Below are positions 1 to 64,000 of a stretch of 64,000 bases of DNA, piece after piece. The notes below the pieces were generated by a model, which worked only from the letters and a program-made list of their open reading frames with translations, had not been told where the DNA came from and made no database searches. Both the position numbers and the translations under genes were made by a program. The stretch covers positions 2,624,001 through 2,688,000 of the forward strand of contig OZ242011.1 of the NCBI GenBank assembly GCA_965204755.1, given 5' to 3'. The DNA is from Candidatus Marinacidobacterium sp. Its GTDB lineage: Bacteria > Acidobacteriota > Vicinamibacteria > Marinacidobacterales > Marinacidobacteraceae. Positions within the stretch are counted from its first letter, which is position 1, and every line of letters starts with the position of its first letter.

Positions 1-858
1 TTCCCGAGCGACTGGTGTCAACGACAGGACGACGAGCGGATCCGCAAGTTCGCCGACACCGCAGTCAACAAGACGGCCATCGGCAGGTACGCCAATCGAG
101 TGATAGGCAGCAACGCTCCGAGTCGCTACTCGGAGCGTTTGGAGAGCAAGGGCGGCATGTCGAGTCAGGAACTCGACGACATCCTCCGTTCCCATGCTAT
201 CGATCCGATAGCGCTACGGCGGGACGACTTCGCCTCGTTCTTCAACCATCGTTTCGAACGCCTGCTCGCCGGAATCGAAGAGGTCATGGGGAAGCCCGTG
301 AACCGCAGCGAGAAGCAGGACGAGTCCCCATTCTACGAAGGCGACGACGGGAATGAGGTCGCCGATATCGAGAGCCTTGTCCGGAGCGGTGAGAGCGGGA
401 CCGTGGAGTTCAAGGCCACCGGGCGCAAGAACACGATCACGGGAGTGAAGGACAAGAGGATGGAGTGGGCAGTCGTCAAGACCATATGCGCCTTCATGAA
501 CGGTTCCGGCGGTACTTTGCTCATCGGGGTGACCGACGAAACCGGGATCGTGGGCATCGAGGAGGACTATGCGTTCGTGACGCCGAGGAACCGCGACGGT
601 TGGGAGCAGTGGCTGACGGCCTTGGTGAAGACGCGAGTCGGCTCGGTGGCGGTGACGGACTTCGGCGTCACCTACGCCGATATCGAAGGACGAACGGTTG
701 CTCGGATCGATGTCAAGCGGGGAGGGAAGCCTGTCTTTGCGAGACCGATGGACGGATCGAAGCAGGAGAAGTTCTTCGTCCGGTTGAATGCCACGACGGA
801 GGATCTCGGCGGGTCGGAGATGCTGGACTACCAGAAGAAGAGGTGGCCGAGCCGGTAG
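1..858 (+). CDS. C-terminal part of a DUF262/DUF1524(GmrSD)-type protein fused to a Schlafen AlbA_2 domain (5' truncated by window edge)
   Basis: Frame is open from base 1. FPSDWC...AVNKTAIGRYANRVIGSNAPSRY resembles the DUF262-protein C-terminal HNH-like region. ESGTVEFK and AFMNGSGGTLLIGVTD are AlbA_2 motifs. Confidence 0.75.
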   Translation, partial: FPSDWCQRQDDERIRKFADTAVNKTAIGRYANRVIGSNAPSRYSERLESKGGMSSQELDDILRSHAIDPIALRRDDFASFFNHRFERLLAGIEEVMGKPVNRSEKQDESPFYEGDDGNEVADIESLVRSGESGTVEFKATGRKNTITGVKDKRMEWAVVKTICAFMNGSGGTLLIGVTDETGIVGIEEDYAFVTPRNRDGWEQWLTALVKTRVGSVAVTDFGVTYADIEGRTVARIDVKRGGKPVFARPMDGSKQEKFFVRLNATTEDLGGSEMLDYQKKRWPSR

Positions 859-923
859 GCGTGAGCGAGCGGGGAAGACCTGGTAGGCGACGACGGAGTT
901 AGGCCGAGGCGCGGGGGAGTTCG

Positions 924-2138
924 TCAGCCGCCGCGCCCGGCGCCGGGGAGAGCAGTCTCCCGCGCGGCGTCTTCGAATGTGCGGGACGGGTGGAGGTTGC
1001 GGAGGAAGTCGGTTACCGGCAGGCAGAGGATGTCGTCGGTGACGCGGCGGTCATCGCCGCGGTAGAGGAGGAGGCGGCGGGCCTCCGGGTACTCGTCGCC
1101 GAAGGCGCGGAGGCCGCGGAGGTCTTCGGGACGGATGCGGGACGCGTTCTTCACTTCGATGGCGGAGAACTCGTCAGGCCCGTACAGGACGAAGTCCACC
1201 TCGAGGCCGGCGCGGGTCCGCCAGGTGAAGAGGCGGTCGCCCCGGCCGCGATAGTCGGCGTAGGCGCGCAGGTGCTGCGCGACCAAACCCTCGAGCGCGG
1301 CGCCGTCGATCTCCTCCGGGCGGTCGAGCGGTCCCTTCGGGCGCAGGGCGCGAAAGACGCCGCTGTCGAAGTAGAAGAACTTCGGATGCGCCGCGAGTCG
1401 GCGTTTGGCGCGCTTCCGGAATACCGGCAGTCGAAACGCCAGCAGCAGGTCCTCCAATACCTCCAGGTAACCGGTCGCGGTGCGGACGCCCACCGCCGCT
1501 TCCCGGGCGACGGCGCTGAGATTCAACTCCGCGCCGTGGGAGAAAGTCATCGCTTCGAGGAATCGGGAGAACGCGCCGAGATTGCGGGCGAGACCCTCGG
1601 CGCGGACTTCCTGTTCGAGATAGAACGAAGTGAACGCGCCGAGCGCCGCTTCCGGGTCGGCGCTGCCCCGGACCAGCGGCAGGAGCCCCCGGTCGAGCGC
1701 CGCTTCGAGATCGAAGTCGTCGCCGAGTTCGGCGGCCAGGAACGGGTGCAGCCGGCAGTCCGCCGCCCGGCCGCCGAGCAGGTTGACGCCGCCGCGCCGG
1801 AGTTGTCGGGCGCTCGACCCGGTCAGCGCGAACCGCGCGGGAATATCCGACTCGATCAGGCCGTGGACGACGGACAACAACTCCGGCGCCCGCTGCACCT
1901 CGTCCACCACGACTTCGACCCGGTTGCCGGGCGGCCGGCCCGCCGCCGCGCCCCGGACGAGATCCCGCAGTTCCTCCGGGCGGGCCGAAAGCGTCCGCTG
2001 CCGTTCGGGGTCGAGCAGGTCCACGAACAGCGCGTCCGGCAGCGCGGCCCGAAGCCAGGTCGTCTTCCCCGTCCCGCGGGGGCCGAGGAGGAAGTAACTC
2101 CCCGGCGGCGGCTCGAACAACCGAGGCGTCGTCGCCAT
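924..2138 (-). CDS. AAA_14 ATPase with DUF4143 / C-terminal PD-(D/E)xK-like domain
   Basis: GPRGTGKT Walker A, VVDEVQ Walker B, LTGSS, PKFFYFDSG and EVDFV...AIEVK. ATG at 2138 chosen as start. Confidence 0.9.
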   Translation of the reverse strand: MATTPRLFEPPPGSYFLLGPRGTGKTTWLRAALPDALFVDLLDPERQRTLSARPEELRDLVRGAAAGRPPGNRVEVVVDEVQRAPELLSVVHGLIESDIPARFALTGSSARQLRRGGVNLLGGRAADCRLHPFLAAELGDDFDLEAALDRGLLPLVRGSADPEAALGAFTSFYLEQEVRAEGLARNLGAFSRFLEAMTFSHGAELNLSAVAREAAVGVRTATGYLEVLEDLLLAFRLPVFRKRAKRRLAAHPKFFYFDSGVFRALRPKGPLDRPEEIDGAALEGLVAQHLRAYADYRGRGDRLFTWRTRAGLEVDFVLYGPDEFSAIEVKNASRIRPEDLRGLRAFGDEYPEARRLLLYRGDDRRVTDDILCLPVTDFLRNLHPSRTFEDAARETALPGAGRGG

Positions 2139-2148
2139 ATTGCCGGGC

Positions 2149-2192
2149 ATTTTAGCATCGCTGATTCCAAAACGCCCGGATTTTTGGAATCA
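2149..2192 (-). promoter_or_regulatory. Extended -10 (TGcTAAAAT) plus 11-bp inverted repeat TGATTCCAAAA-N9-TTTTGGAATCA
   Basis: AT-rich patch directly upstream of the AAA gene. The inverted repeat arms are at 2162-2172 and 2182-2192. Confidence 0.55.
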
Positions 2193-2316
2193 CCACCGCC
2201 GAAACGGCGGCCCCGGGCCGCGAACCGGCGCCGTCCCGCGCCCCGGGCGTCCCGCGTTCTCCGGGACGCTCCCGGCGCCGCGAGCAGGCCGATGCCCGTC
2301 CGCGGCGCCGGGCGGG

Positions 2317-3429
2317 TCAGTTGAAGTCCGTCGTCTTCCCCCGGCGGAGGAGGTAGTCCGGGCTGACCAGTTTCAACTGGACGCGGCCCATCGGCAGCCC
2401 GGGGTGCGGGCGCTCCTCGGCCGGGGTGATCACGATCCCCTCGCGGACATGCTTCTCGGTGAGGGTGGAGCGGCCGTCGCGGTGCTTTTCCGCCTCTTCC
2501 AGCGAGAACGGCCCCCGGTAGAGCACCGGCACGGTTTCGACTCCCCACTCCTCCAACTCGGCGAAGAACTCCGACCGCGAAACGAACCGCCCGCGCCGGG
2601 GCGCTCCCCGGTAGAGGTCGAACGCGCGGAACGCCGGCTTCGTCCGGCCGTACTCCAGGTCCTGCACCTTGCGCCCGAAGGTCTCGCCGAGCAGGTAGAA
2701 CGGCTCGCCGGCCGCCTTCGCCGCCTCCGTGAGCCGCGCCCAGAGGCCGGTCTCGAGCAGCGTCTCCCGGAAGATGCGGACATAGAGGTTGTCCCGGTTC
2801 TGCTCGTTCCACTTGAAGACGAGCCCGGTGGCGCTCAGGCCCTTCGAGGAGATGATCGTCCCGCCCTCGAGCAACTCCTCGTTCCCGAGCCCCGGGTCGA
2901 ACCCGAAGCAGGTCCAGGTGCCGTGCAACTTCTCCGAGAAGACGACTTCCTCGCCGCTTTCGAGGATGTCCGGGTGCTTCTGGAGCGACTCGATGTCGTA
3001 GTCCAGCGTGTGGCCCCGCACATTGGCCACTTCGCCGGACATGTGCACCGGGATCGGCGGCTCGTACTTGGTGATGCCGAGCGCCTCCGCCACCTCGTCG
3101 CCGACCCCGGCGGGGGAGGGGAGGGCGGCCGCCGGGTAGAGCAGCCCCTGGCTCACGACGCCGCGCAGCCGGATCGCCTTCACCCGGTTCCCCTGCTTCC
3201 CGGCGCACCGGCCCTTGCCCTTCTCCTCGTCCCAGAGGCCGATCCGCCGCAGCACCCCTTCGGGCACCAGCGCGTCCTCCGGGATGTAGGCCACCCGGTC
3301 GCCGGCCCGGTACTCGCCGATCCGGGCGATGCTCCGGTACCCGCCGATCCGGGCGATCTCCAAGGCGTCCGCGTCCGGGTGCTCCTCGATCGCGTCGATC
3401 TCGACGACCCGAACCTCCAGTGCGCTCAT
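2317..3429 (-). CDS. RNA ligase, DRB0094 family (N-terminal OB-like domain + Rnl2-type nucleotidyltransferase)
   Basis: HPDADALE, YIPEDALVP and RLRGVVSQGL at the N-terminus; motif I EKLHGT; GETFG, AFDL, REGIVI and KLVSPDYL. Confidence 0.9.
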   Translation of the reverse strand: MSALEVRVVEIDAIEEHPDADALEIARIGGYRSIARIGEYRAGDRVAYIPEDALVPEGVLRRIGLWDEEKGKGRCAGKQGNRVKAIRLRGVVSQGLLYPAAALPSPAGVGDEVAEALGITKYEPPIPVHMSGEVANVRGHTLDYDIESLQKHPDILESGEEVVFSEKLHGTWTCFGFDPGLGNEELLEGGTIISSKGLSATGLVFKWNEQNRDNLYVRIFRETLLETGLWARLTEAAKAAGEPFYLLGETFGRKVQDLEYGRTKPAFRAFDLYRGAPRRGRFVSRSEFFAELEEWGVETVPVLYRGPFSLEEAEKHRDGRSTLTEKHVREGIVITPAEERPHPGLPMGRVQLKLVSPDYLLRRGKTTDFN

Positions 3430-3522
3430 TCCACGGTCCTCCCGATGGCCCGTCAGCCTATCGCGCCGAAGCGTCCCGGCCCGGCATTCCCGACGACCTT
3501 CGGAGTGCGTCGTTTACGAGGA

Positions 3523-3555
3523 ACATTGAGTAATATTGCGAGATACATTGAGTAA
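3523..3555 (+). promoter_or_regulatory. Direct repeat ACATTGAGTAA x2 (22-bp period) in divergent promoter region
   Basis: Exact copies at 3523-3533 and 3545-3555 in an AT-rich patch overlapping the ATPase start. Confidence 0.5.
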
Positions 3556-4753
3556 ATCGCACACCTTCACCCGTCCCCTCGCGCGGGAACTCGCCCGTCG
3601 GCTCCGGGAGCCGCGGCGATTCCTCCAGGTCGTGGCCGGGGCGCGGCAGGTCGGAAAGACCACCGCCGCCGACCAGGCCGTGGCGCGCTCCGGTCTCCCG
3701 CGCCGCTACGCCACCGCCGACGAGCCCACCCTCCGCGACCGCTGGTGGCTCGCCCAACAGTGGGAGGCGGCCCGCCGGCTCGCCGGTTCGTCCCCCGAGG
3801 GCGCCGCGCTGGTCCTGGACGAAGTCCAGAAGGTGGAAGGGTGGTCCGAGACGGTGAAGCGCCTGTGGGACGAGGACACCCGGGCCGGGCTGCCGCTCAA
3901 GGTCGTCCTGCTCGGTTCGGCGCCCCTGCTCGTCCGGCGGGGGACGAGCGACAGCCTCGCCGGGCGGTTCGAGGTACTGCACCTCCCGCACTGGGGCTTT
4001 GCCGAGATGCGCGAGGCGTTCGGGTGCTCGCTCGACGAGTACCTGCACTACGGCGGCTATCCCGGCGCCGCGCCGCTCGTCCGCCGGCCGGCGCGTTGGG
4101 CCGCCTACCTGCGCGAATCCATCATGGAGCCGGTCGTTTCCCGCGATGTCCTGCTGCTCACCCGGGTGGACAAGCCGGCCCTCCTGCGCCAACTGCTGGC
4201 GCTCGCCTGCGTTTCGTCCGGGCGGATCGTGTCTTACACCAAGATGCTCGGCCGACTCCAGGACGCGGGAAACACCACCACCCTCGCCCACTACCTCGAC
4301 CTGCTCGAAGGCGCCGGCATCGTGGCCGGACTCCGGAAGTACACCGGCAGCGCCCTGCGCCGGCGGGCATCGAGCCCGAAACTCCAGGTGCTGAACACCG
4401 CGCTGCTGACGGCCGCAACGCGGATCCCGCTCCCCCGCGCCCGGGCCGACCGCGCCCACTGGGGCCGGATCGTCGAATCCGCCGTGGGCGCCCACCTGAT
4501 GGCCGCAGCCGCCTCGGGCGAAATCGAAGTCTTCTACTGGCGCGAAGGAAACCGCGAAGTGGACTTCGTTCTGCGCTCCGGCGATTCGCTGGCGGCCGTC
4601 GAAGTCAAGAGCGGCCGCGCGCCGCGCCGCCTGCCCGGAATGGACGCCTTCGTCCGCGCCTTCGGCCCCGCCCGCCCCCTCCTCGTCGGCGGCGACGGCA
4701 TCCCGCTCGAAACCTTCCTCGAAACCCCGGTCGAACGCTGGCTCAACGACTGA
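3536..4753 (+). CDS. AAA_14 ATPase with DUF4143 domain
   Basis: GARQVGKT, LDEVQK, LLGSA, SLAGRF, GGYP and EVDFV...AVEVKSG. Start may be TTG at 3548. Confidence 0.9.
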   Translation: MRDTLSKSHTFTRPLARELARRLREPRRFLQVVAGARQVGKTTAADQAVARSGLPRRYATADEPTLRDRWWLAQQWEAARRLAGSSPEGAALVLDEVQKVEGWSETVKRLWDEDTRAGLPLKVVLLGSAPLLVRRGTSDSLAGRFEVLHLPHWGFAEMREAFGCSLDEYLHYGGYPGAAPLVRRPARWAAYLRESIMEPVVSRDVLLLTRVDKPALLRQLLALACVSSGRIVSYTKMLGRLQDAGNTTTLAHYLDLLEGAGIVAGLRKYTGSALRRRASSPKLQVLNTALLTAATRIPLPRARADRAHWGRIVESAVGAHLMAAAASGEIEVFYWREGNREVDFVLRSGDSLAAVEVKSGRAPRRLPGMDAFVRAFGPARPLLVGGDGIPLETFLETPVERWLND

Positions 4754-4807
4754 CCCGCGCGCCGGCGCGAAGGAGGGACATCGCCGGGATTCCCGGCGGC
4801 CCGGGCC

Positions 4808-7800
4808 TCAGCGAGCGCCGCGCTTCGCTTTTCCCACGCGGCGTTCGAGGCGTTCCACGAGGGCGCCGCGGATCTCCTCGCCGAACTCGCCGATGCCGAA
4901 GCGCTTCTCCACCAATTCGTCCAGCGCGAGGTGCTCCCCGGTGCGCGCTTCTTCGGCGACCGGCAGCGGCCGGCGGCTCTCGAGCCGGTCGAGTATCTCC
5001 TTCGCTTCGCTCCCGAAGTCGAGGGCGTGACCGAGCGGTATCGCCTTCAGGTCCATGGCCTCCGCCTTCAGGAGTCCGCCGCCGAGGTTGCTTCGTCCGG
5101 TGATTTCCCGACAGAGCCAAACCACCGACGAGTTGAGGAACGCCCAGAGCGCGTAGTGCCGGTCCGTGTCCCATACCTCCTCCGGGAGATACACCTCGAC
5201 CTGGCTGTGGGAGAACGCCCGCATCCGGTTGAACGCGCACCAGTGCCGGGCGCCGACCCCGCGCGGCAGGATGAGCGCCGGGACCCGCGACGGCCGCCTC
5301 CGGCTCGCTTCGTCCCCGGGTACGGCCGAATCGGCGTCCACGACGACGAACTGCGCCAACTTGTGGATCGCCGGCGGCCCCTCTCCCGGCGGGACGCGCG
5401 GCACATTCAGTCCCTGTCCCACGGTCGCGCCGAACTCCGAGGAACTGCCCGAGGCGAGGCGCCGCCATACCTCCTCGAAGAAGCCCGGCATCGAGAACGC
5501 GGAACCCCACTTGAACGGGTGGTCCCTCCGCACGCGGCGCCCGGAAACCGTTTCCATGTCTTCGTTGACGGTCTCGAACCGGATGTCCTCGACCGGCCGA
5601 CGGTCGAAGAAAGTGACCACGGCGTTGATGTTCGGGCCCGCCGCGTCCGAAAAGAACTTCGCCGAGGTGTCCACGATCTTCGGGAACGAGAAGCGATCCT
5701 TCGTGAAGTCCTGGAACTTCTTCCCGTAGTCGGTGTGGAGCCAGGCGTTTTGGGTGATGAACGCGCCGAGTCCGTCCGGCTTCAACATCCCGGCGGCCCG
5801 CGCGTAGAAATAGACCAGCAGGTCGCTGCCGCGGGGAATCCGGCTCCCCCAGTCCGACTCCACCTGGTCGCCGTAGGCCTTCTTGGCGGCCTTGCCGACC
5901 ATCGAACTCCGGGATTCCACATAGGGCGGATTCCCCAGGACGACATCGAAACCCTCGCGGCGGTGGAACATGTACGCCGGATCGAACCAGTCCGCCCGGC
6001 AGTTCTGGTCGTACGGGTCCCACGCCGCCACGCTGTCGGCGGCGCCCGCCGCGAAACCCTCCTCCTTCAGCGCCGCCGCGAGGTCGGCCCGCAACTCGCG
6101 GTTTCGATGCATGCACTCCAACTTCTCCGTCCGCGCGACGGCGTGGAAGTGCCGCTCCCGGTTGTGGGCCAACTTGGACTCGAGATCGACGACCACCCCG
6201 TTCTCGCCCAGCATCCGCGCGCCGTTCCGGATCGTCTTGAGCGAGTCGGCGGCGAGGAACCGCGTCTCCAGGTTCGGCAGCGGCCGAATCCCGTAGTTCG
6301 CGCTCCGCTCCCCGGTCGGGTTCTGCTCGATCGCCAGGGTGATGAACACGCGCAACTTGGCGATCTGGCAGGCGATGGGCTGGAGGTCCACCCCGAACAG
6401 GGTGTTCTGGATCAGGAAGAGTTTCCGTCCGTAGTCCGAGTCACGGTACTGCTCGAAGACCGCGCTGACTTCCATCAACTCGGTGTCCCGGGCGGCCTTG
6501 CCCGGTTCGTCGAAGGCCGAGGCGGCGCGGGCGGAGGCGCGCTGCTTCTGCAGTCGTTCCCACCGCGTGTTGTCGGGGTCGAGCCGGCGGAGCGCCAGCG
6601 TGAGTTTGTGCAGGACGCCCATCGGGAAGGCCCCCGAACCGACGGCGGGATCGAGCACCGTGAGGTCGGCGACGGCGGCGATCAAGGCCTCGCGCTCGCC
6701 CGGCTCGAAGAGGTCCTCGGCGTCGTCGCAGGCGTCTTCGTGGTCGAGCAGGTAGCGGAGCCGGTCGATCCACCAACCCCGCTCGCCCTCCTCCGGCGCT
6801 GCCTTCCTCGCCAGCGCCTCGGCGAGCGCCTCCTCCACCATGTAGTCCACGACGATCCGCGGCGTGTAGTAACTGCCGGTCTGTTTCCTCGCGGTGGCGC
6901 TGCTCTCGGGGTTGTAGGCGGCGAGCAGGTTCTCGAAGACCTTGCCGAGCAGTTCGGGATCCAGCGCGACCTCCCGCTCCGCGGGAGTGCTTTCCTCCAC
7001 GGTGAAGCGGTAGCGGTCGAACACGCGGAACAGCCCGGGCGCCGCCGGATCCCCGGAAAAGAAGAGTCGGTCGGGTATGGAATAGGAGCGTCGGTGTTCG
7101 GGATTGTCGGTGAAACAGTCCACGCGGCTCCCGCCGCGAGTGCGGCTCGCGAAGTCGTCCAGGCAGTCGAACAGTCCCCCGTTCACGAACGGCGTCCGGT
7201 CGAACAACTCCAGCAGGCCGTCGGGATCGGCGATCTCCTCGCGGTATCGGTACACGGAGAAGTTGCGGTGATCGGGCTGCGTCCGCCGGCTGAACCGGCG
7301 CTTGGTGACTTCGGTGTTCAGGGTGGCGAAGAACAGGTTCTGCAACACGGCGCGGTAGTAGGAATCGCCCGTTTCGAAGTCGTCGTTCCCCAGGATGCCC
7401 CGCATCGGCGCCTCCGCGACCAGTCCCTTCTCCTTCAGGAACCACACGAACATGAGCCGGGTCACCAGCCGGATCACATGCTCTTCGGGCCGCAGCACCC
7501 GCGGCCCGTCCGTCGGGAAAGCGGCCTCCGCCACCGCCCGCTCGAACCAGTGGAACAGGTCCCGGTAGAACCGGCGGTTCAGTTCCTCGGTGTCGAGCGC
7601 GCTCAGCCAGGCCCTCAGCAACCCGTCGAAGTCGAGCGGTTCCCGGTGCGTCCGCATCCATTCGAGGCGGTCCCCGAGCGCGAGCGCCGCCACGATGTCC
7701 AGGTGGGCGCGGTGCGGCTCGGTCGGATGCACTTCGCGAATCAGGAACACCCGGCCCAGGACATCGCGCGCCTCCTTCCGCCGGTGCTTTCGCCGGTGGA

Positions 7801-8269
7801 CGAACGCCAGCGTCAAGAGCCCCGCCGCCGTCCGGAACAACACCGCGACGGGCATGGAGAACCGCCGGTGGATATTCCGAGTGATTTCGGCGTACGCGCC
7901 GCGTGGGTAGCGCCGACCTTCGAGTTCGGCGGCTACGAAGAGGAAACTCCGGGCGAGCCCCGGGTGGAATGCCGCTCGATCCTCACCGAACGGCGACCCG
8001 GTCTGCCCGCGAATTTCGTCGTCGGTCAACTGGAAGAGGACTTCGACGGAGCGGACGCGATCCCGGAAGGCGGCTTCCTCCGCTCTCCCGGGTTTGCCCT
8101 CGGCGGGAAACGCTCGGAAGAAGGAGTCCGCCGACGACTCGAGGGCAGGGGGCCGGCGGTCGCTCCGGTAGCCGAGTTCCGCCAGCAGCGCGACGGCCGA
8201 CTTCGAGAAGTCGCCGGCGGCGGTTTGCGCGAGCCCCCGGCGAAGCGCGTCGGCCTTCGGCCGGGTCAT
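4808..8269 (-). CDS. Type IIG/Eco57I-like restriction-modification enzyme (N6-adenine methyltransferase)
   Basis: DPELLGKVFENLL, GSYYTP, motif I VLDPAVGSGAF, LFGVD and motif IV FDVVLGNPPY, followed by a C-terminal target-recognition region. Confidence 0.9.
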   Translation of the reverse strand: MTRPKADALRRGLAQTAAGDFSKSAVALLAELGYRSDRRPPALESSADSFFRAFPAEGKPGRAEEAAFRDRVRSVEVLFQLTDDEIRGQTGSPFGEDRAAFHPGLARSFLFVAAELEGRRYPRGAYAEITRNIHRRFSMPVAVLFRTAAGLLTLAFVHRRKHRRKEARDVLGRVFLIREVHPTEPHRAHLDIVAALALGDRLEWMRTHREPLDFDGLLRAWLSALDTEELNRRFYRDLFHWFERAVAEAAFPTDGPRVLRPEEHVIRLVTRLMFVWFLKEKGLVAEAPMRGILGNDDFETGDSYYRAVLQNLFFATLNTEVTKRRFSRRTQPDHRNFSVYRYREEIADPDGLLELFDRTPFVNGGLFDCLDDFASRTRGGSRVDCFTDNPEHRRSYSIPDRLFFSGDPAAPGLFRVFDRYRFTVEESTPAEREVALDPELLGKVFENLLAAYNPESSATARKQTGSYYTPRIVVDYMVEEALAEALARKAAPEEGERGWWIDRLRYLLDHEDACDDAEDLFEPGEREALIAAVADLTVLDPAVGSGAFPMGVLHKLTLALRRLDPDNTRWERLQKQRASARAASAFDEPGKAARDTELMEVSAVFEQYRDSDYGRKLFLIQNTLFGVDLQPIACQIAKLRVFITLAIEQNPTGERSANYGIRPLPNLETRFLAADSLKTIRNGARMLGENGVVVDLESKLAHNRERHFHAVARTEKLECMHRNRELRADLAAALKEEGFAAGAADSVAAWDPYDQNCRADWFDPAYMFHRREGFDVVLGNPPYVESRSSMVGKAAKKAYGDQVESDWGSRIPRGSDLLVYFYARAAGMLKPDGLGAFITQNAWLHTDYGKKFQDFTKDRFSFPKIVDTSAKFFSDAAGPNINAVVTFFDRRPVEDIRFETVNEDMETVSGRRVRRDHPFKWGSAFSMPGFFEEVWRRLASGSSSEFGATVGQGLNVPRVPPGEGPPAIHKLAQFVVVDADSAVPGDEASRRRPSRVPALILPRGVGARHWCAFNRMRAFSHSQVEVYLPEEVWDTDRHYALWAFLNSSVVWLCREITGRSNLGGGLLKAEAMDLKAIPLGHALDFGSEAKEILDRLESRRPLPVAEEARTGEHLALDELVEKRFGIGEFGEEIRGALVERLERRVGKAKRGAR

Positions 8270-8363
8270 GGCGCCGAGACGCGGAGCGGGAGCCGGGGCA
8301 TGAGTTCGATGGCGGCCCGTCCGGGAGAGTCCGGGTGAGCGGGGCGCTCTCCCCGCGGGGCCG

Positions 8364-10544
8364 TTACCGGCCGAAGCGGTACGCGGCGGAGAGGCGGAGG
8401 CTGCGGCCGGGTTGGGGGACGACGGCGGGGAAGACCGCGAAGTACTCGTCGGTGGCGTTGTTCAGCGACAGCGTCCAGTCCATCCCGGAGAGCGGGCCGT
8501 CGTCCGGGCGGTAGCGGGCGAAGACATCCACCACCCGGTAGCCGTCCGACTCCTCGATGCCGGCGGGGACCTCCCGGCGTTCGCCGGCGAGCAGGACCCG
8601 GCCGCCGAGTTCCAGGCCCAGCGCCGGCGCCCGGACGCCCAGTTGGAAGAACAGCGAGTTCGCCGGGGCGTTCCCCAGGGTCAGGCCGCCGGCCTCGTCC
8701 ACCGTGTCGAGCAGCGAGCCGTTCAGGCGCATCCGCAGCCGGGGCCGTTCGTACCGGACGCCCGCCTCGCACCCGTTCAGCCGGGCGGAGAGGGAGCGGT
8801 TGTAGGTGGAGCCGGTGAGCGCTTCGCCGCCGCCGCCCGCCGCGTCCGCCACCGGGAACCGCGGGTCCACCAGCAGCACTTCCTGGGTGATGTAGTTGGC
8901 CACCGTCTGGCGGAAGCAGGCGCCGTCGAACGAGAGGGCGCCGCGCCCGCCCCGGAGGCCGGCCTCCCAGGCCGTCCCGCGCTCCGCCGGCAGGTCGGGC
9001 GAGGGGCGGAACCAGTTCAGCACCTGCACCGACCCGATGGGGAACTGGAAGTGGAGGCCGTCGGCGTACATCTCGGTCAGGCTCGGCGCCCGGAAGCCGC
9101 GCGCCGCCCCCACCCAGACGAATCCGGTTTCGCCGAGCAGCACGCCGGCGGTGGCCTGGGGGGAGACCTGGCTCTCGGAGCGCGCCTCGAACCGGTCCGA
9201 GGAAACGCTCCAGGAGTCCCGGCGCAGCCCGGCGGACACCCGCAGCCGCTCGCCGAGGTCCGCCTCCGCGTGGACGAACGCCGCGGCGTAGCCGACTTCG
9301 GCGTCGGGGAACTGCAGGCGGGCCGCCCCGTCGCGGGTGCCCGACTGGGTGTCCCGGTAGGCCTCCACCCCGGCGCCGAGCGCCAGCCGGCCCGCGCCGC
9401 CGAGCCGGAACCGGGCGGTGTTGTGCGCCTCGAACCCGAGGGTCTCGAACGCGCTTGCGTCGTGGCGCGGCTCGACGATCATCCGCTCGTCCACGGCGAT
9501 CGTGTTCCGGTAGGCGAGCAGGCGGAGGTCGAGCCGGTCGGAGTCCGGCGGACTCAGCCGCAGCGCGGCGCGCAGGCCGCCGAAGCCGGTGTCCCGGTTC
9601 ACCAGCGGGCCTTCGAGGGAGTTGGCGTTCGTCGGCTCCGCGCCCCGGCTGGCGAACCCCTGGTAGGAGAGTTCGACGCGCGCGCCCGCCGCCGGGTTCC
9701 AGCCGGTCTTCACCAGCGTGGAGCGGATCTCGTCTTCGGTGTTCGGGACCGCGGTTCCGTTCCCGTCGCGGATGGCTTCGCGCGCGCCGCCGATCGTCAG
9801 GTTGGCGAGCGCGTCGAAGTCGTCGTTCGCGGAGAAGACCGCGAAGGACTGCGACCGGTCGCGCCCGTTCGACTGGTACCCGACCCGGTACCGGCCGCCG
9901 AACCGCTGGCCGGGTTCGAGCAGCCCCCGGGCGCTGCGGGTGGTCAGCGCGACCACGCCGCCGAGCGCGCCGCTGCCGTAGAACGAGGAACTGGCGCCCC
10001 GCCGCACTTCCAGCCGCTCGATGAGGTCGGGGTCCACGAAGAACCGGCCGGCGTGGGCGCCGTTGAAGTTCTGGCGCCCGCCGTCCTGGCGGACGACCAC
10101 CTGCTCGTCGGAAAAGCCGCGGATGGCGGGCGACTCGGTGATCCGCCGGGCGTTCCCCTGGATGGAGACGCCGGGGATCCCCTCGAAGAGGTCGGTGAAG
10201 GCGCGGGGGACTTCCGACGCGGCCTCCCCGGCGGAGCGGACGGTGACCGCCGCCGGCACGGTGAGCAGCAGGGCTTCCGTCCGCAGGGCGGTCACCACCA
10301 CCGTCTCGGTGAACTCCGGCAGGTCGGCGCGAGGGTCTTCGCCGCCCGCGGCCCCGTTCGCGGCCCCGTTCGCGTCGTGGTTCGCGCCGTCGGCCGGCCG
10401 GTCCTCCGCGGCGGCTTCCGGGTCGGGGCGCTCGGCGGGCGGCTCCCGCTCCGGCTGCGCCGCCGCCGGCGCGGCGGCCGCGACCGCGAGCGCCAGGAAC
10501 GCACTCCGGCCCGCCCGCCGGAGACCCCGCGCCGATCGCATCAT
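8364..10544 (-). CDS. TonB-dependent receptor, haem/haemoglobin family
   Basis: Signal peptide, ETVVVTA TonB box, plug motifs (IRG...DGGRQNF; VRRGASSSFYGSGALGGVV), FRAPSLTEMY and C-terminal YRF. Confidence 0.85.
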   Translation of the reverse strand: MMRSARGLRRAGRSAFLALAVAAAAPAAAQPEREPPAERPDPEAAAEDRPADGANHDANGAANGAAGGEDPRADLPEFTETVVVTALRTEALLLTVPAAVTVRSAGEAASEVPRAFTDLFEGIPGVSIQGNARRITESPAIRGFSDEQVVVRQDGGRQNFNGAHAGRFFVDPDLIERLEVRRGASSSFYGSGALGGVVALTTRSARGLLEPGQRFGGRYRVGYQSNGRDRSQSFAVFSANDDFDALANLTIGGAREAIRDGNGTAVPNTEDEIRSTLVKTGWNPAAGARVELSYQGFASRGAEPTNANSLEGPLVNRDTGFGGLRAALRLSPPDSDRLDLRLLAYRNTIAVDERMIVEPRHDASAFETLGFEAHNTARFRLGGAGRLALGAGVEAYRDTQSGTRDGAARLQFPDAEVGYAAAFVHAEADLGERLRVSAGLRRDSWSVSSDRFEARSESQVSPQATAGVLLGETGFVWVGAARGFRAPSLTEMYADGLHFQFPIGSVQVLNWFRPSPDLPAERGTAWEAGLRGGRGALSFDGACFRQTVANYITQEVLLVDPRFPVADAAGGGGEALTGSTYNRSLSARLNGCEAGVRYERPRLRMRLNGSLLDTVDEAGGLTLGNAPANSLFFQLGVRAPALGLELGGRVLLAGERREVPAGIEESDGYRVVDVFARYRPDDGPLSGMDWTLSLNNATDEYFAVFPAVVPQPGRSLRLSAAYRFGR

Positions 10545-10558
10545 GAAATCGAGTTTCA
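10544..10558. promoter_or_regulatory. Fur-box-like palindrome TGAAATCGAGTTTCA
   Basis: 15-bp imperfect 7-1-7 inverted repeat touching the start codon of the haem receptor; AT-rich within a GC-rich context. Confidence 0.5.
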
Positions 10559-10614
10559 ACTTCGCGGGAAGACTAGACGCCGGGAACGGAAGCGGCAACC
10601 GGCCCGCGCCGCAC

Positions 10615-12318
10615 TCAGTAGCCGACGGCCGCGCCGTCCTTCCGGGGATCGGAGCCGCCCAGCAGCACGCCGTTCTCCCAATCGATTTCGATCGCCTGGT
10701 AGCCCCCGTAGGCCCCGAACCGGGTCTTCACCCCGTGCCCCATCCGGATCAGCGCCTGCCGGGTGTCCGAGTCGATCCCGGACTCCAGCCCCACCCCGTC
10801 GGAACCGTGGCGGAAGCGCGGCATCTCCCCGGCCTTTTGCACATGCATCCCGAACTCGATCCGGTTCAGCAGCACCTGCGTATGCCCCTGCGGCTGCATG
10901 TCCCCGCCCATCACCCCGTAGGTGATCCACGGGCGGCCGTCCCGGAACGCCATGCCCGGCATGTTCGTGTGGAGGGCGCGCTTCCCCGCCGCCAGTTCGT
11001 TCGGGTGCCCCGGTTCGAGCGAGTACCCGGTCCCCCGGTTCTGGAGCGCGATCCCGGTCCCCGGAACCACCAGCCCGGAGCCGAAACTCCCGAAGAGGCT
11101 GTAGATCAGCGAGACCGCGTTCCGGTCCTTATCGACCACCGTCAGGTAGATGGTGTCCCCGTCGTCGGTGAGTCCGGGGGCGACTTCCCGCGCCGCCCGG
11201 TCGCCGGAGATTTCGCCGCGCCGCGCCTCGGCGTACTCCTTCGACAGCAGGGTCTCCAGCGGCGCGCGCATGTGCTCCGGGTCGGCCAGGTAGGCGTCCC
11301 GGTCGGCGAAGGCGAGTTTCTTGGCCTCGACGAGATGGTGGAGGTAGGCGGCGGAGTTGTGGCCGAGCGCCGCCAGGTCGAAGCCCTCGAGCAGGTTCAG
11401 CATCTCGAGCGCGACGAACCCCTGCGAGTTCGGGGGGACTTGGAACACCTCGACCCCGCGGAAAGTCGTGCTGATCGGCTCTACCCAGTCCGAGTCGTGG
11501 GCGGCGAGGTCCTCGCGGGTGACGAAACCGCCCTCGGCCTCGAGGAAGTCGTGGATCCGGTCGGCGATCTCGCCCCGGTAGAAGACCTCCGGGCCTTCGT
11601 CGGCGATGCGCCGGAAGGTGCGGGCCAGGTCCGGCGAGCGGAAGACCTCCCCGTGCCGGGGGGCGCGCTCGCCGTCCACCAGGTAGTTGGCCGCCGCCGC
11701 CGGGTGGCGCCGCAGTTTCGCCTCCGCCGACTTCCACTGCGCGGCGATGATCTCGGAGACCGGGAAGCCGTCTTCCGCGTAGGCGATGGCCGGAGCGAGC
11801 AGGTCGCCGAGCGGGCGCGTGCCGAACCGGGTGGCGAGTTCGTCCCAGCCGTCGAGCGCGCCGGGGACGGTCACGACGAGCGGGCCGCTGCCGGGCATCC
11901 GCTCCAGCCCGCGCCCCCGGAGGTCGTCGGCGGAGGCCCGGGAGCCGGCGCGTCCGGTGGCGTTCAGCCCGTGGAGCGTGTCCGTCGCCGCTTCGTAGTA
12001 GAGGGCGAACAGGTCGCCGCCGATCCCGCACATCATCGGCTCGACCACATTGAGCACCGCCGCCGCGGCGACCGCGGCGTCCACCGCGTTGCCGCCGTCG
12101 AGCAGCACGCGCAGCCCGGCGGCGGAGGCCAGCGGCTGGCTGGTCGAGACCATCCCGTTCCGGGCGAGCACCGGGGAACGCCCCAGCCCGGCGTCGTCCG
12201 CCGGCCGGTCGGCGGTCTGCGCCGCCGCGGCGGCGGGAGCGCCGGCGGCGGGGGCGACCGGCGCGGCCGGGGCGGCGGGCAGGAATACGGACAGCGCGGT
12301 CAGGACGATGGTCTCCAT
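10615..12318 (-). CDS. ggt: Gamma-glutamyltransferase
   Basis: GGNAVDAAVAAAAVLNVVEP, GIGGDLF, catalytic DTIYL, GSG..LQNRG and GVMGGDMQPQG; signal peptide and GGAG SD. Confidence 0.95.
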   Translation of the reverse strand: METIVLTALSVFLPAAPAAPVAPAAGAPAAAAAQTADRPADDAGLGRSPVLARNGMVSTSQPLASAAGLRVLLDGGNAVDAAVAAAAVLNVVEPMMCGIGGDLFALYYEAATDTLHGLNATGRAGSRASADDLRGRGLERMPGSGPLVVTVPGALDGWDELATRFGTRPLGDLLAPAIAYAEDGFPVSEIIAAQWKSAEAKLRRHPAAAANYLVDGERAPRHGEVFRSPDLARTFRRIADEGPEVFYRGEIADRIHDFLEAEGGFVTREDLAAHDSDWVEPISTTFRGVEVFQVPPNSQGFVALEMLNLLEGFDLAALGHNSAAYLHHLVEAKKLAFADRDAYLADPEHMRAPLETLLSKEYAEARRGEISGDRAAREVAPGLTDDGDTIYLTVVDKDRNAVSLIYSLFGSFGSGLVVPGTGIALQNRGTGYSLEPGHPNELAAGKRALHTNMPGMAFRDGRPWITYGVMGGDMQPQGHTQVLLNRIEFGMHVQKAGEMPRFRHGSDGVGLESGIDSDTRQALIRMGHGVKTRFGAYGGYQAIEIDWENGVLLGGSDPRKDGAAVGY

Positions 12319-12395
12319 GGGCGGGGGCTCCTTCCCGGAATGCTACGCACCGGCTCGGGGGGCGAGGCGGCGCGGGACGGCCCGCGCCGGCGGCC

Positions 12396-14165
12396 CTACT
12401 TCTTCTTCGCCGACCCCTTCGCCGGCCCCTTCGCCGGCCCCATCGCCTGCCGGGCCCGGAGCCGCGCCCACGAGTCCCGGAGCGTGACCGTCCGGTTCAG
12501 CACCGGCGCGTCCGGCCGGTGGTCCTCCGCGTCGGCGCAGAAGTAGCCGAGCCGCTCCAACTGGATCCGTTCCCCCGGCCCGAGGTCGCGGACAGCGGGC
12601 TCCACCCGCGCGTCCCGGACGATCCGGACCGAGTCCGGGTTCAGGTCCTCCAGGTAGTCCCGCTCGCGCCCCGGCTCCTCGGCGAGGAACAGCCGGTCGT
12701 AGAGCCGCGCCTCCACCGGGACCGCGTGCTCCGCCGAGACCCAGTGGATCGTCCCCCGCACCCGCCGGCCGTCCGGCGCGGTCCCGCCCCGGCTGGCGGG
12801 GTCGAGCCGGCAGCGCACTTCGGTGACCCGCCCGGAGGCGTCCCGCTCGAACCCGGTGCAGGTCGCCAGGTAGGCGTAGCGGAGCCGCACTTCCCGCCCC
12901 GGCGCGAGCCGGAAGTACTTCGGCGGCGGCTCGGCGGCGAAGTCGCTCCGCTCGATGAACAACTTCCCGGAGAAGGGGACCGGGCGCGTCCCGGCCGCGG
13001 GGTCCTCCGGGTTGTTCCCGGCCTCGAGCGGCTCCTCCGCTCCTGCGGGCAGGTTCTCGACCACCAGCGGCAGCGGGTCGAGCACGCCCATCAGGCGGCG
13101 GCTGGTCCGGTTCAACTCCTCGCGCACCGCGTGTTCGAGGAGCGCCAGGTCCACCACGCTCTCCCGCTTCGCCACCCCGATCCGGTCGCAGAAGTTGCGG
13201 ATCGCCGCCGGGGGGACGCCGCGCCGGCGCAGGCCGGCGATGGTGGGCATCCGGGGGTCGTCCCAGCCGGCGACCGCGCCGCCCTCCACCAGCCCGGCCA
13301 GCCGCCGCTTGCTCAGCACCGTGTAGCCCAGGTTCAGCCGGGCGAACTCGATCTGCCGGGGGACGAAGGGCGCCCCGCTCTCCGCCACGCACCAGTCGTA
13401 GAGCGGGCGGTGGTCCTCGAACTCCAGGGTGCAGAGCGAGTGGGTGATCTCCTCGATCGCGTCGGACAGCGAGTGCGCGAAGTCGTACATCGGGTAGATG
13501 AGCCAGTCCTCGCCGGTGCGGTGGTGGCGCAGCCGGCGGATGCGGTAGAGGGTCGGGTCGCGCAGGTTCAGGTTGGGCGCCGCCATGTCGATCCGGGCGC
13601 GGAGCACGCAGGCGCCGTCCGGGAACTCCCCGGCGCGCATCCGCCGGAACCGGTCGAGGTTCTCTTCCGGCGGGCGGCCGCGCCAGGGGCTCTCCCGGCC
13701 CGGTGACTCCAAGGTGCCCCGGGTCTCCCGGATCTGGTCGGCGGTCTGGTCGTCCACATACGCCTTGCCCCGGCGGATCAGGGTCTCGGCGTAGTCGTAG
13801 AGGCGCTCGAAGTAGTCGGAGGCGAACCGGGGCGGCCCGTCGTGGCGGTAGCCCAGCCACTCCACATCGCGGGCGATGGCGTCCACGAAGAGCGCCTCTT
13901 CCTTCGCCGGGTTCGTGTCGTCGTAGCGGAGGTTGCAGGTCCCCCCGTTCTCGGCGGCGACGCCGAAGTTGAGCACCATGGACTTGGCGTGGCCGATGTG
14001 GAGGTAGCCGTTCGGCTCCGGGGGGAAGCGGGTCCCCACGCGGCCGCCGTGCTTGCCGGCGGCGCGGTCGGCGGCGACTTCCGCCCGGATGAAGTCCGCG
14101 GGCGGCGGGGCGGCGACGGCCGCGCCGGCCGCTGCGGGCGCCGGCCCGCGCCCGGGGGGGCTCAC
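12396..14165 (-). CDS. glnS: Glutamine--tRNA ligase
   Basis: TRFPPEPNGYLHIGHAK (HIGH), YPMYDFAH, LSKR and QLERLGYF. GTG start overlaps the upstream stop (GTGA). Confidence 0.97.
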   Translation of the reverse strand: MSPPGRGPAPAAAGAAVAAPPPADFIRAEVAADRAAGKHGGRVGTRFPPEPNGYLHIGHAKSMVLNFGVAAENGGTCNLRYDDTNPAKEEALFVDAIARDVEWLGYRHDGPPRFASDYFERLYDYAETLIRRGKAYVDDQTADQIRETRGTLESPGRESPWRGRPPEENLDRFRRMRAGEFPDGACVLRARIDMAAPNLNLRDPTLYRIRRLRHHRTGEDWLIYPMYDFAHSLSDAIEEITHSLCTLEFEDHRPLYDWCVAESGAPFVPRQIEFARLNLGYTVLSKRRLAGLVEGGAVAGWDDPRMPTIAGLRRRGVPPAAIRNFCDRIGVAKRESVVDLALLEHAVREELNRTSRRLMGVLDPLPLVVENLPAGAEEPLEAGNNPEDPAAGTRPVPFSGKLFIERSDFAAEPPPKYFRLAPGREVRLRYAYLATCTGFERDASGRVTEVRCRLDPASRGGTAPDGRRVRGTIHWVSAEHAVPVEARLYDRLFLAEEPGRERDYLEDLNPDSVRIVRDARVEPAVRDLGPGERIQLERLGYFCADAEDHRPDAPVLNRTVTLRDSWARLRARQAMGPAKGPAKGSAKKK

Positions 14166-14980
14166 CGGACTTCCGGCCCCCCGCGCCGGTCGTCGCGCAC
14201 GAACCGGTCGCGCGCCGGCATCGCGATCCGGGGCAGGGACTCGGCGTCGAGCGAATCCCCCGGTTCCAGCAGCCGGTTCAGGTGGAGCACATAGGCCGTC
14301 AGCGCGTACACATCCTCCGCCGGCAGCGTCCCCGGCGCGGCCTGCGGCATGGCGCGGCGGATGTAGTCGAACAGCGTCGTCGCGTACGGCCAGTAACTCC
14401 CCACGGTGATGGGGTAGCGGTTCGTCTCGGAGAACCGGAACTCGTCCCCCGGCGTCCGCCCGGCGAGCGCCTCGTAGTCCGCGCCCTCCCCCCGGAGCCC
14501 GTGGCACTGCACGCACTGCAGCCGGTAGAGCGTCTCCCCGCGCTCGACGCTCCCCCGACCGGGCGGCAGCCCTTCGCCCTCCGGGCCGATGTCGATGTCC
14601 CAGGCGGCGATCCGCTCGGCGCTCGCGGGTTCCCCGAAACCGAAGTCGGGGAGGTCGGCCAGGGACTCCAACGCCTCCCGCCGGGCGGCGTCGAGCGCCT
14701 CCCGCTCCGCCGGGTTCAGGAGGCCCGGCATCCCCGGATGGAGTTCCGGCCGCGGAAGGGCCGGACGGCTCCGGGGCGACGCCCCTTCGCCGCCGGGCGC
14801 CGCCCCGTCGCCGCCGGGCACCGCCCCGTCGCCGCCTGCCGCCGTCCCTTCGCCGCCCGCCGCCGCGCCCTCCCCCCGGTCGCCGCCCCCGCCCGCCGGC
14901 GCCGCCGGTTCCCCGGACGGCGAACACCCGCCGACGAGGAGGAGCAGCCCCAGGGCGGCGAAGGCCCGCGCCCCGGTCAT
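14162..14980 (-). CDS. soxD: SoxD-like mono-haem cytochrome c (probable lipoprotein)
   Basis: CVQCH haem motif, WDIDIGPEGEGLPPGRGS, TVGSYWPYATTLFDYIRRAMP and LLVGGC lipobox. Confidence 0.8.
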   Translation of the reverse strand: MTGARAFAALGLLLLVGGCSPSGEPAAPAGGGGDRGEGAAAGGEGTAAGGDGAVPGGDGAAPGGEGASPRSRPALPRPELHPGMPGLLNPAEREALDAARREALESLADLPDFGFGEPASAERIAAWDIDIGPEGEGLPPGRGSVERGETLYRLQCVQCHGLRGEGADYEALAGRTPGDEFRFSETNRYPITVGSYWPYATTLFDYIRRAMPQAAPGTLPAEDVYALTAYVLHLNRLLEPGDSLDAESLPRIAMPARDRFVRDDRRGGPEVR

Positions 14981-15038
14981 CGCCGCGCCCCCGATACCCC
15001 CTGCGGATCCCGGCCGGAGGGGCTCTTCCACCCGCCGT

Positions 15039-16349
15039 TCAACCGGCGAAGAAGACTCGTCCGTCGGACTCCACGCGCCAGGATCGGATCTGGTTGAAGT
15101 GGTAGCGGGTGTAGGAGCCCCGCGCCCGGTGGAGTTCCTCGCGGGTGGGCTGGACATACCCGGTCTCGTCCGTCGCCCGGCTCATCAGCGTCGCCGGCCG
15201 CCCGTCCCAGTCCCACAGGCGCCGGAAGCGGACATGGCACTTCGGCAGCACCGGCTCCTGGAGTTCCGCGTCCTCCCAACTCCCCCCGCCGTCGGTCGAG
15301 ACCTCCACCCGCGTGATCCGCCCCCGCCCGGTCCAGGCCAGCCCCCGGACCTCCCACAGCCCCGGCCCCGGAAGCCGCGCCGGCCAGGTCGGGTAGGTGA
15401 GCAGCGACTTGGCGTCCATGGTGAAACTGAACATCCGCGCCTTCCCGCCGGGCAGCGGGTCGGTGTACTTCGAGGTCTCCTCGCGGGTCATGAACGGGCG
15501 GTCGGAGACTTCGAGCCGCCGCAGCCACTTCACGCTGGCGTTCCCCTCCCAGCCGGGCAGGAACAGCCGCACCGGGTAGCCCTGCTCCGGGCGGAGCGGC
15601 TCGCCGTTCTGGGCGTAGGCGAGGATGGCGTCGTCCCAGGCCTTCTCCATCGGCACCGACCGGGTCATCACCGCGCCGTCCATCGCCTCGGCCAGGAACC
15701 AACTCGCCCGCGGGTCCGCGCCCACTTCGCGGAAGACCAGTTTCAGCGGCACGCCGGTCCACTCGCTCGCGCTGGTGAGGCCGTCCATCTGCTGGGCGCT
15801 CATCTCCCGGAGGCGCCCGCCGTTCCGGAAGGCGGTCCCGCCGTTGCCGGAGCACTCGAGGAACCGCAGCCGGGAGTCCGCCGGGAACCGCTTCAGGTCG
15901 GCCAGCCGGTAGGTGGTGGGCCGCTCCACCATCCCGTGCACCAGCAGTTCGTAGCGCTCCGGGTCGATGTTGGGGATCCCGGCGTGGTGCCGCTCGAAGT
16001 GGAGGTCCGCCGGGGTGACGATTCCCCGGAGGTACTCGAGCGGCGTCCGGGAGGAGGCGGAGGGTTCGACGGAGGGCGCGAGCCGCTCCGGCGTCTCGAA
16101 CGGCGACCGGGAGCCGACCGGGCTGGTCAACCGCCCCTGCATCTTGGTGGGGTCCTCCGGCGCCCGGGGCCGCCGCGCCGGCGGCTGAGCGCCGACGGCG
16201 CCGGAAGCCCCGAGCAGCGGCGCCGAAGCCGCCCCGACGATCCCGGCGAGCACCCGGCGCCGCCCGGTCTTTCCGGGGGCCTTCGGTTCGGCGGCGGGGC
16301 CTTCCGGATCGGGCGGTTCGGCGGTCGGGGACGCGGGAAGCGGAGTCAT
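15039..16349 (-). CDS. soxC: SoxC-type molybdopterin sulfite/sulfane dehydrogenase
   Basis: Tat-like RRRVL, HFERHHAG, LECSGNG Moco cysteine and EQGYPVRLFLPGWEGNASVKWL. Confidence 0.9.
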   Translation of the reverse strand: MTPLPASPTAEPPDPEGPAAEPKAPGKTGRRRVLAGIVGAASAPLLGASGAVGAQPPARRPRAPEDPTKMQGRLTSPVGSRSPFETPERLAPSVEPSASSRTPLEYLRGIVTPADLHFERHHAGIPNIDPERYELLVHGMVERPTTYRLADLKRFPADSRLRFLECSGNGGTAFRNGGRLREMSAQQMDGLTSASEWTGVPLKLVFREVGADPRASWFLAEAMDGAVMTRSVPMEKAWDDAILAYAQNGEPLRPEQGYPVRLFLPGWEGNASVKWLRRLEVSDRPFMTREETSKYTDPLPGGKARMFSFTMDAKSLLTYPTWPARLPGPGLWEVRGLAWTGRGRITRVEVSTDGGGSWEDAELQEPVLPKCHVRFRRLWDWDGRPATLMSRATDETGYVQPTREELHRARGSYTRYHFNQIRSWRVESDGRVFFAG

Positions 16350-16523
16350 CGGGGGCGCGGATTATCGCGGATGGGGCCGTCCGCCGACGGACGCGCCGGG
16401 TTCGGTAAACTGACCGGCTCGCCGGGACTCGGGGGCCGGCCCCGGCGCTGCCGCGCGGCGGGCTCGCTCACGACGATTCCGGCCCCCTCACGATCCCGCG
16501 TACCGGGAGGAGAACCGAGACCC

Positions 16524-16943
16524 ATGGCCAGCCTCAAAGGATCGAAGACCCACCAGAACCTCAAGGACGCCTTCGCCGGCGAGTCGCAGGCGAACCGGCG
16601 CTACCTCTACTTCGCCAAGGTGGCGGACATCGAGGGCTACCCGGAGGTCGCCGGCAACTTCCGCGAGACCGCCGAAGGCGAGACCGGCCACGCCCACGGC
16701 CACCTCGACTACCTGAAGCCGGTGGGCGACCCGGCCACCGACCTGCCGATCGGCGACACCTCGCAGAACCTCGCCTCGGCGGTGCACGGCGAGACCTACG
16801 AGTACACCGACATGTACCCGGGCATGGCCAAGACCGCCCGCGAGGAGGGCTTCGGCGAGATCGCCGACTGGTTCGAGACGCTGGCCAAGGCGGAGAAGTC
16901 CCACGCCGGCCGGTTCCAGTCCCTGCTCGACGACCTGGGCTGA
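16524..16943 (+). CDS. rbr: Short (aerobic-type) rubrerythrin
   Basis: [46 protein letters not shown] and EKSHA; GGAGGAG SD. Confidence 0.95.
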
Positions 16944-16949
16944 CGCCCC

Positions 16950-17095
16950 GCGGAAGGAACGCCCCGCCCTTGCCTTCTCGACCGGAAGGCGTCGAGTCCC
17001 CGTTCGGTTCGCCGGCGGGGCGCTCCGGGGGGACGCCCCCTCCGCGCACCCCTCCCCGGTCGGCGCTTCGCGCCGACGGGCGCTCGCCGGACTTC
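16950..17095 (+). repeat. Shortened copy of dispersed intergenic element (hairpin GTCGGCGC-TTC-GCGCCGAC)
   Basis: Shares gccccgccct..ttctcgac..agtccccgttcgg and the 17059-17077 hairpin with 58180-58382. Confidence 0.65.
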
Positions 17096-17161
17096 CTCCG
17101 CGGGCGCCCGAAGTGAGCGCGACGGGCGACGCCCCGCCGCCCGAACCGGGGGAGGCGCCCC

Positions 17162-18622
17162 TTGCCTGAGCCGCGTCCCGGCGCGTCCGCTTCGAAGTCT
17201 CCGGGTTCGAAGGCGCCGCCATCGGTCCTTCCCGGGCCGGACCTCTGCTACGACCCGGCGGAGGAGCGCTACCTCGACCCGGCCAGCCTGCGCGCGGAGA
17301 TGGACCGGGCGTTCGACATCTGCCACGGCTGCCGGATGTGCTTCAAGTACTGCGACAGTTTCCGCGACCTGTTCCGGATCGTGGACGAGGCGCGGGACGG
17401 GGACGCGCGGGCGCTCTCCGACGGGGAGCGGGACGAGGTCATGGCCGGCTGCTTCCAGTGCAAGCAGTGCGAGTTCGCCTGCCCCTACACCCCGGGGAAG
17501 GGGCACGAGTTCCAGTTGGACTTCCCGAACCTGGTCCACCGCCACGCCGCCGTCCGGCGGGCGGAGGCCCCGCCCCGGGGCCGCGCGGCGCTGCGCGACC
17601 GGATGCTCTCCGACCCCGACCGCGCCGGGCGGATGCAGCGCCTCCTGCCGGTGGTGGCCGCGCAGGCGGCGAACACCCGGCCGGCGCGCTGGTGCCTCGA
17701 AAAGGCCGTCGGCATCCACCGGGAGAAACTCCTGCCGCCCTTCGCCCGCGAGTCCTTCGACGACTGGGCGGGAAGGAACCGGCCGGCGCCGGCGCCGGGG
17801 CGGGAAGCGGTGCTGTTCCCCACCTGCTATGTCCAGAACAACGAGCCGGGGATCGGCCGGGACACCCTCGAAGTGCTCGACCGGAACCGGGTGGAGACGG
17901 ACTGCGTCCCCGGCCTCGCCTGCTGCGGGATGCCGGCCTGGGAAGGCGGCGACCTCGCCGCCGTGCAGCGCTCGGCGGCCCGCAACCTGTCCCTCCTCGC
18001 GCCCTTCGTCGAGGCCGGTTCCCGGGTGATCGCGGTGAACCCCACCTGCTCCATGCTGATGCGCAAGGAGTACCCGACGCTCGTCCCGCCGGGGCAGCGG
18101 GAAGCCGCGCGGCGGCTGGCGGAAGCGGTGCGCGACCCCTCCGAGTACCTCTGGAGTCTCCGCCGGGAGGAGCGGTTCAACACCGACTTCCGCTCCTCGC
18201 CGGGCGAGAAGGTGGCCTACCACGCGCCCTGCCACCTGCGGGCGCAGGGGGTCGGGTTCCGGGCGCGCGACCTGTTCCGCAAGATCCCCGGCGTCACCCC
18301 GGTGGCGACGCTCGAATGCTCCGGCCACGACGGGACCTGGGCGATGAAGACCGAGGGGTTCGCCCCGTCCGTCGCCGCCGGGAAGAAGGCCTTCGACTCC
18401 ATGCGCGAGGCGGACGCGCCGGTGTGGGCGACCGACTGCCCGCTCGCCGCGATCCAGTTCGAGCAGCACGCCGGGAAGAAGCCGCTCCACCCGATGACGC
18501 TGCTGGCGCGCGCCTACCGGGAGGACGGTTTCGAGACCCGCCTGCCTCCGGCCCCGGAACCCCCGCCGGCCGCGCCCGCCTCGCCGGCCGCGCCCGCCCC
18601 GCCGTTGGCGCCCGCCCGGTGA
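17162..18622 (+). CDS. Rubrerythrin-associated Fe-S oxidoreductase (GlpC/HdrD-like, CCG domains)
   Basis: [34 protein letters not shown] and CSGHDGTW. Start uncertain. Confidence 0.9.
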
Positions 18623-19245
18623 GCGCGCGCCGCCCCCCGCCGCGCCGGCCGGTGCGGCGCGAGGAAGTCCTCGACTTCGAGACCTACGAGGATGTCCGGC
18701 GGGAAGTCCGCGCCTCGGCGATGGCGGCGAAGTCCCGGCGGCGGGCGCACCTCGGCCCGAACCTGACCTTCCTCTTCGAGAACCACGAGACCATGCGCTA
18801 CCAAGTGCTCGAAATGGTGCGCGCCGAGCGGATCGTGCGCGAGTCCGCGATCCGCCACGAGATCGACACCTACAACGAGTTGCTCGGCGGGCCGGGCGAG
18901 ATCGGCGCGTCCCTGCTCATCGAGTTCGACGACCCCGGGGAGCGCGACCGCCGGCTGGTCGAGTGGCGCGGCCTGGTGGAGCGCCTCTACCTGCGGCTCC
19001 CCGGCGGGAAGAAGGCCTACGCGGTCTTCGACCCCCGGCAAGTCGGCGACGACCGCCTCTCCTCCGTCCAGTACCTGAAGTTCGACACCGGCGGCGAGAC
19101 CCCGCTCGCCGTGGGGAGCGACTTCCCGGCGCTGGAGTTGGAGCGCGAACTCGACGAGGACCAGCGCCGGGCCCTCGCCGAGGACCTCGCCGAGGGTCTT
19201 GCCGAGGGCCTCGCCGGGGGCGAATCCGCCCCCGCCCCCGGCTAA
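18619..19245 (+). CDS. DUF3501 family protein
   Basis: [23 protein letters not shown] and IDTYNELL; GTGA-coupled to the Fe-S gene; known partner of rubrerythrin operons. Confidence 0.9.
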
Positions 19246-19447
19246 ACTCTATGGCTCGGCTGTCGCGCCGGAAACGGATCGAACCCGGCGCCGCTGCGAG
19301 AGCGCCGAAACCGGTGGAAAACCCCCGAAAACGGTCGAAAGCGTCTCCGAAACAGCCAAAAAGTATGCGCGTGCGCGCGGGAACGCGCCGCAGGCGCCAC
19401 GGCGCGCGCCCGCGCCGCCGGGAAGACGGTCCCGGAAGGAACTCGCC

Positions 19448-20794
19448 ATGGTGATCGCCCGTAGCCGGGGACGGTTCGCGGCCGCACTGCTGTTCGCCCT
19501 GGCCGCGCACCTCGCCGCCGCGGTTCCCGCCGCCGCGCAGCGCGGGGTGCTGCGCGGCACGCTCACCGACCCGGACGGGAACCCGGTCCCCGGCGTCCAG
19601 GTCTCCATCGTCCTCGCCGACGGCGGCGGCCGCCCGCTCACCGTGGAGACCAACGACAGCGGCCAGTTCACCCGCGCCGCCCTCCGGGTGGGGATGTACC
19701 GGGTCACCATGGAGCGGGACGGCTGGGAGCCGCTCCAGGCGATCGTGAACATCTCGAGCGGCAGCCAGGCGTTCATCGAGGAGACCTTCCGCCCCCTCCC
19801 GGAGGGCGTGCTGAGCGTGAGCGAAGCCCAGCAGGCCGAGATCCACCTGCAGGAAGCGCAGACCGCGTTCGAGTCCGACAACTGGGAAGGCGCCGTCGCG
19901 GGCTTCCAGGCCTTCATCCAGTTCCAGCCGAATTCCGCCGGCGCCTACTTCAACCTGGGCGCTTCCTACGAGCGGCTGGAGGACTACACCTCGGCGATCC
20001 TGGCCTACGAGCAGGCGGTGGACCTCGACCCCGCGCTGAACCACGCGCTGCTCGCGGTGGCCGGCCTGCAGGGCCGGCAGCAGATGTGGAACGAGGCGCT
20101 GGCGACCTTCGACCGCGCGATGGAACTGGTCGAGTCGAGCGCGATGATGCTCTACAACTACGCCACCTACGCCGCGAACGCCGAACGCGCCGACCTGGCG
20201 GTCGAGTTCTACGAGAAGGCCGCGAACGCCGACCCGCAACTCGCCGTCGCCAACTTCCAGGCGGGGGTCATGAAGTACCAGACCGGCGACGCCGCCGGCG
20301 CCGTCGACTTCCTCTCCCGGTACCTGGACCTCGAACTGACCGGCCCGCAGGCCGACGCCGCGCTGCAGGTGCTCGCCGCCGCCGATCCGGACGCGGCGGT
20401 CGCCTACTACCGGCAGCGGCTGGAAGCCAACCCCGGCGACGGCGCCTCGCGGTTCCGGATGGGGTGGGTCCAGCACCAGTCCGGCGACCTCGCCGGAGCG
20501 GGCGAGACGCTCCTCGCTTACCTGGCGGAGGCCCCGGAGGGCGAGCACGCGGAGGAGGCGCTCAGAACGCTCGAGGAGGACATCCCCGCCTCCGCCGTCC
20601 TCTACTGGCGGGGGCAGGCCGAGGCCGACTCGGAGAACGCGGAGGCCTTCTTCCGCCTCGGCGCGGCCCTCTACGGGGCGGAGGACTTCGCCGCCGCCGT
20701 CGAGGCCTTCGAACGCCACCTCGAACTCGCCCCGGACGGCGAAAACGCCGAGAGCGCCCGCGAGCGCCTGGCCGAAGCCCAAAGCCGCCTCTGA
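19448..20794 (+). CDS. Exported TPR protein with N-terminal carboxypeptidase-regulatory-like domain (paralog 1)
   Basis: Signal peptide, RGTLTDPDGNPVPGV and multiple TPR motifs (AYFNLG...AVDLDP); AAGGA SD. Confidence 0.9.
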   Translation: MVIARSRGRFAAALLFALAAHLAAAVPAAAQRGVLRGTLTDPDGNPVPGVQVSIVLADGGGRPLTVETNDSGQFTRAALRVGMYRVTMERDGWEPLQAIVNISSGSQAFIEETFRPLPEGVLSVSEAQQAEIHLQEAQTAFESDNWEGAVAGFQAFIQFQPNSAGAYFNLGASYERLEDYTSAILAYEQAVDLDPALNHALLAVAGLQGRQQMWNEALATFDRAMELVESSAMMLYNYATYAANAERADLAVEFYEKAANADPQLAVANFQAGVMKYQTGDAAGAVDFLSRYLDLELTGPQADAALQVLAAADPDAAVAYYRQRLEANPGDGASRFRMGWVQHQSGDLAGAGETLLAYLAEAPEGEHAEEALRTLEEDIPASAVLYWRGQAEADSENAEAFFRLGAALYGAEDFAAAVEAFERHLELAPDGENAESARERLAEAQSRL

Positions 20795-20815
20795 CCCCCG
20801 GCGCGGGCGCCAAGC

Positions 20816-21348
20816 CCCGCGCCGCCCCCGACCCGCGCCGGGTCGATAGCCTGCGGAGAAAGTCGGGCCGAGACCGCCCGTCGGACGCACCGGGACGCCC
20901 GTCTCCGCCCCCCGGCGCCGCGGTCGCGAGTCCCGCGCCGCCCCCGACCTGCGCCGGGTCGACGGCCTGCGGAGGAAGTCGGGCCGAGAGCGCCCGTCGG
21001 GTACGCCGGGGCGTCCGTCTCCGCCCCCCGGCGCCGCGGTCGCGAGTCCCGCGCCGCCCCCGACCTGCGCCGGGTCGACGGCCTGCGGAGGAAATCGGGC
21101 CGAGAGCGCCCGTCGGGTACGTCCGGGCGCCCGTCTCCGCCTCCCGGCGCCGCGGACGCGAATCCCGCGCCGCCCCCGACCTGCGCCGGGTCAGCGGCCC
21201 GCGTAGGAAGTCGGGCCGAGAGCGCCCGTCGGGTACGCCGGGGCGCCCGTCTCCGCCCCCCGGCGCCGCGGGCGCGAGTCCCGCGCGTCCCTCGACCCGC
21301 GCCGGGTCAGCGGCCCGCGGGAGAAGTCGGGCCGGGAGCGCCCGTCGG
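20816..21348. repeat. Tandem repeat, 116-bp unit, about 4.6 imperfect copies
   Basis: Core a(g/a)tcgggccg recurs at 20861, 20977, 21093, 21209 and 21325, an exact 116-bp period. Confidence 0.92.
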
Positions 21349-21527
21349 CGCGAAGCGCCGGGGGGAGGGGCGGCGGGGAGGGGGTTTCCCCCTCCCCGCG
21401 AAAAACAGCGGGGTGAATCGCGAAGCGATTCGCTCCGCCCGCCCGCGGGGAGAGCGCCCCGTCGGGAACCCGAGCGGGGACTTCACGGCCCCCCGGTCGA
21501 GAAGGAGGGGGCGCTCTCCCCGCGGGC
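21336..21527 (-). repeat. Inverted copy of ~200-bp dispersed intergenic element
   Basis: Reverse complement aligns by eye with 58180-58382 (ttctcgac..aagtccccg..cgcgattc..cggcgcttcgcgccgac.gcgctc). Confidence 0.7.
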
Positions 21528-21733
21528 GGCTAAACTGTCCGGCTCGGCTGTGTCGCCGCGGAACCGGATCGACTCCGGCGGCGTTACAGCGAGAGCGCCG
21601 ACGAGGCCGGGGAAAAAGCCCCCCAGACCGCCTCCGAGGCAGCCGAAAGACCCGCGAGCGCGTCGGTAAGCGCCGCGCTCCCCTCGGCGCGCCCCGCCGC
21701 GCCGCCGGGAAGGCCTCCCGGAAGGAACCCGCC

Positions 21734-23080
21734 ATGGTGACCCGCTGTCGTCCGTTTCGACTCGCCGCCGCGCTCCTGCTCGCGGCGGCCGCCCATCTCG
21801 CCGCCGCCGCCCCCGCCCTCGCGCAGCGCGGGGGGCTTCGCGGCGCCCTCACCGACCCGGACGGGCAGCCGATCCCCGGTGTCCGCGTCTCCATCGCCCT
21901 CGCCGACGGCGGCAACCGCCCGGTCACCGTGGAGACGAACGACGAGGGCCGGTTCACCCGCGCCGGCCTCCAGGTCGGGATGTACCGGGTGTCCATGGAA
22001 CTCGAGGGCTGGGAGCCCCTGCAGGCGATCGTGAACATCTCGACCGGCAGCCAGTCGTTCATCGAGGAGACCCTCTACCCGCTCCCCGAGGGCGTGCTGA
22101 GCCCGAAACAGGCCCGGGAGGCCGATGTCCACCTCCAGGCGGCCCAGCAGGCGTTCGAGTCCGGCGACCTCGAGGCCGCCGCCGCCGGATTCCTCGCCTT
22201 CACCGAGTTGGCGCCGAACTCCGCCGGCGCCTTCTTCAACCTCGGCGCCACCTACGAGCGGCTGGAGCAGTACGCGAAGGCCATCGAGGCCTACGAGCGG
22301 GCCTTCGCCCTCGACTCCTCGATGAACCAGGGGCTGCTCGCGGCCGCCGACCTCCACGGCCGGCTGGAACAGTGGAGCGAGGGCCTAGCCGCCTACGACC
22401 GGGCGATGTCCCTCGTCGAGTCGAGCGCGGTGTACCTCTACAACTACGCCACCTTCGCCGTGAACGCCGGGCGCCCCGACCTCGCCCTCGAGTTCTACGA
22501 GAAGGCCGCGACCGCCGACCCGCAACTCGCTGTCGCCCACTTCCAGGTGGGCGTGGCGAGGTACCAGGCCGCCGACCCCGCCGGCGCCGCCGAGGCCCTC
22601 TCCCGCTACCTGGACCTCGAGCCTGCCGGCGCCCAGGTCCCCGCCGCGCTCGAAGTGCTGGCCCTGTCCAGCGCGGAGGCCGCGGTTCCCTACTACCGCA
22701 AGCGTCTCGAAGCGAATCCGGGCGACGGCGCGACGCTCTTCAAGTTGGGCTCCCTCCAGCACGAGTCCGGCGACCTCGACGGCGCCGGCGCGACGCTCGT
22801 CGAATACCTGGCGGCCGACCCGCAGGGCGAACACTCCGAGGAAGCCCTCCAACTGCTCGAGGACGACATCCCCGCCTACGCCGCGCGCCACTTCCAGCAA
22901 CAGGCCGAAGCCGACCCGCAGAACGCCGACGCCTTCTACAAGATCGGCGCGCTCCTCTACCGGACCGACGACTTCGCCGGCGCCATCGCCGCCCTCGACC
23001 GCTACCTCGAACTCGTCCCGGACGGCGAAACCGCGGACGGCGCCCGCCAACTCCTCGCCGAAGCCCAGAACCGCAAGTGA
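21734..23080 (+). CDS. Exported TPR protein with carboxypeptidase-regulatory-like domain (paralog 2)
   Basis: Same length (1347 nt) and colinear with paralog 1, e.g. GWEPLQAIVNIS and EFYEKAA.ADPQLAVA.FQ. Confidence 0.9.
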   Translation: MVTRCRPFRLAAALLLAAAAHLAAAAPALAQRGGLRGALTDPDGQPIPGVRVSIALADGGNRPVTVETNDEGRFTRAGLQVGMYRVSMELEGWEPLQAIVNISTGSQSFIEETLYPLPEGVLSPKQAREADVHLQAAQQAFESGDLEAAAAGFLAFTELAPNSAGAFFNLGATYERLEQYAKAIEAYERAFALDSSMNQGLLAAADLHGRLEQWSEGLAAYDRAMSLVESSAVYLYNYATFAVNAGRPDLALEFYEKAATADPQLAVAHFQVGVARYQAADPAGAAEALSRYLDLEPAGAQVPAALEVLALSSAEAAVPYYRKRLEANPGDGATLFKLGSLQHESGDLDGAGATLVEYLAADPQGEHSEEALQLLEDDIPAYAARHFQQQAEADPQNADAFYKIGALLYRTDDFAGAIAALDRYLELVPDGETADGARQLLAEAQNRK

Positions 23081-23136
23081 CGGCGGGCGCCGGCGACGGG
23101 AGTCGCCGGTCCGCTTCTGCGAGCGACGCAGGTCGG

Positions 23137-24114
23137 ATGACTGCCGCGCCCGGCGTCGCTCCGATGCGCAGAGTCCTCGATCTGGTTGACGCCGCGGAAA
23201 GGGAGTTGACCGAAGGTGGAACGGATCGGGCCCACCGTCTTCTGAAAGAATCGCTCTTCGGGGCTCTGCTTCGCGACGGCCTTCAGGATCATCGCGAAAC
23301 GGAGCCTTGGGCGGTGCACTACACGTCTCTCGATGCGACGCTCGCCATTCTGGACACAGGAGGCTTCCGGATGTACAACATCGAGACCTCGAACGATCCG
23401 CTTGAGGGGCAGGTCTTGGGGATTGAGGGTTTCCTTCACAGAGTCTCTCGGCAATATTCGTGGTTGCCGGCCATTCCGCACCGACGGGGTCTTGACGCCT
23501 ATGTGCTCAGCGCCATCGCCTTGGGCCCAAAGTCGTTCTACGAATCTATCGACGACGACCTCGTTTGGTGGCGTCTCTACGGCCACGACGGTCGAGGGTG
23601 CGCAATCAGGTTCAATACCCAGGTCGATAGGTTTCCCATGTATCAGGTTCGATACTTGGCGAGATCGAATCGCGGCGGAAACTCCACGGGAAACACTACA
23701 CCGGGAGTCCTTCGCGTAGAAGAGGCACTCAAGATTCTCGATGGGCGCCTCAAAGGGGCGCTCGGCGAGTTGAAAGAACTGCCCAATCATTCGGCGTGCG
23801 CCATTTCGGACTTCTTGATGAACTACGCTTACTTGGTGAAGGATCGCCACTATCGGGCGGAACACGAGGTTCGCGCCATCTCCATTTCTCCCGTTCCCGA
23901 CAGCGTGGAATTCGAGGTGGATAACGGTGGGCCGAGGCGCCGCTTCGTGAACGGCCCTCGCCTTCGTGAATGCCTTCGATCCGGATCCTCGATCACCATA
24001 GGACCTTCTGTACGGCAGCCGAGAATGGTACGCGCATACATCGAGAGGTGTCTCGCCGAGAACGGATGCGGACATACGAGGGTTCATATTTCCGAGGCCC
24101 GATACCGACAGTAA
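23137..24114 (+). CDS. DUF2971-like protein
   Basis: HYTS...IL...NDPLEG, DDL.WWRLYG..GRGCAI.F and VKDRHYRAEHEVR; lower GC than the flanks. Start could be 23077, 23137 or 23164. Confidence 0.7.
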   Translation: MTAAPGVAPMRRVLDLVDAAERELTEGGTDRAHRLLKESLFGALLRDGLQDHRETEPWAVHYTSLDATLAILDTGGFRMYNIETSNDPLEGQVLGIEGFLHRVSRQYSWLPAIPHRRGLDAYVLSAIALGPKSFYESIDDDLVWWRLYGHDGRGCAIRFNTQVDRFPMYQVRYLARSNRGGNSTGNTTPGVLRVEEALKILDGRLKGALGELKELPNHSACAISDFLMNYAYLVKDRHYRAEHEVRAISISPVPDSVEFEVDNGGPRRRFVNGPRLRECLRSGSSITIGPSVRQPRMVRAYIERCLAENGCGHTRVHISEARYRQ

Positions 24115-24186
24115 AGGATCTCGGGACTTGTGCCGTGTCCGCGAGCGCGGACTGAGTCCCGTGGTTCCTGCGATATCTCGGCGGGG

Positions 24187-25571
24187 CTACTCCGTCAAGT
24201 AGGGCAGGGGGAGCGCAGAGTCGCCGAGAGCGGCGCGGGCGCGGAAAGAACAGTGGGGGCGGCATTCGTTCTCGGAGAGGGAGATGCGACCGGTCACGAA
24301 TTGGTAGTCCTGCTCCGCGACTCGCGGCCACCAATCGTCCGCGATCAGATAGCGCAGCATGGCGTTCACTTCCAGGCCGGCGACGCTCAGGCTGAAGGGA
24401 AACACATTCTCGTTGTGAGGACGCCTCTCCGGAGGCAGATTTGCGATGTAGGCCGGATCGTCCAGTGAACCGTTCAACTCCGTAACTACCATCCCGGAGT
24501 CGTACTGACCGGCGCACCGCAGGCACCGATGGTGGGGCGTAACGAGATGCGCCTTCCAGTGCGCGGAGCGCAGGTTGGAGGTCTTGGGGTCCACTTCCAC
24601 CGCTACGCCGCCGTCGACGACCGGGATGAGATGGGCGATCGCGAGGTGGTTGAGGACATCACGCGCTACCGGTCGGTCCACGCAACTGAACAGGAAGTCG
24701 CAATCGAGGGCCTCGAGGTACGCCGTCTCGTCCTGAACCGGCAGCGCGTGAACCGTGATTCGAACCGCGCGTGCCGTCGCGTGCCGCCGGGCGGCGCGAC
24801 GTGCGACGGCCACCTTGGGCCGGCCGAGATCGCTCTCGGTCGTGTTCAGCAGGCGGTCGAGGTTGTGCTCTTCGACCCGGTCAGGATCGATGAACACGAG
24901 GTCGGAGACCCCCACCCTGGCAAGCGACTCGGCGACGACGGAACCGACGCTGCCAAGCCCGACGACTCCCACCCGAAGCCGGGCGATGTCGCGCTGGTTC
25001 CGCTCTCCCCAAGAATCGAAAGTTCGGCGCAAGATGTTTCGCCGGGGGGCGGGGCGGGCGGATCGGTCGTTGAAGAACACGCGGTACCGATCCCGGCCGA
25101 CAACGCGAACCGAGCGGCACCACTCCCGGCGAAACGACCGGGTTCGACGGGTCCAAAAACGTGCGCTCCACACGCCGTCGCTGCCGACGGTCAGGCCGAC
25201 AAGCGGGAAGCCGGTTGCGCGGGCGGCGTTGGAGATAACATCGCGTTCGGCGACGACATCGGGTGGGCTCAGGTCCTGCCAACCGGGCGACGGATGGCTG
25301 TGCAGGAAGGCGAGCCCGGCGTTATGTCGCTGCGCGACACGAACCGCTCGCCCCAGGTAACCGGGCAGGAAACTGACATTTCGTGCAGCCGCACTTCATC
25401 TTGCTCGGGCAGGATGACGCCGGCGACGATCGCGGTCGTTCGGCGCGCGCCGGTGGAGCGGCGCCAGAAGCCGAAACAGAGGTTTTCCTGTTCTTCGCCC
25501 CTACGAAAATGACGAAGCAGGTGCTCGCGGGCGTCGCGTTCCGCCGCTTCGAGGAAGACCGTATCGCGCAT
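24187..25571 (-). pseudogene. JAB peptidase-ThiF/E1 fusion (BubCD-like) interrupted by a 1-nt frameshift near 25382 (real or assembly error)
   Basis: ATG 25571 overlaps the E2 stop. Adding one base (CAC GA AAT to CAC GGA AAT) gives a 461-aa frame with the JAB motif FLHSHPSPGWQDLSPPD, then GLGSVG, DPDRVEEHNLDR, CVD, CLRC and CRPHC. Confidence 0.85.
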
Positions 25572-25972
25572 CAGACATGAGCCCAGAAGCGATGGACATG
25601 TTCGAGATAAGCGCGCATGGTTTTGGTAGGCAGGCCGTCCCAGAAGGCGCCCGGCGGGCGGCTGAAGGCGCTCCATCCCCGACGCGTTCCGTCCGGGATC
25701 GTCAACTCGTACTGTGAGTGTACGGCGCCGTCTCTCGGGGATTCGATTCGGGGGGAGGTGTGGAGGAAGTGGGGTGGATACTCGGGAAAACCCTCCCGGA
25801 CATTGCCCATCGAGATCCCGAGTTGGAACCGTTGACCCCGGAAGCGGCCCCGGGTTACGGCGTACTCAAAGACGACGACTTCGGGGTAGTGGGCGCCATG
25901 GGCTTCAATTCGAGCGTCCTCGTAGCCGAGTTCCCGGAGTTGCGCCTGGATGTTCCGGGAGGCCTCGCCCAT
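25571..25972 (-). CDS. Prokaryotic E2/UBC-like protein lacking cysteine (BubB-like)
   Basis: FPEYPPHFLH E2-like motif and WSAFSRP; no Cys in 133 aa; lies between the Ubl and JAB-E1 genes. Confidence 0.75.
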   Translation of the reverse strand: MGEASRNIQAQLRELGYEDARIEAHGAHYPEVVVFEYAVTRGRFRGQRFQLGISMGNVREGFPEYPPHFLHTSPRIESPRDGAVHSQYELTIPDGTRRGWSAFSRPPGAFWDGLPTKTMRAYLEHVHRFWAHV

Positions 25973-25982
25973 CGGAGGCGCC

Positions 25983-26312
25983 TTACGCCACTGGCGTCGG
26001 CCCGCCAGGCATAGCGAGGAGGTCTTCTCCGGGGGTCACTGTGATCTCTTGGCCGCGGTTCAGCGTTTCGCCCGAGCGAGTCTGCAGGATGTAGTCGGTC
26101 GGATCCCCGGCGATCGCGTGCAGATCCTTGGCCTTGCGCAGGAGTTCGGAAACGGATGCACGCGTCCCGTTCTCCACGGGAATATCTACGGCGTTGACCC
26201 TGACGGTCACGGGCGCGCCCTCGATCGAACGAGGGGAACTCGCTCCCGAGTCGTCACCGCCTCCGGGGACTTCGCCGACGGCGTGGCGGTCGGCACCATC
26301 GTGATCGTTCAT
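25983..26312 (-). CDS. Ubiquitin-like (beta-grasp) protein (BubA-like), C-terminus GGPTPVA
   Basis: GAGGAG SD before ATG 26312. Beta-grasp-like pattern VTVRVN...SVSELL...DYIL...EITV..GEDL. First gene of the E2/JAB-E1 operon. Confidence 0.7.
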   Translation of the reverse strand: MNDHDGADRHAVGEVPGGGDDSGASSPRSIEGAPVTVRVNAVDIPVENGTRASVSELLRKAKDLHAIAGDPTDYILQTRSGETLNRGQEITVTPGEDLLAMPGGPTPVA

Positions 26313-26343
26313 GGTCACTCCTCGGAATCCAGCCTCGGGGCAC

Positions 26344-26349
26344 ATTCTA
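26344..26349 (-). promoter_or_regulatory. Putative -10 (TAGAAT) of the Ubl operon
   Basis: Near-consensus hexamer about 30 nt upstream of the Ubl start. Confidence 0.4.
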
Positions 26350-26635
26350 GCGAGAACCGCGGCGCGCCCCCTCCCGGAACGACGGCGGACTCCTCCAGTC
26401 GCCCCGCCCGTTCGCCGCTGCGGGTCGGGGCGGGAGAGGCCCCACCGGTCGGGGCCGGCCCGGCAGCCCGACGAGAGAGTCCACTCGACGCGGGAGACGG
26501 AGGAACTCCGGCTTGTGGCGTCGCCGCTGTAGGGTAGGGTTTCCCGTCCCGGGTGGGCGCTTTCGGGGAAGGGATTCCGACCCGGCCGGGGGAGAGACGA
26601 GTGGGGGACCGACCGAATCCGAGGTGATGAGGAAC

Positions 26636-28312
26636 ATGACGAACCGACAGCGCGCCACGCTCGCTTTCGCCGCCGGACTCCTGGCCGGGGGCGCTCTCCC
26701 GCCGGCGGCCTTCGCGGCCGAACCCGAAGAGAACACCGCCGAACTGGCGGTGCCGCTCCACCCGCATCTGGGCGAAGTCCACTACCCGGCGAGCGGGCTG
26801 TCCGAACTCGGGCAGCAGTACTTCGACCAGGGGTTGCGGCTGGCGTACGCCTTCTGGATGGGCGAGGCGCGGCGCTCCTTCGACGAGGCGGCGCGGCTCG
26901 ACCCGGACGCCGCGATGGCGCACTGGGGCCGGGCGCTGGCCTACGGGCCCTACCTGAACCAGGGCTCGCCGCCGGAGGAGCAACTCGAGACCGCCTACGA
27001 GGCGATCACGCGGGCGCGGGAACTCGCCTCCTCCGCCACGGAGAAGGAGCGGGCGATGATCGAGGCGCTCGCCGCCCGCTACGCCGAGGACCCCGCGGCG
27101 GAGCGCGAGCCGCTGGATCAGGCGTACCACGAGAAGGCGCGGGCGCTCTCCGAGGCCTACCCGGACGACCTCGAACTGCGCGTGCTCGCCGCCGCCAGTT
27201 ACATGAACACCACCCGCTGGAATTACTGGGACGACGCCGGGAAGCCGCTGACGCCGGGGACCGACTGGCTCGTGGAACAACTCGAGACCGCGCTCGAACA
27301 GGCCCCCGATCATCCGGGCGCCATCCACTACTACATCCACGGCGTGGAAGCCTCGGACGACCCGTTCCGGGCCGTCCCCTACGCGCGCGAGTTGCCGCGC
27401 ACCATGCCCGGCGCCGCGCACCTGGTGCACATGGGTTCGCACATCCTGATCCAGACCGGGAACTACGACGAAGCCGCCGACTTCAACCTGGACGCGGCGG
27501 CGGTGGACGAGTTGTACATGGGAATGCCCGACCAGGAGGGCCGGTACCCGGTGCGCTCCTACCAGCACAATGTCCACTTCGCCTGGTCGGCGGCGCAGTT
27601 CGAGGGACGGAGCGCCGTCGCGCTGCAGCAGGCCTACAAACTGCGCGACAAGGTGCGCGTCCAGACCCCGCCGAACCAGATTGAGAAGTCCTCGTATTCG
27701 CAGTTGTTCCTCTCGATCCCGCTGTTCGCGCAGGCGCGGTTCGGGAGGTGGGAAGACCTCCTGAACGAGCCGCAGCCGCGCGCCGAATACCTGTTCGAGA
27801 CCGCGGTCTGGCACTATGCGCGCGGGCTCGCGCGTTCGGCGACCGGGGACCGCGCCGCCGCCGAGGAACACCGGGCGCGGGTTGCGGAGATCGCCGCCGA
27901 CGAAAACCTGCCGAGCATGGGCCGGGTCTCGGCGAAGGACATGCTGCGGCTCGCCGCAACGGCGCTGGAAGCGGACCTCGCCGCCCGCTACGAATCCCCC
28001 GCCGCCGCGATCCCGATGCTGGAAGAGGCGATCCACATCCAGGACAACCTGGCGTACACCGAGCCGCCGCCCTGGTACATCCCGATGCGGCAGGTCCTCG
28101 GCGCGGTCCAACTCGACGCCGGGCAGGCCGACCACGCCGAAGTCTCCTTCCGCGAAGACCTGAAGAAGTGGCCGGAGAACGGCTGGTCGCTCTTCGGCCT
28201 GCTCCAGTCCCTGCGCGCCCAGGGAAAGACCGACGACGCCGAACGCGTGCAGCGCCGGTTCCTCAAGGCCTGGAGCCGCGCCGACATCGTCCTGACTTCC
28301 GCGCGTTTCTGA
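26636..28312 (+). CDS. Exported TPR-containing conserved protein
   Basis: Signal peptide; QYFDQGLRLAYAF, AMAHWGRALAYGP, HPGAIHYYIH, HLVHMGSHI and PENGWSLFGL. Confidence 0.85.
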   Translation: MTNRQRATLAFAAGLLAGGALPPAAFAAEPEENTAELAVPLHPHLGEVHYPASGLSELGQQYFDQGLRLAYAFWMGEARRSFDEAARLDPDAAMAHWGRALAYGPYLNQGSPPEEQLETAYEAITRARELASSATEKERAMIEALAARYAEDPAAEREPLDQAYHEKARALSEAYPDDLELRVLAAASYMNTTRWNYWDDAGKPLTPGTDWLVEQLETALEQAPDHPGAIHYYIHGVEASDDPFRAVPYARELPRTMPGAAHLVHMGSHILIQTGNYDEAADFNLDAAAVDELYMGMPDQEGRYPVRSYQHNVHFAWSAAQFEGRSAVALQQAYKLRDKVRVQTPPNQIEKSSYSQLFLSIPLFAQARFGRWEDLLNEPQPRAEYLFETAVWHYARGLARSATGDRAAAEEHRARVAEIAADENLPSMGRVSAKDMLRLAATALEADLAARYESPAAAIPMLEEAIHIQDNLAYTEPPPWYIPMRQVLGAVQLDAGQADHAEVSFREDLKKWPENGWSLFGLLQSLRAQGKTDDAERVQRRFLKAWSRADIVLTSARF

Positions 28313-28433
28313 TTCCCGGCTACTGATTCGCCGGGGCCGCCCCGGCCCGCGCCCCCGGGTTCGCGGCGGCCCCTCGCGGTCGGGCGCGCCGCCTCCCGCC
28401 TTCCCCCGGTATCCGCCCGGGGGGAAGGCGCTC

Positions 28434-31388
28434 TCAGGCTTCGGCTTCGGCGGCCGCTCCGTCCCCGGCCGCGGCCGACTCGGAGGGGAGCGTGATCACG
28501 AACTCGGCGCCCTTGCCGACTTCGGAGGTCACGGCCAGCGTCCCGCCGTGGCCGCGGACGATGTCGTGGCAGAGCGACAGCCCGAGACCGGTGCCCTTGT
28601 CCGTGTCCTTGGTCGTGAAGAAGGGCTCGAAGATCTTCTTCAGGTGCTCTTCCGGGATTCCCGGGCCGTTGTCGCGGATGCGCACTTCCACCTGGCCGTT
28701 CTCCCGGCGGCTGGTCACCGAGAGCGTGGGCTTGTAGTCGGCCGCCGTGCTGTCGGCGGTCTGCTTTTCCAGCGTCGCCTGGCAGGCGTTCGTCACGATG
28801 TTCAGGAACACCCGGCTGAGATCCTGCGGGACGCCGACCACCGACCCCACATCCTCCCCGAAGTCCTTCTCGATGGTCATCTGGAAGGTGTTGTCCACCG
28901 CCCGCATGGAATGGAAGGCGAGGGCGATGTATTCCTCCAGCATGGAGTTGATCTCGGTGGGACGGCTGGACCCGCCTTCCTTCCGGGCGTGCTCCAGCAT
29001 CCCGTACACGATGTTGCTGGCGCGCTTGCCGTGGTGGACGATCCGCTCCAGGTTCTCGGTGAGGTCCTTGCTGATGTCTTCGACTTCTTCCTTGGTGTCC
29101 TCCGGCAGGGCGTCGGCGACGGTCTCCAGTTCCTCCTTGAGGTCGCTCACCAGACTGTTGGAGATGTCGGCGAAGTTGTTCACGAAGTTCAGCGGGTTCT
29201 TGATTTCGTGGGCGATGCCGGCGGTGAGTTGGCCGAGCGAGGCCAACTTCTCCTGCATGACCATCTGGTCCTGCGCCTTCTGCAGGTCGTCGAGCGTCGC
29301 CGCCAGTTCCTCGTTCTGCGCTTCCACCCGCGCGGCGAGTTGCTCCACCAGGTTCAGCCGCTGCACTTCGAGCGCGTGCTGCCGGAAGACTTCGAGCGCC
29401 TGCGCCATCTCCCCCACTTCGTCCTGTCCGCGCACTTCCACTTCGGTCTTCAGGTCGCCGCCGGCCATCCGGCGCATCGCCGCGGAGAGGTTGGTCAGCC
29501 GCACGATGAGGAACCGCCCGACGAACAACCAGAGGATCAGCGCGGTGCAGGTGAGCGCGAGCACATTGAGCGCGATGAGCAGGGACCGCCCGAGGGTCAG
29601 CGCGGTGTCCGACTCCTCGGTCGCCAGCGTGGCGTCCACTTCGAGCCCCTCGATCAACGCGGTCACCGCGTCGTCGAGCGAGTCGGTGATGCCGCGGTTC
29701 CGGTTCAGGTAGGCCTGCTGGTTCGACAACTCGAACAGGTACCGCTGCCGCATGGCGAAGGCGCCGTCTTCGCCTTCGCCCAACTCTTCGAGCCGGTCGA
29801 TCGCGCGCGCCAGCCCGCGCGGCACATCGTTCCCGAGCCGGGCCATCTCCCGGCGCGCGCCGGAGATCCCGGAGGCGAACCGCTCCTCCAGCGTGCGCAC
29901 CAGGTCCGGATCGTCCTGCACGGCGACTTCCGAGATCAGGCTGCCGGCCAGGTTGGAGCCGGACTGGATCACGCTGAGCGCCCGGTAGCGGGAGATTTCG
30001 GCCTCCGAGCCCCGGATCAGGATCGAAGCCGGCTGGTCGTCGAGTTCCCGCAGCCCGGTCGCCATGAAGAAGTACTGGTCGTCGATCGGCGGGCCGATGA
30101 TTTCGTTCAGTTCCCGCACCCGCTCCACCGCCCGCTCCTGCACGGCGTCGAGCGCTTCCTGCAGGGAAGTGCTCGCGTCCACCGAGGTCTGGACATCCCG
30201 CAGGTTGCTCGCCAGGTCGGCGGAGAACGCCTGGAGCGGCGCGGTCCGTTCGCTGTCGCCGAGCCCCGCGGACACCTCGATGAGGCGCGCGGCGTCTTCC
30301 ATCAGCGAGGCCATGGACTCGCTTTCGCCGCCGGAGTCGCTCTCCGCGGCCTCCCCGGCCCCCCCTCCTTCCGGGCCGGTCGCGAACGCGCGGCTCTGCG
30401 CCGCCGCCACGATGCGGGGGGCGGTGCCGGCGAGCCGGGTCGCAAGTTGCTCGATGCGCACCGCGGTCGTCAGCGCCGGAACATGGGAAGTGTTGATCTC
30501 CTGCTGCAGGTTGCCGACCCGGAAGAACGCCGCCAGCGCCACGATGCTGGCCATCAGCGTGAAGCCCAGGGGCGTGGCCAGACTGGCCGCGATCTGCACC
30601 CGCAGGCTGCGCCGGAGGTCGAGCCGTTGCCGGAACCAGCCGAGGCGCTCCGGCGCCTCTCCGCCCTCCGGTTCGCCTTCGCCGTCCCCGGTCTCGTCCC
30701 CGGTCTCGTCCCCGGTCTCGTCCCCCGTCTCGTCCCCGTCCGCCGGCGCGGGGGCCGGCCCGTCGGCGGCGCCGGCCCGGTCCGCCCCGTCCGCCCCGTC
30801 CGCCCCGGAAGCGCCGTTCGCCTTCCGCGGCTTGCGGGAGAGCGCGCTCTTCAGCGCGTCCGTGATCGAAACGCCGCCGCCGGCCTCTCCCGGCTCGGTT
30901 CCCGACTCTTCCCCGGATTCCTCCCCGGACGACCCGCCGCCGTTCGCCGCCGCCGAGCCGGCCTCGGCGCCTTCGTCATCCGACTTCCGCTCGCCGGAGA
31001 GCGCGTCGCGGAGCGCGCCGGTGATCGAACCGGCGCCGTTCCCCGAGCCCCCCTCGGCCCCGTTCCCCTCCGGCCCGTTCCCGTCCGGATCTGCCGGCCG
31101 GTCGCCCCAGCCTTCTCCCTCATCCGCCTCCCCGTCCGACCCGGCGGGAGCGCCGTCAGCGGACGCCGGCGGCGCGCCGCCTTCGTCGCCGCCCGGCCCC
31201 TCCGCCTCCCCGTCCGGCCCGGCGGGAGCGCCTTGGGCGGACGCCGGCGCTCCGCCCTCTCCCTCTTCCGCCGACCCGTCCGGCGCCGGGCCGTCCGCGC
31301 TCCCGCCGCCGCCGCCGCCCGGCCGATCCTCCGACGAATCCTCGGGGCGGTCCCCGTCGTCGGCGCGGCGGGTCTCGTCAGCGGTCAT
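28434..31388 (-). CDS. Membrane sensor histidine kinase (TorS-like periplasmic domain, HAMP, HisKA, HATPase_c) with long acidic low-complexity N-terminus
   Basis: Two TM segments, HAMP (DEVGEMA), AGIAHEIKNPLNF, NIVTNA, DNGPG, FFTTK and GTGLGL. Confidence 0.92.
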   Translation of the reverse strand: MTADETRRADDGDRPEDSSEDRPGGGGGGSADGPAPDGSAEEGEGGAPASAQGAPAGPDGEAEGPGGDEGGAPPASADGAPAGSDGEADEGEGWGDRPADPDGNGPEGNGAEGGSGNGAGSITGALRDALSGERKSDDEGAEAGSAAANGGGSSGEESGEESGTEPGEAGGGVSITDALKSALSRKPRKANGASGADGADGADRAGAADGPAPAPADGDETGDETGDETGDETGDGEGEPEGGEAPERLGWFRQRLDLRRSLRVQIAASLATPLGFTLMASIVALAAFFRVGNLQQEINTSHVPALTTAVRIEQLATRLAGTAPRIVAAAQSRAFATGPEGGGAGEAAESDSGGESESMASLMEDAARLIEVSAGLGDSERTAPLQAFSADLASNLRDVQTSVDASTSLQEALDAVQERAVERVRELNEIIGPPIDDQYFFMATGLRELDDQPASILIRGSEAEISRYRALSVIQSGSNLAGSLISEVAVQDDPDLVRTLEERFASGISGARREMARLGNDVPRGLARAIDRLEELGEGEDGAFAMRQRYLFELSNQQAYLNRNRGITDSLDDAVTALIEGLEVDATLATEESDTALTLGRSLLIALNVLALTCTALILWLFVGRFLIVRLTNLSAAMRRMAGGDLKTEVEVRGQDEVGEMAQALEVFRQHALEVQRLNLVEQLAARVEAQNEELAATLDDLQKAQDQMVMQEKLASLGQLTAGIAHEIKNPLNFVNNFADISNSLVSDLKEELETVADALPEDTKEEVEDISKDLTENLERIVHHGKRASNIVYGMLEHARKEGGSSRPTEINSMLEEYIALAFHSMRAVDNTFQMTIEKDFGEDVGSVVGVPQDLSRVFLNIVTNACQATLEKQTADSTAADYKPTLSVTSRRENGQVEVRIRDNGPGIPEEHLKKIFEPFFTTKDTDKGTGLGLSLCHDIVRGHGGTLAVTSEVGKGAEFVITLPSESAAAGDGAAAEAEA
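30683..30807. repeat. In-frame microrepeats (12-bp GDET x4; 9-bp GAD x3) in kinase N-terminus
   Basis: gtccccggtctc tandem copies and gtccgcccc x3. Confidence 0.8.
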
Positions 31389-31407
31389 CGAGCCCCCTCC
31401 GCCGGCG

Positions 31408-32589
31408 TCATCGGGCGAGCGGCTGGAGGCTGCCGTCCGGCTCGATCATGGTCAGGAACACCGCGTCGGAGCCCTGGTTGTCCTGTTCGCCGAACGAGAG
31501 CCGGAACCCCCCGAGATCCAGCCGGCCGATCCCGGCCAGCGCCTCGAGGAATTTCTCCTGGGTGGGCTCCGGGCCCGCCCGCTCCAGCACCTCGACGGTG
31601 AGCCGCCCGGTCACATACCCCTCGAGGGACACGAAACTGGGTCGCGGCGCCGGACGCGCCACCCGCGAGAGTTGCCGGCGGTAGCGCTGCACCAGCGGGA
31701 TCGAGGTCTCCTCGGGGAAGGGGACGACTTGGGTGATGAACAACCCGTCGCCGACCGGGCCGAGTTCCCCGACCAGCGCCTCGCTCCCGACGAAGGAAAT
31801 GGTCATCAGCACCGGGTCGAACTGGATCTTGCGCGCCCAGCGGACGAACTCGGCGACCGGCTGGTAGGCGCCGATCATGATCACCGCTTCCGGCCCGGCC
31901 CGGCGGAGGTCGAGCAGCGCCGACTTCACCGCGGTGGTGTTCCGCTGGTAGGCGGCGTGTCCGGTCATCTCCATGCCGCGCCGGGCGAGCGCCCGCTCGA
32001 CCCCGGCCAGCCCGGCGTTCCCGTAGGAGTCGTCCTGGCGCAGGATCCCGATGCGGGAGATGCCGAAGTCGTCCACCAGCCGCCGGACCATCTCGTCGGT
32101 CTCCTGGAAGTAGGAGGCCCGCACATTCACCACGGTGGGCGACTGCGCCTGGTCGCGCAGGAACTCCGCCCCGGTGAACGGGCCGATGTACGGCGCCCCG
32201 GCCTCCCGGGCGAGCGGCTCCGCCGCCCGGGAAGTGGGGGTCCCGACCGCCCCGATCAGCGCGAACACGCTGTGCTCGTGCAGCAGCGCCCGCGTGTTCT
32301 CGATCGCCCGCTCCGGCTCGTAGCCGTCGTCCAGCGAAGTGAGTTCGAGCCGCCGGCCGTGGACGCCGCCCGCCTGGTTCGCTTCGTTGAAGGCCGCGTT
32401 GAGCCCGTGCCTCATGCCGACGCCGAGCGCCGCCGCCGGCCCGCTGAGCGCGGCGGACTGCCCGAACAGGATCGCTTCCTCGGTGACCCCGGGAACCCTC
32501 CGCGCGGACTGCCCGGAGGCGGCGCCGGGAGCGCCCGCGCCGAGAACCGCCGCGAGGCCCGCGGCCGGGAGCCCGACTCGGAAACGCAC
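31408..32589 (-). CDS. Periplasmic substrate-binding protein (LivJ/Peripla_BP_6 type)
   Basis: GQSAALSGPAA.LG, GGVHGRRLEL..LDDGYEP, GAVGTPTS and QDDSYG. Confidence 0.9.
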   Translation of the reverse strand: MRFRVGLPAAGLAAVLGAGAPGAASGQSARRVPGVTEEAILFGQSAALSGPAAALGVGMRHGLNAAFNEANQAGGVHGRRLELTSLDDGYEPERAIENTRALLHEHSVFALIGAVGTPTSRAAEPLAREAGAPYIGPFTGAEFLRDQAQSPTVVNVRASYFQETDEMVRRLVDDFGISRIGILRQDDSYGNAGLAGVERALARRGMEMTGHAAYQRNTTAVKSALLDLRRAGPEAVIMIGAYQPVAEFVRWARKIQFDPVLMTISFVGSEALVGELGPVGDGLFITQVVPFPEETSIPLVQRYRRQLSRVARPAPRPSFVSLEGYVTGRLTVEVLERAGPEPTQEKFLEALAGIGRLDLGGFRLSFGEQDNQGSDAVFLTMIEPDGSLQPLAR

Positions 32590-32596
32590 CGGCGGA

Positions 32597-33748
32597 CTAC
32601 TCCGTGTACCGGAGGGTCAGGCAGGTGATGTCGTCGGACTGGTGTTCGCCGCCGGTGAACTCGCGGACCTTCGCCACGACCGCCTGGTTCATCTCCTCCG
32701 GCGTCCCGTCGGCCACTTCGGAGAGGGCCTTCTCCAGCCGCTCGTTCTCGAACAGGACCTTGTCGTCCCGCTCGGCCTCCGGGACGCCGTCGGTGTAGAG
32801 GAAGACGCTGTCCCCGGACTGCAGGGCCACCGTGTCCTCGCCGTAGGCGAAGTCCGGCGCGACGCCGAGGGCGATCCCCGCGGTCAGCGGCATCTCCCGG
32901 GGCTCGCCGCCGGGGCGCACCAGGTAGGGGGCGCAGTGCCCGGCGTTCGCGTAGGTGAACTTGCCCTCGGCGTCGAGCACCCCGTAGAGCAGGGTCACGA
33001 ACATCGCGGACTCGTTGTCCTCGACGAGGAGGTTGTTGATCCGGGTCAGGACTTCCCCCGGGCCGAGCGCGCTCACCGCGTGCCCCTTCACCAGCGTCCG
33101 GCTGACCATCATGAACAGCGCCGCCGGGACGCCCTTGCCGGAGACATCGGCCATCACCACCCCGACCCGGCTGTCCGGCAGGTGGAAGACATCGTAGAAG
33201 TCCCCCCCCACATCCTGCGCCGGGGTCATCACCGCGTGGGTCTCGCAGTGCTCGGTCTTCGGGAACTGCTGCGGCAGGATGGACATCTGCATGTTCCGGG
33301 CGACCCGGAGTTCCTGGTGGAGCGCCACCAACTGGTTGCGGTGCTTCAGGGCGTCCCGCATCACCTCGAGGTGGGTCAGGGTCTTCTCGATGGTGAGTTC
33401 GAGGTCGGAGAAGTCGATCGGCTTGGTGACGAAGTCGAACGCCCCCCGGTTCATCGCGGTGCGGATGTTCCGCATGTCGCCGTAGGCGGAGACCACCACC
33501 GCCCGCACCCGGGGCCGGTTGTTCTTCAGTTCGTTGAGCAGGGTGAGCCCGTCCATCCGGGGCATGTTGATGTCGGTCATGATCAACTCGATGTCCTCGT
33601 GCTTCTCGAGGGCTTCGAGCGCCTGGACGCCGTCGTGCGCGAAGACGAAGTTCAACTCGCCCTTGCGGATGCGGCGGCGGAACCGCTGCCGGATGAGGCT
33701 TTCGAGATCGGGCTCGTCGTCCACGACCAGGATCGTTTGGGGTGCCAT
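32597..33748 (-). CDS. Response regulator with SpoIIE/PP2C phosphatase output (RsbU-like)
   Basis: Receiver ILVVDDE, TDINMPRMDG and KP; PP2C GGDFYD, ADVSGKG, YTDG and DDIT. Confidence 0.93.
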   Translation of the reverse strand: MAPQTILVVDDEPDLESLIRQRFRRRIRKGELNFVFAHDGVQALEALEKHEDIELIMTDINMPRMDGLTLLNELKNNRPRVRAVVVSAYGDMRNIRTAMNRGAFDFVTKPIDFSDLELTIEKTLTHLEVMRDALKHRNQLVALHQELRVARNMQMSILPQQFPKTEHCETHAVMTPAQDVGGDFYDVFHLPDSRVGVVMADVSGKGVPAALFMMVSRTLVKGHAVSALGPGEVLTRINNLLVEDNESAMFVTLLYGVLDAEGKFTYANAGHCAPYLVRPGGEPREMPLTAGIALGVAPDFAYGEDTVALQSGDSVFLYTDGVPEAERDDKVLFENERLEKALSEVADGTPEEMNQAVVAKVREFTGGEHQSDDITCLTLRYTE

Positions 33749-33984
33749 GGCGCGGGTATTTTCGCAGATGGCGCCCCGCTCCGGTAGCGTCTTTCCGCGG
33801 GGGGCGGGAGGGCCGCCGCCGTCCCGCCGGCCCGGGGGCGCCCCGCGCCGCCCGCCCGCCGGCGCCGCCTCCCGGGGCCCCCGCGGCGTTCTCCCGGTTG
33901 AAGCATCGAGCCGGTTTCCGGTAGGTTCGCCGGCCGCCCGCCCCCTCCCGGTGGCCGGGCCGTTCCTCCGGAGGAGGCCCCCCC

Positions 33985-35304
33985 ATGTTCGCAAGTTCCC
34001 TCTCCCGCCGCCGGTTCCTCGGCGCCTCGGCCGCCGCGCTCGGCGGCGCCGCCCTCCCCGCCTCGCTCGCCGCCGGGCAGCAGCGGCCGGTCCCGCCGCT
34101 CCCGCTCGCCGACCTCACGCCCCCGGCGGATCCCGGCGAGGACTACTGGTGGAAGGTCCGCTCCCAGTTCAATGTGGTGGACGGGATGGCCTTCATGAAC
34201 AACGGCACCCTGGGGCCGAGCCCCCGGATCGTCGCCGACGAGGAGGCCCGGATCTACGCCGAGATCGCCGCCGACCCGACGAACGGCTACCGCCGCGCCG
34301 AACTCCACGAGCACCGGGAGACCCTGGCCGCCTTCATCGGCGCCGAGCCCGACGAAGTGACCTACACCCGGAGCACCACCGAAGGGATGAACATCTTCGG
34401 CCGGGGCCTCGACTGGAAGAGCGGCGACGAGATCCTGATGTGCACCCACGAGCACAACGGCGGGATCGAGCCCTACATCCACGCCGAGGAGCGCTACGGG
34501 GCGGCCATCCGCTGGGTGGACATCCCCTCGCCGCCGGAGAGCGTGGACCAGATCGTCTCGATCTACGAGCAGGCGGTCACCCCCCGCACCCGGGCGATCA
34601 TGGTCAGCCACATGACCTATGTGACCGGCCTGCTGATGCCGGTGAAGGAACTCGCCGACCTCTGCCGCCGGAAGAACCTGCTCCTCACCGTGGACGGCGC
34701 CCACCCGCTGGGGATGATCGCCCTCGACATGAAGGCCCTCGACTGCCACCACTACGCCGGGGCGGGCCAGAAGTGGCTCCTGGCCGGCACCGGCACCGGG
34801 CTCTCCTACATCCGCCGGGACACCATCGGCGAGGTCTGGCCGCTCATCGGCGCGGGCACCTACAAGGTGGACGGCGAGCGGCAGTTCTACGAGGACTCCC
34901 GCAAGTTCGAGAACACCGGCCAGCGCCATACCCCCTCCGCCTTCGCCCTGGTCAAGTCGGTGGAGTTCCAGAAGGTGATCGGCAAGGCCCGCATCGAGGC
35001 CCGCGTCCGGTCGCTCTCCCGCCGGTTGCGGGACGGCCTGGCGGAGATCCCCGGCGTGAAGACCTGGACGGCGAACCGCGACGACCTGGCCGCCGGCCTG
35101 ACCCTGTTCTCGATCCACGACCTGCCGATGGACAACATCCAGCAGGCGCTCCTGGAGCGCGACCGGGTCTTCATCCGGACGATGGGCACCGGGAACCTGA
35201 ACGCGGTGCGCGCCTCCACGCACTTCTACAACATGCCCCACGAAGTGGACCGGCTGCTCGCCGGGGTCCGGAAGATCGCCGGGAACCCGACCTCGGTCGC
35301 GTAG
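33985..35304 (+). CDS. Tat-exported class V PLP aminotransferase (isopenicillin-N epimerase/cysteine lyase-like)
   Basis: SRRRFLG Tat motif, NNGTLG, STTEG, VDGAH and GQKWL PLP lysine. Confidence 0.88.
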   Translation: MFASSLSRRRFLGASAAALGGAALPASLAAGQQRPVPPLPLADLTPPADPGEDYWWKVRSQFNVVDGMAFMNNGTLGPSPRIVADEEARIYAEIAADPTNGYRRAELHEHRETLAAFIGAEPDEVTYTRSTTEGMNIFGRGLDWKSGDEILMCTHEHNGGIEPYIHAEERYGAAIRWVDIPSPPESVDQIVSIYEQAVTPRTRAIMVSHMTYVTGLLMPVKELADLCRRKNLLLTVDGAHPLGMIALDMKALDCHHYAGAGQKWLLAGTGTGLSYIRRDTIGEVWPLIGAGTYKVDGERQFYEDSRKFENTGQRHTPSAFALVKSVEFQKVIGKARIEARVRSLSRRLRDGLAEIPGVKTWTANRDDLAAGLTLFSIHDLPMDNIQQALLERDRVFIRTMGTGNLNAVRASTHFYNMPHEVDRLLAGVRKIAGNPTSVA

Positions 35305-35355
35305 CGGGTTCCGGCCCCGCCCCCTCCGGCCCCGCCCTCCGCGGCGGGGCCGGAC

Positions 35356-36057
35356 CTACCGGAGGAGGGCTTCCCGGAAGCCGGGGTCGCTCAGCCCCGG
35401 CGCGTCGGCGGCGACTTCCGGCAACTCCCCGTTCCACGCGCCGGCCGCGGACTCCAGCCGGCGCCGCCGCTCGTCGGTGAGCGCGCCCTGCGGCGACGGC
35501 GTTCGTTGGTCGAACCAAGTGAGCGCCGCGACGACCCGCGGCAGGAGTTCCGGTTCCGGGTAGAACGCCTGCATCGCGGCGAGGGCGCGCGGCAGGGACT
35601 CCCCGGCGGCGAGCAGGGCCGCGAGGTCCGCCGCGTCGTTCTCCTCGTGCCGTTGGTAGGCCATCGCCGCCTTGAACCCGGCGAGGTCGAGACGCGAAGC
35701 CACCCGCGGCCCGTCCGCCGCGGCGAGCGGCGCCCCGAGGCGCGGATGCGGGAGACCCCCGAAGAACGAGAGGAGCACCGGGCCGGCGCCGGTGTCGAGC
35801 CGCAGGCCGAGCGTGTTCTTCTTGTCCTGCGTCACCGGCGCCCGTTCGAGATCCAACCGGCGGCGCAGCGCCCGCTTCCCGGCGTCGTCCAGCGGCAGCG
35901 ACGAGAAGAAGTCGAAGTCCACGGAGTCCCGGTGCGCCGCGTGGAGGGCCACCGCGGTACCGCCGTAGAGGACGAAGTCCTCGCGGGTCGGGGTCAGTCG
36001 GCGCCAAGCCTCTCGCTGCGGCGCGGGCAGGCGGCTCAGGTGGAGCGCGGGAGGCAC
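35356..36057 (-). CDS. AbiEii/AbiGii-family nucleotidyltransferase toxin
   Basis: FVLYGGTAVALHAAHRDSVDFDFF signature; GTG start at 36057. Confidence 0.85.
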   Translation of the reverse strand: MPPALHLSRLPAPQREAWRRLTPTREDFVLYGGTAVALHAAHRDSVDFDFFSSLPLDDAGKRALRRRLDLERAPVTQDKKNTLGLRLDTGAGPVLLSFFGGLPHPRLGAPLAAADGPRVASRLDLAGFKAAMAYQRHEENDAADLAALLAAGESLPRALAAMQAFYPEPELLPRVVAALTWFDQRTPSPQGALTDERRRRLESAAGAWNGELPEVAADAPGLSDPGFREALLR

Positions 36058-36542
36058 TCCGCGTAGCCGCGCTTCCGGTCGGGGTAGAGCGGAGGCCAGA
36101 CCGTCGGCGCCGGATCCTCGGTGTCCGGCGGCAGCGCGCCCGCGGCCTTCATCTCCGTGACCATGGTCGGCGCCGGTCGGCGGGGCCGCTCCCCGTGGAG
36201 CCGGAGGTGCCAGTACTTCCACTCGATCGGGCTCATGGCGCCCGGCCGGGCGTGGTGGAGGGCGATGCGGAAGGCGCGTTGGCCGAAGAGGTCGAGCCCG
36301 AGGAGCGCGTGTCGGCTCGGCCCCTGCCGCATCAGCCCGCAGAGCAGCGTGACCCCGTCCCGCGCCAGCCCCACCCGGTCCGCCGGCCCGCACCGCCAGG
36401 TGCTCTCCTGCTCCAGCCGCCGCAACTCCGCCAGCCGCTCCGGCGGGCAGCCCGCGACCAGGTCCATCCACGGGCGCTCCCCCGGCGGCGCGTGGCGGGC
36501 CGAGGGTTCCGCGTAGCGGTCCGCCGCCCCCTCGTCAGGCAT
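36036..36542 (-). CDS. Hypothetical protein, probable antitoxin partner of AbiEii
   Basis: Overlaps the AbiEii start; PGAMSPIEWKYWHLRL resembles the W..WH motif of small AbiEii-upstream proteins. Confidence 0.6.
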   Translation of the reverse strand: MPDEGAADRYAEPSARHAPPGERPWMDLVAGCPPERLAELRRLEQESTWRCGPADRVGLARDGVTLLCGLMRQGPSRHALLGLDLFGQRAFRIALHHARPGAMSPIEWKYWHLRLHGERPRRPAPTMVTEMKAAGALPPDTEDPAPTVWPPLYPDRKRGYAECLPRST

Positions 36543-38370
36543 CCGCGTCCCCGAATCCCGGCGGCATCCGCCGGTGGTAGTCCGTCACCCCCTGGAACGC
36601 GTGGGCCAGCGTCAGGACTTCGGAGTCGCCGTAGAGCCGCCCGGTGAACCGGAGGCTGGTCGGCGACCCCTCGTGGAACCCGCTCGGCACGGAGACCTCC
36701 GGGTGCCCGGTCAGGTTCGTGAGCCCGAGATGCGAGCCGACGAACAGGTCGAGGTCGCCCAGCGCCTCGTCGAACTCCTGCATGATCCGGGTGCGGACCC
36801 GCATCGCCTGGATGTACTCCACCGCCGGGACGAACCGGTGGAGCCGGAACGAGTCCGGCCAGCGGCTCTCCTCCGGCGGCTCCTTCATCGCCAGGTCCGC
36901 CCCGCTCCGGGCCAGCGCGTCGTGCGCCGCCGCCGACTCGGTGGTGAGCACGAACCCGAGGTCGTCGGAGCCGAAGTCCGGCAGGTCGAACGGCGCGATC
37001 TCCACCCCGATCCCCCGGAGCGCCTCCAGCGCCGCCCGCGTATTCGCCTGCGTGGCCCGCCGCAGCGCGGTCTGCTCCGGGTTCTCCGGGTCGTCCTCGA
37101 CTTCGTCCTCGACCGCCGCCCGGTCGTAGCCCACGCGCAGCCGGGTCGGGTCGGCGCCGGCGTCCCAGGCGAACGGCGGGTCGTTCACCGCCCGGTCGAG
37201 CCCGTCCGCCCCCCGGATCGCGTCGAAGACCAGCGCGCAGTCCTCGGCGCTCCGGCACATCGGCCCGATCTTGTCCATCGTCCAGGAAAGCGCCATCGCC
37301 CCGGCCCGGCTGACCCGGCCGAAGGTCGGCCGGAGGCCGCTGACCCCGTTCCGGGTGGAGGGCGAGATGATCGAGCCGCGGGTCTCCGTCCCGATGGCGA
37401 ACCCGACCAGTCCGGCGGCGGTGGCGGAACCCGACCCGGCGGAGGAGCCGCTCGACCCCTGCTCGGTGTTCCACGGGTTGCGCGTCCGGCCGCCGAACCA
37501 GCGGTCCCCCTGCGCCAGCGCCCCCATGCTCAACTTGGCCACCAGCACCGCCCCCGCCTCGGTCAACTTGGAGTAAACCGTCGCGTCCTCGGGAATCTCC
37601 CGGTCGCGGTAGGGCGAAGCGCCCCAGGTGGTCTTCGTCCCGCGGACGGAGAGGAGGTCCTTCGCGCCCCAGGGGATCCCGTGGAGCGGGCCGCGGTAGT
37701 TCCCGGCGGCGATCTCCTCGTCGGCCCGCGCCGCCTGCTCCCGCGCCAGGTCTTCGGTCAGGTTCACCACGCAGTGGAGCCGCCCGTCGAACCGGCGCAG
37801 CCGCTCCAGGTACGCCTCGGTGAGTTCCGTCGAAGTGAGTTCGCGGGTCTCGATCAGCCGCGCCAGGCGGGTCACCGGCAGGAACGCCAGTTCCGCGTCC
37901 GACGCCGGCCGGGCGGCCTCGGGCCGCGACGGGCGCATCCCCCCCGCGCCGGTTTCCGGCATCGCCTTCCCCGGCGGCAGCGGGTGGAAGACGAAGGAGG
38001 GCGGCAGGTGGTTGTGGACTTCCGGGTCGCGGATGCCCCGGTAGGAGTCCAGCAGGCTCCGCTCGCCGTTCAGCCGCTCGGCGACCACGGACAGTTCGTC
38101 GTCCGAGAGGTCGAGCCCGGCCAGTTGCTGCGCGGTGCGGAGCATCCCGACGGAGACCTGCTCGGCCTCGGCGGCGCAGGCGGTGAGCGCGCCGGGGAGC
38201 AGCGTCCCGCCGAGCCCCAGCCCGGAGAGCCCGGCGACGAACCGCCGCCGGTTCCATTCGAGGCGCTCCGGGCCGGGCGGAGGCGCGGCGCGGGAGTCGG
38301 CGCGGGACGGGCCGTCGGCGGCCGGTCGGGAAGGGGAGGGGAGGGCGGGATCGGACGAGGAATCGGGCAT
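36535..38370 (-). CDS. Amidase-signature family enzyme, Tat-exported
   Basis: NRRRFV Tat motif, GPLHGIPWGAKD, GSSGSSAGSG and GTETRGSI..P. Confidence 0.92.
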   Translation of the reverse strand: MPDSSSDPALPSPSRPAADGPSRADSRAAPPPGPERLEWNRRRFVAGLSGLGLGGTLLPGALTACAAEAEQVSVGMLRTAQQLAGLDLSDDELSVVAERLNGERSLLDSYRGIRDPEVHNHLPPSFVFHPLPPGKAMPETGAGGMRPSRPEAARPASDAELAFLPVTRLARLIETRELTSTELTEAYLERLRRFDGRLHCVVNLTEDLAREQAARADEEIAAGNYRGPLHGIPWGAKDLLSVRGTKTTWGASPYRDREIPEDATVYSKLTEAGAVLVAKLSMGALAQGDRWFGGRTRNPWNTEQGSSGSSAGSGSATAAGLVGFAIGTETRGSIISPSTRNGVSGLRPTFGRVSRAGAMALSWTMDKIGPMCRSAEDCALVFDAIRGADGLDRAVNDPPFAWDAGADPTRLRVGYDRAAVEDEVEDDPENPEQTALRRATQANTRAALEALRGIGVEIAPFDLPDFGSDDLGFVLTTESAAAHDALARSGADLAMKEPPEESRWPDSFRLHRFVPAVEYIQAMRVRTRIMQEFDEALGDLDLFVGSHLGLTNLTGHPEVSVPSGFHEGSPTSLRFTGRLYGDSEVLTLAHAFQGVTDYHRRMPPGFGDADA

Positions 38371-38478
38371 GGCGCGCCCATTCTCTCCGGTTCGCGGAGA
38401 GTTCCGCCACCCGCGCCCCGGCCTTACCCTCTCCCGCCCCTCGCCCGACTTCCCACCTCGCCCCGCCGCCCCGTCCGC

Positions 38479-39504
38479 ATGACCGCTTCCCCCTCCGCCC
38501 GCCGCCCCTCCCCGCCGAAGACCCTGCGCGTGCACCTCGCCACGGACCCCGGCGACGACAGCGGCTACCGGCTGGACGAGGAGCGGTTCCGCGCCGCCGG
38601 TCGGGAGTTCCCGGAGACCTTCGCCCGCCTCCGCCCGACCTACTCCGACGACGAGGCCGGCTTCCGGCGCGGCGTCCGGGACGCCGAAGTGCTGATCGGC
38701 TGGAAGTTCCCCCGGGCGGGCCTCGCCGACCTGGCCCCGCGTCTCCGCCGGGTGCAACTCATCGGGGCCGGCGTGGACCACCTCTACCCGCTCGACTGGC
38801 TGCCCCCGGGGGCGAAACTGCTCACCGCGAGCGGCGTCCACACCAAGAAGTGCTTCGAGTATGTGCTCATGGCGCTCGTCGCCCTCCGCACGCGCCTCCC
38901 GCAGTTCGTCGTTTCCCAGGCGCGGCGGGAGTGGACGAAGATCCAGACCGGCACGCTCGAAGGCAAGACCGCGCTGGTCATCGGGCTGGGCGCCGTCGGC
39001 GCCGGCGCCGCCGAGGCGGCCCGCACCCTGGGGATGCGCGTCCTGGGCGTCCGCCGCACCGCCCGCCCCCACCGCTTCGCGGACGAACTCTTCCGCCCGG
39101 AGGAGTTGTCCCGCGCCCTGCCGCGCGCCGACCATGTGGTGCTGGCCGCGCCGCTGACCCGCGAGACCACCGAGATCCTGGGAGCGGACGAGATCGCTCT
39201 CCTCCCCCGGGGCGCCGGCGTCGTGAACCTGGGCCGGGGCCGGCTCGTCTCCCAGCCGGCGCTCGTCGCCGCCCTCCGCAGCGGCCAGGTCGGCGGCGCG
39301 TTCCTGGACACGGTCTGGCCGGAGCCGCTCCCCCCGGAGAGCGACCTCTGGGACGCCCCGAACCTGATCCTCACCCCCCATGTCGGCGCCGACGACATCG
39401 AGCGCTATGTCCCGATGGTCTTCCGCATCGCCCTCGACAACCTCTCCCGCTACTTCGCCGGCAAACCCCAACGCAATGTCGTAAACCCCCGCCGCGGCTA
39501 CTGA
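38479..39504 (+). CDS. D-2-hydroxyacid dehydrogenase
   Basis: GAGVDH, GLGAVG Rossmann motif, PLTRET, NLGRG, LDT..PEPLP and TPHV. Confidence 0.92.
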   Translation: MTASPSARRPSPPKTLRVHLATDPGDDSGYRLDEERFRAAGREFPETFARLRPTYSDDEAGFRRGVRDAEVLIGWKFPRAGLADLAPRLRRVQLIGAGVDHLYPLDWLPPGAKLLTASGVHTKKCFEYVLMALVALRTRLPQFVVSQARREWTKIQTGTLEGKTALVIGLGAVGAGAAEAARTLGMRVLGVRRTARPHRFADELFRPEELSRALPRADHVVLAAPLTRETTEILGADEIALLPRGAGVVNLGRGRLVSQPALVAALRSGQVGGAFLDTVWPEPLPPESDLWDAPNLILTPHVGADDIERYVPMVFRIALDNLSRYFAGKPQRNVVNPRRGY

Positions 39505-39816
39505 GGCCGGGCGCGGCGGCGGGGGCGGTCTTCGATCCCTTCGGCCGGGCGAGCCGCGGCGCCGGGAAGGCGGCGCGCGGAAGGGGTGAAGTTTCTTGTC
39601 CGGGCGCGCCGTTACCTTTCGCCCAGTCACCCCGTACGGATGCCGCTGCGTCGAGGCGGCGCCGCCGGTGACGGAGGAAGACCGCCCATGACCGCCCGCC
39701 GAGCCGGCGCTCCGACGCCGATGGCGAACGCGCCGGTGGCGTCCGGCGGCCCGGTGCCGGGCTTGGCCGGGAGAGGCCGGCGCCGGGCCCCCGATGTTCT
39801 ATCCTTGCCCCATCCG

Positions 39817-41082
39817 ATGGCAGTCCCCGGAGACGCGCCCTCCGGCGGCCGGCGCGTGTACTTGGACTACGCCGCAACGACGCCGGCCGACCCGGGCGTG
39901 ATCGCCGCCATGACGGAGTGCCTCGGGCGGGAGGGCGTGTTCGGGAACCCCGCGTCCCGGACGCACGCCTTCGGGCGGGAGGCGTCCGAGCGGGTGGAGA
40001 CGGCGCGGGAGTCGGTGGCCTCCCTGATCGGGGCCGAACCCTCCGAGGTCGTCTGGACTTCCGGCGCGACGGAATCCACGAACTTGGCCGTCAAGGGCGT
40101 GGCGTTGGCCGCGACCGCGTCCGGAGCCGGCGAGCGGCGACGCCACATCGTCACCTCCGCCGCCGAGCACAAGGCGACCCTGGACTGCTGCGGCTGGCTG
40201 GAGGGCCGCGGCTTCGAGGTCACCCGCCTGCGCCCGGACTCCGCCGGCGCCATCACCGCGCGGGCCGTGGAAGCGGCCCTGCGCCGGGACACCGTCCTCG
40301 TTTCGCTGATGGCGGTCAACAACGAAGTCGGGACGATCACCGACCTCGGCGCGATCGGCGCGGTCACTCGCGCTCGGGGCATCGTCTTCCACGCTGACCT
40401 GGCGCAGGCCGCGGCGCGGCTTCCCGTGTCCGTTGATTCGCTCCGGCTGGACTTGGCTTCGCTCAGCGGGCACAAGATGTACGGCCCGAAGGGCGTGGGG
40501 GCGCTCTATGTCCGCCGCTCCGTGCGGGACCGCATCGAACCCCAAGTCCACGGCGGGGGACAGGAGTTGGGCCTGCGCGCCGGCACCCTCCCGACGCACC
40601 AGATCGTCGGGATGGGCGCGGCGGCGGAGTTGGTCCGGCGCCGGCTGGACGAAGACCGGGAGCGGGTGGCCGCCCTGGAGCGGCGCCTGCTCGACTCCCT
40701 CGGCGGCGTGGACGGCTTCTTCCGCAACAGCGACGGGGCGGACCGGGTCCCGGGGATCGTCAGCGTCGGCTTCGAAGGCGTAGCGAGCGAGTCTCTCCTT
40801 GTGGCGCTTCCGGACCTGGCGCTCTCCACCGGGTCCGCCTGCACCTCCCGCCGAGTGGAACCGTCGCATGTGCTCGCCTCCCTGGGTGTCCCGGAAGACC
40901 GGGCGCGTTGTTCGGTTCGGGTGAGCCTCGGGCGGTACGCCACGGAAGCCGATGTGGAATACGCGGCCCGGCGACTGGCCGCGTGCGTCACCGGTCTGCG
41001 CGCCCTCGCCTCGGTGGCGCCCGCGGCGCCGCGCTATCTCGCCGAAGATCCGGCTGACCTGCCTGTCGGAGTGTCCGCCTGA
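39817..41082 (+). CDS. dndA: Cysteine desulfurase (IscS/DndA)
   Basis: YLDYAATTP, GNPAS, TSGATES, SGHKMYGPKG and catalytic STGSAC. Stop overlaps the dndC start (TGATG). Confidence 0.88.
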   Translation: MAVPGDAPSGGRRVYLDYAATTPADPGVIAAMTECLGREGVFGNPASRTHAFGREASERVETARESVASLIGAEPSEVVWTSGATESTNLAVKGVALAATASGAGERRRHIVTSAAEHKATLDCCGWLEGRGFEVTRLRPDSAGAITARAVEAALRRDTVLVSLMAVNNEVGTITDLGAIGAVTRARGIVFHADLAQAAARLPVSVDSLRLDLASLSGHKMYGPKGVGALYVRRSVRDRIEPQVHGGGQELGLRAGTLPTHQIVGMGAAAELVRRRLDEDRERVAALERRLLDSLGGVDGFFRNSDGADRVPGIVSVGFEGVASESLLVALPDLALSTGSACTSRRVEPSHVLASLGVPEDRARCSVRVSLGRYATEADVEYAARRLAACVTGLRALASVAPAAPRYLAEDPADLPVGVSA

Positions 41083-42260
41083 TGCCCTTCCCGCTCCCCG
41101 TCCTCGACACGGCGCCACCGGATGTATCCGGAGTGGCTGACCGCTTGGGCGAGACGATGCAGGCGATCCGGCAGGCATATCTCCGGCGGGACCGGCATCC
41201 GTGGGTCGTGGCGTACTCCGGCGGCAAGGACTCGACGCTCCTCCTGCAACTCGTGTGGGAGGTCGTCGAGTCGCTGCCGGAGTCCGACCGCCGCCGGCAG
41301 ATCGTGCTCGTCGGCAACGACACCCTCGTCGAGTCGCCGCTCGTCATCGGTCACCTGCGGGGAAGTCTGGAAACCATCCGGCGGGTGGCCCGGAAGCGGA
41401 GCCTTCCGATCAATGTGCGCATCACGAAGCCCCACATCGACCAGACCTTCTGGGTCAATGTCATCGGCCGCGGTTACATTCCTCCTACCCGCAACTTCCG
41501 CTGGTGCACCGACCGGATGAAGATCCGCCCGACGAGTCAACTTCTCGAACAGTTGGTGCGGGCGAACAAGAAGGCGGTCCTGCTCGTCGGAACGCGCAAG
41601 GCGGAATCGGAAACGCGCCGGCGCAACATGAAGAGGCACGGCGCGAGCGCCCGGCGCATGAACCGCCACAGCAGCGTGGAGGGCTGCTGGATGTTCGCTC
41701 CGCTGGCCGACCTCAGCGACGAAGAGGTCTGGATGATCCTGATGCAACGCAACCCCCCTTGGGGCGGCACGCATCAGGACTTGATCACTCTCTATCGAAA
41801 CGCTGGCGGCGGAGAGTGCCCGCTCGTCCTCACCAAGGCCGATGCGCCCTCGTGCGGGACGACTTCGCCCCGTTTCGGCTGCTGGACATGCACCGTCGTG
41901 ACCAAAGACCGCAGCCTCCGGGGCCTCATAGACTCCGGCCACCGGGACGCCTCCGCCATGGAGCGGCTCTTCGAATTCCGCGAGTGGCTTGTCGAACTTC
42001 GGGAAGACGACCGAAACCGGGACCGGACGCGCCGCGACGGAAGCGTGAAGCGCCGCAGCGACGGCTCCTATGTCATGGGCCCCTTCACGCTCGAGGTTCG
42101 CGAAAAAATCCTGGAACGGCTGCAGCAACTCGAGAAGGCGGTCGGGGTCGACCTGATCCAGCGCGGCGAGATGGATCTCATCCACGACATCTGGCGCCGT
42201 GATCGAGTCCAAGAAGAATGCCGCTCGGCGTTCCGTGAAGCCTTTGCGATTTCCGCGTGA
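41082..42260 (+). CDS. dndC: DndC-family phosphorothioation sulfurtransferase (PAPS reductase/PP-loop)
   Basis: PWVVAYSGGKDS, NDTLVESP, TFWVNVIGRGY, FRWCTDRMKI, GTRKAES, NPPWG, GECP, RFGCWTCTVV and GPFT. Confidence 0.92.
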   Translation: MPFPLPVLDTAPPDVSGVADRLGETMQAIRQAYLRRDRHPWVVAYSGGKDSTLLLQLVWEVVESLPESDRRRQIVLVGNDTLVESPLVIGHLRGSLETIRRVARKRSLPINVRITKPHIDQTFWVNVIGRGYIPPTRNFRWCTDRMKIRPTSQLLEQLVRANKKAVLLVGTRKAESETRRRNMKRHGASARRMNRHSSVEGCWMFAPLADLSDEEVWMILMQRNPPWGGTHQDLITLYRNAGGGECPLVLTKADAPSCGTTSPRFGCWTCTVVTKDRSLRGLIDSGHRDASAMERLFEFREWLVELREDDRNRDRTRRDGSVKRRSDGSYVMGPFTLEVREKILERLQQLEKAVGVDLIQRGEMDLIHDIWRRDRVQEECRSAFREAFAISA

Positions 42261-42264
42261 TCCT

Positions 42265-44070
42265 GTGAATCTGATCCCTCGGACTTCCATTCGAGCGGAG
42301 GCCATGTCGTTCTCGGACCTTTTCGAGATGGGGACATTCTCCGTTCCGTGGCACCAGCGGCACTATGATTGGGACAAGCCCCATGTGACGGCCCTCCTCA
42401 ATGACATCGAGGAGGCACGCCGGGAAAGCCGGGTCTGCTATTTCCTCGGTTCGATCATGTTGATCGACTCGGGTGGCGACCACTGGGAAATCAACGACGG
42501 GCAGCAGCGAATGGTCACGGTTTCCCTGATCATCGCCCGGCTCTGTCGACTGGCGTTCGACGAGAACCCCGACGCGCAAAGAGTGAAGATCGCCTTGAGC
42601 AAGTTGTTCGTCGTCGAACGCGACGCAGTGTGTAGTCTCGACGACGCCGACGGCTACCAAGCACGCATCACGCCTCCTCGGAACGATCTCACTCGATATC
42701 ACCAGATCATCCGCGGCAACCCCATCGGCACGAATGGGAAACTCACCACTGCATGGAAGGAGATCGATGCGTTTTTGACCAGTATGTCGCTCTCCGACGC
42801 CTATCGGTACTTCGACTATTTGGTCAAGAAGACAGAAGTGGCAGTGCTTCGCGTTCCGAAAGTCGTGGACCCGAACGCGGTCTATGAAACACTCAACTTC
42901 CGAGGTAAGAACCTGGACGATGTGGATCTGATCCGGAATCACCTCTACTCGTTCTTCTCCGATGACGCAGACGAACATCGGCGTGAGGTGGTGCGCGAAA
43001 ACATCGAGAGGATCGGCGATGCCCTCACCCGAAGAGGAAAGTCTAGGAACAGGAGTGCCGAAGAGTATCTGAGGTGTCATACGCAGTGCCTGTTCGGTCA
43101 CATGCGTAGCCAGCACTTCTATCGCGACTTCCGAAGAGAGATGCGGGCGTATCTGAACAACCAGCGGACGTCCAGACGCACAGACGCCGCCTTGGTGTTC
43201 CAACTTATCGAGAAGTTGTCCGATCGCGCGGCTCTGCGCCTATTCCGAACGATCACCACACCAGGGCCGGACCCCGAGGCCGTAGAGGGCTTCGAGCGTC
43301 GCGCGGGGACAACGGGAAGCCGCCGGCGGCTGGCAGTGTTTCTGAGGGAACTGCGTAACTACACCGTAGTACAACCGCTGCTGTTCTCCATGCTCATGGT
43401 GTACCGAAGGGAGAGTGACGGTCGCCGGCTGCGTCGCATTGCGAATGAGGTCAACCGGAGTGTCGAGCGGCTTACGGCTTTCGTGCTTCGGACGGCTTTT
43501 GTCGTTCCGAAGTTCGAACCTTCCCATTATGAGGAGAAGTTTGCGGATCTCGCGCGACAGATGATGGATGCGGGTGAGACGTCGGAAGAGGCAATCATCG
43601 ATCTGCTCCGTGAGTGCGATGTGCACGGAGTCTTGGATGACCAGCAGTTTCGGGAATCCATGAAACGCGTGAAGAGAATGACCGGATCCGCAAGGATCAG
43701 GTCGTTCCTCCTTGGTGTCAATGCGACCGTGGCAGGTGACCCGAGCCTGTTGAACGAAGAGCGGTGCACGCTGGAACATATCCTCCCAACGGGTGCTGAG
43801 CATTGGAGCGGCTGGACGGGCTTCAAGACAGTGGACGAGAGCGAGTATGCTCATCGCTTGGGGAATCTGACGCTGATGGGCCCCGATGACAACAAACCGG
43901 GTAAGCGGTTCAATGCGAGTTTCAATGCCAAGAGAGGCAGTTACGAGCAGAGTTCGGTAGCGATGACGAGAGAAGTTGCCAAGCAGGACGAGTGGAACCC
44001 GGATGTGATCGCGCGTCGGGAGGATGACCTGATTGAGCGGGCGATCGAAGTATGGACCTTCGAGGCCTGA
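42265..44070 (+). CDS. DUF262 + DUF1524 (HNH) protein, SspE/GmrSD-like
   Basis: VPWHQRHYDW, FLGSI, INDGQQR and YETLNFRG; C-terminal TLEHILP and RLGNLTL. Alternative start ATG 42304. Confidence 0.9.
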   Translation: MNLIPRTSIRAEAMSFSDLFEMGTFSVPWHQRHYDWDKPHVTALLNDIEEARRESRVCYFLGSIMLIDSGGDHWEINDGQQRMVTVSLIIARLCRLAFDENPDAQRVKIALSKLFVVERDAVCSLDDADGYQARITPPRNDLTRYHQIIRGNPIGTNGKLTTAWKEIDAFLTSMSLSDAYRYFDYLVKKTEVAVLRVPKVVDPNAVYETLNFRGKNLDDVDLIRNHLYSFFSDDADEHRREVVRENIERIGDALTRRGKSRNRSAEEYLRCHTQCLFGHMRSQHFYRDFRREMRAYLNNQRTSRRTDAALVFQLIEKLSDRAALRLFRTITTPGPDPEAVEGFERRAGTTGSRRRLAVFLRELRNYTVVQPLLFSMLMVYRRESDGRRLRRIANEVNRSVERLTAFVLRTAFVVPKFEPSHYEEKFADLARQMMDAGETSEEAIIDLLRECDVHGVLDDQQFRESMKRVKRMTGSARIRSFLLGVNATVAGDPSLLNEERCTLEHILPTGAEHWSGWTGFKTVDESEYAHRLGNLTLMGPDDNKPGKRFNASFNAKRGSYEQSSVAMTREVAKQDEWNPDVIARREDDLIERAIEVWTFEA

Positions 44071-45467
44071 CGGACGCCGCGAGTGTGCGGCGTCGCGTGG
44101 AATCGGACCTGAAACTGCCGGCGCCACTTCTGCCGTATCAGTGGGAGGGAGTGGCGTTTCTTTGTCGATCACCGGCCGCGCTCTTGGCGGACGAGATGGG
44201 GCTGGGGAAGACGGTGCAGGCCGCCGTAGCGCTGGCGCTGTTGTTGAACGGCGGATCGAGCGTACGGCGCGTCCTGGTCGTGGCTCCGGCATCCCTGACT
44301 CTGAACTGGATGGAAGAGATCCGTCGCTGGGCACCATCGGTGACCGTGCGGCGTCTGACCGGGAGCGACCGGGATCGGGCGGCCTGGTACATCCTTCCGG
44401 TACCGGTTCTCGTGGGATCGTACGAGCAGATTCGGGAGGACGGTCTGGACCGCATACCGCGGGGCGCTTTCGACCTGGTGATTCTGGACGAGGCGCAGCG
44501 CATCAAGAACGAGGCGTCGCGGACTTCACTCGCTTGCCGACTCTTGCCCCGGGAGCGGGCTTGGGCACTGTCGGCGACACCTCTCGAGAATCGGGAGGAA
44601 GACTTGGTGTCGATCTTCGGGTTCCTTAATGTACGGGCCGATGGAGGGCGGCCGGAGGATCTGGGAAGAGCCCTTGAAACCGTGATGCTGCGCCGTCGAA
44701 AATCGGAGGTTCGGGCGGATCTGCCGCCCGTCATCATCCAGGATGTCCGGGTGGAGATGGATCGGCCTCAACGAGAGCGGTACGACCGGATGTGGGTCCA
44801 TCGGACCGAGGGGCTGGAAGCGGGGCGGAATCGGAGTGAGATCCGGGGGATGCTGCTCGGGCTGATCACGCGTTTGAAGGCGGTGTGCAACTTCGACGAG
44901 CGCACGGGCTGCTCGGCCAAGTTGGAGGGGCTGGAGGCGGTCATCGATGGGGCCGGCCCGACGGCGCGCATCTTGGTCTTCTCCCAGTTCGTCTCGACTC
45001 TGCGGTGGATTTCTGATAAACTCAGAGTTCCACATGGTCTCGTCATCGGGCCGATGACGATGGAGGCTCGGCAGGAGGCCATGAGCGATTTTCGGCTGAA
45101 GCCGTCCCCCAGAGTCCTGCTCGTGTCCCTGAAGGCGGGCGGTGTCGGCCTCAACCTTGGAGAAGCCACTCACGTAGTGATGTTCGATCGGTGGTGGAAC
45201 TCTGCCGTGGAGTCGCAGGCCATTTTTCGCGCCCACCGGCACGACCGCCCGGATCCGCTCCATGTGATCCGGTTTCTCACCGTCGAATCCATCGAGGAGC
45301 GAATCGCAGCGATCATCGAGCGGAAGACATCACTGTTCGATGAGGTGGTCGAAGGCGCGAGCAGCCGACGACCGAAACACGACGGGCTCACGGAAGCAGA
45401 CCTGAGATACATGCTCGACTTGGCTTCCGCCGGGCCAGACCACGAGTCGCACTCAGTCACGGCGTAG
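44052..45467 (+). CDS. Minimal SNF2-family helicase/translocase
   Basis: LLPYQ.EGV, LADEMGLGKT, LDEAQRIKN, SATPLEN, FSQF, SLKAGGVGLNL and DRWWN. Confidence 0.93.
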   Translation: MDLRGLTDAASVRRRVESDLKLPAPLLPYQWEGVAFLCRSPAALLADEMGLGKTVQAAVALALLLNGGSSVRRVLVVAPASLTLNWMEEIRRWAPSVTVRRLTGSDRDRAAWYILPVPVLVGSYEQIREDGLDRIPRGAFDLVILDEAQRIKNEASRTSLACRLLPRERAWALSATPLENREEDLVSIFGFLNVRADGGRPEDLGRALETVMLRRRKSEVRADLPPVIIQDVRVEMDRPQRERYDRMWVHRTEGLEAGRNRSEIRGMLLGLITRLKAVCNFDERTGCSAKLEGLEAVIDGAGPTARILVFSQFVSTLRWISDKLRVPHGLVIGPMTMEARQEAMSDFRLKPSPRVLLVSLKAGGVGLNLGEATHVVMFDRWWNSAVESQAIFRAHRHDRPDPLHVIRFLTVESIEERIAAIIERKTSLFDEVVEGASSRRPKHDGLTEADLRYMLDLASAGPDHESHSVTA

Positions 45468-45484
45468 AGCGCTGGGAGGCGCGT

Positions 45485-46312
45485 ATGGCAAGCATCAAAG
45501 AGTATCGGTCGCTCCCGCTGGGCGACCTGGTCATCGGCAAGGCTCAAGTTCGGGTAAGCGAACTCGGTGCCGGCATCGACGAACTGGCGGAGAGCATCCG
45601 CGTACAGGGCCTGTTGCAGCCGATCGTCGTCTGCCAAGCCGAGGACGGAGAGCGGTGGGAAATCCTCACCGGTCAGCGCCGTTTCCTGGCTCACCAGCGG
45701 TTGGAGCGCGACTCCATCTACGCCGCGATCTTGGACGAGCGCGTCGGCGAGGCCGAGGCCAAAGCGATCTCGATCACGGAGAATCTGGTTCGCCGGAAAC
45801 TGACTGGACGGGATTTGAAGGACGGAATCCTGTTCTTGTACAACCGCTACGGGAGTGTTCGGGATGTGGCCGACAAGACGGGGATCTCCCAGAGCCAAGT
45901 GCGGGCCAATGTGAAGTATCCGCGGCTTCACCGCCGTCTTCAGCAACTGGTCGACGACAACGCTGTGCCGATCAATGTGGCGGTCAGGGCAAATGACGCC
46001 GCAATGGACGCGAGCGGTGAAGTCAACCCGGACGAGGCCGAGAAACTCGCCCGGGAGATGGACCCGATGGCCGATGTCCAGCGCCGCAAGTTGGTTCAGG
46101 ATCGCCGAGCACATCCGGAGAAGTCGGTCGACGATGTCATCGAACATGCCAAGACCGGTGGACAGATCTTCCAAGTCACTACCACCGTCTCGGCGCAGAC
46201 GCACGCCGCGATCCAGAGAGTGGCGAAGGAAGAGGGACTCAACCAGGACGAGGCGACCTCGATGTTGATCGAGGAAGCACTCGCAGGTCGAGGCGCCTTC
46301 GAGGAGGAATGA
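45485..46312 (+). CDS. ParB/Srx-domain protein with HTH and possible C-terminal ribbon-helix-helix
   Basis: ELAESIRVQGLLQPIVV, TGQRR, ENLVR and VRDVADKTGISQSQV; GGAGG SD. Confidence 0.88.
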   Translation: MASIKEYRSLPLGDLVIGKAQVRVSELGAGIDELAESIRVQGLLQPIVVCQAEDGERWEILTGQRRFLAHQRLERDSIYAAILDERVGEAEAKAISITENLVRRKLTGRDLKDGILFLYNRYGSVRDVADKTGISQSQVRANVKYPRLHRRLQQLVDDNAVPINVAVRANDAAMDASGEVNPDEAEKLAREMDPMADVQRRKLVQDRRAHPEKSVDDVIEHAKTGGQIFQVTTTVSAQTHAAIQRVAKEEGLNQDEATSMLIEEALAGRGAFEEE

Positions 46313-47031
46313 TGACCGCGCCCCGATCCTGGGATCTCGGGCGTCTTCGGATGTCTGTGGGGTACGGCAGGCAGAAGCGCGGACGGCACTACTCTCCGGT
46401 CGAAGTGGGCGAGTGGGTGATGCAGGAACGGAGACGCGGGGCGTCGCTCGCCGATTGCGCGGCGACTCTCAACCTCGATGGCGTCGGCCATATCGGGCGG
46501 TTTCCTCGTCTTCTGAGACTGCCTGAAGATGTCCTCCACCTCGTGGATTGGGGTACGCCGCGAGGCGGCATCGGTTTCTCGGCGGCGGTGGAACTGGCGA
46601 AACTGCGAAGCCAGGGTGACCAGCGGGAAGTCGCGGATGCCGTACTGAAACATGGCCTCACGAGTCGAGAGATTCGGCAGATGGGCCAACTGAGGCAGCG
46701 GTCTGACCGCACCGTGACGGAGGCGATCGAGGACGGACTCCGGATGCGTCCGAAGGTCGTGCGCCGTCATGTCTTCCTCGGAAGTGTCTCGGCGCGCATT
46801 CGCGACTACATGGCCGATCGAGAACAATGTCAGCGTGACGCCCTGCTGCGGCACAGCATCGACAAAGTTGGACTGCGAGAAGTCACCGGCAGGTTGGGCC
46901 CGCAGATCTTCACACTGGTCGGCGGCGACGTCTTCGCGAAGTCGATGCGCGACATCGGTGTCGACGACATTGAGTCGAAGTTGCTCGATGCGATGGAAGA
47001 GGAGGTTTCTCGTGGGCGAGCCGAAGGTTGA
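46309..47031 (+). CDS. Hypothetical protein resembling the ParB HTH/central region
   Basis: SPVEVG, GASLADCAATL, LLRLPEDV, IGFSAAVEL and GLTSREIR; ATGA-coupled to ParB. Confidence 0.65.
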   Translation: MMTAPRSWDLGRLRMSVGYGRQKRGRHYSPVEVGEWVMQERRRGASLADCAATLNLDGVGHIGRFPRLLRLPEDVLHLVDWGTPRGGIGFSAAVELAKLRSQGDQREVADAVLKHGLTSREIRQMGQLRQRSDRTVTEAIEDGLRMRPKVVRRHVFLGSVSARIRDYMADREQCQRDALLRHSIDKVGLREVTGRLGPQIFTLVGGDVFAKSMRDIGVDDIESKLLDAMEEEVSRGRAEG

Positions 47032-48040
47032 TGTGTTCGCCAACGGCGCTGTTGCTCTTGGCGATCACATAGTGTGCGACGGGTATGTGATGGGGCGGGC
47101 CTATCGTGTCCAGACACATATACATGACGACCACATGGCGGGCTTCAACACGAGCAAGGGGGAACAGGATTTCCTGTTGAGTCCCGCGACTTACGATCTC
47201 TTGGTCGCCGAGAAGGATGCCGAGTTGCCGTATCGGAGCAACTTTCACGCGTTGGACGCGGGCGGCAGCAAGTCGTTGTTCGATGGCTCCTCGGTGGAAC
47301 TGGCGCCGTCGAACCACATGCTCGGTGCGTGTCAAGTGGCTGTGACCTTGCCCGGCGGCGGCCGGCTGGGGTACTCCGGCGACTTCGGATGGCCGATCGA
47401 GCAGGTCATCGAAGTGGACGAGTTGGTGGTGGACAGTACTTACGGTAGTCCGCGGAGCGTGAGGTCTTACGGCCAAGAGGAAGTGGAGGCGCGACTCTGG
47501 GAGATCATCTGCGCTGCGCTGCGGGTGGGGACCGTCCATATCCGCGCGCACCGGGGAACGATCGAGCGAGTGCTGCATCTGCTGGGTCAGGGGACGGGGG
47601 TTCCCATTTTGGCGTCGGATCGCCGGATTCGAGAGGTCGAGGTCTACCAGAAGTACGGCTACGCGGTTTGTGACTTGGTTTCGATCGAGTCGGAGGCCGG
47701 AAGGGAGGCGCTGAAGGAGAGGTCGTATGTGCGCGTGTACTCGAAGGGTGACGGGTTTCCGAATGAACTTCTGGAGGGCACTTCAGTAATCTGCAGTGCC
47801 TTCATGTGCGGGCCTGACGATCCGGTGCTACAGCACTCGGAACGGGTCTTTCGCGTGGCCCTCTCGAACCATGCGGATTTCGAGGAAACGCTGGCGTACG
47901 TCCGGGAGACGGGAGCGAAGCGGGTGGTTACGGACAACACGCGCCTTCACGGATGCGAGTTGGCGCTGGCGCTGAACGAGCGGCTCAGTGGCGTGGAAGC
48001 GTCACCGTCGTCCAATCGGCCCACCCCGCGACGGGAGTAG
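47012..48040 (+). CDS. Metallo-beta-lactamase / beta-CASP nuclease (SNM1/Artemis-like)
   Basis: THIHDDH, SNHMLG, YSGDF, VVDSTYG and SNHADF; GGAGG SD before GTG 47012. Confidence 0.88.
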   Translation: MGEPKVDVFANGAVALGDHIVCDGYVMGRAYRVQTHIHDDHMAGFNTSKGEQDFLLSPATYDLLVAEKDAELPYRSNFHALDAGGSKSLFDGSSVELAPSNHMLGACQVAVTLPGGGRLGYSGDFGWPIEQVIEVDELVVDSTYGSPRSVRSYGQEEVEARLWEIICAALRVGTVHIRAHRGTIERVLHLLGQGTGVPILASDRRIREVEVYQKYGYAVCDLVSIESEAGREALKERSYVRVYSKGDGFPNELLEGTSVICSAFMCGPDDPVLQHSERVFRVALSNHADFEETLAYVRETGAKRVVTDNTRLHGCELALALNERLSGVEASPSSNRPTPRRE

Positions 48041-48096
48041 CGCGGCCGAGTAGGTGTGGCCGCGCGCGGACCCGGGCGGCCGCCGGCGGGGGCCGG

Positions 48097-48924
48097 TTAC
48101 TCGGCTTCGACCGGGTTGCGGAGCGTTCCTACGCGTTCGATTTCGACTTCCACGAGGTCGCCGGGTTTCAGGTAGAGGGGCGGTTTCCGGGCGGCGCCGA
48201 CGCCGGAGGGGGTGCCGGTGGCGATGACATCGCCGGGCCGGAGCGGGGTGATGCGGGAGAGGTAGGCGATGAGTTCCCGCACCGGGTAACTCATCCGGGA
48301 GGTATGGCTCCGCTGGACGACTTCGCCGTTCAGCCGGGTTTCGATGGAGAGCGCCTGCGGGTCGGGGATCTCGTCGGCGCTCGCGATCCAGGGGCCGAAA
48401 CCGCCGGTGCGGTAGAAGTTCTTCCCGGGGCCGAACTGGGTGCTGTGGGCCTGGTAGTCGCGCACCGAGGCGTCGTCGAAGCAGGAATACCCGGCCACAT
48501 GGTCGAGCGCCCGGTCTTCCGGGATGTGGCGGCCGGGTTTGCCGATGACGACCGCGAACTCGCCTTCGTAGTCCAGTTTCTCCGAGACGCGGGGTCGCAG
48601 CAACGCCTCCCCGTGTCCGACGAGGCAGACCGGGAACCGGGTGAACAGGGTGGGGTAGTCGGCCTTGGCCTTGCCGGTTTCGATCCGGTGGTCCTCGTAG
48701 TTCAGCCCGACGCACCAGATGGCTCCAGGGCGGGGGATCGGCGGGGCGAACCGCGCCCCGTCCAGCGGCGCCCCGGCGGCCCAGTCCGGTTCCGACTCCG
48801 GGAGCCCCCCGTCGAGCCGCGCCCGGAGCGGGCCGTCACCGGGCAGCCGGACGAACCGCTCCCCGTCGGACGAGATGGCGACCGGCGTCTCCGCGCCGGC
48901 GAGGAGGAGTGTTGCGAATCTCAT
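48097..48924 (-). CDS. Fumarylacetoacetate hydrolase family protein
   Basis: CVGLNY.DH, LDYEGE, DASVRDYQ, GKNF and PGDVIATGTPSGVG. Confidence 0.93.
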   Translation of the reverse strand: MRFATLLLAGAETPVAISSDGERFVRLPGDGPLRARLDGGLPESEPDWAAGAPLDGARFAPPIPRPGAIWCVGLNYEDHRIETGKAKADYPTLFTRFPVCLVGHGEALLRPRVSEKLDYEGEFAVVIGKPGRHIPEDRALDHVAGYSCFDDASVRDYQAHSTQFGPGKNFYRTGGFGPWIASADEIPDPQALSIETRLNGEVVQRSHTSRMSYPVRELIAYLSRITPLRPGDVIATGTPSGVGAARKPPLYLKPGDLVEVEIERVGTLRNPVEAE

Positions 48925-48951
48925 GGAGCGCGGATGCTATCTTCCTCCGTC

Positions 48952-50271
48952 ATGAGTACCGAACCCACGGCGCGCAAGGAGCACGTCGTCATCCGCAGCG
49001 AAAATCGAATCCGGTTTCTCGGGCGGGTGAACACTCGAGCCCATCGCGAATTTCTGTACTGTTTGTCGAACGGCGTCGAGCGCGGTTACAAGGACTTCGT
49101 CCTCGATTTCGCCGCCAGTGAACGGGCGTACCTGTGGGGGATGCTTCCCCTGCTTGCCGATGTGGAGCGGCTGCGGCGCGAGCATGTATCCGTCGAAGTC
49201 GTCTTGCCGACGGAGCCGAATTGCCGGCGCCTCTTTCTGAAGACGAATTGGGCGCACTATCTCGACCCCGCCCACTACGAAAAGGTGCATGCGGACCTCG
49301 TTTACACCGGGTACGGTCGCCATGTTCCGGCCCACCGCTTCACCGACGGAACGACTCAAAAAGCCTTGGTGGACGCCTCCTTGGATGTCCTCATGAAGAA
49401 TCTCCGGCTGGATCGCGTCTCCCTTCATGCATTGGAGTGGTCGCTGAACGAGATTACGGACAATGTCTTGAACCACGCGGAATCTCCGGACGGCGGGCTC
49501 GTCCAAGTGAATACCTTCTCCGAGGGGCTACGGGTTGAGATCGGTGTCGCAGACTCCGGTCAGGGTGTTCTTGCTTCCCTGCGACAAGGACATTCGCATC
49601 TCCGTACGCACGAAGAGGCGCTCTACGAGGCCATGAAGCCCGGCACGACCCGCGATCCGCGGGTTGGGCAGGGCAACGGGATCTGGGGCACGATGAGCAT
49701 TGCCAAGGCGTCCGGCGGTAGTTTCGAGATCACTTCGGGCTCGGCCGAACTCAAGGTGTCACAAGACGAGGTGAGACCGTACAAACGCTCTCGGCGATTG
49801 AGTTTCTGCGGCACCTTCGTTCGGGCCGATTTCCGGCTCGACTCCGGGGCTGCGTTCGAAGAAGTCTTGGGAGTGCCGGGAAGCCGCGCCGATCTCATCG
49901 AAACTTCGTATGAAACCGACGACGGTGACGCCGTGGTCCTGCGGCTCAATCGGGAGTCGTCCGGATTCGGCACCCGGTGGGCCGGGCGGGAGTTGCGGAC
50001 GAAGTGCCGGAACCTCCTCGACGCCGCGCCGGAGAAACCGCTGTTGCTGGACTGGGAGGGAATCGCCCTCGTGTCCAGCAGTTTCGCGGATGAACTCATG
50101 GGCAAACTGTTCGTGGAACTCACGCCGCTGGCGTTCGCGGCGAGGGTCCGCAGCAAGGGGATGGAGCCGCTCGTCCGCGGGCTCGTGGACAAGGCGATCC
50201 TGCAGCGGGCGGCGCAGGCCGCGGCGGAGAACGACGCGGCTTCCGGCGGGACGGAATCCGGCGCGCCCTGA
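48952..50271 (+). CDS. STAS-like - HATPase - DUF4325(STAS-like) protein
   Basis: EITDNVLNHA, ADSGQG and GQGNGI GHKL boxes; C-terminal LLDWEGIALVSSSFADELMGKL. Confidence 0.8.
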   Translation: MSTEPTARKEHVVIRSENRIRFLGRVNTRAHREFLYCLSNGVERGYKDFVLDFAASERAYLWGMLPLLADVERLRREHVSVEVVLPTEPNCRRLFLKTNWAHYLDPAHYEKVHADLVYTGYGRHVPAHRFTDGTTQKALVDASLDVLMKNLRLDRVSLHALEWSLNEITDNVLNHAESPDGGLVQVNTFSEGLRVEIGVADSGQGVLASLRQGHSHLRTHEEALYEAMKPGTTRDPRVGQGNGIWGTMSIAKASGGSFEITSGSAELKVSQDEVRPYKRSRRLSFCGTFVRADFRLDSGAAFEEVLGVPGSRADLIETSYETDDGDAVVLRLNRESSGFGTRWAGRELRTKCRNLLDAAPEKPLLLDWEGIALVSSSFADELMGKLFVELTPLAFAARVRSKGMEPLVRGLVDKAILQRAAQAAAENDAASGGTESGAP

Positions 50272-50492
50272 GCGGCCTCGTCCGTCCCCTCTCCGCCCCC
50301 ACTCGCGGCGCCTCCGAGCCCGCTCCGTTCGGGCGGAGCCCGCCGGCGACCGGCCTTCCGCGCCCGTCAACCGCTCGCGCCGCGAAGCCGGCGATACTTC
50401 CCGGCTTCCCGCCCGCCCGCGGGTCTCCGACCCGCCGCTCTCGAACCGGCCCGCCCGACTTTCCTCTGCGCTCGCGCACCGACTCCCCGACC

Positions 50493-52256
50493 ATGCTCCC
50501 GCTCCGTTCCCGAACCGCCCGACTCCCCGCCGCCCTCCTCGCGTTCGCCGCGCTCGCCGCCTGCGGGGGTGGGCCGCCGCCGGATGGGGGGCCCGCCGAC
50601 CTGGTGCTCCTCGGGGGCCGGGTGGTCACCGTTGACGACGCGGTTCCGGAAGGAGAAGCGCTCGCTGTCCGCGGCGACCGGATCGCCGCTGTCGGTTCCA
50701 CCGGCGACATCGAGCGGTATGTCGGCCCGGGCACCGAAGTGATCGAACTCGACGGCCGGCTGGCCATCCCCGGGTTCATCGAGGGCCACGGCCACTTCAT
50801 GGGCGTCGGCGACGCGCAGATGATCCTGAAGTTGGGCGAATCGGAGAACTGGAACCGCATCGTGGCCCTCGTCGCCGAAGCCGTCGCCGAAGCCCCGGCC
50901 GGCGCGTGGATCGAAGGCCGCGGCTGGCACCAGGAGAAGTGGGACGAAATCCCGCCCGGCGCGGTGGAAGGGCTGCCGCACCACCTCGGCCTCTCCGAGA
51001 TCTCCCCGGAGCACCCGGTCTTCCTCCGCCACGCCAGCGGGCACGCCGCGTTCGCCAACGCGCTCGCCATGGAACTCGCCGGGATCACCGACGAAACGCC
51101 CGACCCGCCCGGCGGCACGATCGTCCGCGGCGCCGACGGCCGGGCCACCGGCGCGCTGCGCGAAACCGCCCAGCGCCTGGTGGCCCGCGCGCGCGACCGC
51201 GCCCTCGCCGAACGGAGCGAGGCCGAGATCCGCGCCGAGCGGGAACTCCAACTCGAACTCGCCGCCGAGGAATCGCTGCGGAAGGGCGTAACCAGTTTCC
51301 AGGACGCCGGCTCCTCGTTCGAGACCATCGCCTTCTTCCGGGAGATGGCCGAAGCCGGGCGGCTCCCGCTCCGGCTCTATGTGATGGTGCGCGGGGAATC
51401 GAACGAAGAGATGGACGCCCGCCTCCCCGACTACTTCCTGGAGAACCACGCGAACGGTTACCTCACCGTCCGCTCGATCAAGCGGGTGGTGGACGGCGCG
51501 CTCGGCGCGCACGGCGCCTGGCTGCTCGCGCCGTACGAGGACATGCCCTCGAGCGAGGGCCTCGTCATCGAGGAACTCGCGGACATCGAAGAGACCGCCC
51601 GCCTCGCCATCCGCCACGGCTTCCAGGTGAACACCCACGCCATCGGCGACCGGGGCAACCGGGAGATCCTCGACCTCTACGAGCGCGCCTTCGCCGAAGC
51701 GGGCGTGGACGGACGGGGCCTCCGCTTTCGCATCGAACACGCGCAGCACCTCGACCCGGACGACATCCCCCGGTTCGGCGAACTGGGCGTGATCGCTTCG
51801 ATGCAGGCGGTCCACGCCACCTCGGACGGCCCCTGGGTGCCGGAGAAACTCGGCGAACGGCGCGCCCGCGAGGGCGCTTACCCCTGGCGCGCGCTCCTCG
51901 ACAGCGGCGCGGTGGTGACGAACGGCACCGACGCCCCGGTGGAGGATGTGGACCCGATCGCCAGTTACCACGCCTCGATCACCCGCGAACTCGCCGACGG
52001 CAGCCGGTTCCATCCGGAGCAGGCGATGACCCGCGAGGAAGCGCTCCATTCCTACACGCTCGCGAACGCCTGGGCCGCCTTCGAAGAGGAGGTCAAGGGG
52101 AGCCTGACCCCGGGCAAGTACGCGGACATCGTGGTGCTCGACCGGGACATCCTCGCCGTCCCCGAAGACGAAGTGCGGGATGCCCGCGTCACCCTCACCA
52201 TCGTCGGCGGCCAAGTCCGCTACCGCGCCGAAGACGCCGCCGCCGAAACTCGGTAA
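50493..52256 (+). CDS. Amidohydrolase_3 (YtcJ-like) lipoprotein
   Basis: LAAC lipobox, PGFIEGHGH, HAIGDRGN, RIEHAQ, GTDAPV and GSLTPGKYAD. Confidence 0.92.
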   Translation: MLPLRSRTARLPAALLAFAALAACGGGPPPDGGPADLVLLGGRVVTVDDAVPEGEALAVRGDRIAAVGSTGDIERYVGPGTEVIELDGRLAIPGFIEGHGHFMGVGDAQMILKLGESENWNRIVALVAEAVAEAPAGAWIEGRGWHQEKWDEIPPGAVEGLPHHLGLSEISPEHPVFLRHASGHAAFANALAMELAGITDETPDPPGGTIVRGADGRATGALRETAQRLVARARDRALAERSEAEIRAERELQLELAAEESLRKGVTSFQDAGSSFETIAFFREMAEAGRLPLRLYVMVRGESNEEMDARLPDYFLENHANGYLTVRSIKRVVDGALGAHGAWLLAPYEDMPSSEGLVIEELADIEETARLAIRHGFQVNTHAIGDRGNREILDLYERAFAEAGVDGRGLRFRIEHAQHLDPDDIPRFGELGVIASMQAVHATSDGPWVPEKLGERRAREGAYPWRALLDSGAVVTNGTDAPVEDVDPIASYHASITRELADGSRFHPEQAMTREEALHSYTLANAWAAFEEEVKGSLTPGKYADIVVLDRDILAVPEDEVRDARVTLTIVGGQVRYRAEDAAAETR

Positions 52257-52296
52257 CCCGGAAACGCAGCCCGCGCACCGGACACCAAACCCGCCC

Positions 52297-54138
52297 ATGA
52301 AACCCCCCTCCCGATCCAACCGCCTGGCGGCCGCCGCCGCCGCCCTCTCGCTCGCCTCGGCGGCTATCGCCTCCGCCCAGTGGACACCGGAGCCCGACCT
52401 GATCCTCCGGGGCGGCGAAATCCGCACCGTGGACGCCGAGGACTCCATCGTCGAAGCCCTCGCGGTGAAGGACGGCCGCCTCGTCGCCGTCGGCGCCGCC
52501 GCGGAAGTCAGCGCCCTCGCCGGCCCGGCGACCCGCATCGTCGAGTTGGACGGCCGCACGGTCATACCCGGCCTCCAGGACTCCCACATCCACTTCCTGC
52601 CGCTCGGCCTCGACATCACCACCGGCGTCGAACTCAGTTACGCCGAGTCCGCGGAAGAGATCGCGGAAGGCGTCCGCTCCCGGATCGCCGAGTCCCGCAT
52701 TCCCCCGGGGGAATGGGTGGTCGGCCGAAGGTGGGACCAGCACAAGTATCCGGTCATGGTCACCCGCCGGCAACTCGACGAAGCCGCGCCGGACAATCCG
52801 GTCGCGCTCTACCGCGTGTACCGCGGCGTCGCGGTGAACACGGAAGTATTCCGCCGGATGGGGATCGAGGACGGCGACTCCTCCACCTGGCCGGACTGGT
52901 GGCTGGAAGACCCCGCCGACTTCACCTTCGAGGACCAGATCCTCCGCGAGCCCCGCGAACTTGTCGTGGACGGGGAAACCGTGACCCGCGAAGTCCCGAC
53001 CGGCGTTTTCCTAGGCAGCCGGGCCTCGCGCCTGGTCACCGAACGGCCGCCGCCGAACGACTTCGAGGACGAAGTGGAGAGCGTCCGGCTGGGCGTGGCG
53101 GAGTTGCTCTCGCTGGGCATAACCGCGATCGTCGACCCCTCCTCGCGGATGGGCCACCACATGAAGATCTACCAGGAGGCGGCGAACCGGGGCCACCTGC
53201 GCGTGCGCATCGCCGCGGTGTACGAAGGCACCTTCAACACCCACCCGCCGGAGGAGATCGCCGGCTACCTCGGCGCGCTCCGCGTCAACAACCTGGGCGA
53301 CGACTTCCTCCGCTGGCGCGGCGCGAAGGTGTACGGCGACGGCGGCGTGGGCACGCGCAGCGCCTGGATGTCCGAGCCGTTCCACATGTGGGAGGAACTC
53401 GAAGGCGAGGAGAACCTCGGCAACCCGGTCGTCCGCGACTACGACCTGCGCGAGGCGCAGTACCGGGCGATCCGCTCCCACGGCTGGGACCTCCATACCC
53501 ACAGTTGCGGCGACCGGGCGATGCGCCAGACGGTGGATCTCTACAAGGTCCTCCTCGACGAACTCGCCGCCGAAAGCGGCGGCGAACTCCCCGACCTCCG
53601 CTGGAGCGTCATCCACGCGTACTTCCCCATCGAACCGAAGACGCGCGTCCTCGACGACATGGCGCGTTACGGCATCGTCGCCGCCACGAACCCGGTGTTC
53701 AACTGGCAACAGGGCTTCTCGTTCGCCACGAACTCCGGCCCCGCCCGCATGGCCCGGCTGCAGCCGTTCCGCAGTTACATGCGCGGCGGCGTCGTCATGG
53801 CCTCCGGCTCCGACTACGGCGTGACCACCCACGACCCGTGGATGGGGTTCTACGCCCTGCTCACCCGCAGGGACCAGAAGTCCGGCCTGGTCTTCGGCGA
53901 AGACGAGACGGTCACCATCGCCGAGGCGCTGCGCTCCTACACGCTGAACGGCGCCTACCTCACCCACGACGACGACGAACGCGGCAGCCTCGAACCCGGC
54001 AAGAAGGCCGACCTGGTGGTGCTCGACCTGCCGAGCCTCGACCGACTGGCGGAAGACCCGGAACTCCTCTTCTCCATGCGCGAACGCATCGTCGCCACGC
54101 TGGTCGAAGGACGGGTCGAGCACGGCGCGCTGGAGTAG
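52297..54138 (+). CDS. Amidohydrolase_3 (YtcJ-like), exported
   Basis: Signal peptide, PGLQDSHIH, HSCGD, IHA, GSDY and GSLEPGKKAD. Confidence 0.92.
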   Translation: MKPPSRSNRLAAAAAALSLASAAIASAQWTPEPDLILRGGEIRTVDAEDSIVEALAVKDGRLVAVGAAAEVSALAGPATRIVELDGRTVIPGLQDSHIHFLPLGLDITTGVELSYAESAEEIAEGVRSRIAESRIPPGEWVVGRRWDQHKYPVMVTRRQLDEAAPDNPVALYRVYRGVAVNTEVFRRMGIEDGDSSTWPDWWLEDPADFTFEDQILREPRELVVDGETVTREVPTGVFLGSRASRLVTERPPPNDFEDEVESVRLGVAELLSLGITAIVDPSSRMGHHMKIYQEAANRGHLRVRIAAVYEGTFNTHPPEEIAGYLGALRVNNLGDDFLRWRGAKVYGDGGVGTRSAWMSEPFHMWEELEGEENLGNPVVRDYDLREAQYRAIRSHGWDLHTHSCGDRAMRQTVDLYKVLLDELAAESGGELPDLRWSVIHAYFPIEPKTRVLDDMARYGIVAATNPVFNWQQGFSFATNSGPARMARLQPFRSYMRGGVVMASGSDYGVTTHDPWMGFYALLTRRDQKSGLVFGEDETVTIAEALRSYTLNGAYLTHDDDERGSLEPGKKADLVVLDLPSLDRLAEDPELLFSMRERIVATLVEGRVEHGALE

Positions 54139-54212
54139 CGCCCCGCGCCGGGCGGCCGGCGCTCCCCGGCCCGCCTCCCGACCCCGCTGCCGGCGGGCGC
54201 TTCCGGGTGGAT

Positions 54213-54241
54213 TTGACACGGGCGTCCGGTTGGGCTAAAAA
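54213..54241 (+). promoter_or_regulatory. Sigma70-type promoter TTGACA-N17-TAAAAA
   Basis: Perfect -35 at 54213-54218, a 17-nt spacer and -10 at 54236-54241. Confidence 0.7.
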
Positions 54242-54296
54242 CGCGGTAACGGGCTGCGCCCGAACCGGAAACCCGCAGACACGAAGGAGGTCGGAG

Positions 54297-54398
54297 ATGA
54301 ACGCACCGCCGGACGACTCGCTTCTCCGGGCTCCGGCTGCCGGTTTTCGGGCCGGCGCCGGAGCCCGGAGAAACCCGGCCGATCTCCCGGGGTCCTAG
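54297..54398 (+). CDS. Putative 33-aa small ORF/leader peptide
   Basis: AAGGAGG SD 6 nt before the ATG, downstream of the promoter; contains a strong hairpin. Confidence 0.4.
   Translation: MNAPPDDSLLRAPAAGFRAGAGARRNPADLPGS
54322..54372. other. Strong stem-loop (16-bp perfect stem plus 5-bp inner stem)
   Basis: ttctccgggctccggc (54322-54337) pairs with gccggagcccggagaa (54357-54372). Confidence 0.85.
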
Positions 54399-54537
54399 TT
54401 CGACCGAGAGAGGCGGCAGCGGCGCCGATTCGGGCCGGCGGCGGGGCGAATCCCCCGACCACCGCCCGATCAGGTTTCGCACCGCGCGGAAGCCGGATGG
54501 CTTCAATCGGACATGCGAAGGGACTCCGGGAGTTTCC

Positions 54538-55761
54538 ATGTACGGCGGCGCCGGCGACCGCGCCGTTCCCCCCGATACCGACCCTGCGCGGGTAACCGGC
54601 CGCGCCGGCGGCCGCCGAGCCGCCGCGGCGATCCTCCCGCCGGCGCTCGTCTTGGCCGCGCTGGCCGCCGGCTGCGACGCCCGCCTCCACCTCTACATCC
54701 ACGGCGGCCGGGAGACCCTGCTCCCCGGCCGCGCCTACGGCGACGCCCTGGTCACCCAGGGCACGGTCGCCTCCGTGCCCCCCGGCCGCGCGCTTCCCCC
54801 GGGGGAACCGGCCCGCCGCTTCGTGCTCCGGCACCCGGCGCGCTTCCCCGACTGGAACGGCGCCTTGGTCATCGGCGCGCACCACGGTCTCGGCGGCATC
54901 CGCCGCGGCGCGGACGGCGAAGCGCTCGGAACCGGCGAAACCGCCCTCGACGGCCTGGTCGGCGCCTGGGCGCTGGAACGGGGATTCGCCTGGGCGAGTT
55001 TCGACCGCGCCGGGCTCGGCGCCGGGCCGGAGGCCTACCGCCTCACCGAGGCGTTCGCCCGCCTCATGTTCGAGCAGGTGCGCCCCCGCCTGGCGCAGGA
55101 GCCGGACCGCACGATCCTGCTCGGCTACGCCGAAGGCGGCGGCCTCGCCCGCTACGCCGCCGCCGCCGGGGACGAGACCTTCGACGGCATCGTCCTGGTC
55201 GCCGCCACGCTCGGCGACCCCGCCGGCGCGGCCCGCCGCCGCGAAGCGCGCCTCGCCCTCGGCATCGACTGGAACGCCCTCCCTTCGGACACGGGATCCG
55301 ACGACGTCCCGGCGAACGACGCCCTGCTGCGCGATCGCCCCGACCTCCGCGCCTACGCCGCCGCCGCCGGGATCGGCCTCGAAGGCCGGCGCTTCTGGCC
55401 GTTCCACGACGCCCGGGCCGCGGCCTACCCCGCTCCCGTGCTCCCCGCGCCCCCCGCCGGCCTCCTCCGCCCGGTGTTCGAAGTCGCGGGGACGCTCGAC
55501 GACTTCGTACTCCCCGAAGTCCTCGCCTACCGAGAGCGGGTGCAGGCCGCCGGCGCCGCCGCCCTCCACGACCTGCGCCTCGTCCCCGGCGCCTGGCGCG
55601 CGGGCCCGCGCGGCGACATCGCGGCCGAGTTCGCCGCCCGCGCCGAAGCCCTCGGCCTCGCCCCCCGCCACCGCGCCGCCCTCGCCACCGGCGCGCCCCT
55701 CGCCCCCGCCGTCCGCCAAGCCCTCACCGACCTCCACACCCGCCTCCGCTCCGGGGAGTAG
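54538..55761 (+). CDS. Hypothetical alpha/beta-hydrolase-like lipoprotein
   Basis: LAAGC lipobox, WNGALVIG, TILLGYAEGG, FDGIV and VAGTLDDFV. Start uncertain. Confidence 0.6.
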   Translation: MYGGAGDRAVPPDTDPARVTGRAGGRRAAAAILPPALVLAALAAGCDARLHLYIHGGRETLLPGRAYGDALVTQGTVASVPPGRALPPGEPARRFVLRHPARFPDWNGALVIGAHHGLGGIRRGADGEALGTGETALDGLVGAWALERGFAWASFDRAGLGAGPEAYRLTEAFARLMFEQVRPRLAQEPDRTILLGYAEGGGLARYAAAAGDETFDGIVLVAATLGDPAGAARRREARLALGIDWNALPSDTGSDDVPANDALLRDRPDLRAYAAAAGIGLEGRRFWPFHDARAAAYPAPVLPAPPAGLLRPVFEVAGTLDDFVLPEVLAYRERVQAAGAAALHDLRLVPGAWRAGPRGDIAAEFAARAEALGLAPRHRAALATGAPLAPAVRQALTDLHTRLRSGE

Positions 55762-55806
55762 CGAGCCCCCGGAAAACAGGCCGGTCTCCCTATACTGACT
55801 TCATTC

Positions 55807-56958
55807 ATGGCAAGGGGTTCGGGTAACGGGCCGTTCCGCCCCGGCGCAGGCGTTCCGCCGCCGGTCCTGGCCGGACGGGAGACCGAACAGGCGATGTTTC
55901 GCCGTACGGTGCAAGGCCTTTCGGCCCGGGTCCCGCCGCCGGCCGACGCCGTTCTGTACGGGCCGCGCGGCAACGGGAAGACCTCGCTTCTCGCCTGGTT
56001 GGCCGCCGAGGCGAAAGCGGTGCGCGGCGTGGACGCGCTCCTCTTGGATCCGTCGGAGATACCGGATACCGCGGCGCTGGCGGCGCGGCTCGCGCGGCGT
56101 CCGTTCCGGCGGCCGTTCGCGCCGGCCGAGACCACCGTTCGCGGAGTCACTTCGCAACGCTCCCCCGGTGAGGGGACGCGGTTGCTCCGTGAGACCCTGG
56201 AGCGGCGCGTTCGTCGGCGAGGTTCGATCCTGCTGTTCGACGAGGCGCACACCCTGCCGCCGGAAGTCGGGCGGCCCCTGCTGACCGTGAGCCAGCAGGT
56301 GCGGTCCCGCGGACTTCGATTCCTGTTGGTCTTGGCGGGCACTCCGGATCTTCGCGACCGGCTCGCGGAAACCGACGCCACCTTCTGGAATCGGAGCGAA
56401 ATCCACCCCATCGGGCGCCTGGGCGCCGAAGCCAGCGCGCAAGCGATTCGCGAGCCGCTTGCCGACGACGGGATCACGATTCCGGACGATGCGCTCGATC
56501 GCGTTCTGGCCGAATGCCACGGGTACCCCTTCTTCCTCCAACTCTGGGGTGACGCCTTGTGGAAGCGAGCCGACGCGGCGCGCCGCGACGGGGCCGCACC
56601 CGCGGTGACTGTCGAGGCCGTGGATCTCGCGGCTTCGGAGTCCGAGCGGCGGAAGCGCTTGTACTACCTCGACCGGTACCGCGAGATGGAGAAGGCTGAA
56701 CTGCTCGAGGTGGCCGCCTCGGTCGCGGAGGCCTTCGCAGAATCTCCGAAGGTCTCCTCGGCGCAACTTCGCGCGGCCATCGCCGCCGGGATCGGGGACG
56801 GCTCCGATCCCGCGCGCATCGACAGCGCCGAGACGACGCTGCGGCAGACGGGTTTCGTCTGGCGAGGGGGCGGCGACACCCGGTGGGAACCCGGAATCCC
56901 GAGTCTCATGGATTACATGCGGGAAGAAACCGCCAAGAACATCGTGGCGGCGCGGTAG
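55807..56958 (+). CDS. AAA_16-type ATPase
   Basis: PFRPGAG..PPVLAGRE, GPRGNGKT, LLFDEAH and GYPFFLQLWG. Confidence 0.88.
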   Translation: MARGSGNGPFRPGAGVPPPVLAGRETEQAMFRRTVQGLSARVPPPADAVLYGPRGNGKTSLLAWLAAEAKAVRGVDALLLDPSEIPDTAALAARLARRPFRRPFAPAETTVRGVTSQRSPGEGTRLLRETLERRVRRRGSILLFDEAHTLPPEVGRPLLTVSQQVRSRGLRFLLVLAGTPDLRDRLAETDATFWNRSEIHPIGRLGAEASAQAIREPLADDGITIPDDALDRVLAECHGYPFFLQLWGDALWKRADAARRDGAAPAVTVEAVDLAASESERRKRLYYLDRYREMEKAELLEVAASVAEAFAESPKVSSAQLRAAIAAGIGDGSDPARIDSAETTLRQTGFVWRGGGDTRWEPGIPSLMDYMREETAKNIVAAR

Positions 56959-57010
56959 CAGGCTCGCGCGTCCGAATCGGGGAGCCTCGAGGCGTCCCCG
57001 ACAGCGGGAA

Positions 57011-57529
57011 CTACGACGACAGGTAGCGGGATTCCAGGATGCGGCGGTGGTGGACGGCGTGGCCGACGGTGTGGAAGCAGAGCGCCCGCACGGTGAACTC
57101 GAAGCCGCTGGCCCGGCCGCGGCGGTCGAGGGCGGCCTCGTCGAACGACCGCATCAACGACACCGTGGCGCGGCGGACCGAGTCCAACTCGTCCACCAGC
57201 GACGCGAGGCGCCGAGCGCCGTGCCCGGCGGCGGCCGCGTAGTCGTCCTGCTCCATACCCGGCATCGGCGCGCCGTCCCCGCGGGCGAAACAGAGCGCTC
57301 GAACGGCCATGATCCGCTCCACATCGGCGATGTGGCCGACGACCTCCTTCACCGACCACTTCCCCGGCGCGTAGCCGCGCGAAGCCGCCTCGTCGGAAAC
57401 CCCGGCGAGCAACTCCCGCAGCGCCTCCATCTCCGCGAGCGCCGCCGCCGGCAAGTCGCCTTCCGGTACGAACTCGATGACATCGCGGTAGTAGGCCGCG
57501 CACTCGTCCGGCCCCGGTCGTTTCCACAT
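57011..57529 (-). CDS. DinB/YfiT family protein
   Basis: YAPGKWSVKEVVGHIADVERI and GHAVHH. Confidence 0.9.
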   Translation of the reverse strand: MWKRPGPDECAAYYRDVIEFVPEGDLPAAALAEMEALRELLAGVSDEAASRGYAPGKWSVKEVVGHIADVERIMAVRALCFARGDGAPMPGMEQDDYAAAAGHGARRLASLVDELDSVRRATVSLMRSFDEAALDRRGRASGFEFTVRALCFHTVGHAVHHRRILESRYLSS

Positions 57530-57575
57530 GGCCCGGCATCGTACCCGCCCGATTCGCTCCGCCCGCCGCGCGGCG

Positions 57576-57608
57576 CCGAACCGAACCGAACCGAACCGAA
57601 CCCGAACC
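57576..57608. repeat. Pentanucleotide microsatellite (CCGAA)5 plus one offset copy
   Basis: Directly visible in the divergent intergenic region. Confidence 0.9.
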
Positions 57609-57663
57609 GGCTCCCCGCCCGGCGGTACCATCCGGCGCCGCCCAGGAGGCCCGCCCCACGCCG

Positions 57664-58173
57664 ATGACCCGTTCCCGCTCCCGCAACGCCTTCCCGTTCC
57701 CCCTCGCCGCCCTCGCCGCCGCCGCGCTCGCCTTCGGCTGCTCCGCCCCGCCGGCGGACCACGCCGAAGGCGAGGAACACGAGCGGGCCGCGATGGAGAA
57801 GACCCGCCTCAGCGGCCGGATCCCCCCGGTCGGCCCCTACTCCGCCGGGGTGGACACCGGCGGCCTGGTCTTCCTCGCCGGGCAGATCGCCCTCGACCAC
57901 GAGGGCGGCGGGCTCGTCGAAGGCGGCATCACCGAACAGACCCACCAGGTCATGCAGAACCTCGGGGCCGTCCTCGAAGAGGCCGGGCTCGGTTTCGGCG
58001 ATGTGGTCCGCACCGGCGTCTTCCTCGCCGATGTGGAGGACTTCGCGGCCATGAACGAGGTGTACGCGTCCTACTTCCCGGAAGGCGCCATCCCCCCGGT
58101 GCGCACCACCGTCGCCGTCGCCGCCATCCCGCTGGGAGCGCTCGTCGAGATCGACATGATCGCGACGCGGTGA
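57664..58173 (+). CDS. RidA/YjgF family protein with N-terminal lipoprotein signal
   Basis: GPYS, LAGQIAL, FAAMNEVY..YF, P.RTTV and VEID; LAFGC lipobox. Confidence 0.88.
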   Translation: MTRSRSRNAFPFPLAALAAAALAFGCSAPPADHAEGEEHERAAMEKTRLSGRIPPVGPYSAGVDTGGLVFLAGQIALDHEGGGLVEGGITEQTHQVMQNLGAVLEEAGLGFGDVVRTGVFLADVEDFAAMNEVYASYFPEGAIPPVRTTVAVAAIPLGALVEIDMIATR

Positions 58174-58179
58174 CCGCCC

Positions 58180-58382
58180 GCGGGAAGAGCGCCCCGCCCT
58201 CCGATTCTCGACGCGAGGGCGGGAAGTCCCCGTTCGGCGCCGCGGCGGGACGCTCCTCCCACGGGGCCGGCGGCGCGAAACGCTCCGCGATTCCCCCCGC
58301 CATCTATCGCGGGTAGGGAGTTGCCCCCTCCCGGCGCCCCTTCCCGGTCGGCGCTTCGCGCCGACGAGCGCTCCCCGGACGG
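58180..58382 (+). repeat. ~200-bp dispersed intergenic element with GTCGGCGC-TTC-GCGCCGAC hairpin
   Basis: Similar to 21336-21527 (inverted) and 16950-17095; hairpin at 58347-58365. Confidence 0.7.
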
Positions 58383-58451
58383 TCTCCGCCGGCTGTTGAA
58401 GCCCGCGACCACCCGCCCGCGCCCCGAGCCGCCGAACGGCGCGGACGACCC

Positions 58452-59852
58452 CTGAGCGCCACTTCCGCCCGGCGGGGCATCGCCGGGAGGACCGCCGCCC
58501 TGTTCGTGGTGGCGAACATGATCGGGACCGGGGTGTTCACCACCCTCGGCTTCCAGGTCGAGGCGGTGCCCTCCGCCTTCCCGGTGCTCATGCTGTGGCT
58601 GGTCGGCGGCGCGGTGGCGCTCGCCGGGGCGCTCACCTACGGCGAGTTGGGAGCCGCCTTCCCCAGGTCCGGGGGCGAGTACGCCCTCCTCCGCCGCACC
58701 TTCCACCCGGCCGCCGGCTTCGCCGCCGGCTTCATCTCCGCCACGGTGGGTTTCGGCGCGCCGACCGCCCTCGCCGCCTACGCCCTGGCCACCTACCTGC
58801 GGGCGCTCTGGCCCGGCATCGAACCGACGCACTTCGCCGCCGCCGTGGTCGCGCTGTTCACCGCCGCGCACTCGCTGCCCCTGCGGTGGGGCACCGGCCT
58901 CAACGACCTCCTCACCGCGGCCAAGATCCTGCTCGTCGCCGGCTTCTGCGCGCTCGGCTTCTTCGCCGCCGGCGCCGGCGCCCCGCTGCTGCCCCGACCG
59001 GGAGACCTCGGCCGCCTGGCCTCCCCCGGATTCGCGGTGTCCCTGGTGTTCGTGTCCTACGCCTACACCGGCTGGAACGCCGCCGCCTACATCGTCGGCG
59101 ACCTCCGGCGCCCGGAGCGGCTGGCGCGGGCGCTGGTCGCCGGCACCCTGTTGGTAACCGCGCTCTACCTGCTCGTGAACCTGGTCATCCTGCGCGCCGT
59201 GCCGCTCGAGGAACTCGCCGGGCGGATCGAGGTCGGCTACCTGGCCGCCGACCGCATCCTCGGCCCCGTCGGCGGCCGGGTGATGGCCGGGCTCATCGCG
59301 CTGGTGCTGGCCTCCACCGTCAGTTCCATGGTCTTCCTCGGCCCCCGCGTCGTCCGGGCGATGGGCGAGGACGAGCGTTTCCTGCGCCCGCTGGGCCGCT
59401 CCGGCCCGAGCGGCATCCCCCGCCGCGCGCTCCTCTTCCAGGGAGCGCTGACCCTGGTCTTCCTCTACTCCGGCGCCTTCGAGCAGGTATTGCTCTACGC
59501 CGGCTTCTCCCTGAACCTGATGACCGCGCTCACCGTCGCCGGCGTCTTCCGCCTCCGTGGCGGCCTGTTCGGCCGCCGACCGACCCTCGCCCCCGACAAC
59601 CCCGCCGCCCGCTTCCGCGCGCCCTTCTACCCTTGGACGCCGCTCTTCTTCCTCGCCATGAGCGCCTGGGCGCTCGGCTACACCCTGCTCGAACAGCCGG
59701 TCGAGTCCTCCTTCGGCCTCGCCACCGCCGGCCTCGGCATCCTCCTCTACCTGCTCTTCGCCCGCCGCCCGCCCCGCTCCCCTTCAGACCGCCGACGCGG
59801 TCGCGCGTTCGATGACCCGACTCAGACCGGAAGCCCGAAGATCGAGTCCTGA
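58452..59852 (+). CDS. APC-family amino acid permease (true start unclear)
   Basis: VVANMIGTGVF, YGELG..FPRSGGEY, YAYTGWN and many TM helices. Homology extends upstream of the first canonical start at 58506. Confidence 0.88.
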   Translation: MSATSARRGIAGRTAALFVVANMIGTGVFTTLGFQVEAVPSAFPVLMLWLVGGAVALAGALTYGELGAAFPRSGGEYALLRRTFHPAAGFAAGFISATVGFGAPTALAAYALATYLRALWPGIEPTHFAAAVVALFTAAHSLPLRWGTGLNDLLTAAKILLVAGFCALGFFAAGAGAPLLPRPGDLGRLASPGFAVSLVFVSYAYTGWNAAAYIVGDLRRPERLARALVAGTLLVTALYLLVNLVILRAVPLEELAGRIEVGYLAADRILGPVGGRVMAGLIALVLASTVSSMVFLGPRVVRAMGEDERFLRPLGRSGPSGIPRRALLFQGALTLVFLYSGAFEQVLLYAGFSLNLMTALTVAGVFRLRGGLFGRRPTLAPDNPAARFRAPFYPWTPLFFLAMSAWALGYTLLEQPVESSFGLATAGLGILLYLLFARRPPRSPSDRRRGRAFDDPTQTGSPKIES

Positions 59853-59929
59853 CCGTTCGCCGCCTGGAGAGCAGGGAGCCTCGCATCCAGCGTAGCCAGC
59901 CGCCCATTCACATCCAGAAGACAGATCAC
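59822..59929 (-). pseudogene. vapC: VapC/PIN toxin remnant with large in-frame internal deletion
   Basis: GTG overlaps the antitoxin stop. Reads MICLLDVN|GRLATLDARL..., i.e. PIN N- and C-terminal motifs fused in 35 codons. Confidence 0.75.
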
Positions 59930-60153
59930 GGAAAGTCGCTCAACGCCTTCCGCACATCCTCCGTCGTGATCGGGCGGGCGTCGGGTCTCACTCGAACACG
60001 GGGCAGGTCGTCCTTGGATTCGATCCTGCTCCGCTCACTGAAGCCGCGGCGAGCCAGTTGGGATACCGCGTCGCCCAAACTCTTCCCGGTGCGCGCGGCG
60101 AGGGCTCGCGCGACGGACAGCACATCGTCGTCGATCTTCAGAGTGGTTCGCAT
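59926..60153 (-). CDS. vapB: VapB-like ribbon-helix-helix antitoxin
   Basis: MRTTLKIDDDVL..AR.LA...GKSLG.AVS.LARRG. Confidence 0.85.
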   Translation of the reverse strand: MRTTLKIDDDVLSVARALAARTGKSLGDAVSQLARRGFSERSRIESKDDLPRVRVRPDARPITTEDVRKALSDFP

Positions 60154-60313
60154 CACTGCACCATAGCGTCACGAGCCAGCGCCGGAAGCCGCGGCCCTGC
60201 CGCTTGGGCTCCAACGGCCCGTCGGGGAGTCTCCGGATGGGAGCGCGGAATATGCCCGTCTCAACAAGCCGTATGTCAACGACTTTTCTCAAGAACCCGG
60301 CTGGAACTTCCGA

Positions 60314-61075
60314 CTAAAGGCGGCGGCGGGGGTTCATCATCGTGCGCCACATGTGGGCGGTCGGGCTGTTGTCGAACCCGAGGCCTTCCTTCGGCTGGCG
60401 GAAGTGGCGGCCGACGATGTCCACGAACGGTTCGATCGTCGGCTTCGCGTCCGGGTCGAAACTGTAGTCGTCGTGGAGGGTGATGGAGCGGGCGTCCATG
60501 TACCACTTGTGGTTCCGGGCGTAGTCGTGGGCGCGCTTCAGGTAGGGCTCCGGCTCGTAGTCGGGGCCGAAGATCCGCGCGTACATCTCCGGGTACTCGT
60601 AGTCCACCGCCGGGTCGGGGAAGAACCGCAGCGCCTGGTGGTAGCGGATCGCCCACGCGACGCGCTCGGGGACATACGGCTCGATCATCTGGGCGCACCA
60701 CCAGCCGTGGTCGGCCCGCACCAGGTTGGTCACCGAGATGTCGTGGAGGAGGCAGGCGAGGACGATCTCCTCGCTCATCCCGTGCTTCATCGCGCGGGTG
60801 GCGCTCTGGAGCACATGCGACGCCGGGGCGAACCGGTGCTCGAAGAAGTCGAGCAGCGTCGGCTTCTCCGGCATGACCGAGAGCGGCTCCTCCCCCTCGG
60901 AGCCCCGGAGCGGCGGGCGCTCGGGGCTCTTCGCCGCGGTCTCGCCGTCGAGCGCCTCGATCATCGCGTGCTCGAGCGCCTCCGCCCGGTCCGCGAAGGA
61001 GAGGCCCACCGCCGCTCCCCCGCCGCCGATCGTGGCCGCCGCCTTCAAGAAGATCCTGCGATCCAGGTTCGCCAT
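60314..61075 (-). CDS. Tat-exported HD-domain protein (PhnZ/TmpB-like motif spacing)
   Basis: DRRIFLK Tat motif; HVLQSATRA, LLHDI, DHG and RYHQ. Confidence 0.75.
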   Translation of the reverse strand: MANLDRRIFLKAAATIGGGGAAVGLSFADRAEALEHAMIEALDGETAAKSPERPPLRGSEGEEPLSVMPEKPTLLDFFEHRFAPASHVLQSATRAMKHGMSEEIVLACLLHDISVTNLVRADHGWWCAQMIEPYVPERVAWAIRYHQALRFFPDPAVDYEYPEMYARIFGPDYEPEPYLKRAHDYARNHKWYMDARSITLHDDYSFDPDAKPTIEPFVDIVGRHFRQPKEGLGFDNSPTAHMWRTMMNPRRRL

Positions 61076-61245
61076 GATTCCCGTTCCCTCCCGGTTCCGG
61101 TTTCCGGTTTCGAGATACCGCCGCCGGGGGACGGAGGCGCGGTCGGGCCGCCCCTCCGCCCGGCCTCCGGCGGCCGGCTCGCTTAGTATAGGAACGAGAG
61201 GCTACGACAGCGCGCGGCGGGCGAATCGGCGAGGAAATCGGGACG

Positions 61246-62556
61246 ATGACTCGGGCGCGGAAGAACCCGGCCGCGGCGGCGGGCGAACCCGGTTCGGCGG
61301 CGGACGCGTCCCCCGCCCGAAAGCCCCCGCGCCCGACCGGCGCCGAGACCGCCGCCTCTTCCGTCCCCTCCTCCATCCCTGCCGGCGGGCTCACCCGCCG
61401 CCGCGCCCTCGCCGCCGCCGCCCGCCTCTTCCCGGCGGCCGCCACCGCGACCGCCGCCGCCTGCGCCGGCCGCGCCCCGGCCGCCGCGCCCGACCTCCCC
61501 CCGCGCCGGCCGGACTTCTTCCTCCCCCCGGTGAAGGTCTCCCGCGACCGGGTGATCCGCACCGTGGTCGGGCTCCGCCCCTTCCGCCCCTCCGGCTTCC
61601 GCGTGGAGACGGAAGACCTCGGCGGCGGCCGGCGGCTCGTCCACAACTACGGCCACGGCGGCGGCGGCGTCACGATGTCCTGGGGCACCGCTTGGCTCGC
61701 CGTCGAGGAACTCCTCGGCGAAGGCCCGTCCCCGGCGCGCGCCGCCGTCCTCGGGTCGGGCGCGGTCGGGCTCGCCACCGCCCGCCTCCTGCAGCGCCGC
61801 GGCGTGGAGGTGACGATCTACACGAAGGACTTGCCTCCCCGGACCACCTCGAATGTGGCCTGCGCCCAGTGGTCGCCCTTCTCCGTCTCCGACCCCCGCG
61901 TCCACTCCGACGAGTTCCAGACGCGTTTCGAGCGCGCCGCCCGTATCTCGAACCGCATCTTCCAGGACTTCGTGGGCGCCCGCTACGGCATCCGCTGGCT
62001 CACGAACTACCCGCTGAGCGATGTCCCCTTCGGCGGCCCCACCCGCCCGGAAGCGCTCGCCGACCTCTTCCCGGACACCCGCGCGCTGCCGCCCGGCTCC
62101 CACCCGTTCCCCTCCCGCCACGCCCGGCAGTTCACCACCATGATGATCGAGCCCCCGGTCTATCTGGGCGCGGTCCTGCGGGACTTCCGCCTGGCCGGCG
62201 GCCGGGTCCGCATCCGGGACTTCCGCTCGCTGGACGAAGTGGCCTCGCTCCCGGAGCGCCGGGTCGTCAACTGCACCGGGATCGGCGCCCGCGACCTGGT
62301 CGGCGACGAGGAACTGACCCCGCTCAAGGGGCAACTGACCATCCTCCTGCCCCAGCCGGAAGTCCGCTACATCGCCCTGAACTCCGGGCTCTACATGATG
62401 CCCCGCGCCGACGGCATCCTCCTCGGCGGCACCCGCGAGTTGGGGGAGTGGTCGCTGGAGCCGAACCGGGAGGCGGAGGAGCGCATCCTGACCGGCCACG
62501 CCGACTACTTCGACCGGATGGCGGCCCTCCGCTCCCGGTTCCGCCGCCCGGCCTGA
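61246..62556 (+). CDS. FAD-dependent D-amino-acid oxidase-like protein (permuted order), Tat-like signal
   Basis: TRRRAL, VGLRP, HNYGHGGGG..SWG, GSGAVG, VVNCTG.GA and P.KGQ. Confidence 0.85.
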   Translation: MTRARKNPAAAAGEPGSAADASPARKPPRPTGAETAASSVPSSIPAGGLTRRRALAAAARLFPAAATATAAACAGRAPAAAPDLPPRRPDFFLPPVKVSRDRVIRTVVGLRPFRPSGFRVETEDLGGGRRLVHNYGHGGGGVTMSWGTAWLAVEELLGEGPSPARAAVLGSGAVGLATARLLQRRGVEVTIYTKDLPPRTTSNVACAQWSPFSVSDPRVHSDEFQTRFERAARISNRIFQDFVGARYGIRWLTNYPLSDVPFGGPTRPEALADLFPDTRALPPGSHPFPSRHARQFTTMMIEPPVYLGAVLRDFRLAGGRVRIRDFRSLDEVASLPERRVVNCTGIGARDLVGDEELTPLKGQLTILLPQPEVRYIALNSGLYMMPRADGILLGGTRELGEWSLEPNREAEERILTGHADYFDRMAALRSRFRRPA

Positions 62557-62893
62557 CCCGGCGCGGCGCGGACGCGCCGGGCGAATCCAACCCGCCGAAC
62601 CGATTTCGGAGATTCGGATACGAACCCCTGCGCGGAGGCGGTCCGGTTCGCGTTTTCCGCATATAACTACTAGGAAATAAAGGCGTTACGGGAGGGCGGC
62701 GCCGACGCCGTTTCGGCCCGCCGGTTGCCTTGCAGTTGTGCGCGGGGGCGGAAATCCCTTACCATCCCGCCTCTTTCCGCCCGGATCGTCCGATCCGGCG
62801 CCTATTCCATCGCTCGCTCGCCTTCTGTCCGTGTCGTTCGTCAGCAGGTTCGGGCGGGAGGCTCTTGCCCACATCGAACCCAGGAGAGGATTC

Positions 62894-64000
62894 ATGAGAG
62901 CGTATTTCTTGCGGAGCGTCGCGGCGCTCGGCATCCTTGGATTGGCCGCGGGCGCCTTTGCCCAGACCTTCCAAGGAAGCATCCGCGGCCTCATCACGGA
63001 CCCCGACGGCGGCGTCCTTCCCGGCGTCTCGGTGACCATCGAGAACGAGGACACCGGGGTCACCCGGACCGCCGTCTCCAACGCGGTCGGCGAATATGTG
63101 TTCGCCAACCTGCAGCCCGCCACCTACACGGTGCGCGCCGAACTCAGCGGCTTCGCCCCCTTCGCGAGCGAGGGGCTGATCGTCGGCATTTCCGCCGCCC
63201 TGGTGGTGGACGCCACCCTCTCGATCGGCGGCATCGAAGAGACGATCACGGTCATCGGCGAGACGCCGCTCATCGAAGCCGCGACCGCCTCCGTGGCGGC
63301 GGCGGTGGACCGGGCGCAGTTGGAAGTGCTGCCGACGCCCGGCCGCAATGTCTTCATCATGTCGGTCACCACGCCCAATGTGGTCCACACCGGCGACCCC
63401 TTCTGGGTCAAGCAGTCCGACCAGACGAACTCGTCCCTGCTGTCGCTCGGCGGCGGCCCCCTCCGCGGCAACAACTACACCGTGGACGGGATCTCCACCA
63501 CCGACCTGCGCAACCGGTCGGTGATCATCCCGGTGTTCGAGGCGGTGGAGGAGATGAAGGTGCAGACGAACACCTACGACGCCGAGATGGGCCGCACCGG
63601 CGGCGGCGTCTTCAATGTGATCCACCGCCGGGGCACGAACAACTGGGGCGGCAGCGGCCTCTACCAGTACCGCACGCCGAAGGTGAACACCTGGCTGCGC
63701 AAGTTGTACTACCACGAGCAGCAGGCGTTCAACGCCGGAGAGAGGACCCAGGAGGACTTCAGCGAGCGTCCCTACGGTCTCTACGGCGGGTCGTTCGGCG
63801 GCCCGATCCTCGAGGATCGGACCTTCTTCTGGCTGGCCACCGAGGGCTACGCCGACCACCAAGCCCGGAATGTGACCATCGTGCTCCCGAGCGCGGCGGA
63901 AGCGGCCGGTGACTTCTCGCAGAGTGGCGTCACGATCTACAACCCCTACGATCTCGACGCCAACGGCAACCGGCGCCCGTTCCCGGGGAACCGGATTCCC
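62894..64000 (+). CDS. TonB-dependent receptor with carboxypeptidase-regulatory-like N-domain (3' truncated; missing from ORF track)
   Basis: GGAGAGGA SD; MRAYFL...AFAQTFQGSIRGLITDPDGGVLPGV, ETITV, NNYTVDG and YDAEMGRTGGG. Open to the window end. Confidence 0.92.
   Translation, partial: MRAYFLRSVAALGILGLAAGAFAQTFQGSIRGLITDPDGGVLPGVSVTIENEDTGVTRTAVSNAVGEYVFANLQPATYTVRAELSGFAPFASEGLIVGISAALVVDATLSIGGIEETITVIGETPLIEAATASVAAAVDRAQLEVLPTPGRNVFIMSVTTPNVVHTGDPFWVKQSDQTNSSLLSLGGGPLRGNNYTVDGISTTDLRNRSVIIPVFEAVEEMKVQTNTYDAEMGRTGGGVFNVIHRRGTNNWGGSGLYQYRTPKVNTWLRKLYYHEQQAFNAGERTQEDFSERPYGLYGGSFGGPILEDRTFFWLATEGYADHQARNVTIVLPSAAEAAGDFSQSGVTIYNPYDLDANGNRRPFPGNRIP

What the first reader, a model, noticed from the sequence alone, without database searches (positions are those of the whole stretch)
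39817..48040. Non-canonical phosphorothioation-like operon: DndA-DndC-SspE/GmrSD-like-SNF2-ParB-HTH-beta-CASP, with no DndD/DndE
Seen: seven co-directional genes that overlap or nearly abut (TGATG at 41082, 4-nt gap, 19-nt overlap, 17-nt gap, ATGA, 20-nt overlap), with clear IscS and DndC motifs. Established: Dnd modification uses DndA/IscS, C, D and E and pairs with DndFGH or PbeABCD restriction, whereas the DUF262-DUF1524 effector SspE pairs with SspABCD. Here DndC sits directly before an SspE/GmrSD-like nuclease, and no DndD SMC-like ATPase, DndE, DndFGH or SspBC appears in the window. Inference: a hybrid, possibly undescribed sulfur-modification defence system in which SNF2, ParB and the beta-CASP nuclease may stand in for the DndD/E DNA-engagement and nicking functions.
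Basis: partly seen in the sequence, partly recalled or inferred. Interest (0 to 1): 0.92.

Follow-up and report, generated by a model that had tools for sequence, protein, structure and literature searches.

The report
DndD/E-less phosphorothioation defence locus
A conserved seven-gene locus joins a shortened DNA-sulfur-modification enzyme to a DndI-like nuclease and an undescribed four-gene helicase/ParB/nuclease module, and it probably acts as a DNA-sulfur-based phage defence that works without the usual DndD and DndE partners.

Summary
Seven co-directional, overlapping or abutting genes lie at 39817-48040: an IscS-like desulfurase, a short DndC (392 aa), a GmrSD/DndI-like NTPase-HNH, an SNF2 core, a ParB/Noc-like protein, a protein with only a ParB DNA-binding domain, and a beta-CASP nuclease.

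The genome has no DndD over cut-off and no DndE.

The locus recurs widely. Of 80 short-DndC loci, 75 have the GmrSD gene adjacent, 45 carry all four downstream genes, and 35 show all seven genes in the window's order. At least nine phyla are represented, and a close relative lies in two sponge-metagenome runs.

The same four-gene module sits beside complete dndBCDE clusters in one genome and in 16 of 32 metagenome contigs. In addition, 28 of the 80 short-DndC loci carry a DndB-like gene, most of them instead of the module, and five such genomes tested also lack DndD/E. The module is therefore a phosphorothioate-associated partner, probably a restriction effector, not a DndD/E substitute.

The short DndC lacks the C-terminal DndD-docking region. 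A complex prediction docks its C-terminal tail onto the GmrSD-like protein (0.62 against 0.00 for controls).

Eight literature searches found no description of either feature. No phosphorothioate chemistry or defence phenotype is shown.

The parts
39817..41082 (+). g1: IscS/DndA/SspA-like class-V cysteine desulfurase (421 aa from the ATG at 39817; the ORF stays open back to a GTG at 39586)
   Evidence: PF00266 at 257 bits; PADLOC SspA 471 and DndA 463 bits; NCBIfam IscS and DndA models both below their cut-offs. A homologue lies directly upstream of short DndC in 64 of 80 loci. GC is 73%, like the host, against 57-65% for g2-g7.
41082..42260 (+). g2: short DndC, a PP-loop/PAPS-reductase-type sulfurtransferase of 392 aa that lacks the C-terminal region of canonical DndC
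   Evidence: TIGR03183 at 364 bits against a cut-off of 290, covering model positions 3-365 of 447. SGGKDS and cysteines C142, C246, C258, C267 and C270 are invariant in 18 family members. The family forms one clade (SH-aLRT 100) apart from the full-length DndCs of module-B loci.
42265..44070 (+). g3: GmrSD-family, DndI-like protein with a DUF262 NTPase domain (DGQQR) and a DUF1524 HNH nuclease domain (601 aa from the GTG at 42265)
   Evidence: GmrSD_N 87 bits and GmrSD_C 72 bits; PADLOC HEC-06 at 223 bits, SspE only 49 bits. The best solved relative is DndI, 9JFL, E 1.7e-17, matching both domains. DGQQR and the EH/GN residues are conserved in 70-74 of 75 aligned sequences. It is adjacent to short DndC in 75 of 80 loci. 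The predicted complex with g2 scores 0.62 against 0.00 for controls.
44052..45467 (+). g4: minimal SNF2-family ATPase core (471 aa)
   Evidence: SNF2-rel_dom 146 bits and Helicase_C 63 bits. PADLOC ZorD, DpdE and DrmD models match their helicase parts only. Present in 47 of 80 loci.
45485..46312 (+). g5: ParB/Noc-like protein with an N-terminal NTP-binding domain, an HTH, and a conserved C-terminal segment (275 aa)
   Evidence: ParB_N 54 bits; TIGR00180 at 69 bits against a cut-off of 58. The family profile hits Noc 7ol9 at 1e-20 and ParB structures. The arginine pair of GQRRF and the ENLxR residues of TENLxRR are invariant in 23 sequences. Their naming as ParB boxes II and III is recalled.
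46309..47031 (+). g6: protein with a ParB-type DNA-binding domain only (residues 3-131) and a C-terminal alpha/beta domain of unassigned fold (240 aa)
   Evidence: AlphaFold2 model with pLDDT 89.5. VIA-align against Spo0J 1vz0_A gives Z 11.2, rmsd 2.4 A over 106 residues, with ParB 6s6h and KorB 1r71 next. Foldseek's best hit is E 3.6e-3. The top Atlas cluster is 'ParB HTH domain-containing protein' at 0.97.
47012..48040 (+). g7: metallo-beta-lactamase-fold, beta-CASP-type nuclease (342 aa from the GTG at 47012)
   Evidence: TIGR04122 at 49.6 bits, E 2.4e-13, below cut-off. The family profile weakly hits archaeal CPSF/FttA beta-CASP structures at about 1e-4. The HxHxDH motif is invariant in relatives. 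161 cluster representatives score E<=1e-30 among 1.84 billion. No match in the plasmid or phage collections.

Best explanation
The locus is a two-layer defence island based on phosphorothioate (PT) modification of DNA, built from two semi-independent modules.

Core module (g1-g3). The IscS-like desulfurase mobilises sulfur from cysteine. The short DndC inserts it into the DNA backbone, using its PP-loop ATP pyrophosphatase domain and 4Fe-4S cluster. It does this without DndD or DndE, because it has lost the C-terminal region that canonical DndC uses to dock DndD. Its conserved C-terminal tail instead docks on the co-translated DndI-like GmrSD protein. That protein, like DndI and SspE, would use its DUF262 NTPase domain to read PT and so spare self DNA, while its HNH domain nicks unmodified invading DNA.

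Module B (g4-g7). This comprises an SNF2 translocase, a ParB/Noc-like NTP-dependent DNA clamp, a partner with only a ParB DNA-binding domain, and a beta-CASP nuclease. It is a separate, portable PT-associated effector. It is probably a second, translocating restriction module whose nuclease is held back on PT-marked DNA, analogous in role to DndFGH, SspFGH or TdpAB.

Shown here: gene content, catalytic motifs, synteny, absence of DndD/E, and association of module B with complete dnd clusters.

Inferred: that PT is made at all, that DndC binds GmrSD (a prediction only), and that module B restricts rather than helps or regulates modification.
For: - Conservation. DndC-GmrSD are adjacent in 75 of 80 loci. 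IscS-DndC-GmrSD are colinear in 61 of 80. All four module-B genes occur in 45 of 80, and all seven genes in the window's order in 35 of 80.
- Catalytic residues are kept: the DndC cysteines and PP-loop, DGQQR and the HNH residues, the ParB motifs, and the MBL HxHxDH motif.
- DndD over cut-off is found in only 4 of 49 genomes with short-DndC loci. Neither DndD over cut-off nor DndE is found in the window's genome or in 9 of 9 tested single-record chromosomes. A positive-control genome gave both.
- SspB/DUF4007 occurs in only 14 of those 49 genomes, and 33 of 49 have neither DndD nor SspB.
- The missing DndC C-terminus is the predicted and pulled-down DndD interface in E. coli B7A DndC, residues 433-482 plus the last helix (PMC12193691, passages).
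- The predicted DndC-GmrSD complex scores ipSAE 0.62 (runs 0.62, 0.65, 0.56) against a best control of 0.00. The runs share at least 68% of contacts and partner pLDDT is at least 81. This mark was reached by 116 of 157 solved pairs and 2 of 215 mismatched pairs. The interface centres on DndC residues 376-391. No DndC relative is in the PDB by sequence, so a recalled complex is unlikely.
- g3's closest solved relative is the PT-sensing nickase DndI.
- Module B lies next to complete dndB/C/D/E clusters in G041 and in 16 of 32 metagenome contigs, in three different gene arrangements. No DndFGH, Pbe or SspE match appears among 38 flanking ORFs.
- Distance correlations are higher within the core (0.60-0.65) and within module B (0.60-0.77) than between them (0.18-0.47).
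- Module B is inverted or displaced in 4 of 45 loci.
- A natural variant in two sponge-metagenome runs of one study has deleted most of g3, all of g4 and part of g5 while keeping g1 and g2. This is the tolerated direction of loss for a restriction part.
- Precedent that one DndC-like gene can suffice: tdpC alone is said to make PT (PMC12914056, introduction passage).
Against: - No PT chemistry, expression or phage phenotype is available. No RNA run was listed.
- The DndI PT-sensing tyrosine (Y25) is histidine in 66 of 70 family members that fill the column, tyrosine in 4. PT sensing by g3 is therefore not established.
- One locus (L006) with the same short DndC does carry a true DndD and a DndE-FtsK fusion. 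Four of 49 genomes have a DndD elsewhere, so DndD independence is not universal.
- The window's own genome has a full SspABCD locus, which could supply PT or partner proteins here.
- Module B and the DndB-like/GIY-YIG pair are largely alternative: 28 loci have DndB-like and only 6 of those also have module B. Since DndB is known as a regulator of modification, module B could equally be regulatory or assist modification.
- The complex prediction used my own alignments, so its calibration holds only roughly.
- Many of the genomes are metagenome bins, for which absence of a gene is weak evidence.
Confidence: 0.5

Rival explanations
1. SNF2, ParB, the HTH protein and the beta-CASP nuclease replace DndD and DndE in the modification reaction by engaging DNA, using ATP and nicking. 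On this view all seven genes form one modification-plus-restriction machine.
For: - No DndD or DndE is found in the genome.
- The genes are translationally coupled.
- All seven genes are colinear in 35 of 80 loci.
- ParB-superfamily ATPases do assist DNA modification elsewhere, for example DpdB in the Dpd system (PMC12839542, passage).
Against: - The same module sits beside complete dndBCDE clusters with full-length DndC in G041 and in 16 of 32 metagenome contigs, where no substitute for DndD/E is needed.
- 22 short-DndC loci have a DndB-like gene but no full module B. Five of five such chromosomes tested also lack DndD/E.
- The module is inverted or displaced in 4 of 45 loci, and it co-varies less with the core than within itself.
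- A natural deletion removes SNF2 and part of ParB while keeping DndC.
Confidence: 0.13
2. Module B is not a restriction effector. Instead it services or regulates PT-modified DNA. It would either tune the frequency of modification, as DndB does, or process nicks and oxidative breaks at PT sites, using a ParB clamp, a remodeller and a repair-type exonuclease.
For: - g7's nearest named family is the ligase-associated DNA-damage-response exonuclease, though the match is weak (49.6 bits against a cut-off of 325).
- Module B and the DndB-like gene are mostly alternative in short-DndC loci.
- DndB is described as a negative regulator of PT (PMC10853773, passages).
- In the window the locus already has a nuclease effector, g3.
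Against: - In canonical loci module B co-occurs with DndB itself, so it is not simply a DndB replacement.
- 38 ORFs flanking those dnd clusters show no DndFGH, Pbe or SspE match, which leaves the restriction role open.
- The combination of translocase, nuclease and DNA binder is the make-up of known PT restriction partners DndFGH and SspFGH (PMC8092258 and PMC11662687, passages).
Confidence: 0.2
3. The short DndC does not phosphorothioate DNA. It could be an inactive remnant or act on another substrate such as RNA, a nucleotide or a protein persulfide. The neighbouring genes would then be an ordinary GmrSD-type type IV restriction enzyme plus unrelated defence genes that merely share an island.
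For: - The C-terminal fifth of canonical DndC is missing.
- Current opinion holds that Dnd modification cannot work without DndD/E (PMC10853773, passage).
- GmrSD enzymes usually attack modified DNA.
- Horn et al. called sponge PT gene sets 'not functionally complete' (PMC5099237, passage).
Against: - The family is highly conserved across phyla, with median pairwise identity 62% and all Fe-S and PP-loop residues invariant. That argues against decay.
- A dedicated desulfurase is linked in 64 of 80 loci.
- The GmrSD partner is adjacent in 75 of 80 loci, co-varies with DndC (0.64), and is predicted to bind it.
- The score is over the curated DndC cut-off.
Confidence: 0.12

Closest known systems
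IscS-DndBCDE-DndI of Salmonella enterica Cerro 87 (PMC11662687; passages and abstract read)
   Same: - It has a cysteine desulfurase, a DndC and a DUF262-DUF1524 protein of about 600 aa with a DGQQR NTPase motif and an HNH nickase.
- DndI is g3's best solved relative (9JFL, E 1.7e-17, both domains).
   Different: - There is no DndB, DndD or DndE here.
- DndC is 392 aa and lacks the DndD-docking C-terminus.
- The DndI PT-sensing Tyr25 is His in 66 of 70 members.
- g3 directly follows DndC and is predicted to bind it.
- Four further genes (module B) follow.
Canonical DndABCDE with DndFGH or PbeABCD
   Same: - The sulfur-insertion enzyme pair DndA/IscS plus DndC is shared.
- The logic is the same: a modification module is linked to a multi-gene partner containing a translocase and nuclease.
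   Different: - DndD and DndE are absent.
- PbeA is a large DEAD-family helicase, PbeB is 66 aa, PbeC is SMC-like and PbeD is 152 aa (PMC6459918, passages). None of these corresponds to SNF2, ParB, the ParB-DNA-binding-domain protein or the beta-CASP nuclease.
- No DndF, DndG or DndH model matched g5-g7.
SspABCD-SspE / SspFGH
   Same: - A desulfurase and a PAPS-reductase-type enzyme are followed by a DUF262-DUF1524 effector.
- PADLOC's SspA model is the top hit for g1.
   Different: - g2 scores 387 bits on DndC but only 31 bits on SspD. g3 scores 49 bits on SspE against 223 on HEC-06.
- There is no SspB or SspC in the locus.
- A separate, complete SspABCD locus lies 180 kb away.
- SspF has a Walker A motif and SspH resembles an FtsK-like translocase (PMC8092258, passage), unlike module B.
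TdpABC of thermophiles (An et al. 2025, Nat Chem Biol; paper not held. I saw only a one-sentence description in PMC12914056 and its citation in PMC13223576)
   Same: It is a compact PT system in which a single modification gene is said to suffice, with no DndD/E. This is the precedent for a DndC acting alone.
   Different: It could not be compared. No Tdp sequence, model or text was available, and whether TdpC is a close relative of this short DndC is unknown to me.
Dpd 7-deazaguanine DNA modification system
   Same: - It pairs a ParB-superfamily ATPase (DpdB) and an SNF2 helicase (DpdE) with a DNA-modifying enzyme.
- g4 matches the helicase part of the DpdE models (172 bits).
   Different: - None of the seven genes of the locus is a DpdA/TGT or a DpdC.
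- The modifying enzyme here is DndC with a desulfurase.
- NCBIfam DpdE gives 64 bits against a cut-off of 500.

Membership tests
Dnd modification system (DndA/IscS, DndC, DndD, DndE) | Cysteine desulfurase DndA or IscS | tested here: met
   g1: PF00266 at 257 bits and PADLOC DndA at 463 bits. It is below the NCBIfam equivalog cut-offs for both IscS and DndA.
Dnd modification system (DndA/IscS, DndC, DndD, DndE) | DndC sulfurtransferase with PP-loop and 4Fe-4S cysteines | tested here: met
   TIGR03183 at 364 bits against a cut-off of 290. The cysteines and SGGKDS are invariant. The match covers only model positions 3-365 of 447, so the C-terminal part is absent.
Dnd modification system (DndA/IscS, DndC, DndD, DndE) | DndD SMC-like ABC ATPase | tested here: not met
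   The best TIGR03185 hit in the own genome is 20.7 bits against a cut-off of 246. DndD is over cut-off in 4 of 49 genomes with short-DndC loci.
Dnd modification system (DndA/IscS, DndC, DndD, DndE) | DndE | tested here: not met
   No TIGR03184 match in the own genome. No PF08870 match in 9 of 9 tested chromosomes. The control genome of L006 was positive. Small genes can be missed, and the own genome is 89% complete by markers.
Dnd modification system (DndA/IscS, DndC, DndD, DndE) | Phosphorothioate actually present in DNA | not testable with these tools
   Needs LC-MS/MS of PT dinucleotides, iodine cleavage, or long-read kinetics.
IscS-DndBCDE-DndI defence | DUF262-DUF1524 protein with a DGQQR NTPase motif and an HNH nuclease | tested here: met
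   9JFL at E 1.7e-17 with both domains aligned. DGQQR is kept in 70 of 75 sequences and the EH/GN residues in 73-74 of 75.
IscS-DndBCDE-DndI defence | PT-sensing hydrophobic patch P23/Y25/Q26 | tested here: inconclusive
   Pro and Gln are kept. Tyr is replaced by His in 66 of 70 sequences that fill the column, and Tyr is kept in 4. A conserved Trp precedes it.
IscS-DndBCDE-DndI defence | DndB, DndD and DndE as the modification partners | tested here: not met
   There is no DndB-like gene in the locus. The only one in the genome lies in the distant Ssp locus. No DndD or DndE.
SspABCD-SspE | SspB (DUF4007), SspC and SspD next to the effector | tested here: not met
   g2 scores 31 bits on SspD against 387 on DndC. 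The SspB, SspC and SspD genes lie 180 kb away in their own locus.
PbeABCD | PbeA DEAD-type helicase, PbeB (66 aa), PbeC SMC-like, PbeD (152 aa) | tested here: not met
   Domain make-up was compared with the paper's description (PMC6459918). g4-g7 are an SNF2 core, a ParB, a ParB-DNA-binding-domain protein and a beta-CASP nuclease. No Pbe sequences were compared directly.
DndFGH | DndF, DndG and DndH homologues | tested here: inconclusive
   No DndF, DndG or DndH model was listed for g5-g7. For g4 only the best 25 of 40 PADLOC matches were shown. The whole genome was not scanned for DndFGH.
TdpABC | TdpC-type single-gene PT synthase with a TdpAB translocase-nuclease | not testable with these tools
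   The paper is not held, and no Tdp model or sequence is in the libraries I used.
ParB/Noc CTP-dependent clamps (for g5) | N-terminal NTP-binding fold with the GxRR and ENLxR motifs, followed by an HTH | tested here: met
   The profile hits Noc and ParB structures at 1e-20 to 1e-12 over residues 6-165. The arginine pair of GQRRF and the ENLxR residues of TENLxRR are invariant in 23 sequences. Naming the motifs as boxes II and III is recalled. Nucleotide binding was not tested.

The most novel reading that the evidence does not exclude
The three-gene core (IscS-like, short DndC, DndI-like GmrSD) is a self-contained PT restriction-modification unit. In it the NTPase-HNH protein has physically taken DndD/E's place as DndC's DNA-engaging partner, so that writer and reader/eraser work as one complex.

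The SNF2/ParB/ParB-DNA-binding-domain/beta-CASP quartet is a previously unrecognised class of PT-guided restriction module. It also serves canonical dndBCDE systems.

The core has spread by horizontal transfer among symbionts of at least nine phyla, keeping an invariant Thr-Arg-Asn at the position of DndC's specificity loop. A whole host-associated community may therefore share one PT mark.
Probability: 0.3. Interest if true: 0.85.

Novelty: new variant of a known kind. Interest (0 to 1): 0.72.

Why it matters
Current models hold that Dnd-type phosphorothioation cannot work without the DndD ATPase and DndE (PMC10853773, passage). Surveys of dnd systems have been anchored on dndCD or on DndD/E (PMC6459918 and PMC10853773), so a DndC that works without them would have been missed.

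The short-DndC family is large. The 120 best hits listed, each standing for one cluster at 90% identity, are all 372-432 aa long. It occurs in genomes that mostly lack DndD, DndE and SspB.

If it makes PT, three things follow:
- The minimal requirements of the reaction change.
- A compact three-gene tool for PT modification becomes available.
- It would explain why sponge metagenomes looked enriched in 'incomplete' PT systems (PMC5099237).

Separately, the four-gene module would add a new partner class to the known PT effectors (DndFGH, PbeABCD, SspE/DndI, SspFGH, TdpAB). It would also put a ParB/Noc-type clamp into a defence role.

Both ideas can be tested directly with standard expression, LC-MS and phage-plating assays in laboratory E. 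coli.

Tried and rejected
- PbeABCD as the identity of g4-g7: rejected on domain make-up.
- SspFGH as the identity of g4-g7: rejected on the paper's description.
- Phage or plasmid origin of the module: tblastn of g7 found nothing in 72,556 plasmid or 50,697 phage records. A scan of viral contigs with the short-DndC alignment gave one relative at 23% identity.
- Solved structures related to DndC by sequence: none at E<=0.01.
- Comparison with TdpC: the paper is not held and no sequence was available.
- Sulfur-binding-domain idea for g6: Foldseek gave no match at E<=0.001. VIA-align assigns residues 3-131 to the ParB DNA-binding domain. The C-terminal domain (about 150-240) scored at most Z 6.3 against unrelated folds, so it stays unassigned.
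- Expression: no RNA holder was listed among the runs.
- Read laying: the stretch 42.5-45.9 kb has little or no cover in the four runs laid. Only the contig joint 42415->45997 is used as a finding.
- Marine-metagenome run X13 gave only short pieces.
- G138, the second hit in the phylum search, has only a 29% MBL relative with no module around it.
- Same-phylum spread: g7 relatives were found in 2 of 400 other genomes sampled.
- Supplementary data of the Dnd survey (PMC10853773) and of the Pbe paper were not opened and could list such neighbourhoods.
- PADLOC and DefenseFinder system-level rules could not be run. Only PADLOC's protein models were scanned.

Full report
**1. What is there**

The window has about 72% G+C, with a lower-GC stretch (58-66%) from about 42 to 50 kb.
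- TGATG at 41080-41084.
- A 4-nt gap before a GTG at 42265.
- A 19-nt overlap at 44052-44070.
- A 17-nt gap.
- ATGA at 46309.
- A 20-nt overlap at 47012-47031.

Profile searches give the following:
- g1: a class-V cysteine desulfurase (PADLOC SspA 471 and DndA 463 bits).
- g2: DndC. TIGR03183 scores 364 bits against a cut-off of 290, but only model positions 3-365 of 447 are covered.
- g3: GmrSD_N plus GmrSD_C.
- g4: a bare SNF2 ATPase core.
- g5: ParB_N.
- g6: a weak ParB-HTH match.
- g7: a weak metallo-beta-lactamase/beta-CASP match.

The next gene (47953-50271, HATPase_c plus DUF4325) has no counterpart in any of the 80 related loci. I do not count it as part of the system.

**2. The missing partners**

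The window lies in a single 3.98 Mb contig that is 89% complete by marker genes. That genome has one DndC, no DndD over cut-off (best 20.7 bits) and no DndE.

That locus holds an HNH gene, SspB, SspC (792 bits), SspD (360 bits) and SspA, followed by a DndB-like gene and another small SNF2. The second SNF2 is 33% identical to g4.

**3. The locus is conserved and widespread**

The DndC is one of a large family of roughly 390-400 aa proteins. All 120 best hits listed are 372-432 aa long.

A scan of one genome per species returned 80 loci. Nearly all are metagenome-assembled genomes, and among the 60 rows that carry a phylum label in the tree there are at least nine phyla.

Counts by tblastn with the window's proteins:

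| Feature | Loci of 80 |
|---|---|
| IscS-like gene present | 64 |
| GmrSD present | 76 |
| GmrSD adjacent to DndC | 75 |
| SNF2 present | 47 |
| ParB present | 47 |
| HTH protein present | 48 |
| MBL present | 46 |
| All four module-B genes | 45 |
| Six genes DndC..MBL colinear | 41 |
| All seven genes in the window's order | 35 |

In four loci the four-gene set is inverted or displaced (L057, L065, L066, L082).

The short DndCs form one clade (SH-aLRT 100) apart from full-length DndCs. Phylum labels need at least 15 changes on the tree, where 8 is the minimum. That fits repeated horizontal transfer.

Some record titles carry taxa that I recall as sponge symbionts (Candidatus Poriferihabitaceae, Porisulfidus). 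More directly, contigs from two runs labelled 'sponge metagenome', both from one study, cover the locus at about 94-98% identity: 33 of 1706, 54 of 924 and 60 of 2044 letters differ.

**4. What replaces the four-gene set elsewhere**

Clustering of all ORFs in the 80 loci showed an alternative after the GmrSD gene. It is a small GIY-YIG protein (20 loci) followed by a DndB-like DGQHR protein (28 loci; PF14072 at 99 bits). Six loci have both this pair and the four-gene set.

One locus (L006) instead has a true DndD (292 bits) and a DndE-FtsK fusion. It served as my positive control.

Genome-wide results:
- Four of four single-record chromosomes with the seven-gene form lack DndD over cut-off and lack DndE.
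- Five of five with the DndB form also lack both.
- Across 49 genomes with short-DndC loci, DndD is over cut-off in 4 and SspB/DUF4007 is present in 14. By my count from those two tables, 33 have neither.

The short DndC is therefore normally found without DndD/E, whether or not the four-gene set is present.

**5. The four-gene set belongs to dnd systems in general**

A search of 400 other genomes of the window's phylum with g7 found two hits. One was G041. Its protein is identical, over the 87% of the query that the shorter record covers, to a protein that NCBI names as from Geothrix oryzae.

In G041, dndB (497 bits), a full-length dndC (625 bits, 552 aa), dndD (555 bits) and a 111-aa dndE candidate, assigned by its position and size, run convergent with ParB-HTH-MBL-SNF2 and a GmrSD gene.

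A metagenome scan with an alignment of that MBL type gave 32 contigs. Sixteen of them carry dndB, dndC, dndD or dndE next to the module, and the remainder are mostly too short to tell. The arrangements differ:
- ParB-HTH-MBL-SNF2 convergent with dndEDCB.
- SNF2-ParB-HTH-MBL upstream of dndBCD on the same strand.
- ParB-HTH-MBL directly before dndBCDE.

The exception among the longer contigs is L096. It has 8.3 kb without dnd genes on one side and ends just after SNF2 on the other.

PADLOC models found no DndFGH, Pbe or SspE match among 38 flanking ORFs of these loci. Three of those ORFs, in three loci, matched a small HNH model.

This is the main reason I reject the idea that the module stands in for DndD/E. 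It accompanies systems that already have them.

**6. The parts of the module**

- g5. Its family profile matches Noc and chromosomal ParB structures over the N-terminal and HTH domains (1e-20 to 1e-12). The arginine pair of GQRRF and the ENLxR residues of TENLxRR are invariant. I recall these as the nucleotide-binding boxes of CTP-dependent ParB clamps.
- g6. It folds confidently (pLDDT 89.5). Residues 3-131 superpose on the DNA-binding domain of Spo0J, ParB and KorB (Z 11.2, rmsd 2.4 A, 106 residues). Foldseek's best hit is E 3.6e-3. Its C-terminal domain is unassigned.
- g7. It belongs to a family with 161 representatives at E<=1e-30 among 1.84 billion. HxHxDH is invariant in its relatives, and it has weak links to beta-CASP enzymes. 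It has no match in the plasmid and phage collections.

The make-up differs from PbeABCD, and from DndFGH and SspFGH as the papers describe them.

**7. The core**

g3's closest solved relative is DndI (9JFL, E 1.7e-17, both domains). DndI is the DUF262-DUF1524 nickase that pairs with IscS-DndBCDE and senses PT (PMC11662687, abstract and passages).

In the g3 family DGQQR and the HNH residues are kept in 70-74 of 75 sequences. The PT-sensing Tyr25 of DndI, however, is His in 66 of the 70 sequences that fill the column.

In E. coli B7A DndC, residues 433-482 and the last helix form the predicted DndD interface, which pull-downs support. Cys146, Cys273, Cys280 and Cys283 hold the cluster, and residues 140-142 form a 'specificity loop' (PMC12193691, passages).

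The short DndC compares as follows:
- It ends before the DndD interface.
- It keeps C142, C246, C258, C267 and C270.
- It has an invariant T136-R137-N138 where, counting back from the first cysteine, the loop should lie. That alignment is my inference.

A complex prediction of short DndC with g3 passed:
- Score 0.62 (runs 0.62, 0.65, 0.56), with a best control of 0.00.
- The runs share at least 68% of contacts, and partner pLDDT is at least 81.
- The mark was reached by 116 of 157 solved pairs and 2 of 215 mismatched pairs. My own alignments were used, so these counts hold only roughly.
- The contacts centre on DndC residues 376-391 and the region between the two domains of g3.

No DndC relative is in the PDB by sequence, so this pass is unlikely to come from a memorised complex. 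It supports binding but does not show it.

**8. Two modules**

Pairwise-identity correlations across loci are 0.60-0.65 within IscS, DndC and GmrSD, and 0.60-0.77 within the four-gene set. Between the two sets they are 0.18-0.47. The pairs are not independent and no test was made.

In two sponge-metagenome runs, contigs of 17 kb join position 42415 to 45997. They skip 3581 bases: most of g3, all of g4 and the first third of g5. g1 and g2 remain. Losing effector genes while keeping the modifier is the direction of loss that a restriction-modification logic tolerates.

**9. Reading**

I take the locus to be a PT-type defence with two parts.
- The first is a DndD/E-independent writer (IscS-like plus short DndC) coupled to a DndI-like reader-nuclease.
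- The second is an add-on effector module of a kind not yet described, one that also serves canonical dnd systems.

A theme runs through all three alternative partners: a ParB-superfamily NTPase is paired with a nuclease. In g3, DUF262 is fused to HNH. In the second form a DndB-like protein sits with a GIY-YIG protein. In the module, ParB sits with a beta-CASP nuclease and an SNF2 motor. By analogy with SspE and DndI, the ParB-fold protein may be the PT reader in each case. This is inference.

Nothing here shows that PT is made. The statement that tdpC alone suffices for PT comes from one sentence in another paper's introduction, and I could not read the original.

**10. Literature**

Searches found no paper describing DndC with SNF2, ParB and a beta-CASP nuclease, nor a DndC family lacking DndD/E.

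The broad Dnd survey (PMC10853773, passages only) anchored its gene neighbourhoods on DndD/DndE and states that modification would be non-functional without them. Horn et al. noted PT genes enriched in sponge metagenomes 'even though not functionally complete' (PMC5099237).

I did not open any supplementary tables, which could list such neighbourhoods.

Noticed in passing
own genome G000:C1:2430001-2450000 (L121), about 180 kb upstream of the window: A complete Ssp locus on the minus strand. It holds an HNH gene, SspB/DUF4007 (read in two frames, so either a frameshift or a mis-set start of the SspC ORF), SspC, SspD and SspA, followed by a DndB-like DGQHR gene and a small SNF2 core 33% identical to g4. 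Both PT-type loci of this genome therefore carry a small SNF2 and a ParB-superfamily protein.
   Followed up: partly
window 42415-45997: Contigs of about 17 kb in two 'sponge metagenome' runs of one study join 42415 to 45997. This natural 3581-bp deletion removes most of g3, all of g4 and the first third of g5, but keeps g1, g2, g6 and g7.
   Followed up: partly
window 47953-50271 (+): A 772-aa ORF with HATPase_c and a STAS-like DUF4325 domain. It matches part of PADLOC DrmA (114 bits), overlaps the end of g7 by 88 nt, and has no counterpart in 0 of 80 related loci.
   Followed up: partly
window 35356-36471 (-), 33985-35304 (+), 55807-56958 (+): Other defence-like or related genes flank the locus: an AbiEii-like nucleotidyltransferase toxin, a second class-V aminotransferase, and a STAND/AAA NTPase. 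No tRNA gene is found in the window.
   Followed up: no
L006:13285-16824: This short-DndC locus carries, after the GmrSD gene, a true DndD (292 bits) and a DndE fused to an FtsK/HerA-type ATPase. I saw no other such case among the loci I looked at.
   Followed up: partly
L104 and L105 (L105:10001-11598): An N-terminal fragment of the MBL gene (157 aa) abuts a 5'-truncated DndC (375 aa) and is followed by dndD and dndE. This looks like a deletion that fused the module to the dnd cluster.
   Followed up: no
window 39817-48040: g1 has host-like GC (73%, GC3 89%), while g2-g7 are lower (57-65%). g3 is the lowest at 57.5% and is also the most divergent protein of the set, with median pairwise identity 43%.
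   Followed up: no
proteins P0244 (582 aa) and P0246 (459 aa): These longer relatives of g7 carry an extra N-terminal part of about 240 and 125 residues. They may be fusions with the neighbouring gene.
   Followed up: no
g2, PADLOC model PDLC03333: A PADLOC model named 'Type II methyltransferase' matches the DndC domain at 221 bits over model positions 29-406 of 544. That model seems to include a DndC-like part.
   Followed up: no
L093:9341-10264, L111:4899-5801, L113:5010-5483: Small HNH proteins lie beside canonical dnd clusters that also carry the four-gene module. PADLOC HNH scores 72-91 bits, and one has a weak type IV restriction-enzyme match.
   Followed up: no
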